Assembly (NCBI GenBank): GCA_008369845.1
Contig: MRSU01005588.1
Span: 1-64,000 of the forward strand
Length of the DNA stretch: 64,000 bases
From: Trichomonas gallinae
Lineage: Eukaryota
Reading direction: 5' to 3'
The stretch's first letter is position 1. The number at the start of each line of letters is the position of its first letter. Below, piece after piece: positions 1 through 64,000 of this stretch. Below the pieces are notes generated by a model. That model was not told the origin of the DNA. It saw nothing but the letters and a program-made list of their open reading frames with translations, and did not search any database. The position numbers were made by a program, and so were the translations under genes.

Positions 1-789
1 TTAACGAGATACATTTTAATTCGTAGATATGTATCTTAGTTTATAATAGTTGTCAGGAACTAGCGATACCAAACATTACTACCTGTTGTAAAATATCTAT
101 CGATATACCAAAGAATGGTTTTAGTATGTCACAGCTTACTTTCGCTCCATTGAGTTTCGTCCGTTAAAATAAGGTTCTGAGTTGCAATACCTTTAAAAGA
201 GGCTGATTATCAATCATGTAAATATTTATGCGAAAACAATGGTGCTAGGATATGTATGCATTTTCAATCGTAACCTTTGATTTTTGAGAATAAGGTAGAA
301 ATATTTTACAATTGCAAGATTTTACAGCCCATTATATTCCAACGTGTCAACTGCACGTACAAGAGAACTTTATTATAATAGCAATTATCAATAAAAAAAA
401 ACATATTTTTATTCATAATTTATGTACGTAAACAACTAATTTTAAAGCATCAATATAAATTTCTAAACACAAGGATGGTTAAATTTTAGAATAATTCGAA
501 AAATTCGCATTTAAAAGAATTGATATTCAAAGAATCCTGAAAAAAATATTAGTAAACTTTACACTATACATATGCACACATGAAGTTAATAATGTAGAAA
601 TTTTAAGACTCAAACTCCATTATGAAGTAATTAAAAATTAATATCTCAAATATTTGATTAGACATACATAATACACCTCAATATGAATTATATTTTGTGC
701 ATATGAAAAGATATTATTGAGATAATATTAGTTGTACTTCATAATTGACGTGATATGTGAAAAAAATGAAAATTGCTAGAATAAACAGT

Positions 790-2394
790 TTATTCTTGCT
801 TATGTTCCTCTGGATTTGTCATATTCCAGTTATCTCCGAAGACTAAGCGATTTGTTTCTTCGAGATTTGATCCAATAACCGGCAAAAGCTCTTCGAGTCT
901 CACGAAAGCTTTTGTCTGGGAATCCTCATCGAGGCTCCGGACTAAAGCATAGATCTGGACAACTTCAAGTGTGACTTCATTTCTTGTTGCTTCTTTCACA
1001 TCGATTTGTTTGTATTTTTCCCCTCCATAGCGTTTGATGAACCTCAGGACGTCCTCCATTGTCGGCTGTGAGTAATAAGCCATGTTTGCGGATTTGTTGT
1101 AGGAGGGGTAGATGTGAATATGAGGGACAGCAGCCATGTAAGGATAATTCTCGGCGTAGTTCTTTGTCGTGTTAATGACTGCGAACTCAATTGTATCTCC
1201 AAGACCGCTGTTTCTGATTGCAGTTGCAGCCTCTTCGACGATCCTAATGTACAACTTTGTCTGTGGCGTGTCAGGTGAAATGTAGAGCACAACAACATCC
1301 TTGTCTGGCTGCGCGATGAATTCGTCGTGAGTGAAGCCGACCAATTTCTTGAGGATTCCGTTTTGCTCTGCTGGGATTGGTTCTGATGGATGCTTCGGCT
1401 CTGGGAGATTGTCTAGGAACTTTATTGTCATCTCCGCAGCTTTTTCTGGGTCCTCATCGATCAGTTCGGCGGTGATTTCTTTCGGAACTTCGTAGTACTG
1501 CCTGATCAAAGGCTGCATGGCAACTACTGATGGAAGCTCACCGAGAGAGTTGCTAACAGACGAGTTAACTACGTCGTGAAGAGCTCTATCGAAGAAGCCG
1601 ATTTTAACGCCTTCTTTTTTGACCTCTGAGACTTTCTCGAGGTAAGTAGTGATAGAAGGAGTGACTCTGTTTAAAACTACGCCGAGTAAGAGACTTAGAT
1701 CACTTGTCATCATTTCTGGTGATATTCTGCTATAGTCTGGTACTGTTGCAGCGACGATTTCCGAAATATTGTCGCTAACAGGGATCAATGATACATCTTC
1801 GAGTCTAAAAAGATACATTTGTGAATTATTGAGACCCAATTGGGCTGCAAGATCTGGAGTAAATGGTAACAAGTCAATAAATCCAATAATTGTCGATGCA
1901 AATCTGTGAGCATGAGTGGATTGATTCCTTTCATCCTTTGGATACAAAAGGGTGTAATGAGATGTACCAAGAGACTTAAGAAAGTTTGTCATTGATGAAA
2001 CTGGAGCTCTTTCGCCTTCTTCGAATAAGTTCAAAAGATATAACAAGGCTGTTTCAGAAGCTGGGAAGTGGCAATGCGACCACAGGTCACCTTTGTTGTA
2101 GAAAAGTAAGTGTGGTGCCGAAATATTAAGTTGTTCGATGAGTGCATCAGCTTTATCTGAATTTAACTGAATAAAAATGAGATCCGGGAACAATCTGATA
2201 GATTCTGCGAGTTTTTCGCGTGCTGCGTAGCACTGATTATCCATTCTTTCATGCAGATAAACGACGACTCTTGGAGCCTCTTCAACAACTTTTGCTATTT
2301 CAGTAAGATTCATGCTGAATAGCATCAGTGTCTCCTCTGAAACAAAGGGAACAAACTGGCTACACGAGATAAAACTGAAAAATAGACTTAACAT
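790..2394 (-). CDS. Protein disulfide isomerase-like thioredoxin-fold protein, probably redox-inactive (534 aa)
   Basis: Start moved from the track's 2460 to ATG 2394 (MLSLFFSFISCS, signal-peptide-like; AAAGTGAC at 2432-2439 upstream on the minus strand). PDI-like x-linker and a' domain: SEPIP..LKKLVGFTHDEFIAQPDKDVVVLYISP. No CxxC motif. Confidence 0.75.
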   Translation of the reverse strand: MLSLFFSFISCSQFVPFVSEETLMLFSMNLTEIAKVVEEAPRVVVYLHERMDNQCYAAREKLAESIRLFPDLIFIQLNSDKADALIEQLNISAPHLLFYNKGDLWSHCHFPASETALLYLLNLFEEGERAPVSSMTNFLKSLGTSHYTLLYPKDERNQSTHAHRFASTIIGFIDLLPFTPDLAAQLGLNNSQMYLFRLEDVSLIPVSDNISEIVAATVPDYSRISPEMMTSDLSLLLGVVLNRVTPSITTYLEKVSEVKKEGVKIGFFDRALHDVVNSSVSNSLGELPSVVAMQPLIRQYYEVPKEITAELIDEDPEKAAEMTIKFLDNLPEPKHPSEPIPAEQNGILKKLVGFTHDEFIAQPDKDVVVLYISPDTPQTKLYIRIVEEAATAIRNSGLGDTIEFAVINTTKNYAENYPYMAAVPHIHIYPSYNKSANMAYYSQPTMEDVLRFIKRYGGEKYKQIDVKEATRNEVTLEVVQIYALVRSLDEDSQTKAFVRLEELLPVIGSNLEETNRLVFGDNWNMTNPEEHKQE

Positions 2395-3055
2395 TTTTCT
2401 TTTTGTCAAAAATCGGATTTTGTCAAATTTCGTCACTTTTCTTGATTTGCAGCCAAACAACCGAAGGAAAAAAAAATATTTAAACTATAGAAAAGAACTG
2501 CATATATAGTCTCTCTGTGGTTATATATGCTAGATAGTGAAATGTATAAATAGCCATATGATTCATTATTTTGGAATCATTATGAGATTGATTTTGTCAC
2601 GTAAATTTTACATGTCATACTGCTATTTTCATGTAAATTAAGACGAACTAACGAGCGGATTTATAGAAATTACTACCAAATATCATTATTGCTTATTTAA
2701 AATCCTCTAATAGGTAAATTCTGAATTTCAATATGATCTTGAAAATCATGTCTATTATCGTGTGGTGAACTTCTCCAAACAATATGGAATATTTCGCATG
2801 ATAAAAAGATATCTTGGTATATTTATAAACTTCATATATTATTTGAGACTTGGAGACTTTGCATAAAGAGAGATCTGAAATAGAGCAAATGTTTGTTGAG
2901 AAGCTGGATGATATTTCTTGAGGATAAGCTTAGAGTTGAGTGAATTTTTTTCTAAAACACAAATAGTATAAATAAAAAGATATTATATAACGATTAGCAA
3001 TATTAAAAAAGAAAAAAATCTAAAAATTTATGTCACTTTTGTTATAAATTTTTCT

Positions 3056-6000
3056 ATGATCACTCCGGAAGAAGATTTCGAAACTTGGCTGTTAGTGGCT
3101 TCATCAACCATTGACAGCGTCTCAAGTTTTGAACCTTTTGTTCCGCAGATTCAAGATCTTTTAAATCAAATTATCGAAAATAAAGAATTTAAAGATCCAA
3201 TCAAAGGAAAAGAGTCAGCATTCATTAAAGAACTGTACTGGAAATTCATTCCTAAGTTCAAAAAACTAGGAACATTAACTGAAAATGAATTGCTAATCAT
3301 CATCAACTGTTTAAAAATGATTATGTCATTTTGCTTCAAGACAATCGAAAAAGATTTGCCAGATTACTTAAGATTATTTAGTATTTTAATTCCAGACGAA
3401 TCCTGGACCCTAATTTCGAAAAATAGTGAAGCAAATATTGAACTTGAACTTATTGAATACATAAAAAACGAAGATGCAATCAACAAGTTTATCAATGCAA
3501 TTGATGAAAAACATGATTCTTATTCATTTATCAATCAATTAACTCATTACTTAATTTTACTGAACAAATACATCCCAGAGATCAACCTCAATGACATATC
3601 GAAGAAATTTACTCAACATCTCGCAACAATCGCAAAGGACAAAATCAGACAAATTGTTCCTGTGGAAATTCATAATATTCTCGACAAACTCGTTAAATCG
3701 ATCATTGATGAAGAAGCTGTGTTCGGATGGCTCAATTTGTTCGATATTTTTATGAAATGCGATATTTTTAATTTGCAACTTTACGGATATCAAGCAATTA
3801 AGTTCATGCTCGATCAGAAGGACATACAAGAGATAGTTTACAAATGGTTTTTGGATCCAAAACACTTGGAATTTTTAATGAAACAAACAATTCATCAAGA
3901 AATCATGCAATATGTTGCTTATATCATCTCTGCGTTAGTCAAAAACAATTTAATTCCGTTCGACATTATTCAAAATCTTTGGAATTTTAATTCGCAAATT
4001 CATACAACCGCTTTAGACAAATTTTACCAAATGTTTTATGTTATTGCTAAGGTTATACCCATGGATTTCTTATTTGATTACTGCACAATGTGCATTAATC
4101 CTCATGAAAAAAATCAGATATGGTTCCAGTTCTTAGTATCACTTGCACATGCTATTGGCGACAGGAATGATGCGCTGGAGCCGTATCAAGTCTTGAGAAA
4201 TGAATTTTGGCAACTTTCATTCGATGGAGGCGATTTACAAGAAATGGCAAGGTCTTCGCTCAAATCCACACTTGGATTCCATTTAACTCCAGAGCAGCTC
4301 AAACAAATTACTACACAAGTTCTCGAAACAATGCCTACATATGAAGCATTCGAAATTCTTGGTTCTGTTGTCAATGCTCATCAAATGCCAGACGAAGAAT
4401 CAATTTCTGAGTTCTTGGGACGTGCTATTGATGCATTGGCAACATCAGATGACGCAAAAACTCCAATATTTAATTTTATCACAAATATTTGCGTTGAAAA
4501 CTCAATGAATATAAGCGATGAAGACTGTGAGAAGATCTTTTCACTTCCTCATGATAAAGAATTATACAAATTCCTTCAAGAAGTCGTTGATAATGATTTA
4601 ATTTCGCCACAGGCAATCAAAAAATTCCTTTCTTGTGTTGAATTGTCTGAAGTTGACCAGAATTTCATCGATTTACTTAAGATATTCATGCAGAAAAGCG
4701 TTTCTGAGTCGGGTATCACGAGATTACCTTTTGATGGCGAGAAAATCCTCTGGAAACTGTCTACAGCCAATATTGAGCAGAGATCAGAGTCAATGGACTT
4801 ATTAGTTCGCGCTTATCTTGGTCACGACAGAAATCCTCAAATCGATAACATAATTATCAATGCATTCATCGACAGATGGCTGACATACTTCAGACAGTCT
4901 GAAAATAAGAAATATGTTCTCGATATTTTAAGATATTTCTTGATTGATGCAGAATATCTTGTTGATTACGAAGAATTCGACATAATTCCGCACGCACTTG
5001 AAGTTGCTCCTAAAGTTGATGTTGAAATAGTTTCTTCTGGCTTCCTTTCCACTCAAAAACACTTTGTTCCTGAAAATATGACAATTGCAGTCTTAACAAG
5101 AAGAGTTGCGAGGTACGCGAAGAAGCCTGTTGGATCATTCACCTTAAAAATCGCCAATAAAGAGTTAACAAGCATTTCACAAGTAAAAGAATATATTCAA
5201 AATGGCGAAGTTAAGATTTCCGCCTACAGCAGCACTTCTCAGAAGGTCATTGACAGGACTTACACAGAATTACCGTCCGAAATCATCGCTAGCAGCGAAA
5301 TTCCTTCGATGTTAATTCAATTATTGCGAGAAAACGTAAATGAAGCTAAACTAGTCTTAGATTACTTACCAACAGTACCATATACATTAGCAATAATAGA
5401 GGCTATTCAGAAACTCGATTATTTCGATTATAAACCATTTTTACCAATCGAATTTCCAAGATTCTTCATGTATAATTTTGAATCGATGATTTCCTTAGTA
5501 TCTCCACGAGTATTGACTAGAACAGGTGGAATTGACTACTTAATCGATTGTATTCCCGAAATGGAATTTTATGTTGTTTCTTCTATCATCAACTTCTTCG
5601 ACACAAAGCTGTCCCACAGCGAAAAAAGATTTTCAGCACAAAAAATATTCGATTCATGCTTCAAAAGATTATATAATAATTTCGATAAGCAAGAATTCAT
5701 TACAATCTCGAATTTCCTGATCAAAATTGAGAAATTGAAAGATGTGGATATAGTTTTGCCCGGATTTTTCCAAGATGCAGCAAAAATTTTCTTTTTGTGC
5801 GAAAACAAAGAAATTATCAAAGCAGCGGATGATCTTTTGTCTGAGCTGACAATCAACCAGGATATTTTGATTCCTTTAGTCTTCCAATGCCATAATGAAT
5901 TTGCAGGATTAATTCTTAAAACAATAAGCTCACATTTAGTCGAATTTTCTCAGGAATTATTCGATTTTATTATGAAATCACTCGAAGAAGAGAATTGCAA

Positions 6001-9000
6001 GTATATCAATGACGCTTTATCTTGCATGTTGAAATTAGTTAAGATAGGAATTGATTCAGAAAATTCGGAAGTTTTGGCGGACAAATTAATCGAAAAATAT
6101 CTACAGACAGATGGAACCTGCGACAAGAACAGTTTCATGAACGCATGCAGGATACTAGGCAGATTAAACACAACAAATTTGCAAGATAAAATTAGAGAAT
6201 TACACGGAAATATGCATCCTGTATCAAAATGGTCAGTAAATGGAGATTGTCCGCGCAAGAGTTCGCTCGGCTCTGGTCTAATAAATCTGGGAGCCACATG
6301 TTTCCTTAACTCATCATTGCAGCAGTTCTTCTACATCTTGCCTTTGAGGACAGCGATTTTGAATTACGAAGGTGATGATATCTTTTGTCAGTCATTAAAA
6401 ACATTATATGCGCACATGCTGATTTCGAGGCATTTCGCGCAGACACCAACTGACTTGGTGTCCAAATGGGTCGGCTGGGATGGCGAGCCAATGAATCCTA
6501 TGATGCAGCAAGACGCTTGCGAGTTCATCCAGAATTTGTTGGACAAACTTGAAAAAGCTCTCGGAGTAGATTTCATTCACTCACTTTTCCAAGGCAAAAC
6601 AATCCACCACACTGATGGATTGACAGCTGATTTCCACACCAGCAGCGAGGAGCCTTTCTACTCCTTCTCTATGCCTGTTAAAGGTGTCACTAATGTCGAG
6701 CAGAGTTTAGAGCAACTTTCTGCACCAGATTTCTTCACTGGCGATAACCAGTACAAGTCTGAAGAGTTCGGAAAAATCGATGTCAAAAGATATTCAAGCA
6801 TAGGAAGCTGCCCGCCTTTCTTGATAATACAATTAGCAAGGTTCGAATACAACTACGCGATGTACACGAGAACAAAGATTGACACGCCATTCGACTTCCC
6901 TATCGATCTGAGATTTGGAGACTACGACTACAAACTTTCAGGTGTAATTGTTCATATTGGCACAGCAGACTTCGGACACTATGTATCATATGTGAGAGAC
7001 AGGCAGACGAACAACTGGAGGCTCTGCAATGATGAAACTGTTACACCTGCAAGCGAAAAATCAGTGAAAGAAGCTGGATTCGGTAGCAGCAATAAATCCG
7101 CTTATCTTTTGTTCTACGACAGAGTTGACTATGAATACGACAAATCACAAGGCTGCGAAGTCAACAGCGAACTAAAGGAAACAATAGAACAAGAAAATGA
7201 AACATTGGACGAAATCAACATTTTGTTCTCGACTCCTTATTTCAAGCTGATGAGGCTATTGAAAGATGAATCATCGCTATTCTATTTCTGCAATATACTG
7301 CCTTATTCCATATTCCAAGAGAAAGCGAAGAAACTTGTTGATGCTCTTTGCGAGTCAGTACAACAGAACGAGAAAATGCAGGAATATTTAGTCCGATTAA
7401 TCGAGCAAAAGGTTTTCTTGAGATCTTTGCTGCATTCGCCAGACTTGTCAATAAGAGAAGGCTCACTTAGATTGATTGCAATTGTCGCTGACAAACTAAC
7501 AGAAGAAGCACACAAAGCATTGTTCTCAGACATGAACAGTTTCTGCGATTATTACGCAAACATACAAAGTTTGTTCACCGCTTTATTCATATGCGTGCAA
7601 ACAGAGAAAGGCATGAAAGTCGCCTTGGAAGATGAGTGGCAGAATACTCTCCACGCGATATTATCAACGAGAATCAACGACTTTATCACAGAAAAGAAAC
7701 TCAAGAAAGAAATGTTCTGGTCTCATTTGAATGTTTCATCAATGCTTGAATTAATCTCTAAATTGCCAATTGACGACACGTTCAAGCTTTTATTGCAGAG
7801 CGATGAATTCATCAAGCTTGTTTTCCTTTCCCCAACAGCAGTCATCAGTCTTGCCACAGTCTTAAAGGCATCACAATACACGAATGAACAAATCGAACAA
7901 TTCTTGGACAAACATTCTGTATCTTTAACATTCAATAAGACTATCGAGTTATTGATTTTCATTTGCGATTCAGTTATGTTTGACATGATTGACAAATACA
8001 CGTTCATTGTTGGCGAAAAATGCGCTTCTTTGATGGACAAACATGCTTGTTATGCTTACTTAGTCAAAATCAAAGATTGCAAAGGTTTCTTTCTCGAAAA
8101 CATTTCGAAATGGTTTGGCGAAATTATAAATGAAGACTTAAACATAAGATCAGCAACAGCACACATTGTTTCCTTCATTATTCCAACAGAGTTCTTCGTC
8201 AGTCTCGGCTTCTTCCCGCAAACCGAACAAGACTCAGAAGAAATGGAATTCCACGCAGAAAAGAAGAACGAAGAAATGGAGGAATACGCAAACAAGATAT
8301 TGGATTATTTAGTTAATACAATAGATGACTTGTTGAAGGAATGTGAGCCAAAGTATAAAGCGAATAGGACAATTATTTCATTGCTGTTTAATATCGCAGC
8401 TGGTTTATTCGAAATAACAAATAGAAAGGAAGCAGTAAATATTGTTGAAAAATTAGTCGAATTCGTCAGGCCAATAGCCGTTGATTTCGATCCAACTGCT
8501 CAGCAGTCATTAACATTCTTGGCTAAGCAGAATGTTTTCGTGAAAGTTGCAGATGATTTCATCAAGCAGCCGCAAACGCACAACTTTTTGCTTGCGAATA
8601 TTTTCAACAATTCCATTGTTCCTCATTTGGCAGTTGAAGGAGTCAATGAAGCAACAGCTAAGATTATCTTTGAGTATTACGGATTGCCACTGAACAACCA
8701 GAGGATTCCAAACAACAGCGGAATTTTAAGCCTTTTGTCTTTGGCAGGAAAATTCCAGCCGCAAGTTGCCAAAGAGTTTATAACAGGAAAAGAAATCAAC
8801 ACGAATAACTTCCAGTATATATTAACAATACTAAAGAGTGCTCAACTGTCTCTGCCGATATTAGACAAATTGTCTGACTTCTTGACGCAAACGAGGCCTT
8901 CTAATTACAACACAATTGTTGAAGATTCTTTTGCCGTCCACGGAGAAAACGCGATCGAATCAAAGTGGCTCGAATCACTTGTTGACGATCCTCTGCTGAC

Positions 9001-9304
9001 AGGACATGCAAGAGATAAAGTACTCAATGCTCTGGGACTCAAAGAAGCGAAGAAAGGTGTCTTGCAGTGGTTCTTTGAAGAAAGTTATGGAGAACTTCCT
9101 TCACCTCAAACATTAGATGATTTATGCCATGCTGCTCTTGATGCTATGAACAGTGGTCTTCACGCTGATAAGCTTGTTGGACTTGCGCAGGCTTTGTCTG
9201 CGAGATTAGAATTGACAGATATGGAATTCCTCGGAAAACTGAAAGAATTTGTTATGAAACAGGATGAAAACTCAGCTCTTAAGACAGCTATTGAAAAATT
9301 ATGA
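3056..9304 (+). CDS. Ubiquitin-specific protease (peptidase C19), large USP9/24/34-like architecture (2082 aa)
   Basis: Cys box GLINLGATCFLNSSLQQF (~6275), QQDACEF, His box GVIVHIGTADFGHYVSYVR and WRLCNDE; long helical flanks; TCACT initiator-like motif at 3033. Confidence 0.92.
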   Translation: MITPEEDFETWLLVASSTIDSVSSFEPFVPQIQDLLNQIIENKEFKDPIKGKESAFIKELYWKFIPKFKKLGTLTENELLIIINCLKMIMSFCFKTIEKDLPDYLRLFSILIPDESWTLISKNSEANIELELIEYIKNEDAINKFINAIDEKHDSYSFINQLTHYLILLNKYIPEINLNDISKKFTQHLATIAKDKIRQIVPVEIHNILDKLVKSIIDEEAVFGWLNLFDIFMKCDIFNLQLYGYQAIKFMLDQKDIQEIVYKWFLDPKHLEFLMKQTIHQEIMQYVAYIISALVKNNLIPFDIIQNLWNFNSQIHTTALDKFYQMFYVIAKVIPMDFLFDYCTMCINPHEKNQIWFQFLVSLAHAIGDRNDALEPYQVLRNEFWQLSFDGGDLQEMARSSLKSTLGFHLTPEQLKQITTQVLETMPTYEAFEILGSVVNAHQMPDEESISEFLGRAIDALATSDDAKTPIFNFITNICVENSMNISDEDCEKIFSLPHDKELYKFLQEVVDNDLISPQAIKKFLSCVELSEVDQNFIDLLKIFMQKSVSESGITRLPFDGEKILWKLSTANIEQRSESMDLLVRAYLGHDRNPQIDNIIINAFIDRWLTYFRQSENKKYVLDILRYFLIDAEYLVDYEEFDIIPHALEVAPKVDVEIVSSGFLSTQKHFVPENMTIAVLTRRVARYAKKPVGSFTLKIANKELTSISQVKEYIQNGEVKISAYSSTSQKVIDRTYTELPSEIIASSEIPSMLIQLLRENVNEAKLVLDYLPTVPYTLAIIEAIQKLDYFDYKPFLPIEFPRFFMYNFESMISLVSPRVLTRTGGIDYLIDCIPEMEFYVVSSIINFFDTKLSHSEKRFSAQKIFDSCFKRLYNNFDKQEFITISNFLIKIEKLKDVDIVLPGFFQDAAKIFFLCENKEIIKAADDLLSELTINQDILIPLVFQCHNEFAGLILKTISSHLVEFSQELFDFIMKSLEEENCKYINDALSCMLKLVKIGIDSENSEVLADKLIEKYLQTDGTCDKNSFMNACRILGRLNTTNLQDKIRELHGNMHPVSKWSVNGDCPRKSSLGSGLINLGATCFLNSSLQQFFYILPLRTAILNYEGDDIFCQSLKTLYAHMLISRHFAQTPTDLVSKWVGWDGEPMNPMMQQDACEFIQNLLDKLEKALGVDFIHSLFQGKTIHHTDGLTADFHTSSEEPFYSFSMPVKGVTNVEQSLEQLSAPDFFTGDNQYKSEEFGKIDVKRYSSIGSCPPFLIIQLARFEYNYAMYTRTKIDTPFDFPIDLRFGDYDYKLSGVIVHIGTADFGHYVSYVRDRQTNNWRLCNDETVTPASEKSVKEAGFGSSNKSAYLLFYDRVDYEYDKSQGCEVNSELKETIEQENETLDEINILFSTPYFKLMRLLKDESSLFYFCNILPYSIFQEKAKKLVDALCESVQQNEKMQEYLVRLIEQKVFLRSLLHSPDLSIREGSLRLIAIVADKLTEEAHKALFSDMNSFCDYYANIQSLFTALFICVQTEKGMKVALEDEWQNTLHAILSTRINDFITEKKLKKEMFWSHLNVSSMLELISKLPIDDTFKLLLQSDEFIKLVFLSPTAVISLATVLKASQYTNEQIEQFLDKHSVSLTFNKTIELLIFICDSVMFDMIDKYTFIVGEKCASLMDKHACYAYLVKIKDCKGFFLENISKWFGEIINEDLNIRSATAHIVSFIIPTEFFVSLGFFPQTEQDSEEMEFHAEKKNEEMEEYANKILDYLVNTIDDLLKECEPKYKANRTIISLLFNIAAGLFEITNRKEAVNIVEKLVEFVRPIAVDFDPTAQQSLTFLAKQNVFVKVADDFIKQPQTHNFLLANIFNNSIVPHLAVEGVNEATAKIIFEYYGLPLNNQRIPNNSGILSLLSLAGKFQPQVAKEFITGKEINTNNFQYILTILKSAQLSLPILDKLSDFLTQTRPSNYNTIVEDSFAVHGENAIESKWLESLVDDPLLTGHARDKVLNALGLKEAKKGVLQWFFEESYGELPSPQTLDDLCHAALDAMNSGLHADKLVGLAQALSARLELTDMEFLGKLKEFVMKQDENSALKTAIEKL

Positions 9305-10514
9305 TCATAAGACGAATTTTGTATTATTATAAATTGTTGAATAAATGATTTGGTTTGTTTTTATCGAAGAAATAACTGCAAAATGTCAGTGCATTACATT
9401 TCTTTAATAAAAAATACGAAATGAAATAATTTTTCCGATTTGTAATAAATTGTTAACCTTTAAAGTCTGACACTGTTGCTTGCCAAAAATATATCTATAT
9501 CATACAGATATTTATTATACCCACTCCAAATTTACTAATTTATATACTGGACTTTCAAAAAACCAAATTTGATAAAATAACAATTTCATATTTCGGATCA
9601 GTTTTATCCTACATCAAGAGCTCAGCCGTTATGACAAGATATATCCAAAAGGGAAATCATATCATTCAATTGAAAATATTTTAAATTCGCTAATTGAATA
9701 ATATAACATAGTATTTCAGCTTTTATTAAAACAAAAGACAAGGCAAATATTTAACGAATCAAACGAATTGTGTTTGGTAAAAATTTGCTCATTGAATGGG
9801 AAAAAAAATCATATTTTTTCAACTATCACCAAAGAAACAGACAAGACAAGAAATTACCAAACCAAACAAACTATATTTTTTTTGTAAACTTCGCGAATTG
9901 AAGGGAAAAAACATAAAGATTAAGTATTTTCACAAGCAACAGATTAGACAAGTATTGATAGAATCAACCAAGCGAATTTTTCTTGTCAATTAACGAATTG
10001 AAGAATATACAAAATCGTTAGAAAAAAAAAAAAAAAAACTTTGTTTGTTCAGCTTCTATACATGCAATAACCGAGAAAAATAATTTCCCAAGATGTCAAG
10101 CGATCTTTTATGCTTTTAAGTCTATTAGTCTATGTGATTAGAACCGAAAAAACACACTAAATATTCAATTACAAAAATTAAAATTTGGATAAATCTACAT
10201 ATTCAAATTCTATGGTTTATATTTTTCAAACAACAAAACCTTGAATTCTCATTCTTTGTAGTATAACAAACGATTACGCGGAGAAGTAAAATGAATTGAA
10301 TGGGTAAAGATTTACAATTTCCTCTCAATTCGCTAAACTATGGCCTTTTAGGCATTCAATTTTGTATTACATACTCAAAATTTTATTAAACAGATTTTAC
10401 TTCGCTGACATATTATCATTCTATACCACAAAATAGTCGTTTTTATGAAAGAAAAAAATTGAAGTTCGATCATTTTTTATTGACAGGAAATTAAAATCAT
10501 TTTTTTTTACTTTG

Positions 10515-11519
10515 ATGTGCGACGAGTTTGAACGTACTTCGATTGATACTTCAAAGATCAGGATCCCGGAGTATGTCAAGCGCTACAAAGTTATCAGAAC
10601 AATTGGCAGCGGCGGATTCTCAGTTGTTGTCCTCGGAGTACATCAGAAAACAGGCGAAAAAGTGGCCATCAAGATCATGGACAGGAAAGAAATCACCAAG
10701 CAGAAGGTCTTTTCCTACTTGGAGAACGAATTGAGGCTGATTTCGAGATTTAATCATCCGAATATCGTAAAAGTCTTCGATATCATCTACGAAGAAGACA
10801 TAATCATGATCATAATGGAATACCTTAGACAAGGTGATCTTCAGAAGGTCATTTCTTCTGGAATTACTTTTACGTTATCTGAACAGATATCAATAACAAG
10901 ACAGTTATTGGATGCATTGACATACCTCCACAAGCGTGGTATAGCGCACAGAGATATAAAGCCCGAAAACATTCTCTTCGATGAGAATTTCCATCCAAAG
11001 TTGATTGATTTCGGCTTATCACGTGAAAATCCAGCAGCTCTCCACACATTATGTGGCACTTCACTCTATCTCGCTCCAGAAGTCGTCACATCGTCGGAAT
11101 ACGACGGAAGAAAGTCAGATGTTTGGGCAATGGGCATAGTTATACATATTATCGCCGCTCTCTCTTTCCCATTCGATATATCTTCCGAAGTTTATCACCT
11201 CAAGAGGCTTGCTGCACACAGCTTGAACTTCGACATCAAGATACAAGGCATTTTAGGAACAATTGTTAAAAATTGCCTCGTTTATGACGAAAATGAGCGT
11301 CCTAGTGCGGAATATCTCTTAAATTTGGTAGATGGTGAGTGCAAGCGTCCGATTACCTGCCACATTTCGCAAATGCCGCAGCAAAAGAAGAAAACATCAT
11401 TACCTTTGCTTCTTTCTCGCAATAATACTCCAGTTCTTATACCAAAGATGAGACATCATGACAAGTCTCCAGTTAATAGCACGAGGAAGGCTGTTAGGCA
11501 TTTTTCAAACCAAATTTAA
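10515..11519 (+). CDS. CAMK-group Ser/Thr protein kinase (334 aa)
   Basis: GSGGFSVV, VAIK, HRDIKPEN, DFG, TLCGTSLYLAPE, DVWAMG. ATG is at 10515 (track began at TTG 10512); TCATT at 10497. Confidence 0.92.
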   Translation: MCDEFERTSIDTSKIRIPEYVKRYKVIRTIGSGGFSVVVLGVHQKTGEKVAIKIMDRKEITKQKVFSYLENELRLISRFNHPNIVKVFDIIYEEDIIMIIMEYLRQGDLQKVISSGITFTLSEQISITRQLLDALTYLHKRGIAHRDIKPENILFDENFHPKLIDFGLSRENPAALHTLCGTSLYLAPEVVTSSEYDGRKSDVWAMGIVIHIIAALSFPFDISSEVYHLKRLAAHSLNFDIKIQGILGTIVKNCLVYDENERPSAEYLLNLVDGECKRPITCHISQMPQQKKKTSLPLLLSRNNTPVLIPKMRHHDKSPVNSTRKAVRHFSNQI

Positions 11520-11833
11520 TTTGTTTGTTGTTTTTGTTTTATTTTTATTAAATATTCATCGATCTATCTTATATTATCGACTATTTCATATCATATATCG
11601 AATTACTAAAGCTATAACTCAAAAATTTAAATTTAAATACAACATTGTTCAAAAATTATTGCTCAAAAACATAATATTTGTATAGATAATTATGCATGTA
11701 ATGCAGAAAATGCATTAAAATCGCCCAAAATCAAGACCAAATGATATTATTAATTTTTCCCAAATTTCCAAACTAGAATTTTGTGATTAAATAGAACAGA
11801 ATTTTATTCCAACTAGAGTTTTGTGGCTTTATG

Positions 11834-12679
11834 CTAACGACGTGCATCAATATCTGATGAATCAAGAAGCGAATCAGAAAGTGTTGTTGCATCCTTCTTC
11901 TTGATGCACTTGAAGAATATAATGATCGCAATAAGTAAGAATTGCTGGCAACAAGCAACAAAGATTGGAAGCCAAGTTGACCAATTCTTCTTATTGACAA
12001 AAGCAATCATATAGACGTTCGCCAGGCCACCTGGAGCCTGCATAAGCAGCATGGCAAGTGAAAGAGTGCCTGGGCCTCTTAAACGACATGTTGTTACAAT
12101 TTGTGGTATATATTGAACGAAAGAGATTGTAGAGCAGATAATTCCGAGTGTAATTCCATAGCCCTCGACAACTTTGCTATTTATTCCAGACATCATGAAG
12201 AAATAATATACCACCAAAATAATAAAATCGCCACCGAACAAAATCATTGTAAAAACTAAGTTAGATATCCTCTGAATTCTAATATCGTGCGATGATCTGT
12301 TTACGCGAACTTTTTTATCGTAAAAAATAAAATTAAGATAAGCGTTGCCTAGGTACGTATACCACAGTGCGAAGAACGTCATGAAAGACATCAAGTTTGG
12401 GAAGACATTTTTGAGTGGCTGCATGTAAAAGTTAATAAAATCAAATGGATTAAGAATAACGTAGTTTAATAGCAATGCAAACTGTCCGAAACTGATTAGC
12501 ACCAATGTTAAAACGCTCATGCCGTAGTTTGAGCGCCCTTTAATGAAGCTAATTAATTGTGGAATAATGGAAATCGTAGATCCACTGATCAATACTATAC
12601 CAAGAATAATATTTGGAAGGTGTATGTTGAAATCGTAATATCGGGTGTAGTCAGTAAAGCCAGATAAGTACAAAACCAT
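11834..12679 (-). CDS. PQ-loop repeat membrane protein (281 aa)
   Basis: Two PQ motifs (SIIPQL..GMS; QYIPQI..GTLS) and about seven hydrophobic segments. Start moved to ATG 12679, which has TCACTT about 11 nt upstream. Confidence 0.85.
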   Translation of the reverse strand: MVLYLSGFTDYTRYYDFNIHLPNIILGIVLISGSTISIIPQLISFIKGRSNYGMSVLTLVLISFGQFALLLNYVILNPFDFINFYMQPLKNVFPNLMSFMTFFALWYTYLGNAYLNFIFYDKKVRVNRSSHDIRIQRISNLVFTMILFGGDFIILVVYYFFMMSGINSKVVEGYGITLGIICSTISFVQYIPQIVTTCRLRGPGTLSLAMLLMQAPGGLANVYMIAFVNKKNWSTWLPIFVACCQQFLLIAIIIFFKCIKKKDATTLSDSLLDSSDIDARR

Positions 12680-13029
12680 TTTTTTATAAAAGTGAAATTT
12701 GTCAAATTTTTTAATGATAAATCCAACATCTATATTAGATGCTGGTTTAATATTTTTAATTTTTTTTTTCTGTTTCAGTTTTTCTCTTTTTCTATCGATA
12801 CAACGACGAAATGACATGACAGATCTTCACATGAGAATCACGAGGATGAATATAAATGAATGATCCAAAATTAACAGCTGAATAATGCTGGATATTTTTT
12901 TTTTCTGATTTTTCAAATTTTTAAATCATTCAAAATGACTCAATTATTTACATTCTTTTACATATAATTGATACAAAAATGTTGATATTTTACTCATAAT
13001 CGCTATATTGCCGAAAAATAAAAAAATCT

Positions 13030-13260
13030 TTCGAAAATGTAAAATTATGCATGTTATCAAAGTTAATGAGACTCGTGAAACAAAACAGAATTGCTTTGTG
13101 CTTCAGATAAGTGTTATCATGAGTCTTCAACTAATATCAACAAAAATCAAGTAAGAGACTTTTCAGCATTATACCGGCATCCGTCGTATAAATGTGGGAT
13201 AACAAACTTTTCATCTTTCGAAGGGAACAGATGTGAATGACGTTCTACTATCCGCTATGT
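13030..13260 (+). pseudogene. Possible decayed ankyrin-repeat fragment
   Basis: Broken frames read KTELLCASDKCYHE..NINK and K*ETFQHYTGIRRINVG*QTFHLSKGTDVND, resembling ankyrin consensus (T-A/P-LH ... LLSxGADVN). Stops and a frameshift are present. Confidence 0.3.
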
Positions 13261-13288
13261 TTTTTTTTATTGAATACTGTAAATTGTT

Positions 13289-14920
13289 TTAATTGCTATA
13301 GACATTGAAGTCATGAAAAGATGATGATGAATCACTGATTGTGAAAGATTCATAGTTGTCTTGGTCTGAGTAAGCGTTATTATCAGAGTTCTGACTCAGC
13401 ATATTCCTTACTCTGTGAGCTTGCCTTATAAAGTTAATCACAGAAAGAATGATGATTGTAATAATGAGTGCAGTACCACAAGCAACAGTGACACCCTTCT
13501 TGACTGCGGAAACTTCAGTCTTGACGTACTTAGTTTGAATAGGCGGATGACTCTCTTTGATGGCGACAATAATTGGATTAGGATCATAAGGAAGACCTTC
13601 GTATCCATCGAAAAATGGAGTTTGAGTTGGCTTAACAGTCCAGCGTGGAGTAGGAATGTATGTGTATGGCGTTTTCGCTGGTGTTGTTGCGTCAGGAGTT
13701 TTTTCGGGAGTTGTCGCGTCAGGAGTTTTCAGCGGAGTTCTAGGTAGTGGAGTTAGATCTGGTGTTGCCATTGGCGTACGAGAGGGCGTAGTTTGAGGTG
13801 TTGTATTTGGTGTGCGTGAAGGAGTATTTGAGGGCGTAGTTCCAGGAGTTATTGAGGGGGTGACACTAGGGGTTATTGAGGGGGTAGTCGTAGGGGTGTT
13901 TTTTGGAGTATCCTTTGGTGTGATTGACGGCGTCATTGATGGTGTTATTGATGGAGTCGTTGACGACGTCGTAGAAGGTGTAATTGATGGAGTTATGGAT
14001 GGAGTCGTGTTTGGCGTTGTGTTAGGGGTTGTTGATGGTGTACTTGACGGTGTTATTGAAGGAGTTGTAGATGGTGTTGTTGATGGTGTGGTAAACGGTG
14101 TTGTTTGTGGTGTAGAAGATGGAGTTGAAGAAGGAGTTGTTGATGGAGTAGATGAAGGTGTTATAGATGGTGTATTGGATGGGGTCATCGAAGGTGTCTG
14201 TGTCGGGTGAGGCGTTGGCAGCGGTACCTGATAATAATTATCAGGTGGCCTTGTATCATCACCTTCTCTTCCAGTATAACTGATCTTGAAGTCAGGTACA
14301 GTGTCGTAATCTGCGAGGGCAACTTGAACGAACACAATATCAGTATCAGGGTCTCCACTTGCTGTTTTTGGATCAACAACAGCACCAGATGCAATATTTG
14401 TCCAAGCACTATTCTTTTCCACATGGAAACGCGCAGTATTTGGCTGCGGCATATTATTGATAATTTGAGTGTTTTGGGTGATCGATGTGAATAAGAAGCA
14501 TATCTTTTCGTTAGGGAATAGAGGTAGTATTGATGAAGGGATTCCTTTTTGAAAATCAATTTCAACATGTGTTTGTTGGAAAACATGCAGACCGTTTTCG
14601 CATCCTGTAAAGCCAGTTGCATAATACACATAGTTTAACTGCACAAATGGTTGACGTATACAAAGAACATCCAATTCACACTGATAATCTTGAACATAAA
14701 TAAATTTTTCGATAGGTTCGGTAAGTACTTCCTTTTCATACACAGATCCATCATCATTCTTTTTAATAAGCGTATACTTATATGCATTTGAAGGCATTTG
14801 TATGTAGAAGAAAGATGGCTTCTTTTTTGCAATGATATTAACTGCGCCAGTGATAGCAACAGGTAATGGATACTGTCCTACGAATTCATCTGCAGTAACG
14901 AGTACAGGTATACCGAGCAT
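13289..14920 (-). CDS. Mucin-like single-pass membrane protein with Thr/Pro/Ser stalk (at least 543 aa; 5' end uncertain)
   Basis: Globular N-terminal region, long TPxx repeat stalk, TM segment VTVACGTALIITIIILSVINFI, Ser/Asp-rich tail containing YESF. Confidence 0.75.
   Translation of the reverse strand: MLGIPVLVTADEFVGQYPLPVAITGAVNIIAKKKPSFFYIQMPSNAYKYTLIKKNDDGSVYEKEVLTEPIEKFIYVQDYQCELDVLCIRQPFVQLNYVYYATGFTGCENGLHVFQQTHVEIDFQKGIPSSILPLFPNEKICFLFTSITQNTQIINNMPQPNTARFHVEKNSAWTNIASGAVVDPKTASGDPDTDIVFVQVALADYDTVPDFKISYTGREGDDTRPPDNYYQVPLPTPHPTQTPSMTPSNTPSITPSSTPSTTPSSTPSSTPQTTPFTTPSTTPSTTPSITPSSTPSTTPNTTPNTTPSITPSITPSTTSSTTPSITPSMTPSITPKDTPKNTPTTTPSITPSVTPSITPGTTPSNTPSRTPNTTPQTTPSRTPMATPDLTPLPRTPLKTPDATTPEKTPDATTPAKTPYTYIPTPRWTVKPTQTPFFDGYEGLPYDPNPIIVAIKESHPPIQTKYVKTEVSAVKKGVTVACGTALIITIIILSVINFIRQAHRVRNMLSQNSDNNAYSDQDNYESFTISDSSSSFHDFNVYSN
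13670..14222 (-). repeat. Degenerate 12-bp coding tandem repeat (TPSI/TPST/TPNT tetrapeptides)
   Basis: Roughly 40 TPxx units visible in the translation, with variable third positions. Confidence 0.9.
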
Positions 14921-16518
14921 TCGCTGGTATTGTTAAGCGTTCCATCGCTAGTCTCGTAGAAAAAAATATTGAAGCATTTCATAGATTTCATTTGCCTCTC
15001 AATTTATTTCATGATAGTTTTTGTGCCATTTTAATATTTGTACAAATATGTGGATACGGTTATAGTGACTTTTGATAAAAGTAACAAAACTTTCAATTAT
15101 TAAATTGTGATGAAAACTGACAAAGACAGTTAAAACTTTTTTGTGGAAAACAAATATATTAAGTCAATAATTACTTTTTATTAAAATTTTAGTCTCGTCT
15201 CAAAATTTTATTAATTGAAACAATGTATTGAAAAATGATGCTTAACCAAAGTTTAAATAAATTAGATTCGTTAAAATAATATTAACCGCTTGCATTGAAT
15301 TTTTAAATCTTTTGTTTATATTTTATATTGCTTTCCTTTTATTATATCATTATATTTCTATATAATGTAGAAGCACGTTTATGTAAACTTATGAAAAAAT
15401 AAACTTGTTCAACTCCTTTTTGACCAAATAGGTTGATTATTCTTGATTGATAGTAAATCCATAACTAAAGAAACTTATCCTCTTTTGCAAAATTTATCTA
15501 TGAAATTATTCGCTGCACATTCATTGTATATGATAAGAATATCATAAATGTTTAGATTTTTTTTAAACTGTAAACCGATTTACGGTTATCCCCAGAATTT
15601 TTGAGAGTTACTCTGAAAACATTTTAAATTTGGCTTCTGCAGTTTGCTATTGAAAATTAAAGCGTTCAAAACAGAATGGCATAATGTATAGCACTTATCA
15701 ATTAAGTTAAACTTTCTCAAAGCGCTTTTTTGGATTTTCCGAGCATATTTGTCAAGTGGCTTTGATAATATTCACACCAGAATCTTTGAATCGCACCTAA
15801 ATTTCATTCCAATTAATTCATCTGATTCAACAAAACAATCTGATTCTTGAATTTTTTATAATTTTCAATTTCATTCATCAAAATGACTGTCTAATTTATT
15901 CTAAAAAATGACTATGGAAAAATCTTGTGATTCCATAATTTATGAATTCTTGATGAAATAATTCGGACAAGTCCATTATATAAGACAGATTTATGGCAAG
16001 CATACCAATGTATCAGCTCTATACATTTGTTAATGCACATCAAACATCATTTTTAATGATCCGCACATCGACCAAATAATAACACTCAATCGATTCTATG
16101 AGGTTATGAATTTTATCGCTCTACCCAGAATATATCTAATAGAAAATGATATTATAAGTAATAAAATGAATCTTACGCTTAGATTTCGCTTTAATGGACT
16201 ATATTACACACTTTCACATATATAGTATGCTTATGATAGCCTGATTAGAAGTTGGTCTTCTGATACTAGAATGTTTCGAAAAAAAAATTGTTTTTTAGGG
16301 GTAAAAAGTTGGGAAACCCCGGGCACTTTGAGGGGAAAATTATCGTTCCTCTTGTCTTTTAACTGTGTCATAATTTTCAAAAATGAAGTCGTAAAGTCAA
16401 AAATGTGATATGATTTTTGACTCATTATCATCAGTATTATTATTAATGAATAATATTATAGCATGTTAATAATCATGGAGAATAATTCAAACTTCATTAT
16501 CAGAAACTCACTTCAATT

Positions 16519-17321
16519 ATGTCAATTGTAAGTCAGATCAAGGATTATTGCAAGCAAGGCAAAGATGTGGAGTTTATCTATAACGAAATCAACCAGAAGA
16601 TTGAATCAAATAATTGTTCGAAGTAAGATGTACGAAATGCAATTGATTCCGCTTATTCTGAAAATAAGAGCTATCTTAAAACATTATCTTTGGTATCATC
16701 CATTATAATGCTCAAAAACAAATTCTAATCGACAAACACAAAAGAAATACTTGACCAATACATAGATTTTGGCTGTGGATTGGATTACTTAAAGAATGCA
16801 AGCTTACCATATGAAGGAAATGCTCATGATGGTGTTTTTAACTTTCTGCGTGTGCTCGCTAATGGAGCTCATTTGATGCTGGACTCGTTGGAATTCAGTC
16901 TGATGGAAGATGTCCAATGCATCCTAAAGCTGTTTTCGATTACGGCTGTCATAAGCAATGGTATATCTGTGAAGAAGAAAATAATAATAAAAGAAATTGC
17001 TCACGTTCGAATTTAAGAAATGCACACTTGCAATGAACGGACATACATAAAGGTCTGGCCATAGCACAAGCTATTGGAACAATCCGACAAGTTTTGCATG
17101 GGAAGACTCCAACGAAAACTCGAAATGGGAGAAGATTGATGAAAAGAGGAATAATATGGACATTGGTACCAATGATAAGACATATACATGGACATGCAGT
17201 ATGTCTAAGCGTTTCAAATTCATTCGCTTCCGCCTTATGGAAGTGAAAAAAATCAGGAGGACACTATACGGAAGAGATCGAGTTATCTGGATTCTACGAA
17301 GGAACAGAAGTCATTGAGTAA
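16519..17321 (+). pseudogene. Pseudogene of an F5/8 type C (discoidin / galactose-binding-like) domain protein
   Basis: TCACT at 16508 then ATG 16519 (MSIVSQIKDYCKQG). In-frame TAA at 16624, 16726 and 17048; frameshifts near 16870, 17000 and 17250-17270. Reconstructed C-terminal part LTFEFKKCTLAMNGHT*RSGHSTSYWNNPTSFAWEDSNENSKWEKIDEK..FKFIRFRL..EEIELSG matches the F5/8C-type pattern (W.xxGSND..W..ID, F.YIR, EIELFG). Confidence 0.75.
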
Positions 17322-17796
17322 TAAATAACTTTTTGAATTATTTTGATTTAAAGTTTAAAGCATTATAATAAATAACTTTTAAGGTCAAAGCATGATATTT
17401 TTGTTGATCTATGAACTAATCTTGGCCTTTAGAGTTGTTAAGCCTTTATTTGTTTAAAATTATCTTTGATTCAACTTTGACAGAGATATGTGATATTATG
17501 TTAAGTTTTGTATAATTAGAGATCCAAATATTAATGTTTATTTTTCAATATTTTTGATTCTTTAACATTAATACATATTATATGTTTAAAATATAATATT
17601 TCCTTAATTTTGATTTTTTGAAATAACAAATAACGAAAGAAAAATTTACATTTTTAATAAAAAAAAAATGTTTTATAAAAATCATGCAAAGTCTCTTTTT
17701 GAAATTTTGCGGTCATTTTCGATAATATTGGATCATTATGATGCAAATGAATGTAACAAAACACAATTTCTACTAATATCATTTTCATAAAAAATC

Positions 17797-18138
17797 ATGC
17801 ATCACGACGTTTTTCAGCTAATCAATCCTGTAGGAGTTCCCGTTCCCGAGAAAAATCCACAAAATAAAGTACATGAGGTAGACCTTGAAGCAGAACAAGC
17901 GAAAAGCGATCGTGAAGATCTCAAAGCAAGAAATCGCAAAGCGGCAAAGAAATGGCGAGACAAAAAGGATACAACATTACACCAACTTGCAGCTACGAAT
18001 GATAATTTACGCCAGGAAGCTATGAAACTTCGAAATGAATCACTATCTTTAATTGCCGAGAACCGTGTCTTGGAAAGCGAGCTGCACTTCTTCCAAATAT
18101 TCATGACCAAGATTATGGGCTCCTCACAGAAGAAATAA
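17797..18138 (+). CDS. bZIP transcription factor (113 aa)
   Basis: Basic region KARNRKAAKKWRDKK followed by heptad leucines (LAATNDN LRQEAMK LRNESLS LIAENRV L). Confidence 0.88.
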   Translation: MHHDVFQLINPVGVPVPEKNPQNKVHEVDLEAEQAKSDREDLKARNRKAAKKWRDKKDTTLHQLAATNDNLRQEAMKLRNESLSLIAENRVLESELHFFQIFMTKIMGSSQKK

Positions 18139-18363
18139 CTTAATTAATTTTCCATTGTCTCGCGAAAACATCGAATTTTCGCTTACAGACTTTGAATTCT
18201 TATTAATTTTACCCTATATATTGCGTATATTATTATAATTTATATTCGAATTTTTGTTGTTTATTAATTAATAAAATTTATTCTTGAATCATTTTAGAGT
18301 AAAACATTACGATAAAAACTATCGATAATTGAAAAGGTTCGAAAATCTTTGTAAAAGTGACAA

Positions 18364-18966
18364 ATGGGTAACAACTCATCATTAGACGAGGGAAACACAT
18401 ACAACATCTCGGACAAAGAGATCGAAATGCTGGCCAGCTCCACCAACTTCTCTGGTGAGGAGCTTTGCCACATTAGATTTCAATTTGAAAAACTTTCGAA
18501 TTCTATTGTCCAGGATAATCGAATAAACTTCAGTGAATTTAGATTAGCACTACGCCATCAATCTGATGCTTATGCAAAAAGGATTTTTTCTGCTTTCAAT
18601 ACTTCCAACTCAGGATATATTAGCTTTATGGAGTTCATTTCCGGCTTATCACACGTTTGCCCAAGATCGTCAATCGCGGAGAAGTCCACGTTTGTTTTCA
18701 AAATGTTTGATACGGATATGAACCAATTGATCGGTAGATCCGAGCTTAAAGATATGATTTTGTGCAGTATTTCCAACACCAACATTAAACTCAATGACGA
18801 AGAAATGTTTAAGGTTGTTGAAAATACGATGCAAAAGTTTGATACGAATAACGATGGATATATCAGCTTAGATGACTTCACGAAGAAAGCTATCAACAAT
18901 CCATCGATCGTAACTTCAGTAATTATGACCTTGGATAATTTATTCCCAGGTATTATTGATTTATGA
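18364..18966 (+). CDS. Calcineurin B-like (CBL-type) EF-hand calcium sensor (200 aa)
   Basis: MGNNSS myristoylation-type N-terminus; four EF-hand loops (SNSIVQDNRINFSE, NTSNSGYISFME, DTDMNQLIGRSE, DTNNDGYISLDD); C-terminal LFP. Confidence 0.85.
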   Translation: MGNNSSLDEGNTYNISDKEIEMLASSTNFSGEELCHIRFQFEKLSNSIVQDNRINFSEFRLALRHQSDAYAKRIFSAFNTSNSGYISFMEFISGLSHVCPRSSIAEKSTFVFKMFDTDMNQLIGRSELKDMILCSISNTNIKLNDEEMFKVVENTMQKFDTNNDGYISLDDFTKKAINNPSIVTSVIMTLDNLFPGIIDL

Positions 18967-19077
18967 GTTTTTTCATTTTGTTTATTTGTTATTGTTTATG
19001 AATATAGTATTAGTTTGTGATTTTAGAATTTTACAAAAGTGACAGGTAAATTTGTACGTTTAATTTTATTATTTTTG

Positions 19078-19332
19078 ATGCTTTTTTTGGTAATTTTGTT
19101 CTGTGTTGCTCTTGTCTTGATATTGACAATAATATTCAAGCTATGCAGGGAGAACTCACCATCCAAATACAGTTTTACTTCAGAAAACGTGCAAAAAAAT
19201 ACAAAACAATATACAGCTAAAATATCAATCGAACCTACGCCACCACAATCACCAGTATTCTCACCATATCCTATTAAAGCTAATAGATTTGGCTTGGGAC
19301 GCTCTTCAAATAATGCAAGAGTTATATTCTAA
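19078..19332 (+). CDS. Small protein with N-terminal hydrophobic anchor (84 aa), unknown function
   Basis: ATG 19078, MLFLVILFCVALVLILTIIF followed by a Pro/Ser-rich tail; AAAGTGAC at 19036-19043. Confidence 0.5.
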   Translation: MLFLVILFCVALVLILTIIFKLCRENSPSKYSFTSENVQKNTKQYTAKISIEPTPPQSPVFSPYPIKANRFGLGRSSNNARVIF

Positions 19333-20062
19333 AATTTCCATCAAATTCTTGAGTGTTTCGTTTCTATTAGCATGTAATCGAAATAATTCGCATTGTAATA
19401 TCACTTATCTTAAAATAATCAAAAATTAGACGTTTTCCCGTTAATCACTGTAACGAGTTTATCAAATACTTACTATAGCACTTTATCTTGTTTGCTTATT
19501 TATTAAAAATTATCATGATCTAAATTTTTTCAAGATTGACCTATTTTCATGTTATGCAAATTAAAACCATACAGATGTACATTAATTTTCTCTATTTTCT
19601 CTTAAAATTTACATCATATAAAGTTAAAAATTGATTCTATGAAAAATTCTATATATTCTCATTTATCATATGCTCATTCACAGGATTAACATCTATAATT
19701 TACATTTCAGATTATCCAATATCTAATATTGTGCAAATGAAAAGTATAACCAAATCTTTACGAATATCAATAAAATATAAAGTTTTATAAATATGTCTAC
19801 AAGTTCCAAAATGTTGATACTACAATATAAGAAAACTTATTTCATACTTATAAGCATATAGCGAAAAATTGGTACGATAAACAGCTACAGAACTATATCT
19901 ATCTATAGCAACAATGATAGAAACATTTTCACAAAAATAGTTGTAAACTCAAAATCAAAACCTAATATTTTAGATTTAATCTATACATACCTATAAAATG
20001 CTATATTTAAAAGTATTTTCCTAAAATTGAAGAAAAAAGAAATGAAATCTAAAAAGTGACAG

Positions 20063-20677
20063 ATGAGTGAAACACATCCCTTGTCTTACAGCTGGAAATT
20101 CTATTACTATGAGCGCCCAGCAAACATGGAGGATTACATAAAGAGCATACATGAAATCGGATCATTCAAAACAATCGAAGAATTCTGGAGTTATTACTCT
20201 CATATGATTAGACCAGACAAATTGAAGCAAGATTACTCAATACAAATGTTCAAAGAAGACTATAAAGCTATGTGGGAAGATGAAAATATTAAAAATGGTG
20301 GACAAATCACAATCAGACTGAAAAAGAATATGTTCAATTTCACTTGGGAGAAATTAGTATTAAATATGATAGGAGAACAGATTTCTGAGTCAATTATTGG
20401 TGCAGTGGCATCATCAAAACAGAGAGGTGACTCAATAGAACTTTGGCTAGATTTTAAATCGTCAGATCCAACGAGTAAAGAAGCAGAGAAGCTAGATATA
20501 TTTAGAATACTTATAGATAAGCTCAATATTGAAGGAAAGCTTAGGTTTGAATACACTGATTTCGCACAATTTAAGTCTGAAAATCCAAACGAAAAGAAAT
20601 CATCAGAATTTTACATGCTCGAGGATGGAATCATCAAACGCGTTGAGTTGCAACCACAGAAAAAGCCTCAGGCTTAA
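20063..20677 (+). CDS. eIF4E: eIF4E-family cap-binding protein (divergent, 204 aa)
   Basis: HPLxxxW, FKTIEEFW, MWED..GG, WEKLVLNMIGE, IELW. Confidence 0.9.
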   Translation: MSETHPLSYSWKFYYYERPANMEDYIKSIHEIGSFKTIEEFWSYYSHMIRPDKLKQDYSIQMFKEDYKAMWEDENIKNGGQITIRLKKNMFNFTWEKLVLNMIGEQISESIIGAVASSKQRGDSIELWLDFKSSDPTSKEAEKLDIFRILIDKLNIEGKLRFEYTDFAQFKSENPNEKKSSEFYMLEDGIIKRVELQPQKKPQA

Positions 20678-20879
20678 TTTCCCTTTTTTGATATCAAGAT
20701 TCAGCCTTGAGTTCAGTATACAACAACTTATTTTTGGTATAACTGTTCATTATAATACAATGTATATGATTGTTTCAAATAAATATAGCATATAAAATAA
20801 TATAATCGAAAACTAACATGTTTACACAAAAAATAATGCGTTATTATAATAAAATACATACAAATTTTAATATAAACAA

Positions 20880-23800
20880 TTAAATATCTATAAAACAAAT
20901 TTCAGATTCAATAACAAGTCTTGGTGGAAGGTTGTAGCTTGTCTCAACTAACAAGAAAAGCTTTGATGTTGCTTGCCAAGTGTTTGTAGGGTTCTGTATC
21001 AAAAATTCTGATAATTGCTGATAAAATTTCTTATTTTCGTTAAAGAAAATGAAGTAAACTGTTTTCCCTGTTAACACACAGTCATCAAGCTTCGAGGAAT
21101 AATTTTTGATGTCGGAATTTTCTTCAATGTTCACGACAACATCAGAATGAACTTTCTGGTTGTAAAACTCAGCTGCCTGAGTAATTTCGTTGAAGTGAAG
21201 AATATTGAATTTACCAGGGATAAACTCACCAGGTTTAACACCACTAAGCTGCTTGATTCCCCACCTATGATGTTGAGCGAATGTGTTGCAAATTTGCTTT
21301 TGAACAAAATTAAATTTATTTTCGTTTTCTGGACATGAATTTATTATTCTAGTGATTTTTTCGAATGGAAACAGATATAAAGAGCTGTGCTCGTAAGTAT
21401 TCTGTATGTCTGTGATGAATTCTTGGATTTTTGTGGCTGTTTCGCAAACAATTTTGTTTTCTTCAATTGATTTATCGTACAAAACTTTTGTCTCTTGATA
21501 TCTTTTCTCTGTATTCATCATAACAATTGACTGCACTTGAACATCATCAAGCACTGTCCCATCTGCTGAATGCAAGCGCTCCATTTCTGTCTCTAGGCTT
21601 TGTATCGAGCTGTAAAGACCTTCTCGCTGTCCATGAGAAATTTGCTCTGTTTTTGTCAATTTTTCTAATATATCAATAGTATTGTTGTTATTAAGAATCA
21701 CAGACTCAATCTTCTCCAAGTGGATATTTTTGCAATGTATGAAAGTGATTCCTGTCGGAATGTATTTCAGCGGTTTATCAACGAAAAAGATGACTCTGAA
21801 ATTTATATCAATGACAACTTCTCTGTTGTCAATGACACCTTTCCTCGCTGATTTAGAAGCCAGACATGTGAGGAATTGGTTATCAAGGGTCTCTTGGTTT
21901 GCATGCTTAATAACTAGAATGTTTCCATTCGATGCTGCTGTTTTGATGTCTTCAATAAATTTCTTGCTTGATGTGTCAGTGTAGGTGAATGTAAATCTTC
22001 TCTGCAGTGTTGGTGCTGCTTGTCCTGTGTCGCCACCGACAATGGAGAACTCTGTTCCATGTGGATCATAGCAGCAGATGAGTCTGTCACCTGATATTAG
22101 AGAAATAATCAAAGGATCTTCTGTTCCGAAAACACTTTTGAGAGAAATAAAGAAAGTTGGATCAGTTAATGAGTCATTGAATATTCCATCTATTCCAGCA
22201 ATAAATTTCTTCCTATTTGGTCCATGGATCAGTGGCAAACAAGCAATTTCTGTCGTTGATTTCACCAAAAATGGAATTTGATTTTTCGCGTAAACTTTTT
22301 CGCCGTTTATGAATTTGTGCAAGTCTTCTTTGATGTCTGGGAAAATACTGGCTGTTGTCTTTGCTTTCGTCAAAAAGTCTGATTTCTTTTTGAGCATTGC
22401 TTCTTCTTTTGCCAATTTTTGTTTGACTTCATCTCTTCCTTTTTTGTGCATCTCCAAGTCTTCTTTGGCTTCTTCTATTCTCTTTAAGATCTTTTCGTAT
22501 TCTTCTGTTCTTCTTTCGATAGTTTTCGTGTGTTCATCCATTTGTATTTGCAAAGTTGCTTCGAATTTTGTTGATTTCGTGTGCGTTAAAACAGCTTGAA
22601 GCCAGTGAAGTAATGAAAGACAGCAAGAATCCTTTTGGAACTTTTCTTCAACTAGAAGTGGATTCTTCATTCTAACGTCAAGTTGTAGAGCTACATCTTT
22701 TCTTACTGTGTTTGGATCGAAAACGAGCAAAACTTTGTTGAATCTTCCGACTCTCAAATAACCTCTTGCTTCGCTCCAATAATCTCCGTCACTTCTAGGT
22801 GTCAATTCATGCAAAGCGCAAAATGTGTTAAATAAGTGTCTGACTGGTTCAGGAGGATTCTGCTGGATGTAAAGTTTGTACTGCTCGTCTTGTGTGAAAG
22901 CTTTTGCAACGATTTTTGTGACTGCTTGGTAATTTGCAAATGTTACTTGCGAATCATTCTTCTTGTATTCATCATATAACTTTTCTCGATCTTTGAGCTC
23001 TTCAAGTTCTTTCTCGCAGCGAACTTTTTCCTTCTCTAGGCTTGTTAGAAATTGAGTTCTAAACTCAATCGCTTCTATGTGATTTTGCAGAAAAGTTTTG
23101 TCAATTTCTATTTGAGATGTTATTGACAATACAAGAGCTTCATTGTCTTTTATTGCTGTTTCAATAGAACTAATTATTGATAGAACTTTTGTCGTGAATT
23201 TCTTCCTTTGGACAATGAATTCTTGGACTTTTTTAGTCAGGAAATTATATTTTTGAATTATTCTATTGAATTGTGTGTGAATTGGGACGAAATATTTTAT
23301 CTTTCCAGTTTTCATGAAGTTAAATATCAATTTAAGTAGTGAAACATCAACATCAGGCATAATATTCGATCTATCCCATAAATTAAAAGAATAAATGCGT
23401 TTTTGATCAATTTGGTTTCTTTCTGAAATAAAAGTAACGAAATGAAGTTTTCTGAACATGTGCATAGCTACATATCTGAAGGCGCTACCTCTCACCGTGT
23501 AGTTTTGCTTCGATGGAGTGTTTTTTAGCAAAAATGTTGATGATCTGTTGCTGAAAGACAGCTGAAGTCTTGTGCTCGTTCTTTGGTCATTGATTTTGAA
23601 TTTCATCTTTGATTGTGCTGCTTTTATTCCTGGACCTTGCTGTTTGTTATCAGTTTCATTGTCGGCATCAAATTTAGCAGCCTCTTGGGAAATCAGTCCT
23701 GCAAATGGGAACTTGCAGACAGTAAAAAGTGTTGATGTCACTGCTTCGTTTAATGACTTCATTGACATTGCTTTTATTATATGTTCTAACATTGAATTTT

Positions 23801-26800
23801 TCAGTTTATCGTAGATCATTTCTAGAAGATTTTCAACTGGATTCCTCATGAATAAAACGTAAATTTCGCTAGCGGTTATTGCATTTAATACCAGCTGCCA
23901 TAAGTTGTCACTAGAATTGAATCTTAACAGTTTCGCGTTCATTATTTGGCAGCCTAATTCAACGATGTATTCGTAGTCACATTTCATGTCATCGACAACC
24001 AGAGGATGCGAATATGGTGTTGTTAAGCAGTGTATTACGTAAGAAAGGAACAAATTACCGTCATCTGACAAAGCAATTTCGTCGAAATTTTCGTGAAGTT
24101 TCGCTTGAACGAATTGCGTGAATTTTGGATCTTCTTGATTTGTAATGAAATAATCAGTGTCGTTTGATGTCGTCATCATGAATTTGGGATTCAGGAAGTC
24201 ATCTTTGTGATATTCAGGAATAAGTCTGTTAAGGTTGTATTGAAGGTAAGTCACATAACCTTCACTTGTCGGATCTTTGAAGTTTATAACTTTTCTTGCA
24301 AGTAAACAAAGAAGATGAAGATTTCCGTTTTTAGGAATCAGCTCGAAACATTCTTCTAAAACGGAATCGAAGTTTTGTATTGCTTTAGATATCATCTTGT
24401 TGGCCTGCGGATCATGGCGAATGAGAATTGATCTAGCGATAATTTCGTGCGAAATCATTTTCATGTCGATTAATTGATACTTAGGAATTTTGAACATGAA
24501 AACTGCGTCTTCAATCTGATGCTCACATGAATCTCCTGTCAGTAAAAAGATGAAGTTATGGAGCTTAACAACATTGTTGTTGATGATAATAGACTTGCAC
24601 TTGATCATGGACAAAATGAATCCGTAAAGATTAGTGTCTTTGTTAGGAATCGGATCGAAAACAATCAAAGTTGGAATCTTCAATGTTGGCTCGATTATGT
24701 CTTCAACGGAAATTGTCGAAATTGAGCTGATCATATCTATAAACCACTCGAGAGTTATTGCATTGCCGTTGACTCTCACGCTTGAGAAATTAGGCTCGAT
24801 GAAAGCTGTGTCGCAGATGTAATTGATAATTGTTGTTTTTCCAGAACCTGTTGGACCCTGAAGAAAACAATCCACTTTGTTTTGCAGCATGATTGTTAGA
24901 TTCTTCACAGCATGGAGGAACTGCATGCATGGAATATTAGTGAATTCAATTGGTCCGCAGTAAGTTGCTGCGTATTTGTCCAAAAGAGTTTCATCGACAA
25001 TTGCGAGATCATGAGATTTCTTTATCTCGTAAATTTCTAATGGCTTAAATGTTGTCTTGTATGAATAATCGATTATATCTTTCTTGAAAACATGTTCTAT
25101 CTGCAAAGAAGTCTTGATTTGTTTGGAATATTGTCTGTATTCATCTTCAGTCTCTAAATATTTCGATTTGGACCAAAAGATAGATAATCCTAAAATGATG
25201 TAAAGAGAATTTGTTGTTTCCGGCCTATAGGTGTTGCAGAAACAAGCAAAAATCTTGAAGAAAGATTGCAATTGAAGCGGAGTCGAAATCAATTCATTCG
25301 CAATGTTTCTCACTGTTTCCTGCATCTGCTCATCGAACTGCACATTGTCATTGATCAGCCAGTAATTCAGCAGATCAGAGAATGTAACTAAAGGTTGAGT
25401 GAATGAAATAATTGGGATGGAAATTTGCGATGCATTAACAACTGGTTCCATGAGTTCAAATATGATAATTGTGTTTGATCCAATTGACATCAAAGAGTTG
25501 AGGCCTTCGCAAACCATGCTGTTCTCAATAACAGATGTGGAATGATATAAGAAAGGATTTGCGAAAGGAACAAGTAGATGGAAAACGCATTTTTTATCCC
25601 TTGTTTGAACTAACATCGCAGTTAAAACATTTACCCAGTTTTCGCACGTGAATGCTATGTAAAAATATTCTAAGCCTAATGATAGTGTTGCTGCTTCGAT
25701 AACTGTTGATGTTCCTGAAAAAGGAGGACCACTCATTAAGAAAACTCTTTGCTTCGTGTTGATTAATTCGGTGATTTTGTCGAAGTTGTATTTGAAAGCT
25801 TTAGTTTGCAACATGTTCTTTCCAACGTTCAATGTCTTCTTTGGTGTCTTCATCATCATTTCTTCTATTGTTATGTTTGACTCTTTGATCAGTTGCTCAG
25901 GAACAACCTGTTTGAAATTCGAGAGAAAATTGAAAATTAGTTTTCCTCCGGAATTCTCGAACGAATAATCGAAGTATTGCTGTATCAAATAAGGATGTAT
26001 GTATTGTGTGAGCTTGGAAACAGCAAAATTAACATCAGAATATTGTGCTGGGAATAATGTATTTCCTATATTTTCTAGATGTTTGTTAAAATCATCTTTG
26101 TCGATGAATATAATTGAACACATTGTTTTTACGAGATCAGAAACGAATAATGTTGTCGCTGTGCAGAAGAACGGCTTGCTTGTCTTGCATTTCGAGAAGT
26201 CAAAGAGCTGTATTTGCTTCATTATCTGTATTTCATCGATGCAAACGAAAACATTGATTGTTGAAAGACTGTTAATTAATTGAGGAATTCTAAAAATTGA
26301 CATTGTTTTTGTTGAATGCAAGAGTAACAAAGATCTTCCTGAAACATAGCAGAAAAGCTTAACACTCAGAACAGAAACGGCACTCAGAGCAGAATGTATT
26401 AATATTGGATTTCCAATGTTAATTTTTTCAATAATGTTGCAGAAAGTTTCATGCAAGATTGGCGAAAACATTGCAGTGTTGACACTCGAAACTTGGAAGC
26501 AATAATCAATAGAAACACTTCCTGAAATGATTGTAATTGTTTGTTTTGCTTTGTCAACGTTTAAATGCATTGGTTTTTGAACATTTTTGAGTGTTTGTTT
26601 GTAAGATATCAAAATTTTTCTTTGCAGAGCAGATATTTGTAGATTATCAATGTCTAAATCTGGATTGTTGATAATAGCAAGAATCTTAAGCTGAAGAGGA
26701 AGAATTGACAAAGAAATTTCATTATTCAAGAACTTGAAAAACAAATTTTTCATCGTTGAAATTATCATTGATTCGATTTTTGGTACTTGTGAAATCAAAG

Positions 26801-29800
26801 GAACTAAAAGATTAATTTCTTGATCAAATGTTAATGTGTCACCACTTTCAAGAACCAGACCATTTAGATTTCCGTTATTTACTACCCATTCTTCAATACC
26901 TTGAAACATTATCGACAAAACCATTAATTTAACGTCAATATTATCACTGAATGTTTCGACGATTTTGACGTCAGGAATCAAAGCCATTCTCGGCGAAATG
27001 TTCCTAAATGAAATTATTACGTCAATGAATTCAGATCTCAGTCCAACAGCTGATGATTCTGTTTCTTTGAGAGCAGTGACATAAACGCTGTTGTCGCAGA
27101 ATTTAATCAAAAGAGGATCTTGTTGTATTTCAAGAATGAATGTTATCCAATCATTTTTCAGCTGATTCAAACTCTGTAATTGTCCACTCATTGCACTTCT
27201 GATTTGTTTATCTATCTCATATGATGAAAATGGATTCAAAAGTTTGATGTGCTCTTGAAGTGAAATGAATTTATCTAAGCATCTCATCATTCTCACGATT
27301 TTTGCGTGCATTTTAACAGCGAGATCATTTTTAGTATCTTTGAGTTGAATACCATAAATAATATTCTTGAGGATTCCTTGGTTATACTTCAAATCGCTCA
27401 TCATCTGCTCAGCATTTGAAATATAATTGTTTTCGTCAATTTTAATTTTCATTCCATTTATTGTATCGCGAACATTTATCAACTCAAGGTCAGCTTTGTC
27501 TTCTCCTTTAGAAATGTTGTATAATTCTGTGATTCTCGGTATTTTCTCGATGATATTCATTTCGTTGAAATCTGTTAAAGTCATGTTTTCGAAATCTTTT
27601 CTTCCTATAATATCTTCGAGTGTTTTTCTGTGATGCGCTTTGATTTTGTCTGATAGAATTTGCGCAACCATTTTGAAAATAGGAAGCAAACGTTCGAGAT
27701 CGTTTTTCACGAAAATGAGAGATTTCATTGAGTTATGATCTTTCGCAAATTCTTTTGTTAATTTTCTCAATGTCAAAAGCCAGCCGTTTATATCATCTTT
27801 GATTTGATTAATGTTGAGCTGCTTGATTGGAATAACGGACCATTTCTTAAGCATCTCTTGATAAAATGTTATAACTTTCCATAATTTAACACGTGGCTCT
27901 TCTTCAATCATGTTTTCATTTGATTCTTTCAGTTGTTTGTCAATTTCTTGAATTCGAATTATTTTCTGTTCTAAGTGCTTCAAATATTCTGTTTTTTGTT
28001 CTTTGACAACGAAATTCTTTTCATTTGCAAGGTCTTCCTGTGTTTTAACTTGCTCTACTTTTAATTGCTCAATCATATTCGGCATGTTTTCAATGTATTC
28101 TCTTCCGACAGTTGTCGCGATTGTTATTGCTTGGCCCAACTCTATGTCAATGAGAAGAGGCCAAAACTTGATGTTCAATATATTGGTGACTGTGTTAGAA
28201 TCAAGTCCATAATACAAGTTAAACAGTAGATCATATAATTTCATGATGTTTTCGGCATCAATTCCGAGTTGTTTTCTTGTCTCTGGAAGATCATCAAGAA
28301 CTGCTTTTCTCGCGGCCCATTGCTCAGGTGTTGTTATTTCCTTCTTGAACAGCTTTAAAACAGACTCATATTTTCCATTTAGCTGAGCAATTTTCGTCTG
28401 CAGGTCTTGTGAAACTAAATCCAAAACTAAAACTTTCTTATTCTCGACACATTCGAAAATTGTGTTTTTGAAATCGTTGAAATTCAACTCAAATAAGCCG
28501 AGATTGATGAAAGATGGGAAGTAATGAAGAAAGAAGTCTTTCTGAGGAATGAGTCTAGTAATAAATTTAAATGTGTCATCGATTTTTGGTATATAATCAG
28601 TCTCAAAGAAATCAAAAATGTCACTCGTTTCTTTCTGCATAATTGGAAATGCTTCATTGACATGATTAACATGATCAACAATCAATTCATCGATTAATTC
28701 TCTATAAGGAGCTAAATACTCTTGGATGAAATCTTGTTTGACAGCAAAAACAGGAGGAATCAAATGCTCTATATGATTTCTTTTCATATAAATTTGGAAG
28801 GCAGATTCTTTGATGATATGCATCTCAGCAGAAGAAGATCTCTCGAATATAACAGCAGCAGGATTGATTAGTTTCGATATAACATCTGGAATTATGTTAT
28901 ATAATTCCTTCAAAACATTTTCCATTTCAGAAACTTCGTTACCTAAATCGATCAAAAATATCGGCTTAAGATTTGTTATGTTATTATCAGAAATTGAAGG
29001 CGACAAGGTAGTAAAACCATCAAGTGTTACATGCTCTGTTTCAAGAGTTTTCCAGTTATGAGTGAATAATTTTTCAAAGTAATTCTTATTATAATCGATG
29101 AGATCCAAAATCATTTCGCGAACCATTAATTGAACTCGTCTCAAAAATCTGTGAAAAACTGAAGATTCTGGAGTCGTGAATTGAAAATATGGATGCAAAG
29201 ATGCTGTTGCAGTGATATTTGCATCACCTAGTGTGTCAATAACAGCAGCTAAACTGACAATAATCATCTTTGCGATGTTGTCAGAAAAACCTTCCATAAA
29301 TTTAATCAGCCATCTCTTAAATTCAGCGATAAGCGGCAACCATTCATTAATCAACAATTTTTTGTTCGATACAAACTCATTTAGCTTATGTATAATTGTT
29401 TCTTTATCATTAAGAATCATTAACTGCGTTTGTTGCAAAGCTTTAAGATAAATATTCACTGAATAAGACAAAGGCAATTTTTGAATTACATTTAAATTAT
29501 GCGCAAATTTTGTATGAATAAGTAATGGATACTTTAACTGCTTTGGAGTGTATCTTGATATATCAGCTCCTACACTATTAAGGATATCAACAGCATCATC
29601 AATATCATCAGTTTGGACTTCGCCTCTCACTGCAAACATTTTCTGGACTCTTTCAGCTACAATTAAAGCATCTTTTGGCATCTTAGCACGAAATTCTGGC
29701 CTTATAAACGATAAATAATTATCATCATCTAAGTTATCAAGAAACTCATCCGTTCTTATAGAATTCTCAAAATCATTTCTAAGCCTTTCAGCGAGTTTTA

Positions 29801-30548
29801 ATCTTTCAGCAAAATTTTTTTCATTATCGTCATTAAATTTTATGTTAAATCTCGAGACTTCTTTAACCAAAGCCCTTGCAGGATTGAATATACTCTTCAT
29901 ACCAGGTATAGATATCATAAATGTATGAGATTCTGGTTTGTATTTAATAATCTTGCATTTGTGCCAAATTTCTTTTCCTGCTTCAATAATTTTTGTTTTC
30001 GCCATAATATTTTTCTCTCCATTCATTACTCTCTGTTCGTCATTAGAAATTCCATTGAAGCAATCAAAGTAGTCAAGAGGAAGCTTATCTTGAATCTCAC
30101 TCTTGACTTTAATTTTTGGAGGAAAAACTAATTTATGAGATTTTATTGTTTCAACTTGCAACATTTTTTCTATTTGATCCATATCTACACTGTCTACTGG
30201 CTGATCCCATGTCACAACGGGTCCTACTTCTTTTGGGCGTGCATAAAGTGGACCTGTTTGCGAAGCTCTCATTGTTTGATTGAATAATCTTGGATTCGAT
30301 GGATTATATTTTTCTATTTCTGGCGGCATGACTTCGTTATCTTTCATTACCTTGCCTAGAGTTGTCTTGAATTTGCGTGCTTTCTTTCTTGATGTCTTAA
30401 CAGGCGGTTTTGGTTTTGGTTTAGAAAAATCATTTTCTGGTAGCTGCGAATTCCTCGATTTCTCCGATATCGTTCTAGCTGTCTTATGCTGAACTTCTTC
30501 CTGAAGTTTCTTGAAAGCCTTTTCGAACCGATTCTGGCTCGAACGCAT
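20880..30548 (-). CDS. Degenerate dynein heavy chain-like protein (3222 aa)
   Basis: Axonemal inner-arm-like N-terminus (LPLDYFD..W..C..VSRFNIKF..FAERL..A..R..E), linker remnant ISPRMALIPD, degenerate P-loop GPPFSGTS (25707-25730), intact GPTGSGKT (24834-24857), coiled-coil stalk with MTBD-like NPPEPVR..GDYWSEAR..LLHWLQAV, AAA5-like YDPHG. Confidence 0.82.
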   Translation of the reverse strand: MRSSQNRFEKAFKKLQEEVQHKTARTISEKSRNSQLPENDFSKPKPKPPVKTSRKKARKFKTTLGKVMKDNEVMPPEIEKYNPSNPRLFNQTMRASQTGPLYARPKEVGPVVTWDQPVDSVDMDQIEKMLQVETIKSHKLVFPPKIKVKSEIQDKLPLDYFDCFNGISNDEQRVMNGEKNIMAKTKIIEAGKEIWHKCKIIKYKPESHTFMISIPGMKSIFNPARALVKEVSRFNIKFNDDNEKNFAERLKLAERLRNDFENSIRTDEFLDNLDDDNYLSFIRPEFRAKMPKDALIVAERVQKMFAVRGEVQTDDIDDAVDILNSVGADISRYTPKQLKYPLLIHTKFAHNLNVIQKLPLSYSVNIYLKALQQTQLMILNDKETIIHKLNEFVSNKKLLINEWLPLIAEFKRWLIKFMEGFSDNIAKMIIVSLAAVIDTLGDANITATASLHPYFQFTTPESSVFHRFLRRVQLMVREMILDLIDYNKNYFEKLFTHNWKTLETEHVTLDGFTTLSPSISDNNITNLKPIFLIDLGNEVSEMENVLKELYNIIPDVISKLINPAAVIFERSSSAEMHIIKESAFQIYMKRNHIEHLIPPVFAVKQDFIQEYLAPYRELIDELIVDHVNHVNEAFPIMQKETSDIFDFFETDYIPKIDDTFKFITRLIPQKDFFLHYFPSFINLGLFELNFNDFKNTIFECVENKKVLVLDLVSQDLQTKIAQLNGKYESVLKLFKKEITTPEQWAARKAVLDDLPETRKQLGIDAENIMKLYDLLFNLYYGLDSNTVTNILNIKFWPLLIDIELGQAITIATTVGREYIENMPNMIEQLKVEQVKTQEDLANEKNFVVKEQKTEYLKHLEQKIIRIQEIDKQLKESNENMIEEEPRVKLWKVITFYQEMLKKWSVIPIKQLNINQIKDDINGWLLTLRKLTKEFAKDHNSMKSLIFVKNDLERLLPIFKMVAQILSDKIKAHHRKTLEDIIGRKDFENMTLTDFNEMNIIEKIPRITELYNISKGEDKADLELINVRDTINGMKIKIDENNYISNAEQMMSDLKYNQGILKNIIYGIQLKDTKNDLAVKMHAKIVRMMRCLDKFISLQEHIKLLNPFSSYEIDKQIRSAMSGQLQSLNQLKNDWITFILEIQQDPLLIKFCDNSVYVTALKETESSAVGLRSEFIDVIISFRNISPRMALIPDVKIVETFSDNIDVKLMVLSIMFQGIEEWVVNNGNLNGLVLESGDTLTFDQEINLLVPLISQVPKIESMIISTMKNLFFKFLNNEISLSILPLQLKILAIINNPDLDIDNLQISALQRKILISYKQTLKNVQKPMHLNVDKAKQTITIISGSVSIDYCFQVSSVNTAMFSPILHETFCNIIEKINIGNPILIHSALSAVSVLSVKLFCYVSGRSLLLLHSTKTMSIFRIPQLINSLSTINVFVCIDEIQIMKQIQLFDFSKCKTSKPFFCTATTLFVSDLVKTMCSIIFIDKDDFNKHLENIGNTLFPAQYSDVNFAVSKLTQYIHPYLIQQYFDYSFENSGGKLIFNFLSNFKQVVPEQLIKESNITIEEMMMKTPKKTLNVGKNMLQTKAFKYNFDKITELINTKQRVFLMSGPPFSGTSTVIEAATLSLGLEYFYIAFTCENWVNVLTAMLVQTRDKKCVFHLLVPFANPFLYHSTSVIENSMVCEGLNSLMSIGSNTIIIFELMEPVVNASQISIPIISFTQPLVTFSDLLNYWLINDNVQFDEQMQETVRNIANELISTPLQLQSFFKIFACFCNTYRPETTNSLYIILGLSIFWSKSKYLETEDEYRQYSKQIKTSLQIEHVFKKDIIDYSYKTTFKPLEIYEIKKSHDLAIVDETLLDKYAATYCGPIEFTNIPCMQFLHAVKNLTIMLQNKVDCFLQGPTGSGKTTIINYICDTAFIEPNFSSVRVNGNAITLEWFIDMISSISTISVEDIIEPTLKIPTLIVFDPIPNKDTNLYGFILSMIKCKSIIINNNVVKLHNFIFLLTGDSCEHQIEDAVFMFKIPKYQLIDMKMISHEIIARSILIRHDPQANKMISKAIQNFDSVLEECFELIPKNGNLHLLCLLARKVINFKDPTSEGYVTYLQYNLNRLIPEYHKDDFLNPKFMMTTSNDTDYFITNQEDPKFTQFVQAKLHENFDEIALSDDGNLFLSYVIHCLTTPYSHPLVVDDMKCDYEYIVELGCQIMNAKLLRFNSSDNLWQLVLNAITASEIYVLFMRNPVENLLEMIYDKLKNSMLEHIIKAMSMKSLNEAVTSTLFTVCKFPFAGLISQEAAKFDADNETDNKQQGPGIKAAQSKMKFKINDQRTSTRLQLSFSNRSSTFLLKNTPSKQNYTVRGSAFRYVAMHMFRKLHFVTFISERNQIDQKRIYSFNLWDRSNIMPDVDVSLLKLIFNFMKTGKIKYFVPIHTQFNRIIQKYNFLTKKVQEFIVQRKKFTTKVLSIISSIETAIKDNEALVLSITSQIEIDKTFLQNHIEAIEFRTQFLTSLEKEKVRCEKELEELKDREKLYDEYKKNDSQVTFANYQAVTKIVAKAFTQDEQYKLYIQQNPPEPVRHLFNTFCALHELTPRSDGDYWSEARGYLRVGRFNKVLLVFDPNTVRKDVALQLDVRMKNPLLVEEKFQKDSCCLSLLHWLQAVLTHTKSTKFEATLQIQMDEHTKTIERRTEEYEKILKRIEEAKEDLEMHKKGRDEVKQKLAKEEAMLKKKSDFLTKAKTTASIFPDIKEDLHKFINGEKVYAKNQIPFLVKSTTEIACLPLIHGPNRKKFIAGIDGIFNDSLTDPTFFISLKSVFGTEDPLIISLISGDRLICCYDPHGTEFSIVGGDTGQAAPTLQRRFTFTYTDTSSKKFIEDIKTAASNGNILVIKHANQETLDNQFLTCLASKSARKGVIDNREVVIDINFRVIFFVDKPLKYIPTGITFIHCKNIHLEKIESVILNNNNTIDILEKLTKTEQISHGQREGLYSSIQSLETEMERLHSADGTVLDDVQVQSIVMMNTEKRYQETKVLYDKSIEENKIVCETATKIQEFITDIQNTYEHSSLYLFPFEKITRIINSCPENENKFNFVQKQICNTFAQHHRWGIKQLSGVKPGEFIPGKFNILHFNEITQAAEFYNQKVHSDVVVNIEENSDIKNYSSKLDDCVLTGKTVYFIFFNENKKFYQQLSEFLIQNPTNTWQATSKLFLLVETSYNLPPRLVIESEICFIDI

Positions 30549-31240
30549 AAAAAACGGAGAATTCTAAGATTGTGGCCGTTTATAATTTTAAAATTTACGA
30601 TGAAAACTTGAAAACATCAACTACTGACATGTTTTCTGTGTGTATAACTTGTTTTTGCATTGATATGAAGTGGAATTTTAGGATTTTGATTTCTTTACAT
30701 TCAAAGATTTTCCAAAAGTTTTTATTCCGGAACTTTTCTATGTATTACCATGAGCTACACAAGCATTTACAGACATTTCACTTCAAAATCCTCCAAATAA
30801 TTTGAATTTTTCCTCAAAATAAATTAAAAATTTCATTGGGTCTTCAGATAAACAATCACAGACACTAAATATCAGGTAATTAACTTATCTTCTGTTAAAA
30901 ATCTCTACAATTATATGCACATCCAAATAATGTTGAAGATTCATTTTCGAATTAATATATAGTCACATCTTGATTTATGCATATGTCTTTCATAAGATAG
31001 TGATCGCTATATTAGAAATGTTCATTCTATTTAATGTCTATTTTTGTTTCATTGGACATTTTATGCGCTAAACTTTAATTATGTTGCATATATTATATGA
31101 GAAAAGTGAAACTATATACATGAAGAGAATATATTGAAAATAAAGGGACATTTTTTTTCGTAAATTTATATTTTTGATGAAAATATTTTTCATGGTTATC
31201 GAAATAAATAATAATAATTTTTAGTAAAACAAGATAATTT

Positions 31241-33622
31241 TTAACAGTGAATATATTTCTGCAATTTCGTGACAGCCTTTGCGACATCAGCTCTGTTCTG
31301 AGGAATGATGTAGTGTGCGAGAATGTCCTTGAGTTCCTCGTGGAGCTTGTCGTGTACCATGGCCTGGTTGACCATGGCGAGGAAGATCTCCGGCTGTGGT
31401 GCAGAGTGAAGAAGTTTACCGATTAAGTGCCTGGCGCTCTCATAGTGTGTGCAAGCGCAGACTGCGACGATTCCTGCGACTGAGTCTATATCCCACTGGC
31501 TGGATACGACATCGAGAATGTCAATTGGCATTTCGCCAACTTCGCGCAAGTATTTGGCGCACGCAACAAGTGCTGCGTGTTTGAGTGTTGAATTACGCGA
31601 CTGGAGGCATGTTCTGATTGAATCGATATCCAGTCCTTTGCAGTCTGTCTTTGCAACGATGAATCTCAAGGCTGCTGTCGACAATAAAGCGTCTGGTGAG
31701 TTTAATACTGAGTTGCAGCGCTTGATGACATCTGGGAGCATTTCTTTTGGAATTGTCTTTCTCGCTGCAATCTCCAGGCAGAGTTTGAGGTGCCACTCCT
31801 TAAGGACAGAAAGAACTGCGTTTCCTGCGCATCCGTTCTTGCAGGCAGTGATGATTAAGTCTTCGTCTGTCTGGTCAGAGCCTGATGGAAGGAGAGAGAC
31901 GCACTGGGCAGCGCAGTCGAGTGGAACAGAGCCGCTTGGAAGTTCTCTTAACTCTTTTGCAGCCTGTGCCATCATTGAGGACTTCAAGAAGGCAATGAGG
32001 CCGCGTGCGTATAAAGAAATGCTCTTGGACTCCTTGAGGGAGTGGAGAGTGCTCCATAAGTAATCAGCTGCATCTGCTTCGACACCTTGAGTATTTAATG
32101 CTTCGACGAGGTGATTCATTGAGTTTTGTCTCGTAAGCTTCTTGTCTCCACTTCCAGGTTCGAATCCGAGACCGAACTGTTCTTCTTGTAACGACTTTTG
32201 AATATATTCGATAACTTCTGGTTTAGTATCTGGGAAAACGAGGCCATTCTTGAAGCGTGAGACAATATCTGCGAACGATGGTCTCATGTTTGGGTTGCGG
32301 TCCCAGCACTGGCGAATTAAGCAGGCAATTTCTGGCGATGTTCCTTCTGGTATTGTTGGGCGATAATCTGAGTTGAGAACGCGAGCAATAATCTGTGGTG
32401 AGTCCAAATCTCTGTATGGAACGGCCTTAGCTGTAATTTCCCAGAGAACGATACCATAAGAGTAGACATCAATCATATGATTGTAGCCGCTTTGATTGTC
32501 TAGGAGCTCTGGAGCCATCCAGTGTGGAGTTCCGACGTTTTTAGTGAGAACATCACTATCATCAGCAACACGTGAGTAGCCGAAATCGCAAATCTTTGCA
32601 CGTCCGTCATCATCGAGAAGCACGTTTGGACTTTTCAGGTCGCGATGAATGATATGACGACTATGGAGATACGCCATGCCGCGAGCAATATCGAAAGCGA
32701 TAAGAGTCTTATGGCTAGGCGAGATTGGCTCCTTTGAGCGCAGTAATGAGTATAAAGATCCGCCATTAAGCCACTCAGTAACAATGCAAAACGGCGCGGT
32801 ATCTGTAGCACCGACAAAATGTACTAAACATGGGTGTTCCGCAGCCGCAAGGATTGAAACTTCGCGTTGAAAAACACGGAGCTTGCCTCCTTTTAATTTA
32901 TGATATTTTAATTTCTTAATCGCAACTTGTTTTTCTTTCTTGAAATATCCTTTGTAAACTGTTGATGATGCACCTTCGCCTATTTGCTGATTTTCTGTAA
33001 GATCTTCGTGATTTACTCTCCAGGATCGATAATTAACTGGAATCGGCGAGAAAACGTTGTAATTCGGTAAATTTGTGTCATCCTTATATTCCTTTAAGAA
33101 CTGCTCTATAGATTTCAGGCGCTCGTTCATCAGAGGAACAACCTGATCGCCGTCCTTAGCGGCTTCGATATACTGCTGGAAGGATGACGTGATAGCTCTC
33201 ATGTCGAGGATATGGTACTGAAGCCATTCGTGTGCCTCCGGGTTGAAAGCGCAGGCTCCAACAGGATCTATTATTTTGGCAATATTTCTAAGACGGCCAG
33301 AAAGATTGCAGAGCTCTGAAGGAATCATAGTACCGCTATTATCAAGCGCAGTGTGAGCCCAGGTACTCAATAAGTTTTGAGAGAAGAGCGATTGGTATTC
33401 TCTTGCGATTTGTGAGATTTGTTGTAAAGCATCGAATTGCTCTTGTGTTATAGGCTTATCAGATGCCTGTTTCGAGAACGATTCTATGAATGATGACAAT
33501 TGCGCTAAAGCTAATCTGAAAACTTTTCTGTTTGCAACCGTCTGAAGGGAGAATTGCTCAAGCTCGCCAACGATGTGCTTTAATTCTTGGGCTGCATCGG
33601 CCAGCGTAACTTCCTCCTCCAT
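31241..33622 (-). CDS. TKL-group protein kinase with N-terminal helical domain and C-terminal ARM/HEAT-like region (793 aa)
   Basis: GEGASSTV, VAIK, HRDLKSPN, DFG, GTPHWMAPE, DVYSYGIVLWE, CWDRNPNMRPSF. Start ATG 33622 is preferred over 33664 because the extension is K/F-rich AT sequence containing AAACTGAC. Confidence 0.92.
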   Translation of the reverse strand: MEEEVTLADAAQELKHIVGELEQFSLQTVANRKVFRLALAQLSSFIESFSKQASDKPITQEQFDALQQISQIAREYQSLFSQNLLSTWAHTALDNSGTMIPSELCNLSGRLRNIAKIIDPVGACAFNPEAHEWLQYHILDMRAITSSFQQYIEAAKDGDQVVPLMNERLKSIEQFLKEYKDDTNLPNYNVFSPIPVNYRSWRVNHEDLTENQQIGEGASSTVYKGYFKKEKQVAIKKLKYHKLKGGKLRVFQREVSILAAAEHPCLVHFVGATDTAPFCIVTEWLNGGSLYSLLRSKEPISPSHKTLIAFDIARGMAYLHSRHIIHRDLKSPNVLLDDDGRAKICDFGYSRVADDSDVLTKNVGTPHWMAPELLDNQSGYNHMIDVYSYGIVLWEITAKAVPYRDLDSPQIIARVLNSDYRPTIPEGTSPEIACLIRQCWDRNPNMRPSFADIVSRFKNGLVFPDTKPEVIEYIQKSLQEEQFGLGFEPGSGDKKLTRQNSMNHLVEALNTQGVEADAADYLWSTLHSLKESKSISLYARGLIAFLKSSMMAQAAKELRELPSGSVPLDCAAQCVSLLPSGSDQTDEDLIITACKNGCAGNAVLSVLKEWHLKLCLEIAARKTIPKEMLPDVIKRCNSVLNSPDALLSTAALRFIVAKTDCKGLDIDSIRTCLQSRNSTLKHAALVACAKYLREVGEMPIDILDVVSSQWDIDSVAGIVAVCACTHYESARHLIGKLLHSAPQPEIFLAMVNQAMVHDKLHEELKDILAHYIIPQNRADVAKAVTKLQKYIHC

Positions 33623-34127
33623 GAATATAAATTTTTCTATAAACCTGTCAGTTTTTTTATTCATTCCATCTAAGCCCAGAAAGGGTTTATTGTTCTACCG
33701 CATGGAGTAATACCGGATTCAATGGCTTGACGATTCATTTGACAGAAAGATTTTTTTAGAGCTTTACAAAGCTTTCAAAAACTGGCAATATAATACTATG
33801 CCTTAGAACAGTTGATATTTAAAGTGGGCGAATTCTCCATTTCACACCATTGAAAATATTTTACACAAAAAAATCGCCGTAAAATTTTTTAAAATCAAAA
33901 TAAAACTAAATAATATATATTATTTACAACATTTATTTAACAAAAAACATTTCATAAAAATTATTAATTCGTATTCTGTTACTAACTCATAAAAAAAACT
34001 TTGGTTTCCTCAATAATAAAATATTTGATCGCTATTAATGGTGAATTAACAGGTTATATGATAATAGAACAACAAAGTAACAATAGTATATATCGCTTTA
34101 TAATTACAAACAAAATGAATAGTGTCA

Positions 34128-36506
34128 TTAGAAGAAATCATCAGTATCAGAATCATCTGATGACTCCTGATTTGCTGGTGCATCAGCTTGTTGCTTAGTG
34201 GGCTTTTCGGATTCAGATTTTTTGTCGTTATCCGAAGATTCCATAATGATAATATCTGATTGGGAAGAAGAACTCTCAATTTTCTGTCCACTAGGTTGGA
34301 TAGTTTTGGTCTTTGACATGTCCTCTGAGTCATCGTCAAGGATTAATTCCTCTTCTATTATTGGTTCTTCATCTGATTTAACTTTCTCTTCTACTCTCTT
34401 TTCTTCTTCTTTAGGTTTATCATCTTTCATTTCTTCTTTCATATCTTCTTTATCTGAAAGTTGGTCGCTTGAATCGCTCTCTATAATGATATCATCATCA
34501 GACGATTTTTCATCTTTGTGCGATTGATTGCCAATATCTATTGTTTGAGTTTCCTGCATAGGTACTGGATCAGGGTTCTTAACAGAGACTGGTTCGGGTT
34601 CATTAGACTTCTTAGACGCAGATAAATTATTTGACTTTTCTGATTTGTTGGAGGAAGACGATTTCTTTGAAGATTTAGATGAAGTAGAGCTACTTGAATC
34701 AGAAGTCTTTGAGGATTTGCTTGAAATCGAAGAAGATGAGTCATCATCAACAATAATCTCTTCTTCTATAACAGTTGGAGCAGAGTTTGCCTTAACTTCA
34801 GGCTTATCTTGCTTTTCAATGACTGGCTGTGGAGTTAGCTGAGATTCTAGAGTTGAGGTTTTAACAGGTTGTGGATTCGGGACTGTCTTTAAGGATTCTG
34901 GTTCAGTGCCCCATCCAATGTTTAAGAAGATGTTTTCTACCTTTTGACCGTTCAATCCGATCAATGCTTTCATTGCTTGCTCATGATTAGAGAATGTTAC
35001 ACGTGTTGATGAAGCATCTTCCGTAATGTTTAGGATGGTACCAAATTTGGAGCATATTTCTCTTGCTTTGCTTTCATTTCGAAAATTTGTGAAATTAATT
35101 GTCCTCCTCTTTGATGCAAAGCCAGAAAGAGGTGTGTAATACTGTATTTCGCTAGTTGTAGTAGTCGAATTCGTCTTATTTTCTGTAGTTTTCGGTTTAA
35201 TTTCTGATTGTTTAACGGTTTCGGGCGCTGGTGGTTGTAGATTAGATTGTTGTGACTTTTCTTGCTCAGATTTCTTTTGATTTTTTGTAGAAGTTGCTTC
35301 AAATTTAGAATTTTCTTTTTGCTGTAGTCGTTTTGATTCTGTATTATCATTCGACTGTTTAGGTATAGGTTTCGAGGGAATTTCTTCTTGTTTCTTGGTT
35401 TCGACAACTTGTTGATTTGAATTTTTATCTTCTTTCGGTTGTAGACGAGATGTAATGAAATCACGCTTATTTCCTTCTCTTTGAATACGCTTCTCTTCAG
35501 TTTCGAGCTTATTTGCGTTTTCGTCAGCAATATTGCGATCAGGGACGTAACCGGTTGATTTAGGTTTAGGTATGTTTATCGAGAGATGAGGCTTGTCATG
35601 TTGATCTTCCTTTGGTTCTTGTAGGAAGAATGATACGCGTGGAGCTTTTCTTTCTGGCATTATTAACTGCTTGCGTTGTTGAGCTTCTCTAGTTTGGAAA
35701 TCTTTAGTCTGCTTGACATACTGCGCCATCATCTCGTTGTATTTGTTCTGGGCGCTGTTTAGACGCTTTTCAAGTAATATTTCGTTATTGAATCCGAATT
35801 TGTTACCTTCTTCGATATCATTCTTCAGCTCATCGATATATTGCTTGTATTTTTCGTATTTTTCTCGTTTTGAATATAATAAATGTTTTAGCTCCAAAAT
35901 GTATTGATTATTATCTGTAATAAAGTCAAGACCAAGTTTCTGACGTTGGATTTCAAGTGTTCTTACTATTTTCTTCCTCTCATCTGTTAAAGTGCCGATC
36001 GAAGCATTATATCTTTCAACGTCTTTCTTCAACAAACCAATTTCGACGCGTAATTCGGCTAAATTAGACTTAGCTGTACCTTTCTTAATATCCGAAATGT
36101 AATTTTCGAGTTGACAACTTTTTTGCTGCAAATTAACGATTCTGCTTTGTTTTTCGCGCAAAGTTTCAGCAGTAACGTCGAAATTATACAAATTTGCATG
36201 TTTCTGCATGAACTCTTTATTCTCTTTCTGGTTCTGTTTCTCGAGTTTTTCTGCTAATTTGACTTCTGCTCGTAAAGCTTCAACTTCTGTATGTAGTTGC
36301 ACTATATCAAGTTGAAGGCGTTCATATTCCTCTGCAATTGTTTCGTCTTCCTGTAGTTGTGCCTGAAGAAAGTCGTTATCAGGTGGAAACTCAAGAACAG
36401 GTTTATAATTTTTCTTCTTTTTTATAGATCCATCTTTATTATGCTCCGTTCCAGGCGGGCCTATATCATCTAACTCACGGGCCCTTCTAAAAGAAAAAGA
36501 GTCCAT
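34128..36506 (-). CDS. Coiled-coil protein with one RRM and a Ser/acidic low-complexity tail (792 aa)
   Basis: Long heptad region in the N-terminal third; RRM-like segment at ~34908-35105 (INFTNF..CSKFGTILNI..VTFSNHEQAMKALIGLNGQKV..LNIGWG). Confidence 0.75.
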   Translation of the reverse strand: MDSFSFRRARELDDIGPPGTEHNKDGSIKKKKNYKPVLEFPPDNDFLQAQLQEDETIAEEYERLQLDIVQLHTEVEALRAEVKLAEKLEKQNQKENKEFMQKHANLYNFDVTAETLREKQSRIVNLQQKSCQLENYISDIKKGTAKSNLAELRVEIGLLKKDVERYNASIGTLTDERKKIVRTLEIQRQKLGLDFITDNNQYILELKHLLYSKREKYEKYKQYIDELKNDIEEGNKFGFNNEILLEKRLNSAQNKYNEMMAQYVKQTKDFQTREAQQRKQLIMPERKAPRVSFFLQEPKEDQHDKPHLSINIPKPKSTGYVPDRNIADENANKLETEEKRIQREGNKRDFITSRLQPKEDKNSNQQVVETKKQEEIPSKPIPKQSNDNTESKRLQQKENSKFEATSTKNQKKSEQEKSQQSNLQPPAPETVKQSEIKPKTTENKTNSTTTTSEIQYYTPLSGFASKRRTINFTNFRNESKAREICSKFGTILNITEDASSTRVTFSNHEQAMKALIGLNGQKVENIFLNIGWGTEPESLKTVPNPQPVKTSTLESQLTPQPVIEKQDKPEVKANSAPTVIEEEIIVDDDSSSSISSKSSKTSDSSSSTSSKSSKKSSSSNKSEKSNNLSASKKSNEPEPVSVKNPDPVPMQETQTIDIGNQSHKDEKSSDDDIIIESDSSDQLSDKEDMKEEMKDDKPKEEEKRVEEKVKSDEEPIIEEELILDDDSEDMSKTKTIQPSGQKIESSSSQSDIIIMESSDNDKKSESEKPTKQQADAPANQESSDDSDTDDFF

Positions 36507-36917
36507 GAATCAGAAAAATTGTCAGAAATTGCAAACGTACGCTCATTTTGTATTTTTTTTTTTTTTCGTCTTCAAGAAAAGGAACGAATATATGAACATT
36601 CGTGCAATTAATGGTATAATAAGTACTAATTCGTCGTCTGCTGCTGGTTTTTCAACTATAAGAGAATCCAAAGTGATTTTTGAGAAACTCTTTGAATTTT
36701 TTTTGAAAGAATCGTACGGATTTTTTGGTCATTTAATTTTTGCATAAAAATGAATACTGTGGATTCTATTCCATCTCCCAAATTTTGGTTTGAAAAATCG
36801 TGACCAATTCAAATGTGATATTTAATTTTATTTCTGATAAATATTTTTGTAAACCTATCGAAAATATAAATAAAGATTATGAAAGTCTTTCTTGAAATAC
36901 TCTTCTATTCGTTATTC

Positions 36918-37066
36918 AAACATTTAAACTCTTGAGATGATTTTTTAGTTTATCAAAAAATAATTTTTCAAAGTTAAATAATGTTTTATATTGGATTTTA
37001 AATGTAATTAAAACATTTTAACTTTTGAGATGATTTTTTTAGTTTATCAAAAAATAATTTTTTACA
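36918..37066 (+). repeat. Imperfect ~53-bp direct repeat (two copies) immediately upstream of the AGC kinase
   Basis: aaacatttaaactcttgagatgattttttagtttatcaaaaaataatttttca (36918-36970) versus aaacattttaacttttgagatgatttttttagtttatcaaaaaataattttttaca (37011-37066). Confidence 0.85.
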
Positions 37067-37069
37067 ATA

Positions 37070-39211
37070 ATGGCTGAAGTTCAGTGCCCTTACAAGCAGC
37101 CTATAAACCGGTTGCTGGACAGGACACTACAGTTCGGAAGGAAGTCTCTCCCACCAGTTCAATCAGAGTTAATACCTCCTGTTAAGAAATTTACGTCTGG
37201 TGTAAAGTATGTTAGGCCGTATTTTATCCTTAGATCTCAGTTCGCTTACCTAACATCGTTCATGGATACAATTGTGACCACTGAAGGCTCGGGTTCTAAG
37301 GATGAAATCGAGCAGCGAATTCATATTAAAGATTGCATCAAGAAAATCACAGAATCTTCGTTCAGTCAGTTGCTTGATGTCTGTTTAACGATAACTACAG
37401 ATGTACAACAATTAATTACCAGTAATAAATTGCATTTATCTAACGAAAGGGCGGCGATGCTCCTTTTAAAGTCAACACTTGCTATCAGAAAGATATCAAC
37501 ATATTTAGAAGCTAAAACAAAGGAAGATTCAGAAATTTCAACAATTCCAAGCGAAAAAGAAATTCATTTAGACCTTTCTGATAAGAAAGGACGCGAAACT
37601 CAGTACATTGTGTGCAGGATATGCGATGAGCCCGTCGCTGTCGACGCAATTGAGGAACATATGGGATTTTGTCTCAAAGGATATAAGAGTGAAGAATGCA
37701 GAGCCAGGACATTCGAGCAAATCAAATCGTTCATTAACACATTAAAAACAACTGTTCTGAAAATAAAGTGGCCAGGCATACAGCAAGAGATGATTGAGAT
37801 GTATTTTCCGATTCTTCACACAGTTTTAAAATTATCACATATTCTTGAGTTAGACTTATCAGATGAGTGTGTACACGATGAACTTGACAATCATATCCTT
37901 GATTTGAAGAGAATACAAGCGAACAAAACCGCTCAAGAAGTCGTTAAGAAGGCAATTTATCTTGTTAAGGAATGCGTTAGGATCAATAAAGCATTGAAGA
38001 ATGCAATGATTGGCCTTACACAAACAAGAGTCAGCAAGAATCCACAAGTTGCTTCAATTTCAAAAGTTACTATCGCTGACTTCGAATTCGTTAAAAGAAT
38101 ATCAAGTGGCGCATTTGCTACTGTCTTTATCGCTAAAAAGAACCAAACAGGAGATATTTACGCAATTAAGGCAATTCCGAAGTCTGTTTACACACAAAAG
38201 AACCAGACAAACAGAATTCTAACTGAACGTGATATTCTCCTTGAAAACTCAAACCAATACATTGTTACATTTTATTATAGCATTATAGGTGATAGAAATC
38301 TTTATTTAGTCACCGAATTCGTCCCTGGAGGTGACTTATTCTCACTCCTCCAGATGTATGGCTCATTTGATGAAGGCTCATCAAAATATTATATCTTACA
38401 GATCCTTGAAGCACTAAAGTACCTTCATTCGAATGGCATCATCCACAGAGATCTTAAGCCAGACAATATTCTGGTCACATCACAAGGAACCCTTAAATTA
38501 ACAGATTTTGGTCTTTCATTGCAAGGTCTCGTCAACAGACAAGTCAATGCCGAGCTCAACGAAGAAGATGATGTTGAAATTGTTGGAACTCTCGACTACA
38601 TGGCGCCTGAAGTTTTGCTCAACCAAAGCCATTCTAAGGCTGTTGACTTTTGGTCCCTCGGCTGCATTCTCTTCGAGTTCTTGACCGGTGTACCACCTTT
38701 CCACGGCGAGACAGAAGATGAGACAACAGAGAACATCCTCATGGGCAAGTTAGAATTCTACGAGGAAGACGAAATGTCACCAGATGCGAAAGACTTGATC
38801 ATCAAATTATTAGAGCCAAATCCACAGCTTCGTCTTGGCTATAATAACATCGACGACATCTTCAAGCATCCATGGTTCAAAGGCGCCCCAACTGAACCGC
38901 CTTTCATCCCACAGACATTGTCAGAGACAGACACGCAATTCTTCGAAGAGCGTTACAGGTTCAGCAAGCTTGATGATAAAGATATCATCAATGATATCGA
39001 AAAGGCGAAGGGTGCTAAGATGAAATTCAGCGATGACTCTGATAACTCTATTAAAGAGTTCCAGTCAATTTCCGTCGAGAACTTGATGGAGCAAAGCATG
39101 TCTGAAGTCAGAAAGATCAAGAAAGCAGCTTCGACACCAAACGAGCAAAAGGTCATTCTCCATGAATCATTAAGACATTTCCCTAATGATGACTCTATAT
39201 TGTCTAGCTAG
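37070..39211 (+). CDS. AGC kinase, MAST/Greatwall/Rim15/IRE-like, with C2HC zinc finger (713 aa)
   Basis: CRICDEPVAVDAIEEHMGFC (37613-37672); ISSGAFATV, YAIK, HRDLKPDN, LTDFGLS, GTLDYMAPE; AGC tail PPFIP..DTQFF. Confidence 0.9.
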   Translation: MAEVQCPYKQPINRLLDRTLQFGRKSLPPVQSELIPPVKKFTSGVKYVRPYFILRSQFAYLTSFMDTIVTTEGSGSKDEIEQRIHIKDCIKKITESSFSQLLDVCLTITTDVQQLITSNKLHLSNERAAMLLLKSTLAIRKISTYLEAKTKEDSEISTIPSEKEIHLDLSDKKGRETQYIVCRICDEPVAVDAIEEHMGFCLKGYKSEECRARTFEQIKSFINTLKTTVLKIKWPGIQQEMIEMYFPILHTVLKLSHILELDLSDECVHDELDNHILDLKRIQANKTAQEVVKKAIYLVKECVRINKALKNAMIGLTQTRVSKNPQVASISKVTIADFEFVKRISSGAFATVFIAKKNQTGDIYAIKAIPKSVYTQKNQTNRILTERDILLENSNQYIVTFYYSIIGDRNLYLVTEFVPGGDLFSLLQMYGSFDEGSSKYYILQILEALKYLHSNGIIHRDLKPDNILVTSQGTLKLTDFGLSLQGLVNRQVNAELNEEDDVEIVGTLDYMAPEVLLNQSHSKAVDFWSLGCILFEFLTGVPPFHGETEDETTENILMGKLEFYEEDEMSPDAKDLIIKLLEPNPQLRLGYNNIDDIFKHPWFKGAPTEPPFIPQTLSETDTQFFEERYRFSKLDDKDIINDIEKAKGAKMKFSDDSDNSIKEFQSISVENLMEQSMSEVRKIKKAASTPNEQKVILHESLRHFPNDDSILSS

Positions 39212-39456
39212 TGTGTGTAGTTTAATTTTTTTTTGTTTATTTTTTAAAATCTAACTATGCGTTATCTTTATATATATACCAGCAACCTCAAATATAACAT
39301 AATATATAAAATTAATTGCAAAGGAACAAAAAATGAAAAATTCCTGGAATTTTCATGAAAACGTGACATTTTGGATTATTTCGGTTGAATTTCGGTATAT
39401 TATAACATATAGATTATATATATGTAATAATCAGTCACTTTTTAACAAAAAAATTC

Positions 39457-40020
39457 ATGCATAAAGTTGTTATTGTAGGAGATTCTCATGTAGGAAAGAC
39501 ATCATTGATTCACAGACTCGAATTCAAGGATGATGACTTCTCGGAAATTAAACCAACAATTACAGGAAATTCGACACATATTACAACGAATTATAATGAT
39601 GCAGAAATTAAGCTTGATATTTGGGATACAGCAGGTACAGAAGCTTATCAGAGCTTAGCCCCAATGTATGCCAGAAATGCTCAAGTTTGTTTATGCGTAT
39701 TTGATTTACACGAGCCAGATACACTCGCAAGCATTCCAGGATGGAAGGAAATGATGCAAAACAGCGAACAGATTCCTTATTATATAGTCGTTGGCAATAA
39801 ATCAGATCTTGAAAAGCGCTGTGAGCAACAAAAGATCGAAGAAGTTATGGGAGAACAAGATAATGATTACCTAGAAGTTTCAGCGAAAACAGGATTCGGC
39901 TGTGAGAATTTATTAGATGCAATTGCAGAAAGAATCCTCAGACTTGAGAAACATACAAAGTCAGAAACAGTAAAGATTGATCAAAAACCAGCTGCACAAC
40001 AAGCAGGCTGCCAATGTTAA
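39457..40020 (+). CDS. Divergent Rab-family small GTPase (187 aa)
   Basis: GDSHVGKT, WDTAGTE, MYARNA, NKSD, SAK; C-terminal CQC prenylation motif. Confidence 0.92.
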   Translation: MHKVVIVGDSHVGKTSLIHRLEFKDDDFSEIKPTITGNSTHITTNYNDAEIKLDIWDTAGTEAYQSLAPMYARNAQVCLCVFDLHEPDTLASIPGWKEMMQNSEQIPYYIVVGNKSDLEKRCEQQKIEEVMGEQDNDYLEVSAKTGFGCENLLDAIAERILRLEKHTKSETVKIDQKPAAQQAGCQC

Positions 40021-40129
40021 ATAATTTTTCATTGTATTTTATACCTAATTAAGAGACCTATATTTTTAATCAGAAACATACATTCACTAATAAACATTTA
40101 CTCATACAAAAAACAATAAAACAAAAAAA

Positions 40130-41440
40130 TTAATGGATAACCGCTTCAAATTTTGGCTTCATTAGACGATAGCTAACTTTCTTACGAGCTGGTGAGCTAT
40201 TTTTCTTTGGAGATGGAAGCCTTGTGCGCGACTGGTAAACAGGATAATTTGCTATCTTTATATGGAGTGGTGCATTCACAGCAGGTTGAACTAACCTGTC
40301 TGCCTTCCACCTTAGTGCATTCTTAGTATTGGTTGACTCACGAAGCCCAGAATCATGGTTTTCTGGTCTTGTGATTAGTGTTGGAAGAGGAGACTCTTCT
40401 GGTTTCATCATTAATGGCTGAGATGGTAGAAGAACAGGTTCCTGCTGGCGTGGTGACTGTTTCGGAGTCGCTGGCTGTGTATAAGCTTGGCGCGGTAATT
40501 CAATGGCTTGTCTGATTTGAGGTCTGATGAATTGTGGTGCATCAGGAGACCAATCATATATATAATCGTAGGTGTAACCTAGATTTAGGAAGCATTCGCG
40601 AAAGATTCTTCTGAAGTATGCGTAATCTGGTTCTTCTTCGAATTCAAGTGCACGAACTTTCTGAAAATACTCAACAAATTCATTCGGAAATCCATAACAA
40701 AGTTCTTCTGGAGAGGTTTGCATTTTTACATCTAAAATTACTTGATACTTTTGCTTTGATGTTTTCGCCGGAAGACCCTGCCATGGAAGTGATCCACGAA
40801 GAAGGTATAACCAGACATAACCCAAAGATTCAAGATCATCTCGACGCGATTGTTCGTAGCCTTTCATTGTATTTATTGATGCGTATCTAGCAGTACCAGT
40901 GAGAGATTTGTGATCACTGAAGGCAATATGCTTTTTTGTCTTAGGAGAGATATATTGTTTTGATAAACCGAAGTCGATTACATAAACTTGATTTGCATGT
41001 TCATCTACACCCATAATAAAGTTGTCTGGTTTAACATCTCTATGCAATATTCCTTTAGCATGTACATATTGTAATGCTGAAAGAGTTTGATCTACGATCA
41101 TTAGCACTGTTTTTACGCTGAATCTCTTAGGGCCTTTTTGAAATAAGTCCTCTAAGCTTAAACCCAAAAGTTCCATGGCGAGAACGTTATATTTTTCCTC
41201 TTTTCCGTAGTAGTAAACCTTAGGTTCATTGATTCCTTCCGAAAATATGGAGTATATCTTGTATTCTAGTTCAAGCTGAGGTGACCTAGAGTCAGCACTT
41301 TCAAGTTTGATTGCAACTTTATCACCAGTTCTTGTATCTTCTCCCTGGTAAATATCACCAAAGCTTCCGGCACCTATATGTTTCTCTAGTCTGTAGTAAT
41401 TTCCAACTATAAGCCCTATCGGGTGCCGGGTATCGCTCAT
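40130..41440 (-). CDS. CK1: Casein kinase 1 family protein (436 aa)
   Basis: IGAGSFG, LLGLSLEDLF, HRDVKPDN, IDFGLSK, GTARYASIN, EQSRRDDLES, LPWQGL; SP/TP-rich tail. Confidence 0.95.
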   Translation of the reverse strand: MSDTRHPIGLIVGNYYRLEKHIGAGSFGDIYQGEDTRTGDKVAIKLESADSRSPQLELEYKIYSIFSEGINEPKVYYYGKEEKYNVLAMELLGLSLEDLFQKGPKRFSVKTVLMIVDQTLSALQYVHAKGILHRDVKPDNFIMGVDEHANQVYVIDFGLSKQYISPKTKKHIAFSDHKSLTGTARYASINTMKGYEQSRRDDLESLGYVWLYLLRGSLPWQGLPAKTSKQKYQVILDVKMQTSPEELCYGFPNEFVEYFQKVRALEFEEEPDYAYFRRIFRECFLNLGYTYDYIYDWSPDAPQFIRPQIRQAIELPRQAYTQPATPKQSPRQQEPVLLPSQPLMMKPEESPLPTLITRPENHDSGLRESTNTKNALRWKADRLVQPAVNAPLHIKIANYPVYQSRTRLPSPKKNSSPARKKVSYRLMKPKFEAVIH

Positions 41441-41934
41441 TGTTGAAAATTTTTGAACGATAGATATTTTTTGTTACATGTATCTACCTCAGAAAATTTC
41501 GCACTTTTTTGCATTTAATGCCTGCGTTTCGCTGCGGACGAAGAAATTAAATCAACAACTTTTTTACAACAAAACAAACAAAAAAATTCTTCATTTAAAT
41601 AACAGCTTTGAAGTAAAATCATTAGCTTCTTTCATTTTCTCTGGACTTTATCATCAATATTAACAAATGAAATCTATCATTGTCAGATCTAAATCTTTTC
41701 TCAGATTATATTTGACAATTTATCCCACAATCGAGTTTGCAAAGCAACATTCTAGCTATAAACAGACAACATACCCACGAATCATTATATACACCAAATC
41801 TAATTTTTTCATTTCAATATTTTTTGCAACGATATAATGATTTTACGGATTATGCATAGAAAAGTGCTTATAATATATGGGAAATAATACGATTTATCAA
41901 CACAAATATGGATATATTTAATATAAAACAAAAA

Positions 41935-43410
41935 TTAAAATACATTTCGGTATGAGACAGGAAGACTCATTGTAAGAGTTTCATATTTCGGCAGCTCTTG
42001 TTCTGGTTCTTCATTAGATTTGGTGTAAATTTCTCTTGTGAGTGACTCTTCGAAAATAGAAATTGCGATGTTGAACATAATTGTTAAAGAGAAGAAAACC
42101 CAGATGCTCATGTACAAGAATGGCACCCACCAAGAAACATCAGCGCGATCCATGATGCTATCATATAAATCTTGGATGGAATCTCCATGAATAATAGCAA
42201 TAAGAACAACAGCGCCTTGTGTGAAGGTCGCAAAGTTAACTGCGTACGTGCCGAATAATGAGCAACCTAATACTAAGTATCCTGCAAATATAACGAGGCA
42301 ACCAAGCAAGAATTGGAGGAAAGTAACACCACCTGAGAAGATGACATTGACAATGATCATTGTACTTGGCTTTTGACGAAGGTATCTGATTAATAAGAAG
42401 CAGTGGAACATGGATGAAAGGGCCATGAGAGTATTTGTATATGGGAGCTGATCTTCATATTTGAATCCGTAAAGAGTATAAAGAGTACATGAGACAACTG
42501 TAACAGTGTGACAGAAAAGAGAGAAGAAACACCATTTGTCGTACTTTTCCCAGAAAACATCCACTGGTTTTTGAAAGTTACGTTCGGCCTTTTCTTTAGC
42601 AAAATCATAAACTTCATATGTATACAGCAAAGTTAATATTATGCCAATGGCACCTAATATAATTGTAGCAATAGGGAAAATCATGCCAATTGAGCCAATA
42701 ATTGGATCATTTGTCTTATTATCTGTAATTCTTGTATGATAAAAATCTACCAAGATTATATCACTATCTGTATCACGTGTAAATTCGCCAATAACTTCTA
42801 ATTCAACACGATTATCAACAGTATTTTCACTAACTTGCAAAGAATACTGCTGTGACATAATAATCTGTGCAAATGAGTCGAGGAAAGCATTAACTAATGG
42901 CGTTAAGAGAGTAACATTGCGTTGTGAGAATTTAACATCAAGTCTTTGTCCTCCAATTGTAACAATTGTGACATCAAAAGTATCGTATGGATAAAATGGA
43001 TGAGTAAGCGGGAGATCTTTTGAAAATGAGAAGAATCTGTTTCCAGTTGATTGTGTAACCTCGAGTAATTTTTGTTTGAAGTAGATTGTTCCTATCCAGC
43101 TATTTGACATTTCTGCTGGATCATCGAAATCATAGCCAGAAAGGAAATAATTGTCAATTGTTTTAGTAAAAGCAATTGTAAAATCATTAATTGATACTTG
43201 ATTTGTATAACCTATAAGAATATACATGATCATCATTGAAACTTCAATGAAACAAATCCAAGGAAGCTTGTAATCTAATGTCCAATTTCTAAAAATACGA
43301 TGGGGTTTATATCTCGAGCTATATTTTTTCTTATGATGAAGAATTGGTCGAAAATGAGCATTGCCCTCCATAGAAATTAAACTTAATCCACTGGAGGGGC
43401 TGTGATTCAT
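41935..43410 (-). CDS. Mucolipin/TRPML-like (polycystin-family) cation channel (491 aa)
   Basis: Basic N-terminus and PW before TM1, long luminal loop, five more hydrophobic segments; FAGYLVLGCSLFG, pore FATFTQGAVVLIAIIHGDS, S6 FLYMSIWVFFSLTIMFNIAISIFEESL. Confidence 0.8.
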   Translation of the reverse strand: MNHSPSSGLSLISMEGNAHFRPILHHKKKYSSRYKPHRIFRNWTLDYKLPWICFIEVSMMIMYILIGYTNQVSINDFTIAFTKTIDNYFLSGYDFDDPAEMSNSWIGTIYFKQKLLEVTQSTGNRFFSFSKDLPLTHPFYPYDTFDVTIVTIGGQRLDVKFSQRNVTLLTPLVNAFLDSFAQIIMSQQYSLQVSENTVDNRVELEVIGEFTRDTDSDIILVDFYHTRITDNKTNDPIIGSIGMIFPIATIILGAIGIILTLLYTYEVYDFAKEKAERNFQKPVDVFWEKYDKWCFFSLFCHTVTVVSCTLYTLYGFKYEDQLPYTNTLMALSSMFHCFLLIRYLRQKPSTMIIVNVIFSGGVTFLQFLLGCLVIFAGYLVLGCSLFGTYAVNFATFTQGAVVLIAIIHGDSIQDLYDSIMDRADVSWWVPFLYMSIWVFFSLTIMFNIAISIFEESLTREIYTKSNEEPEQELPKYETLTMSLPVSYRNVF

Positions 43411-45365
43411 TTATTTTTATATTATCGTCACTTTTTATTACTTGGCACTTTTTAAAATATAAAACGTGTCAACATTAAAATCTTCAATTTTAAAAATTGG
43501 GAAAATGTAGCCTATAATTTGGACTAGTATTCGGTCCATAGTATCTATCCATGGTATAGGTTTTATCCCGATGATATCTAAGAGATTCATGAGGGAGTTT
43601 TGGAGTTGATTTCAAATTATATCAAATCTTGTAAACAAAGCTAACCATGAGATTCTTATAAAATTCGATGAAATATGAAGTTTGTAATCAATCAAAATAT
43701 TAATTACAGTTTAAATATTATACATGATATATTACAAGAACTGTAATCAGGTAAGTGTATAAGTTAATTGTATGTAAATTACATGTGCATTGACACTTGA
43801 TGTTGTATTTTAGTGTGAATAACATAAATAATGAAAAAATGATAAAATATTCGAGCTTTATATGAATGATTTGCAAATATATGCAGAGCAAAGTAAGTAT
43901 TAATGCATTTGAATTATATTCTAAGAGCGCTGCTGTATTAAAAATGCATGTTTTAATTCGAATATTCTGTATTAATTTAGCTAGGCTCAAAATAATATGA
44001 GATCAATAGTTATCTATGGCATAGCAATGCATATGTATGTTTTAAAGGAGATTGGCGTACATTTTTTTGGAGCTCCAAGTTAGATTTTGAAAATAATACT
44101 ATGTAAAACTACATTTTATTCTTGATTTTTTTGAATTTTTCTAATTTTGGTTTTAAAAATCTTTGAATATCGAACTTTTGTATCTGTAGATAGAATTTGT
44201 TTTAACCCTTTAGTATGAACTTAACAACAAAAATAAGAAATATGATGAATGTGTAAAATAATATGATTTTTTTTAGTCTCGTAAAATAAATTGATGTATT
44301 AATGCATTATTTACTGGATTATATTAAAGAAATGTATTAATTTTAAGGAGTCATACATAGGAGTTGACGCTGAAATAAACAGATTTTCATATTGATCTTC
44401 TGATTTCATCCGGATGTATGGCATACAGATACGATAATTGTATTTTAATCATCGAATTTTACTTGTTTATGGTTTGTTTTATACATTTCATAATATTATA
44501 TTGACATTCCAAATCAGCCTTATAAACCTTTTTGAAGTTGAAGGATGTTGATCAGATATATGTATACTATGAGTGGATTATTTTTTTTTTCAAAAGTTCT
44601 GTGATACATTTTTTTTCCCCAAATTATCGAAATTGTTACCTTAGATTTTCGAATGCTTGTCGAGATATTATTGTAAAACAGAAGATTTGGCTACGAAGGT
44701 AGGTCGCAATTACGAGACCAATTTTATATCTAATAATGTTTTAACAAAAATTTTGAAACTGTGGATGAAAGTTATATATGTGATAGCAACACTAGTATAC
44801 TATCCTTTTGATTCAAAGAGAATTCTCTTGCCTTTGAAAATGGAACTTTGCCTTAATGAAAATTTTCCAGAGTTTTTTATATAAAATGTGTCATTATTAA
44901 AAGTGACATCAAAATATAGTAGATTATTTTGAATTCAATTTAAGAAATGGGAAAAATATATTATATATAATAACTTTAGATTTACTGCATCTTTCACGCC
45001 CATAAATCATTTCAAATCGTTAATTATTTGGTCACTTTTTCGGATTCATCAATTTCCACAAAATATTTTCTGATGTTTACAAAATTATCCACGAGCTGCA
45101 TTTTAGCGAAAAACAGCAGGGTTTGACCTATTTCCTTAGTGGATTTCGCATACTATATCAAGCACTATAATATGGATATATCACCATTGCCCAAAATAGC
45201 GTAGATAAGGAAATCCACAAAATTTTTTTTGTCACTTTTAAGGTTTCATAAAAATGTGTCATGCATCAAAATTTTTTGATAACTTTACAGTGTTTCGCAC
45301 AAATTTTTTGATTAACAGATAAACAAGCCAATTCCACGCCTAATGAAATCATTTCTGATATATAA

Positions 45366-45377
45366 AAAGTGACGGTT
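45366..45377 (+). promoter_or_regulatory. Core-promoter motif AAAGTGAC overlapping a Myb-like GACGGTT, just upstream of the talin-like ATG
   Basis: Sequence aaagtgacggtt. The same octamer lies near seven other start codons in the window and matches, from memory, motifs described in Trichomonas core promoters. Confidence 0.55.
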
Positions 45378-45392
45378 TTATAAGTATAAAAA

Positions 45393-48300
45393 ATGGATGG
45401 TGTTGTCACTCTCTATACAGTGTCCCAAGAGGCACCAGAGAACTACCAACCATTCCAGTATTATTTAGATTATACAGGAGACGAAGCTATTCAAACAGCA
45501 AAGCACTATTTAGGCGTCCCTCCAGAATTTGCATGCAATGCATACATTCAAAAAGGTGATGGATCAACTTTTTGGCTTGATATGACTCAGACATTGAGAG
45601 CTCAAGGACTTGAAATGGGAAATGTCATTGGTCTTCAGTACATCGCAACTCCGCAAATCGATGTAGGACAGCAAATGGCACAACCTGTCACCCAAGAGTA
45701 TTTCCAGCAGATACCAGGTGTCGAACCACAGTACATGCAGCCAAACGATCCTTACCAAATGCAACAAGTTTCTAATTTCGATCCAGTTGCTTTACAGTCG
45801 CCTGAACTCAACTCAGTTCAGGACTTCATGCTTCCAGAGTTCGATTCTTCAGCTCTGGCATTCAACAGCATGGTTGGAGACTTCACAGTTCCATCATGGT
45901 TCCAATCTAATAACGATTTCAACGATGCCGCGCAGTTCGCGACTGGCATGTTTGCCAACATCAACTTCAACTTCGCTATGCAAGAACCTGATAGTTTACA
46001 AGTCTCGCAATCGATTACAGCGAACGCAATTAACATGGAAGATGCAGAATACACAATTGTTGGCTCAACAACAGATGAATACGAATTTAACATCAACTCA
46101 TCCATCGCTGACTTCAACTCTGGACTCGGCTGGGGCGCAGCCTCAGGAGAAGGTGGTCCCGGAGAAGAATTCACAGAAGATGTCGTCACAATCCAGACAT
46201 TTATGCAATTCAAGGAGCCAGGAACAAAGGTTATCTACAGACTCAGCGATAATCCGCAGGAAGCCCTTTCTATGGCCCTCATGACGATGGGTAAAGATCA
46301 AGACGAAGAATTTGCCTTATTGATCATCGGCGAGGCCATAACAGACGATGGAACACCAGAGTCAAACTGGTTCGATGGAGATAAGCTTCTTTCTGACTTC
46401 CAGCCAAATCCGAAATTCGAAATCCACATTTTCCCGAAGTATATGCCAGTAACTGTACACACACAGCACTACAATTCTCACAAGCTTAACTTAGACATCA
46501 CAAAGAAGGTCGGTGACCTTGTTGGTGACGTCGCACAAGAATTAAATCTCGATTCTTTCCACTGTTTCACACTTTGCTCACTTGAAACGCAAAATTCACC
46601 GAAATACATGTCAATCGAAAAGTCAATTCCAGAACAAACGAAATATCTCAAAGAAGTTTTATTCATCCGCCAATACTACCTTTTCACAGTCGAAGATATT
46701 ACGACAATGGAACAGGCTATCTACGCTTTCGAAGATGCTAAAGAGCTTGCTAACAAGAGCTCTCTTGAACTTAGAAAGGAAGAAATCCTCAGATACGCCG
46801 CTCTTAACTACGTTGCGACAAACAAGGGCAAGACATCAGATGTTCCAGATGATGTATCTCCATATCTTCCAGACAAATACGCAAAGAAAGGACGTGGGGC
46901 CGGCAAAGGTGAACATGTCCAAAAATTCATCGACAAATATAAGCAATACTTCGATCATTTCAACGCTATCAAGAACTTCATCGGATTCTTACGTCATGTC
47001 CCAGGATTCGCTTCCCAAAAGTTCGAATGCCACTTCACAACAAAATTCCGTGGCGAAGACGTCGATTTGAACGTTGTAGTCGAAATCAATCCATACAGAC
47101 TCAACATTTATAACAGAGAGAATGGCATGCTCGAAGAAAATGTTTCATACTCGGAAATCATCTACGTCCAATGCGTTGACACACTCGATGTTCGCTTTGC
47201 CCCAGGCCCAGGCAAGAATGCTCTCTATCAATTCGAGTGCAACAAAGTCGAGCAGATGTACAAATTAATCTCCCGCTACAGAGAGATCACAAACAGGATC
47301 TACACAGACCGTGCGAAGAAGTACGCCAACAAGGGAGACTTCCAGAGCCTCATCACAGAAAAAGGAACAATTTATCTCGGAACAACAACAGATCTTAGCG
47401 ACGCAAACATCAAAGAATACAGATACGACAAGAAGTTCACAGGTGGGATCCTCCGCAAGGCCGCCGAGAACTACCTCAACATCCCAGAAGACGAAAATCA
47501 CGTTTGTCTCATTCACTTAGTTGATACAGTTTATCGCTGGGCGAAGGAAGACGATATTCTTCAAACATACTCACTCCAAGATGGTATGGTTGTCTATATT
47601 CTCAACCGCTACAAAGAAATTCGTATCCATTATCCAGATGATACAGTCAAAACAGTCAGAGTCGACATTACTCTTTCTATCGAAGAAATTACGAAATTCC
47701 TCTTCAAGAAGGCAAGGCTTCCAGTCATGCTGGGCTACACATTATGGTGGCCAGATGCGAAGAAGAACCTTGTTCCACTCGATTTCCGTATGACATTACC
47801 AGAACAAGTTGATGACTACAAAGAACTTTATTTCAGGAGAAGATTCTACGTTCTTTCCGCTGAAGTTCTTCAATCAACAGCATCTGCTGTCCAAACAGTC
47901 ATAGAATGCAAGAAATACATCGAAGAACAGAACTACAAGCTCGAAGACAACCAATTAATCAATCTCGGCATGAATTATTTATATGCAATCGGAACTCGTA
48001 ACATTCGTAAAGGAAAATTCGATCTTCAAGATTATGTTCCAAAGGCAAACACTATTAGCCAAAGCTTGAACCAAGAATTCAATCATCTGTTGAATGATGC
48101 CAAAGATACAACACAGCTTTCAGCTGCCAAGAAATACATCGCTTTAGTTCGTGGCTTGCCAGACTTCGGTGTCGAAAAGTTCAAATTCTCATCATACAGA
48201 GATGATTTCGGAAAAGGCCAAGTCATCAAGAAAGGCTACTTGTTCATTGGCCCATTCGGCGTCCAAATCCTTGATCCGAACGAGAAGCCGGTCTTCGAAA

Positions 48301-51300
48301 GAATTCCTTACAGACAGGTCAAATCATATTCAGCTTCACCGAACAACTTCAAGATCATTTTCGCTGTCCACAGACACACAGTCACTGGCTTCATCCGCAT
48401 CCGTGATTCTTCTCAGGTTGATATGATGATCACATATAACATCAAACTCAATCACGATTTGCAGATCCTCAACAAGGAAAGAAAGATGGAGCAGGCATTG
48501 GAAACAGCTCTCAGACTCAGTGGAGGCTGGAAGGATGAACAAGGCAGAGTTCACGGCCCGATGCTCGACTTCAGGATTGGTGTTTGGGGCGATCCACAGC
48601 TCAAAGAAACAACATGGTTCGATCTCGAAACACCACAGCCTAAAGTTCTCGAGACTTCATTAATCGTCACAAATCTCGATCAGAAAGAACAATGGGCGAC
48701 ATTAGTACAAGTCGTCAAAGGCGTCAACAAGTGGCTGCTTCCAGATATGATCCTCAGCGATGTTCATCCATATCGTGATGCAATTATTTATGTCCATCCA
48801 GCTAAATTATTGATCAAGTTCATTGTCTCAGATAAGCGCACGAAGGTTATCGAGATTGTCACAACTAAGACAGTCGAAGAACTAATCCCAATGATCGGCG
48901 ACAAATTCAAGATCAAGAACACATTGGGATATGCATTATTCGCTCCAGAGAGGAAGGAGAAACTCAGAACACTCGACAACTATAAGACAATCACAGAGCA
49001 GATCAACAAAGTCGCTGATCTTTACTTCAGAAGGTTCTTCTTCGTCATCAGCAAGAGCGAACTCGAAGACCCAGACTCACTTCTTGATCTTTACTACGAT
49101 GTCAAGCAGCTCGTTCTCGAAGGAAAGGTCGACATGAAGCTTCCTCTCGCTCTTGAACTCGCTTATTATTCGATCATCGCTGAACACGAGAATCCAAGCA
49201 CATCACACATCGCAGAAGATTTGTCGACAATGCTTCCGGCTGGAATGCAGTACCACAAGAAGTCAAGAAACGAAATCGTTGAAATGCTCAAGAAGAACCA
49301 GATCAAGACAACAAGAGAAGGCATGCTCAAGTACATCAACGCAGCACGTGCATTACCAACATTCGGTGCCACAAAGCACAACTGCACATTCATCCAGCGC
49401 GATGACAAGAAGGTCGCTGAAATTCCAGCAGTCATTCTTGTCGGTCCATCGAGAGTTTTCGTCGTCGGAAAAGCTCGCAAAGAGCAACTTGCTGAAGCAG
49501 AATATCGTCACTACATCAGGACAGAGTTCACAGACTCAGAGCTTCTCATCAAATACTCTTCAGACAAAGATACAGCATCGCAACACATCTTAGTTCGCGC
49601 TAGTGATCCGTCAATCATCGCAACTTTCGTCACAAAGCACATTAATATTTTACAACAGCTCCTTCACCGTCGCGTCTCAGAACTCGATCCAAACGCTGAC
49701 CCAGTCACATCAAAAGAGAGAGTCATTCTCAGAACATCTCGCGGCTGGAAGATAAAGGAAAACGATCCAATCCAGGCATACGATATGAGATATTCAGGCA
49801 TCCAAGTTCTCGCTCGTGCTCGCAAGCATCTTAAGCTCACAGAGAACATATCCTACTCTCCACTTCTTCAGCTTACTGATGATGAATTCCGGTGGATTGC
49901 TCCAGATGACCTTCTCGGCAACTACTTCCCATGCGACTACATGATCCTTCAGATCTTCCCGACACTCGTTCAGCTCAAAGTACATCTTGAGAACCAGCCA
50001 ACAGTCACAGTTACAGTAGATATCACGAAGCCACTTCATGAGCTCATTTCTCAAATCGCTGATCGTCTTTTCATCGACTATGCTATCGGCTACACACTTT
50101 GGATCGAGCGTCCGAACAAGTCACCACTTCCACTCGACTTATGCCTCTCCATTCCAGAGCAAGTCGCTGAGCCAACAGACTTCTTAGTCAAGCGCCGCTT
50201 CTTCTCATGGACAAAGGAAGACCGCCAGCAAGATTTCGTCGTAAGATCAATCTATCCAGATGTCAAGGCCAACATTCTCTCAGGCATCCCAACACTTCAG
50301 GATTCAAGGCCGCAAGAACTCGCCATTTACTCAATCTACGCTGAGAACCGGGGAATCAAAGATCCACAACAGCTTAAGATCCCTGAAGTCAAAGATCTCT
50401 TCCCATCGAACACGAAGAAGGACAAGATCAACATGGACAACATCAAGAAGTACATCAGAACTAACCCAGTCATGAAGCAGCTCATCGCACTCAAGAAGTA
50501 TATCCTCGTCGCGAAGAACTGCAACAACTTCGGCTCTGAAATCTTCAACTGCACAATCTATGATGACGTCAGAATCAAGACACCTGCTGATATCAAGATC
50601 GCTATCGGTCCAATCGGCGTCGGCTTCCAGGGCAGCTACATGAAGACGAACTCCGATGGCACAGAAACACCAGCTAAACTCAACGAACGTATTTCTTACC
50701 AATACATCCATGACTACTTCCTCATGGTCGACCACGTCACAATCCGCGTTTCTCAAGCCAACGGCAAAATCAGATCATTCCAGATCCAGTCTCGCAAGGC
50801 CAAAGAGATCTTCTCACTCCTCAAGCAGTACATTGAGATCATCAACAAGATCATCAAGGCTCGTGAGCGTCTTCAGGCTCAAAACGAAGACTTCAAGAAG
50901 AAGATCACAGGCAAGATCGACTTCCCGATCAAGATCCCAGTCACTCGCCGTCTCGATCACCCGAACCCACCACAGTTTAAGTTCGGCAGAAACTTCACAG
51001 GCCACGAAATCATGGAACTTTCTCTTTACTACTTCGCTCTTCCACAGGAAGTTGATAAATGGTGCCTTTTGTACAGAAGCGAGAAGATCGAAAACGAAGA
51101 AACCAAGAAAGTCTACCACTGGTTCAGACCAACACAGAAGCTCCAGGAATACAACCCAACGCCTGGCGATCTCATCATTCTTCTCCCACTTAAGCCATCA
51201 GTCACTGTTGAAACAGAGCACGGACTTTCTCACACATTCAACCTCGATGTCACACAGCCAATCTTAGAGCACACGAAGGAGACAAACGAGTTCTTCAAGA

Positions 51301-54300
51301 TCGGATCCAACCTCGGCTTCACATTCTACGACAAGCTCGAGGACGACTCTTTCCATCCACTCGACTTCACTCGCTCAATTCCAACACAGACACAATACTT
51401 CAGCAACATCATGCTCAGGAGAAGGTTCTTCATCTTCACATACGAAATGTTTGATGATCCAGAGTCTGTCATGTCCATCTACATGGACACGAAGCTCTTC
51501 ATTGTCCAGGGCAAGCTCGTCGTCAACGTCGAAAAGGCCATCGACTTGGCCATTCTCTCATTATACGCAGAGACAGACGACACAGCTAAAGTCCTCGAGA
51601 AAGCAAACAGCATGAAGGTTGAACAAATCCAGGAGCTCTTCCCGAAGGCAATCGACGTCGATCAGAACCTCGCAGAGAAGTTCTCGAAGGCGGTAACAGT
51701 CCAGCCACCACTCGACAAGATCAACGCTGCTAAGGCATACATCAACAACACAATGATGATGCCAGGCTACGGTGAAGAAATTTACGATGTCAGGTACACA
51801 TATATCGAGGAAATGGGCGACAGCCAAGAAGACGATGGCAGAATCTCTGTTTCACCACGTTCCATCCTCATTCTAACAAACCAAGGACAGATTATCGGCG
51901 AGATCTTCTATCCGTTCCTTTCGGAGTGGAACTTGTATGATAAGAACAAGATGATTCCATTCACACATCTCCAAGACATCAACCCCGATACATTCATCCA
52001 GTTCGACTACACAGACTTCTCTGCTATGCACTATACAGTCAGAATAGAGTCTAAGCAGATCGAGAACATCGCATCATATGTCTCCAACTTGCTCGAAATC
52101 TTAGGATGGGAGAATATCGGACACATCATCGACTACAACCAGGGTCTCAACTTCAACAGAGAAGTCCACGTTGATGAAACATATCTCCTCGATGAAGACT
52201 TCTTCCACCACAACTTTGATAACATCGAAACAATCGAAATCAACCTCGACCATACATTCAAGATCGATCTAGATGATGATGACGATGAGAGAAACTTCAC
52301 ATTCAACGTCAACACGAACTTCAACGAACAAGAGTTCAACGAAGATGCTGGCGATTCTATCATGGACGATGACTTAGAATGGCGTGCAAATCCAGATGGT
52401 CTCCAGTACCAGCGTACAAAGAACCTCCTCGACATGATCGAGTTGGAACTCCAGATCTCACCAGAAGATATCGAGAAGCTCAATCCAACACAGTTCTTCC
52501 AACAGCTCGCTACACTTAACGACTCAATCAACCAGTTCACGACAGAGTGCACGAACGATGATCTTAGAGACAGATTCTTGAACATCCGTACAAGCATTGA
52601 TACTCTTTGCGACACAACACAAAACATCGTTCAAAACGATCAGGAAATTCGTCCATTCGTTGATATCATCCACACACAGCTTGCTCAAGCTTTGCAATTC
52701 ATCCCTGTTGCTCGTTCGCAGTCTGACTGGATGTTCGACAACTTCAAAGTTCAAATCAAAGAGAAGTCTCAACAAGTCACAACTGGCCCGAACAAGAAGG
52801 ACATGCCCGAGCTTTCAAAGAGTCTCATCATGATCTCAGACGCACAGGAATCTATTGCAGATACACTTCTCAGGAACTCCGGCCTCCTCAAGATCATGAA
52901 CATCGACACAATGGACCTCCAAGACAGGCTTCGTAACACATCAGCGACACTCACCAGACTTTCTGCGACACTCACAGAGCAGAAGAACCTCATGATGATC
53001 GCTCCTCACCTTATCCCACAGGTCACAAGTGCAACAAATGCACTTCAGGAGATCCAGGAGATCTTAGATACAGTCAAGGCAAATGATGTCTCTATTGCTG
53101 ACCTCGGTGAAGCACAGACCAAGCTCAGAACATTGCTAGCTGCTGCGCAGAAGCAGATCAGAGAGCAGGCAGTCAACCAGCCAGAACTTACACGCCGTGC
53201 AGTCATCATCATGGGTAACGACAATAGTATCCCAGAGACAATCTCAGGCCTTGAAGACATCCCAACATCTTCCATCAAGGAACTTCCAGAGGCAGCACAA
53301 GGACTTACTAACACAGCCATCGATGCTATCGAAGAGCTCAAGAAGAATCTTACACAGCTCAAGCTCAATCAAACAAGCGAAGCAGCAAGACTTGAAGCAA
53401 TCGCTTCACTCCACAGAACCAGCGACTCTGTTAAGGATGCTCTTGTTCAGCTCCGCAAGATTGGACTTGGCACAGTTCAAGATTCTCTCATCCTCAAGTT
53501 GAGCAACATCGAGAAACTTGTTGCCAACGAATTAGATTTGGTATCAACTAAGAACATCACGCCAGTCTCAGTCGCCAAAGTTAACGATGACCTCACATAC
53601 ATGCTCAACTTCTTCGCACGCATGAAACCATCAGCGGTTGCCCAACTCAATGAGAACGACCAGATGGTTCTTAACAAGCTCAAGGACTATCAGTTCAACC
53701 TTGCTCAGCAGCAGTCTGCTCTCATGGTGAACACAATCGACCCGAATGCTGTCTCAAGAGCACAATCTATTCTCATCCAGTTGAAGCAAGAGTTCCCAGA
53801 CATTTCTATCTCTATTTCACACATGGCCAGCATCGCAAACGATGCCAAGCTTCCGATCATCATCGAGCGTCTCGACATGAACATCAACAAGTCTCTTACT
53901 GATCCAATCGTTCAGGGTGAGAACTTGTCTGCTTGCGAATATGTCCTCAAGATGCAGGAAGCCAACTACGCGACAGCCAACCTCCTCAACGAACTCGCCA
54001 ACATCAAGAATCTTCCATCAGTTGCAGAAGACCAAGAACTCGCTGAGCGTTGCGCAAGAGCAATTGAGATGTCTCAGAAGGCATACTTGGATCTCAACGA
54101 CATCAGAAACGATGTTGTTCCAAATCCATTTTCAAGGAAGTCTCTCGACAGAACATATGAAGTCATCGTCAAGAACGTCAGCGCAATGAACGAAATCAAA
54201 GTTCTCGCTCACCGTGTCGCTGATGTTGCACAGAACGTCAGAATCGACCAGCTCACAGATGACATCATCGCAAACTACAACGCTGTCATCCACGGCCTTG

Positions 54301-57300
54301 ATAACGCACACATCGATGTTCTACCAGATCTCAACTCTAAGGAGCCAGCGAAGATCGAGAAGGTTGTCCCAACATCAGAAGATGCACAAAAGGTTTTGGA
54401 TTCACTTTCCAACATGATCCAAATCGCTTCTTATCTCGCTGGCCTTCCAGAAGTCACAGCAGATCCAGCCCTCTACAACGGTGTCAGCGCCGACTACCAC
54501 GCATACTATGCACAGTACAATGATGTTCAGGCAATGCTCGCTAATCCGAACGAGTCAATATATCCAATCATTCAGGATCTCATTGGCCGCTCTCAGAACA
54601 TGCACAACATTGCTATGTCTATCCCATCATATGCAAACACACCGAACTCCAGCGAATCCATTCCATCTATTATTACACACGTACAGACAATCAAGATGCC
54701 ATCAATGAAAGATGAAGCAGAAATCGTCGTCAGTTTCGAAGACGTCAAGAAGTCCCTCAAGGATTCCAAACCAACAATCAAAAAGCTTCTTGATATCATC
54801 AAAGATCTCAGAACGACAGAAGATGTCAAGGGCAGCAGGGCAACACTCCAGACACTCGATGACTGGACGAAGTCGCTCGAATCTGTTCTCAACAAGATCG
54901 AGATCCACAGCACAGATGCAAACTACACGAAGCAGATGGCTATGAACGACAAGGAAGCACTTCTTGTCGCTCAAAGGAAGATGGTCGTCATCCCACTCAA
55001 AGTCAGGCAGACATTGCAGAAGGATCAGATCGAAGACCTCACACCAGCACTCGAGCAGTTTAACACTGCTGCTCTTGGCTCTATTGCTTTGATCAGAAAC
55101 CTTCCACGCTCAAAGAAGATCGAGTTGAAGAAGTTCACACTTCCACACATCGAAATCGATACAGAAGTCGATGACCTCGTCGGCATGTTAGTTGACTACT
55201 CTAAGGAAGTCAACAAGATCATCGACATCGTCATCAACCTTCCACAAGTCCATGACTCATTGAACGCACTCAACCTCATCAACCAGATGAAGCAGAGCTT
55301 CACATACATCGACTACGAAGCACTTCGTGGACTCGATGAAGAAGACTTCATGGAGAAGTTGGTTTCTATCCACAACACAATTCCAGCATTGATTGCATCG
55401 GCTGAAATCCTTCAACCTCTCCTCGACAACGATGCTCTTACCGTTGCACTCAAGGGATTCAACGATCTCGCAAACAGCTCATACAAGATGATCTCAGTTC
55501 CACACATGAACACACACAAGTCTGCGGAGTTCCAGAGCCAGATCCTTCCACATCTTCAGCACGCGGACCAGATGATCACAGAAGCATACAAGATCGCAGA
55601 AATCAAGACAAACGTCAAACTCGTCAACCAGCTTCGTGGTGTCCATCATCTCATCAAGTCAAGCATCACAGAGCTTCCAACACTCAAGCCTCGTCTTGTT
55701 CAGACAAGATGCGACGACATCTATGGCTCCGTTTGCCAGGTCTTGCCGTCATTATACGATGCAGGCAACTTCGACAATCTTGAACGCAGCTTGCAGAACC
55801 TCGGCTTCATCGCTGAGAACTACACTGCTCTTCCAACTCAGCGCAAGGGTAAGACAGAAATACTCGTCTACAAGGACAAGCTCATTGAAGACCAGGCACT
55901 CAAGCACCTCGTCGAATCTCTCAAGGATAACTTGACGAGCGACCTCAATGAGTTCACGAACGAATTGAAACAGAACATCAAGGAATCTCTCAAGGTCATC
56001 CACGATCACCAGAACAGTGTCTCACCATCTGTTACACTCGCAGTCAACGAATTGATCAACTTAATCAACCGTAACAACGACACAGCAATAATCCCAGCAG
56101 CAAAAGTCATCAACAATGTTAGCAACAGCTACGACGAAAGAACAGAGAACCAGGCAGAAATTGCCCTTTCATCAACAGTTGCTGCCTCAATGCAGCTCTT
56201 GAAGATGATCAAGGCTATGAAGTATCTTCAGGACCAGATCCACGACAACGCAAGAAAGTTTGGCTCAGATGTCTTTTATTACACAGAGCGTGCTAACAAC
56301 AACATCAAGGATGCTGATGCCAAGCTCCTTGTCGAATGCCAGACACTTCCAGCAGCTATTCTCAACATCGACAACCTCCACAAGAACAGAGCAGACATTG
56401 CTCTTGTTATTCAGTCTCTCGAGGGCAACGAGCTCGTTAAGGGCATCGTTCAGCCACTCGAAGAATCTTTGGTTACATTCAGCGACAACGTTCATGCTGC
56501 TGACTCTTCATTCGCATCAATTCTCCTCAACAATCTCGAGAGAATCGCATGCCCACTCGATAAGATGAACATCGTCAGCCCACAGACATCATCACAAGAG
56601 ATGCTCAATTTCTTAACGAACATCATCCCGATCATCAGATCAATCGACAGACAGAGAATTGTCGGTCGCCAGGAGCTCATGAACGTTTGCAGGATCTACA
56701 AGGACTTCGTTGCTAATGTTTATGGAACAATCAACTTCATCAAATCCAAGTACCAGAAGCCAGTTGACGAAGCCATCAAGGCTCTTGAAAAGTACAAGAA
56801 CATGATAGACATGTACTCAGAGCCACCAACATTCTCAGACAGAGCAGAAGCTATTTCTCACTTACTTGCTACTTCTGTCCTCGCCAAGAAGTCTTTGGCT
56901 TCTGTAGCACAAGATGCACAACAGAACCCAGAGAGCGCTGGCACAGTTCTTTCTCCAACAACTGACATCATCGACGAACTCGTATTGACACATTCTATTG
57001 CAGAGCAGTACGGATTCAAAGATGAAGAGACAAAGGCCAAGATCACAGAGGCATCGCAAAAGATGTCTAAGATCTATAAGGAAACATCCAAGCATGAATT
57101 CGGCCAGACAGCTCAAGATGTTACAGCTCTCGCTAAAGTTCTTAATGACTTAATTGTCACAGTCAACGGCAAGCAGGAGATTGACTTCGAATCTGCTGAC
57201 AGCAACATCAACTTCAAGGATGTCAACGCTGAGCTTTATTTGTCTTCAATCACAGATCAGTCATGCTACAACCTCGCTTTGCAGTCCAACCAGCTCCTTC

Positions 57301-60300
57301 AGAACCTCAAGACACAGATGATGCAGCTCAAGCAGGCTCGCGTCCACAGTGGAAAGCAGTCACAGAATGTCACAGAGATTCTCAAGAAGCAGTCAACACA
57401 GAGCGCATTGGCAGCTTCTTCACTTTCAATTGCTCTCAACCCAACACTCGCCTTCACATCACTAGACGCATCTATCATCGCTCCATCCGTCATTCAGTCA
57501 ATGGAGTATGGCGCAGTTTATGCTGCAGCCGTTCCAATCCTCCAGCAGCCAAAGCTTTCAGAGTCCAACACACGCCTTCTAATCTCACAGAGACTCGAAG
57601 CACTTAGACAGAAGGAGTTGACAGAATTCCCAGACACAGTCAAGATGCTCTCATCCAAGCAAACATTCAAGTTCACATCAGATGAGATCACTGATGCTGT
57701 TATGTCCATCCAATCTCTCTTGAATTCATTCAATGAAGGCACTAAGATTGAAGAAGCACTCTCTCGTCTTACACCATCCCAGGTTCTTGTCCAGCAGCAT
57801 GTTCTCAAGTTTGCTCTCGACGGAATCAAGAACAACATGATCGACACAGGTATCGTCACATCCAGCGAAGGCCTTTCTGCTAACAAGCTCAATTTACTCG
57901 AAGCAGCTGCACACAAACAGGCACAGAACCCATCCAAGCTCAATGTTAGGACAGTCAACGATGTCAACAACGCTTTCGTTAAGAACATGGCTATTGTCAA
58001 CGTCTTAGAGTCGCTTATTTCTATCACACAGCAGCAAATCGCCGAAGTCCCAGAGCTTTGTAGATTCATCAACACACCAGAAGGGCAGTCGATCTTCAAG
58101 AGCCCACTTGACGCTGGCCAGATCATCGAAGCACAGCAACAAGTCCTCAGACAAGTTGCTCTCGCTGACAGCCAGGAGAACCTCGCAGCATACACAAGGA
58201 CATTCACACCAGCACAGCTCATCAACCAGCAGAGAATCATTTCTCACACAGTCTCCATGCTCACAGCCGATGATGTCTACACAATCATCAATGATCCAAA
58301 CGTTGGTACAACACCAATGGAAATCCTTAAGGCTGCAAACCTCAAGGTCCAAGACAAGCTCAAGAACAACGAAGAGAACAACAAGCAGACAGCTTTGATT
58401 GAAACAGACAATGTTTCTAAGCTTCAAGAGTTCTGCAATGATATGATGGAGCGCTTACTTCTTGCCCAAGCTCTCATGACAGTTCAAGCAACACACGATG
58501 CTGCTTTACCAGGCTTACATCAGCAGCTTGAAGCTATTGATGTTGCACAGCCAATTAACGGCCAGTTCCTTGAGCAGCTCGTTCCAATCCTCAAGACAGA
58601 AATCGAGTATTGCAACTCTCCACAGCAGTTCGCTGAAGTCCTCGCTCAGATGAAGCCAGAGGACATCCAATCCCAGCAACCATACATCGCATTCCTTGCT
58701 GGTGCCCTTACAACACTTCCTCGCAATGAGCTCTGTAGCGCATCTTCTGTACCATTCAAGAGCAGCGCAGACGACATCATCGAGAAAATCATTAACTCTG
58801 TTACAGACATTTTGACAGAAGCACCTGAATTGCTTACAGATGTTGATCCAATCAGCAGCGAGACAAACTTCGAGGACTTCACGAACCACTTGATGGTCTT
58901 GAATTCCTGCATGACTGCAACAAACATGGAGAGAATCATCTCACAGATCCGTGCCAACAACGCAATGATTGATCAAGTTGGCCAGGCACAGAATGTTCAG
59001 CAAGTCTTCTCATCCTTCACAAACCAAGATGCAGACAATGTTCGCGAGAATTTGCTTGTTCTCTATGATCTCGTAAACCAGTCAACAGAGGAACTCGATC
59101 AAGCTGTCAAGCAGCTCAGTGAACAGGAGATCCACCAGTCTTACTGCATGTTGATCACTGAACTCCTCAGAGTCAGCAACATCGACAACATCACACAGAA
59201 GGTTAAGGCTCGCAGTGCAGAAACAAGAATCTTCGACCGCTCTCTTCTCATCCAGTCTGAGCCACAGAAGGGGATCGCGCAGCAGCCAATTGCTTCTGTT
59301 TTACCTGATGTTCAAGCAATCGACCCTGAAGTTCTCGAAGAATACAAGAGCTTGGCAAAGGCCTCATTCTCCAGCAACATGACAAGACTTGCTGTCGAGT
59401 ACAACAAGGCTCTCAACAAGCCACTTCCACAGATCCAGGAGCTTTTAGTCCAGCAGCAGGGCAAGTTCGATTTGGCCAAGTTGAACGAACTCGAGCAAAT
59501 AGTTTATCAGCAGATCTACACAATCGGACAAGATGAGCCACAAGTTCTCGCTCAGATCTCTCAGATGTCTGATGAAGACAAAGTTCTCACACAGTCTCTC
59601 ATCATGAACATCTCACAACTCGCTGAATCTGCTCAGTACATGGATGCAGTCTGCACAAACATCAACTTCCTTCCAGCTGATTTAGATGATCCAAAGGTCA
59701 TCGATCAGACAAACCAAGTCTCTGCTGCAACAATAGCAATGAACTTGATCCAGTACCAGCAGCAGATGCTCCAACAGTCCACACACTTTGTCACACAGAT
59801 GCCACTTCCAAACGCAGCAGTTCTCGAGAAGAACGTCGCTGCAGCTAAGGAAATCCAGAACCGCTCACTCATCACATCCAAGCTTGCAACTCTCCAGAAG
59901 CAACTCCTCACAAAGAGCCCAGAACTCCATGGTCTCGTCGAACAATCGAAGCAGAATGGATCAGTTAAGATCAACATTTCTCCAGAGTTACTCGTCCAGC
60001 TTCAAGGAGAAGTCAAGTCTTTGGTTTCCACATCTGCTACAGCATCAAGAATTGTTCCACTTGCAGCAGGCGACAGCGATGACAACATCAAGCGCCTTGC
60101 TGTTATCAACAACCTCGTTTCAATTGTCAAACCACATACAACTGTTATCACACCAATAACATCCTTGGAGAACTTCCAGTCAATCTTCGACGACAAGTAT
60201 AATGCTGCAACAGTTCCTGTTTCAGTCAGCTTAATCGTCGTCAACAAGCCAAGGACACAGCTCATGGCCACAGCATCGGCTGCTCAGACAGCTGCTGGAT

Positions 60301-62909
60301 TGTTGCCAATCCTCGCTCAGTTTTCATCACTTCCAATTTCTGAATGCTTCAACATCTTCTCATCTGAGAACACAGAAGCAATCAAGCTGATCCAGAAGCT
60401 CATGACACCAATTTCTCAGCAAGATCGCGACTTATACGTCCAACAGCTTGCTGACCTTACACCACAGCTCACTGCTTCACTCGCAAGAGTCATGACAACA
60501 ATCGACAATGCTGCTCTCAAGGAACGCTTGGTCAAGGATATCGCATCTCTCGTCCAGGTCGTCAACGAGATCCAGATCTCATCAGTAGACTTGAAGAACC
60601 AGGAGAACTTGTTGAGATACAGGCAGATGTGCAGCATGATGCTCCAGATGGTGAAGAACCTCGACGCAGGCATCGTCCAGCCAAAGACAGCCAACTTCGA
60701 GATCAGGCCACTCAACACTCTCGCAAACGTCTGCAAGTCTCTTCAGGCGAAGGACATCGAGAGAATCCACACAGAAATTATCGAATTGCATGCAATGAAG
60801 ACAGCATCAGTCGCACTCAACCTCCAGGAACCAATCCTCGATGCACAGCTCGCAACACTTTCACAGATCGAACAGTACGTACAGAACTATTACATCTCAG
60901 GCAACGGTGCAGATTCCAATATCGTCAAGTTGCTTGAAGATTCTGAAAAGAAGACAGTTGATCTCATCAACTCTCAGACACAGAATCCATTCAAGATGAT
61001 CGACGCCATTTCAACACCTGCACAAGTTATAGAAATCTTCGATGCTTCTCGTAAGTCAATCGATACCGCAACAGGCAACCTCATCAGTGCAAACTACAAC
61101 AGAGACTCTCGTCGCACGAATGAGCTTATCAGCGACATCATCAAGAGCGTCTCTGACAGCCAGGCAGCAATGTTCCGTGGAATCGATATCATAGCTACAA
61201 CCCGCGCACCAGTCTACACTGACTTCATGCAGATGATCAACAGCAGCATGAGCGCAATGAACTCTATTGTTGAAATCGGAAAGAGCTCTGCAGTATCAAG
61301 CACACAGATCAAGCGTGCAACACGTTCATTCAGCAGACTCATCAACTCACTTCAAGACATAATCGAAGAGCCAGAGACAGCCAAGGAAGAACAAAAGCAG
61401 TCTAAGCTCGATGCAGCTCGTCTTGATTTCGTCAAGAACCTCGCACACAGTGCAATGAACGTCATTACAACCGTTTCTACGAATGCAACATCAAAGATCC
61501 CAGAATCATTCAACGCAATCATGCAACAAGAGAAGCCACGCCTTGACAGCTCACTCGCAGCGTTGTATACATCATTTGACGGCCTTGTTTCAATCAACAC
61601 AGATGCATCAGTATCCAACGATTTCACTAATGAGTTCAACCAGCTCTACTCATCATTCAACATGTTCAATGACACAATCTCTGCAAAGGCACCATCACTC
61701 GAGCGCGTCACACAGTTGTTGGTTCGCATCGTTGATAACGTTTCGCACACAATCAACCAGATGGACAAGCTGACAGACGTTGTTCAGAGAGTCCCAGATA
61801 TGGAGAACGCAGAGAAACTTCCAAAGGGATTCACTTTGCCACCAGTTCCAGACACATCCAACACAACAATCCAGACAGCAGTTCCAGCATACGAGCAGTC
61901 AGTTCAGAAATATTCAGCCGCAGAAGCCAAGTTTTACAAGACATTGGAGTCGAAGAAGGTCTCCAACAAGGATCTCGTAGACGCAATGCTTCCATTCCAC
62001 GAGGCAATCAAGAACCTCACAGAATCACTTTTGGGTGTCTCTGCTACAGTTCTCAGCCTCGAAGGACAGCGCCAGCTTACATCATTCGCATCAACAATCT
62101 CAACAAGCTTTGATGCACTTCTCAACTCGCTCAGAGACAGATTCTTGCTCAAGGGTGATTTCGACGTCGTCTCGCAGAAGAGCCGCGAAGAAATCAAGAA
62201 CGTTGTCACAACAGCTATCGCTGTCAGCCGTGCAGCCCTCAAGAGGCACGAAGAAGAGCAGCGCCAGTATGCAGCTGTCGTTGCCAAGTACACTGCTGTC
62301 ACAACACCACTCACAAACTACAAGGCTCGCCTCGAGCAGACAATGGTCAGCGTCCAGGCGATGCCGACAACAATGGCATCAGAGCTCGCTACAACAATGA
62401 TCAAGCCATGCCAGGGCATTTCTCAGGCATTGCAGCACTTATTCTTGTTCTCCAAGGACCACGATGGCTCAATCAGAAATGCAGACGCAATGATTCAGGC
62501 GGGTACAGCTCTCAACAACGAGCTTATTGCAGCACAAGAGGCAATCAACAAGGTTGTCAGTGGAGAGCCACAGCCTGAAGCTATTACAGCTGCTGCAATG
62601 AAGAAAGTTGCAGAGTCAATTGCAAACTTCATCAAAGTCACAGAAACAAAGAACACAGACGCAAAGAAGCTTCTCGACATCATCGGAACGTTCGGCCAGG
62701 CTTGCGGAGGCATTGCTAGAACGTCCGAGGAAGCACTCGCAATCAAGAAGCAGCGCGTAGAGAGACAGGCTGCCGGTATCAGAGTCTTAGGCGGAGCTAA
62801 GGTTATTCCAAAGGCATCCATGATGAAGAGACTCGATCTCGAATCAAGAGTCATCAAGGCAAGAATGATTCTCGAAAGATCAGAGAAGTTGCTCGCAGCG
62901 ATGAACTAA
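45393..62909 (+). CDS. Giant talin-like protein: five tandem FERM heads, helical rod, C-terminal I/LWEQ-like domain (5838 aa)
   Basis: Five ~360-390-aa repeats, each with W-xxx-D/T, DIT, EQ...RR(F/Y), and YIxxxRxLPxFG-type motifs similar to the talin head. Ala/Leu/Gln-rich rod. C-terminus EAINKVVSG..AMKKVAESIANF..LDLESRVIKARMILERSEKLL resembles talin R13 plus dimerisation helix. Confidence 0.82.
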   Translation: MDGVVTLYTVSQEAPENYQPFQYYLDYTGDEAIQTAKHYLGVPPEFACNAYIQKGDGSTFWLDMTQTLRAQGLEMGNVIGLQYIATPQIDVGQQMAQPVTQEYFQQIPGVEPQYMQPNDPYQMQQVSNFDPVALQSPELNSVQDFMLPEFDSSALAFNSMVGDFTVPSWFQSNNDFNDAAQFATGMFANINFNFAMQEPDSLQVSQSITANAINMEDAEYTIVGSTTDEYEFNINSSIADFNSGLGWGAASGEGGPGEEFTEDVVTIQTFMQFKEPGTKVIYRLSDNPQEALSMALMTMGKDQDEEFALLIIGEAITDDGTPESNWFDGDKLLSDFQPNPKFEIHIFPKYMPVTVHTQHYNSHKLNLDITKKVGDLVGDVAQELNLDSFHCFTLCSLETQNSPKYMSIEKSIPEQTKYLKEVLFIRQYYLFTVEDITTMEQAIYAFEDAKELANKSSLELRKEEILRYAALNYVATNKGKTSDVPDDVSPYLPDKYAKKGRGAGKGEHVQKFIDKYKQYFDHFNAIKNFIGFLRHVPGFASQKFECHFTTKFRGEDVDLNVVVEINPYRLNIYNRENGMLEENVSYSEIIYVQCVDTLDVRFAPGPGKNALYQFECNKVEQMYKLISRYREITNRIYTDRAKKYANKGDFQSLITEKGTIYLGTTTDLSDANIKEYRYDKKFTGGILRKAAENYLNIPEDENHVCLIHLVDTVYRWAKEDDILQTYSLQDGMVVYILNRYKEIRIHYPDDTVKTVRVDITLSIEEITKFLFKKARLPVMLGYTLWWPDAKKNLVPLDFRMTLPEQVDDYKELYFRRRFYVLSAEVLQSTASAVQTVIECKKYIEEQNYKLEDNQLINLGMNYLYAIGTRNIRKGKFDLQDYVPKANTISQSLNQEFNHLLNDAKDTTQLSAAKKYIALVRGLPDFGVEKFKFSSYRDDFGKGQVIKKGYLFIGPFGVQILDPNEKPVFERIPYRQVKSYSASPNNFKIIFAVHRHTVTGFIRIRDSSQVDMMITYNIKLNHDLQILNKERKMEQALETALRLSGGWKDEQGRVHGPMLDFRIGVWGDPQLKETTWFDLETPQPKVLETSLIVTNLDQKEQWATLVQVVKGVNKWLLPDMILSDVHPYRDAIIYVHPAKLLIKFIVSDKRTKVIEIVTTKTVEELIPMIGDKFKIKNTLGYALFAPERKEKLRTLDNYKTITEQINKVADLYFRRFFFVISKSELEDPDSLLDLYYDVKQLVLEGKVDMKLPLALELAYYSIIAEHENPSTSHIAEDLSTMLPAGMQYHKKSRNEIVEMLKKNQIKTTREGMLKYINAARALPTFGATKHNCTFIQRDDKKVAEIPAVILVGPSRVFVVGKARKEQLAEAEYRHYIRTEFTDSELLIKYSSDKDTASQHILVRASDPSIIATFVTKHINILQQLLHRRVSELDPNADPVTSKERVILRTSRGWKIKENDPIQAYDMRYSGIQVLARARKHLKLTENISYSPLLQLTDDEFRWIAPDDLLGNYFPCDYMILQIFPTLVQLKVHLENQPTVTVTVDITKPLHELISQIADRLFIDYAIGYTLWIERPNKSPLPLDLCLSIPEQVAEPTDFLVKRRFFSWTKEDRQQDFVVRSIYPDVKANILSGIPTLQDSRPQELAIYSIYAENRGIKDPQQLKIPEVKDLFPSNTKKDKINMDNIKKYIRTNPVMKQLIALKKYILVAKNCNNFGSEIFNCTIYDDVRIKTPADIKIAIGPIGVGFQGSYMKTNSDGTETPAKLNERISYQYIHDYFLMVDHVTIRVSQANGKIRSFQIQSRKAKEIFSLLKQYIEIINKIIKARERLQAQNEDFKKKITGKIDFPIKIPVTRRLDHPNPPQFKFGRNFTGHEIMELSLYYFALPQEVDKWCLLYRSEKIENEETKKVYHWFRPTQKLQEYNPTPGDLIILLPLKPSVTVETEHGLSHTFNLDVTQPILEHTKETNEFFKIGSNLGFTFYDKLEDDSFHPLDFTRSIPTQTQYFSNIMLRRRFFIFTYEMFDDPESVMSIYMDTKLFIVQGKLVVNVEKAIDLAILSLYAETDDTAKVLEKANSMKVEQIQELFPKAIDVDQNLAEKFSKAVTVQPPLDKINAAKAYINNTMMMPGYGEEIYDVRYTYIEEMGDSQEDDGRISVSPRSILILTNQGQIIGEIFYPFLSEWNLYDKNKMIPFTHLQDINPDTFIQFDYTDFSAMHYTVRIESKQIENIASYVSNLLEILGWENIGHIIDYNQGLNFNREVHVDETYLLDEDFFHHNFDNIETIEINLDHTFKIDLDDDDDERNFTFNVNTNFNEQEFNEDAGDSIMDDDLEWRANPDGLQYQRTKNLLDMIELELQISPEDIEKLNPTQFFQQLATLNDSINQFTTECTNDDLRDRFLNIRTSIDTLCDTTQNIVQNDQEIRPFVDIIHTQLAQALQFIPVARSQSDWMFDNFKVQIKEKSQQVTTGPNKKDMPELSKSLIMISDAQESIADTLLRNSGLLKIMNIDTMDLQDRLRNTSATLTRLSATLTEQKNLMMIAPHLIPQVTSATNALQEIQEILDTVKANDVSIADLGEAQTKLRTLLAAAQKQIREQAVNQPELTRRAVIIMGNDNSIPETISGLEDIPTSSIKELPEAAQGLTNTAIDAIEELKKNLTQLKLNQTSEAARLEAIASLHRTSDSVKDALVQLRKIGLGTVQDSLILKLSNIEKLVANELDLVSTKNITPVSVAKVNDDLTYMLNFFARMKPSAVAQLNENDQMVLNKLKDYQFNLAQQQSALMVNTIDPNAVSRAQSILIQLKQEFPDISISISHMASIANDAKLPIIIERLDMNINKSLTDPIVQGENLSACEYVLKMQEANYATANLLNELANIKNLPSVAEDQELAERCARAIEMSQKAYLDLNDIRNDVVPNPFSRKSLDRTYEVIVKNVSAMNEIKVLAHRVADVAQNVRIDQLTDDIIANYNAVIHGLDNAHIDVLPDLNSKEPAKIEKVVPTSEDAQKVLDSLSNMIQIASYLAGLPEVTADPALYNGVSADYHAYYAQYNDVQAMLANPNESIYPIIQDLIGRSQNMHNIAMSIPSYANTPNSSESIPSIITHVQTIKMPSMKDEAEIVVSFEDVKKSLKDSKPTIKKLLDIIKDLRTTEDVKGSRATLQTLDDWTKSLESVLNKIEIHSTDANYTKQMAMNDKEALLVAQRKMVVIPLKVRQTLQKDQIEDLTPALEQFNTAALGSIALIRNLPRSKKIELKKFTLPHIEIDTEVDDLVGMLVDYSKEVNKIIDIVINLPQVHDSLNALNLINQMKQSFTYIDYEALRGLDEEDFMEKLVSIHNTIPALIASAEILQPLLDNDALTVALKGFNDLANSSYKMISVPHMNTHKSAEFQSQILPHLQHADQMITEAYKIAEIKTNVKLVNQLRGVHHLIKSSITELPTLKPRLVQTRCDDIYGSVCQVLPSLYDAGNFDNLERSLQNLGFIAENYTALPTQRKGKTEILVYKDKLIEDQALKHLVESLKDNLTSDLNEFTNELKQNIKESLKVIHDHQNSVSPSVTLAVNELINLINRNNDTAIIPAAKVINNVSNSYDERTENQAEIALSSTVAASMQLLKMIKAMKYLQDQIHDNARKFGSDVFYYTERANNNIKDADAKLLVECQTLPAAILNIDNLHKNRADIALVIQSLEGNELVKGIVQPLEESLVTFSDNVHAADSSFASILLNNLERIACPLDKMNIVSPQTSSQEMLNFLTNIIPIIRSIDRQRIVGRQELMNVCRIYKDFVANVYGTINFIKSKYQKPVDEAIKALEKYKNMIDMYSEPPTFSDRAEAISHLLATSVLAKKSLASVAQDAQQNPESAGTVLSPTTDIIDELVLTHSIAEQYGFKDEETKAKITEASQKMSKIYKETSKHEFGQTAQDVTALAKVLNDLIVTVNGKQEIDFESADSNINFKDVNAELYLSSITDQSCYNLALQSNQLLQNLKTQMMQLKQARVHSGKQSQNVTEILKKQSTQSALAASSLSIALNPTLAFTSLDASIIAPSVIQSMEYGAVYAAAVPILQQPKLSESNTRLLISQRLEALRQKELTEFPDTVKMLSSKQTFKFTSDEITDAVMSIQSLLNSFNEGTKIEEALSRLTPSQVLVQQHVLKFALDGIKNNMIDTGIVTSSEGLSANKLNLLEAAAHKQAQNPSKLNVRTVNDVNNAFVKNMAIVNVLESLISITQQQIAEVPELCRFINTPEGQSIFKSPLDAGQIIEAQQQVLRQVALADSQENLAAYTRTFTPAQLINQQRIISHTVSMLTADDVYTIINDPNVGTTPMEILKAANLKVQDKLKNNEENNKQTALIETDNVSKLQEFCNDMMERLLLAQALMTVQATHDAALPGLHQQLEAIDVAQPINGQFLEQLVPILKTEIEYCNSPQQFAEVLAQMKPEDIQSQQPYIAFLAGALTTLPRNELCSASSVPFKSSADDIIEKIINSVTDILTEAPELLTDVDPISSETNFEDFTNHLMVLNSCMTATNMERIISQIRANNAMIDQVGQAQNVQQVFSSFTNQDADNVRENLLVLYDLVNQSTEELDQAVKQLSEQEIHQSYCMLITELLRVSNIDNITQKVKARSAETRIFDRSLLIQSEPQKGIAQQPIASVLPDVQAIDPEVLEEYKSLAKASFSSNMTRLAVEYNKALNKPLPQIQELLVQQQGKFDLAKLNELEQIVYQQIYTIGQDEPQVLAQISQMSDEDKVLTQSLIMNISQLAESAQYMDAVCTNINFLPADLDDPKVIDQTNQVSAATIAMNLIQYQQQMLQQSTHFVTQMPLPNAAVLEKNVAAAKEIQNRSLITSKLATLQKQLLTKSPELHGLVEQSKQNGSVKINISPELLVQLQGEVKSLVSTSATASRIVPLAAGDSDDNIKRLAVINNLVSIVKPHTTVITPITSLENFQSIFDDKYNAATVPVSVSLIVVNKPRTQLMATASAAQTAAGLLPILAQFSSLPISECFNIFSSENTEAIKLIQKLMTPISQQDRDLYVQQLADLTPQLTASLARVMTTIDNAALKERLVKDIASLVQVVNEIQISSVDLKNQENLLRYRQMCSMMLQMVKNLDAGIVQPKTANFEIRPLNTLANVCKSLQAKDIERIHTEIIELHAMKTASVALNLQEPILDAQLATLSQIEQYVQNYYISGNGADSNIVKLLEDSEKKTVDLINSQTQNPFKMIDAISTPAQVIEIFDASRKSIDTATGNLISANYNRDSRRTNELISDIIKSVSDSQAAMFRGIDIIATTRAPVYTDFMQMINSSMSAMNSIVEIGKSSAVSSTQIKRATRSFSRLINSLQDIIEEPETAKEEQKQSKLDAARLDFVKNLAHSAMNVITTVSTNATSKIPESFNAIMQQEKPRLDSSLAALYTSFDGLVSINTDASVSNDFTNEFNQLYSSFNMFNDTISAKAPSLERVTQLLVRIVDNVSHTINQMDKLTDVVQRVPDMENAEKLPKGFTLPPVPDTSNTTIQTAVPAYEQSVQKYSAAEAKFYKTLESKKVSNKDLVDAMLPFHEAIKNLTESLLGVSATVLSLEGQRQLTSFASTISTSFDALLNSLRDRFLLKGDFDVVSQKSREEIKNVVTTAIAVSRAALKRHEEEQRQYAAVVAKYTAVTTPLTNYKARLEQTMVSVQAMPTTMASELATTMIKPCQGISQALQHLFLFSKDHDGSIRNADAMIQAGTALNNELIAAQEAINKVVSGEPQPEAITAAAMKKVAESIANFIKVTETKNTDAKKLLDIIGTFGQACGGIARTSEEALAIKKQRVERQAAGIRVLGGAKVIPKASMMKRLDLESRVIKARMILERSEKLLAAMN

Positions 62910-63252
62910 GCCTTTTATTTTTATTTCATTTTTATTTTTGCGCTTTTTTTAAAATAATTCATGAATTTTTATTATCGCTACAATTTTCTTTGATTATCAA
63001 TTAATTCAACTATTTACTAAAATCAAATGAATATGAAAACATTCCGAGTTGATTTGGAATATGATAAAAAATAAAAATATTTTAATTTTGGATAATTTTC
63101 ATGTTTGTAAAGATATTTCTATTCTAGTGGTATTAAGTATTATGATGAATGTAATGATTTTAGGTAAAATGAATTATTTGAGAAATGTGAATTGTCAGAC
63201 AATTGTCATTTGACGATTTTACGTGGCAGAATGAAGTCATTAAATTTCAGAA

Positions 63253-64000
63253 ATGTCGGATTTCGACGAAGATACCGACTTCTACACGATTCTCGATGTC
63301 GGATTCAATGCAACGAATGACGAAATCAAGGCGGCCTACAGAAAACAAGCGAAAAAATATCATCCAGACAGAAATAGAGATGATCCGGAAGAGGCCACTC
63401 GCGTTTTCCAGCTTATTGAGCGTGCATACGCGACATTAAGCGATCCAAAGAAGAAGGCAACTTATGATAAGCAGTTTGTACAACATTCAGGATTTGCAAG
63501 TTTTAGAATTGGCAAAATAATCGATTACTTCAATGATCCTGGTGATCTTGAGGATGATGAGATTGCTTATGATGACTCCATTTCTGGTTTCTTTCAAGCT
63601 ACAGAAAGAAAATTCTTATCAATCGCCAAAGAAGAAGAATTGGGCAACAGTACTCCAGTATTTGGTCGTTCAAAAACTCCATGGGAAGTTGTCAGTGAGT
63701 TTTACAATTTTTGGACTAATTATAATGCAAAGCCAATTGATATGCAAGGAAATCAAAAGGAAATTAAGCGCCATCTGCTTGAAAGAACAAGACAGATCAG
63801 AAACTTCGCTGAACAAACAAAACAAAAGGATCCAAGAGTTAAGAGACAAGCTCAGATTTTAGAGCAGCAGAACATGCGTAAATCAGTAGAAGCAGAAAGG
63901 AAGAAGCAAGAAAACCATAAGAAAGTCCTTGAAGAAATAGAAAAATATCAACAAGAAGATAATTATGATCCAAAGAAGCATTTAATCCTTTCAGAATTTG
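63253..64000 (+). CDS. J-domain (DnaJ) protein, DNAJC21/Jjj1-like, truncated by the window end
   Basis: Not in the ORF track. ATG 63253 (TCATT at 63237) gives MSDFDEDTDFYTILDV..IKAAYRKQAKKYHPDRN..FQLIERAYATLSDPKKKATYD, then PVFGRSKTPWEVVSEFYNFW and KDPRV; frame open to the end. Confidence 0.9.
   Translation, partial: MSDFDEDTDFYTILDVGFNATNDEIKAAYRKQAKKYHPDRNRDDPEEATRVFQLIERAYATLSDPKKKATYDKQFVQHSGFASFRIGKIIDYFNDPGDLEDDEIAYDDSISGFFQATERKFLSIAKEEELGNSTPVFGRSKTPWEVVSEFYNFWTNYNAKPIDMQGNQKEIKRHLLERTRQIRNFAEQTKQKDPRVKRQAQILEQQNMRKSVEAERKKQENHKKVLEEIEKYQQEDNYDPKKHLILSEF

What the first reader, a model, noticed from the sequence alone, without database searches (positions are those of the whole stretch)
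46182..52103. Five complete talin-type FERM heads in tandem in one 5838-aa protein
Seen: five ~360-390-aa repeats at about 46182-47288, 47364-48449, 48561-49652, 49719-50843 and 50925-52103. Each has an F0-like unit (WFDGDKLL, WAKEDDIL, WLLPDMIL, WIAPDDLL, WFRPTQKL), an F1-like unit ending SIPEQ/TLPEQ/TITEQ/SIPEQ/SIPTQ plus an RR(F/Y)-type motif, an F2-F3 junction (FIGFLRHVPGFA, YIALVRGLPDFG, YINAARALPTFG, YILVAKNCNNFG, YINNTMMMPGYG) and an F3 terminal helix. Known: animal and amoebozoan talins have one head (F0-F3; junction YVKLARSLKTYG) on a ~2500-aa chain, linking membrane receptors and PIP2 to actin. Inference: a multivalent talin able to cluster several receptor tails or lipid sites, possibly the core of an integrin-independent adhesion or mechanosensing system in an adherent trichomonad. 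I do not know of a described five-headed talin, but cannot exclude an existing annotation.
Basis: partly seen in the sequence, partly recalled or inferred. Interest (0 to 1): 0.88.

Follow-up and report, generated by a model that had tools for sequence, protein, structure and literature searches.

The report
Five-headed talin-like giant in trichomonads
One trichomonad gene encodes a giant protein with five talin-type head units in a row, a layout shared by its relatives in the parasites Trichomonas vaginalis and Tritrichomonas foetus, and it likely ties the cell membrane to actin in a group where we found no report of talin.

Summary
Confirmed. One uninterrupted 5838-aa ORF carries five F0-F1-F2-F3 heads that are 18-27% identical to each other. 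A profile of the five heads matches solved talin heads best (E 1e-26, against 5e-6 for kindlin). Heads 1 and 2 model as complete four-part FERM heads.

All 8 full-length homologues found have five heads, including T. vaginalis TVAG_252220 and T. foetus TRFO_05648. This makes misassembly very unlikely. Heads group by position across species, so the array is old and each head probably has its own job. They lack talin's F1 loop and its integrin-pocket tryptophan.

The C-terminus looks like a THATCH (I/LWEQ) actin-binding domain, but that evidence is moderate: Foldseek ranks talin first, while Pfam gives only E 0.006, below cut-off, in 1 of 8 proteins. The first half of the rod is unassigned.

Databases call it only 'FERM domain-containing'. 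Ten literature searches found no multi-headed or trichomonad talin, and two papers confine talin to Amorphea. The scan had not noted it before. No partner, location or actin binding is shown.

The parts
45393..62909 (+). Single uninterrupted ORF, 5838 aa
   Evidence: a 97.7% identical 5839-aa protein from another assembly
45349..45353 (+). Initiator-like TCATT 44 nt before the ATG (motif recalled for trichomonad promoters; a short motif, may be chance)
45402..45641 (+).
   Evidence: F0 HMMs iE 6e-6 to 2e-8; modelled as a beta-grasp at pLDDT 61-87; head profile finds it in 6 of 9 proteins
45648..46181 (+). Acidic, predicted disordered linker (aa 86-263, net charge -26)
46182..47288 (+). Head 1, F0-F1-F2-F3
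   Evidence: model aligns to a talin head over 366 of 378 residues, Z 19.2, rmsd 6.0
47364..48449 (+). Head 2, F0-F1-F2-F3
   Evidence: model aligns to kindlin over 342-352 residues, Z 19-19.9, rmsd 4.1-4.5, and to three-lobed FERMs at Z about 20; Pfam IRS/PTB E 0.0018, FERM_M E 0.0024
48522..48566 (+). Conserved motif just before head 3, the most position-specific conserved stretch of the array
   Evidence: strict pattern in 7 of 10 proteins scanned, one miss being a fragment; several columns shared by 7-8 of 8 head-3 rows and rare in the other 32
48561..49652 (+). Head 3, F0-F1-F2-F3 (not modelled)
   Evidence: FERM_M 40.3 bits, above cut-off; RA_2 E 5e-5
49719..50843 (+). Head 4, F0-F1-F2-F3 (not modelled)
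   Evidence: leave-one-position-out HMMs iE 1e-8 to 7e-24; RA_2 E 0.0017, FERM_M E 0.068
50925..52103 (+). Head 5, F0-F1-F2-F3 (not modelled); net acidic
   Evidence: FERM_M 25.9 bits, above cut-off; net charge -20 here and negative in 7 of 8 proteins
52104..52532 (+). Acidic neck between heads and rod (aa 2238-2380, net charge -29)
52533..57554 (+). First half of the rod (aa 2381-4054): amphipathic-helical by sequence, family unassigned
   Evidence: helical periodicity; no PDB sequence hit; no relevant Pfam hit; no usable Atlas hit for aa 2381-3950
57555..60212 (+). Degenerate ~145-aa repeat (aa 4055-4940): 4 copies detected by HMM here, spacing suggests 6
   Evidence: 3-6 copies detected in each of 8 proteins; reversed-sequence control best iE 0.22
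60255..62261 (+). Five predicted 4- and 5-helix bundles of talin/vinculin/alpha-catenin type (aa 4955-5623)
   Evidence: model pLDDT 82.5
62262..62768 (+). THATCH (I/LWEQ)-like bundle (aa 5624-5792)
   Evidence: HIP1R THATCH core Z 14.2, rmsd 3.8, 165 of 194 residues, but Z 10.9 in the wide search; Pfam I_LWEQ E 0.0059 over aa 5696-5832
62826..62900 (+). Terminal helix, the most conserved part of the C-terminus, in the place of talin's dimerisation helix
   Evidence: all 6 invariant columns of the last 230 aa lie here in 8 of 8 proteins; helix in the model at pLDDT 66-69

Best explanation
This is one giant protein with five talin-type heads and a long helical rod, and it is likely a divergent talin that links the trichomonad cell membrane to actin. 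Shown: the five-head array, its conservation, and the position-specific identity of each head. Inferred, by analogy with talin: (1) the six F0 and five F1 ubiquitin-like units would read small GTPases of the Ras/Rap kind; (2) the basic F2 patch of heads 1-3 would dock on acidic lipid such as PIP2; (3) each F3 would bind its own receptor tail or partner, not an integrin-type NPxY motif; (4) the THATCH-like end and terminal helix would dimerise and grip F-actin; (5) the bundles between would bear, and perhaps sense, tension. On this view the array is a multi-input membrane anchor with five specialised docks, not five copies of one dock.
For: The five-head profile hits 48 PDB sequences; the top 13 are all talin-1/2 (E 1e-26 to 3e-20), in one stretch from the end of F0 through F3; next come PTPN21 (8e-13) and kindlin (5e-6). 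Foldseek with the head model: the top 12 rows are talin heads (E 1.5e-18 to 4.5e-16), then kindlin at 7.6e-15. Foldseek with the C-terminal 900 aa: the 2 matches at E <= 0.001 are both full-length talin, then Sla2 REND+THATCH (3.9e-3). VIA aligns model residues 44-846 in order to talin 1458-2479 and 686-854 to HIP1R THATCH. Pfam I_LWEQ is the top family for the last 230 aa, covering profile positions 7-140 of 151 at the expected place. The Atlas lists talin-rod clusters first for aa 5478-5838 (0.85, a lead only). Five heads in 8 of 8 homologues; five clades by position with support 0.96-1.0. The F2 patch has net charge >= +2 in 6 of 8, 7 of 8 and 6 of 8 rows for heads 1-3, against 1 of 8 for head 5. 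Pfam RA_2 matches F1 (E 6e-15 summed). T. vaginalis adhesion depends on actin and membrane PIP2 (PMC10758264 abstract; PMC10434240 passages).
Against: The rod has no significant sequence match to talin: phmmer finds none, the 8-sequence C-terminal profile finds no talin, HIP1R or Sla2, and Pfam I_LWEQ is below cut-off (17.1 against 27.5 bits) and seen in only 1 of 8 members. VIA Z-scores of 12-14 lie in the range that generic helical bundles reach: designed bundles score 13.0 and p130Cas FAT 13.3, tied with talin R6 at 13.6. The long talin alignments have rmsd 35-40, so only the order of domains agrees. Three of the modelled bundles have four helices where talin's R9-R11 have five (talin counts recalled). 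For head 2, VIA ties kindlin and ERM-type FERMs with talin. The first half of the rod is unassigned. The integrin-pocket tryptophan is kept in 1 of 40 heads. The T. vaginalis orthologue was recovered from a hydrogenosome membrane fraction.
Confidence: 0.6

Rival explanations
1. Independent assembly: a talin/kindlin-like head was multiplied and fused to a Sla2/HIP1R-like tail. The protein would couple membrane to actin in endocytosis or phagocytosis and resemble talin by convergence.
For: The last two domains match Sla2 REND+THATCH as well as they match talin (Z 13.4-13.5, about 311 residues). The rod is about 3460 aa, holds a repeat not known from talin, and its first half is unassigned. The Atlas shows a separate cluster, mostly Parabasalia where taxa are known (2 members), with I_LWEQ in 84% of 55 members and no FERM listed. 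An earlier scan note reports talin-like F0-F1 on a RhoGAP elsewhere, so these modules may move (unchecked).
Against: The head is clearly nearer talin than kindlin by profile and by Foldseek. A head, a neck, a run of bundles, a THATCH and a terminal helix in that order is talin's layout, and talin outranks Sla2 in Foldseek.
Confidence: 0.15
2. A talin descendant that no longer binds actin at the surface and serves as an internal scaffold or organelle tether, for example at hydrogenosomes or along cytoskeletal fibres.
For: TVAG_252220 is listed among membrane proteins of purified hydrogenosomes (PMC3174187 section 5). The I/LWEQ signature is much eroded.
Against: The paper did not localise this protein, TMHMM predicted no membrane helix, and the authors note cytoskeletal carry-over in the preparation. 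No 19-residue window exceeds hydropathy 1.7. The terminal helix is the most conserved part of the tail.
Confidence: 0.14
3. One reading: five equivalent heads cluster several copies of one receptor tail or lipid by avidity.
For: All five heads are complete and the number five is fixed in 9 of 9 full-length proteins.
Against: Same-position heads of different species are more alike (26.5%, 140 pairs) than heads within one protein (18.8%, 80 pairs; maximum 26%). There is no sign of homogenisation. Head 5 is acidic while heads 2 and 4 have basic F3 lobes. Old divergence alone could produce the clades, so this weakens the idea without excluding it.
Confidence: 0.1
4. Artefact: a misassembly, or several genes read as one.
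For: No transcript or read spanning the gene was found here.
Against: One open frame of 17.5 kb. The same layout occurs in 8 other proteins from NCBI, Logan, JGI and ENA assemblies. The T. vaginalis protein has an identical sequence under two GenBank accessions, one on a 20.3-Mb contig. The heads share no DNA word over 12 bases.
Confidence: 0.01

Closest known systems
Talin-1/2 of animals (PDB 8fso, 6vgu, 3ivf, 6r9t, 8vdq); Dictyostelium TalA/TalB
   Same: F0-F1-F2-F3 head with best sequence and Foldseek match to talin; unstructured neck; rod of helical bundles; THATCH-like last bundle and a terminal helix.
   Different: Five heads plus a lone F0 instead of one head; no F1 loop (F1 is 81-93 aa; the profile matches loop-deleted talin constructs in one stretch and full talins in two); integrin-pocket residues not kept; rod about 3460 aa with a ~145-aa repeat; no Talin_middle, VBS or IBS2 Pfam hit.
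Kindlins (FERMT2/3; PDB 5xpy, 6v97)
   Same: Four-part F0-F3 head; head 2 aligns over 342-352 residues at Z 19-19.9.
   Different: Much weaker profile match (E 5e-6); F2 is 107-116 aa with no inserted PH domain; kindlins have no rod (recalled).
Sla2/HIP1R (PDB 9hdd, 1r0d)
   Same: A five-helix bundle followed by a THATCH-like domain and a terminal helix.
   Different: No ANTH domain in Pfam scans; FERM heads in its place.
Vinculin / alpha-catenin / FAT-domain bundles
   Same: The four-helix bundles of the C-terminal rod superpose at Z 12-13, rmsd 2.2-5.7.
   Different: Fold-level likeness only, at a Z that generic bundles also reach.
TVAG_252220 (T. vaginalis G3; UniRef100_A2DVW4) and TRFO_05648 (T. 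foetus; UniRef100_A0A1J4K3R1)
   Same: Likely orthologues: five heads, same order, collinear to the C-terminus; 38% and 30% identical over the heads.
   Different: Named only 'hypothetical protein', 'FERM domain-containing protein' or 'Second domain of FERM family'; not named talin.

Membership tests
Talin | N-terminal FERM head with an extra F0 (F0-F1-F2-F3) | tested here: met
   five copies, heads 3-5 by sequence only
Talin | Single head per chain | tested here: not met
   five heads in 9 of 9 full-length proteins; this is the variant
Talin | Unstructured loop inserted in F1 | tested here: not met
   F1 is 81-93 aa in 40 of 40 heads; full talins match in two stretches
Talin | F3 pocket for NPxY receptor tails (R358/W359; numbering and role recalled, columns) | tested here: not met
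   W in 1 of 40 heads, aromatic in 16 of 40; R/K at the preceding column in 10 of 40
Talin | Basic membrane-facing patch on F2 | tested here: inconclusive
   net positive in most rows of heads 1-3, mixed in head 4, near neutral in head 5; charge count only
Talin | Rod of 13 four- and five-helix bundles (R1-R13) with vinculin-binding helices | tested here: inconclusive
   last 900 aa model as six bundles, talin first in Foldseek; no Pfam rod family; aa 2381-4938 not modelled; VBS not scanned
Talin | C-terminal I/LWEQ (THATCH) domain | tested here: inconclusive
   fold match Z 14.2 and 10.9; Pfam E 0.0059 below cut-off, 1 of 8; profile search of PDB negative
Talin | C-terminal dimerisation helix | tested here: inconclusive
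   a conserved terminal helix is present in 8 of 8
Talin | Binds F-actin and receptor tails, bears force | not testable with these tools
   needs bench work
Talin | Nests among talins in a tree | not tested
   no canonical talin sequence could be brought into the script machine; the profile search of all representatives never ran
Kindlin | PH domain inserted in F2 | tested here: not met
   F2 is 107-116 aa in 40 of 40 heads; helical throughout in heads 1-2
Sla2/HIP1R | N-terminal ANTH domain | tested here: not met
   the N-terminus is a beta-grasp unit followed by FERM heads; no ANTH Pfam hit
Sla2/HIP1R | REND plus THATCH at the C-terminus | tested here: inconclusive
   Z 13.4-13.5, rmsd 21, about 311 residues, tied with talin domains

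The most novel reading that the evidence does not exclude
Parabasalids carry a true talin, outside the animal-fungal-amoebozoan group to which talin has been assigned. It was rebuilt before Trichomonas and Tritrichomonas split into a five-headed, multi-input force coupler whose heads each read a different receptor, lipid or GTPase, and it is the missing membrane-to-actin link in trichomonad amoeboid adhesion to host cells.
Probability: 0.4. Interest if true: 0.9.

Novelty: new variant of a known kind. Interest (0 to 1): 0.78.

Why it matters
First, architecture: talins are described as one head on one rod, and a fixed array of five old, position-specific heads plus a spare F0 is a new way to build this linker. 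[quoted passage not shown] A metamonad talin would mean an older origin, a lateral transfer or convergence, each testable with a tree. One preprint already mentions a talin homologue in Ectocarpus, so this would not be the first claim outside Amorphea. Third, parasitology: T. vaginalis adhesion needs actin and PIP2, and PMC10434240 calls the regulatory mechanism unknown. TVAG_252220 is a named, single candidate for tagging, knock-out and per-head pull-downs.

Tried and rejected
No whole genome is held, so paralogues, vinculin and receptor candidates in this organism could not be sought. The profile search of all protein representatives never ran. Whether multi-headed talins exist outside parabasalids, and whether parabasalids also have one-headed talins, is therefore open. 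Word-based searches were too insensitive for this: 0 hits among 7765 candidates of 689-2000 aa; 1 fragment among 7997 candidates under 3210 aa. Neither recovered known talins, so their blanks mean little.

Complex prediction of two copies of aa 5578-5838 gave no answer (score 0.01; alignment not used); it is no evidence either way.

Expression: no RNA holder was listed. Four short contigs of one RNA run lie on 50691-51513 at 90-99% likeness, none bridging head 4 to head 5, and DNA carry-over is not excluded. Metagenome scan: 92 pattern matches, none confirmed.

Weak PDB hits to TAL-effector repeats, a response regulator and a coronavirus spike fragment and Pfam CSN7a_helixI were taken as chance helical matches. 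A transmembrane reading was rejected on hydropathy. All 42 of 42 rod windows give some weak off-site HMM hit, so only the aa 4055-4940 repeat was accepted.

Literature: the search was swamped by 'five ferm(ented)' and is nearly uninformative. PMC2890464 is not held. The actin-machinery paper of Kusdian 2013 was not read. No mention of the gene in 7 supplement files of PMC3174187, with 3 files unreadable that may hold peptide counts, nor in 2 files of PMC10434240. Earlier scan notes: none on this DNA or look-alikes.
Full report
OBSERVATION. The five intervals translate to 362-393 aa each, and all 10 pairs align at 18-27% identity, E 2e-9 to 2e-27. At DNA level no two heads share a word longer than 12 bases, which rules out an assembly expansion. 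HMMs built from four head positions (8 proteins) and tested on the fifth recover 20 of 20 subdomains. The neighbouring genes are ordinary eukaryotic ones without evident introns. The nearest named relatives are trichomonads; the species was not identified.

THE HEADS. Single heads are too diverged for ordinary searches. Pfam FERM_M passes its cut-off only in heads 3 and 5, and heads 1, 4 and 5 find no talin by phmmer. This probably explains why the family is annotated only as FERM-containing. A profile of the five heads hits 48 PDB sequences; the first 13 are talins (E 1e-26 to 3e-20), followed by PTPN21 at 8e-13 and kindlin at 5e-6. The first 58 profile positions, most of F0, are not covered by that match. 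The AlphaFold model of aa 1-1040 (8 sequences, mean pLDDT 69.7, pTM 0.53) fills the gap: heads 1 and 2 each show two beta-grasp units, a helical lobe and a PH/PTB-like lobe. Foldseek ranks 12 talin-head rows first. VIA aligns head 1 to talin over 366 of 378 residues (Z 19.2, rmsd 6.0) and head 2 to kindlin over 342-352 residues (Z 19-19.9), with three-lobed FERMs tied at Z about 20. The fold therefore shows F0-F3; the preference for talin rests on the sequence profile and on Foldseek. Heads 3-5 were not modelled. A lone sixth F0-like unit sits at aa 4-83, ahead of a 178-aa acidic linker.

DIFFERENCES FROM TALIN'S HEAD. F1 has no inserted loop and F2 has no PH insert. Using the columns of the alignment, the tryptophan that lines talin's NPxY pocket (role recalled) is kept in 1 of 40 heads, and the preceding basic residue in 10 of 40. 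The F2 stretch that faces the membrane in talin (role recalled) is net basic in most rows of heads 1-3 and near neutral in head 5. Head 5 is net acidic in 7 of 8 proteins.

CONSERVATION. A search of proteins of 3210-10217 aa gave 8 hits among 1647 candidates, 5003-6053 aa long, among them TVAG_252220 and TRFO_05648. All 8 have five heads. The T. vaginalis sequence stands under two GenBank accessions, one on a 20.3-Mb contig. A FastTree tree of 40 heads from 8 proteins (the 98%-identical P0002 left out; 383 of 484 columns; no outgroup) gives five clades by position with support 0.998, 0.96, 1.0, 0.992 and 0.977. Same-position identity averages 26.5%, against 18.8% within a protein. The array therefore predates the split of Trichomonas and Tritrichomonas and has not been homogenised. 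That favours specialised heads, although long neutral divergence would give the same clades.

THE ROD. After an acidic neck come about 3460 aa with helical periodicity and no transmembrane segment. Sequence searches find no talin rod. The last 900 aa model well (pLDDT 82.5) as six bundles and a final helix. Foldseek's two matches at E <= 0.001 are full-length talin, followed by Sla2 REND+THATCH and vinculin. VIA places aa 5624-5792 on the HIP1R THATCH core (Z 14.2, rmsd 3.8, 165 of 194) and the bundle before it on talin five-helix domains (Z 12-13.6). In the wide search talin R6 (13.6), Sla2 (13.4), p130Cas (13.3) and designed bundles (13.0) are tied, and HIP1R falls to 10.9. Pfam I_LWEQ is the best family for the last 230 aa (E 0.0059, below cut-off) in 1 of 8 members, and the profile of those 8 finds no THATCH protein in PDB. 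The Atlas points to talin-rod clusters at 0.85, which it calls a lead only. All invariant columns of the tail lie in the final helix. These lines agree in place and kind but each is weak, so I count the THATCH as likely, not shown. Aa 4055-4940 hold a degenerate ~145-aa repeat seen in all 8 proteins. Aa 2381-3950 remain unassigned.

MECHANISM. The best reading (0.6) is a divergent talin that anchors actin to the membrane through five specialised heads. GTPase reading by F0/F1, lipid docking by F2, partner binding by F3, and dimerisation and actin binding by the tail are all inferred from talin; none is shown. Rivals: convergent fusion with a Sla2-like tail (0.15), an internal scaffold or organelle tether (0.14), five equivalent heads acting by avidity (0.10), artefact (0.01). 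The one experimental record is the listing of TVAG_252220 in a Triton X-114 extract of purified hydrogenosomes, with no localisation and with admitted cytoskeletal carry-over (PMC3174187; passages and section 5). It shows that the orthologue is made as protein, not where it acts or how long it is.

WHAT IS IN PRINT. Searches: talin+Trichomonas+FERM, 5 papers; talin+parabasalid, 0; TVAG_252220, 1; talin+Trichomonas, 17, where only the top 18-40 rows were seen. None of the listed titles or abstract openings describes a trichomonad or multi-headed talin. Passages read: PMC10846614 (talin not identified outside Amoebozoa and opisthokonts; its figure, which includes T. vaginalis, could not be seen), PMC12686525 (origin in an Amorphean ancestor), bioRxiv 2020.04.29.069435 (mentions a talin homologue in Ectocarpus), and PMC9453864, PMC9145010, bioRxiv 2020.06.12.142943, PMC9928731, PMC2651865, PMC10434240 (nothing on this protein). 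Only the abstract of PMC10758264 was read. Subscription papers, including the 2010 adhesome survey and the 2013 T. vaginalis actin paper, were not seen, so prior notice cannot be excluded.

VERDICT. The feature is real, conserved and apparently undescribed. It is a new variant of a known kind. Interest is 0.78: high for the architecture and the lineage, held down by the moderate evidence for the rod, the missing tree against true talins, and the lack of any functional data.

Noticed in passing
window 57555-60212 (+): A degenerate ~145-aa repeat of unknown fold in the middle of the rod; 4 copies by HMM here, perhaps 6 by spacing, and present in all 8 proteins examined.
   Followed up: partly
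ESM Atlas row 2: A 55-member cluster (representative 1673 aa), commonest taxon Parabasalia among 2 with a record, with I_LWEQ in 84% of members and no FERM or ANTH listed: possibly a second parabasalid THATCH family.
   Followed up: no
window 41935-43410 (-): An ion-channel gene (Ion_trans E 1.8e-6, weak PKD_channel) lies head-to-head with the talin-like gene, about 2 kb away. Synteny could not be tested; it may be chance.
   Followed up: no
window 20880-30548 (-): A 3222-aa ORF with dynein heavy chain DHC_N2 (E 3.8e-24) but only weak AAA matches: short and very diverged for a dynein heavy chain.
   Followed up: no
window 45393-62909 (+): GC at third codon positions is 0.46-0.63 in the heads and 0.55 in the rod, against 0.30-0.46 in 10 neighbouring ORFs. 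This may reflect high expression; not tested.
   Followed up: partly
window 50656-51267 (+), 52133-52627 (-), 57518-58240 (-): Three ORFs of 164-240 aa overlap the giant gene in other frames; taken as shadow frames and not examined.
   Followed up: no
window 13289-14920 (-): A 543-aa ORF with no Pfam match at E <= 0.1.
   Followed up: no
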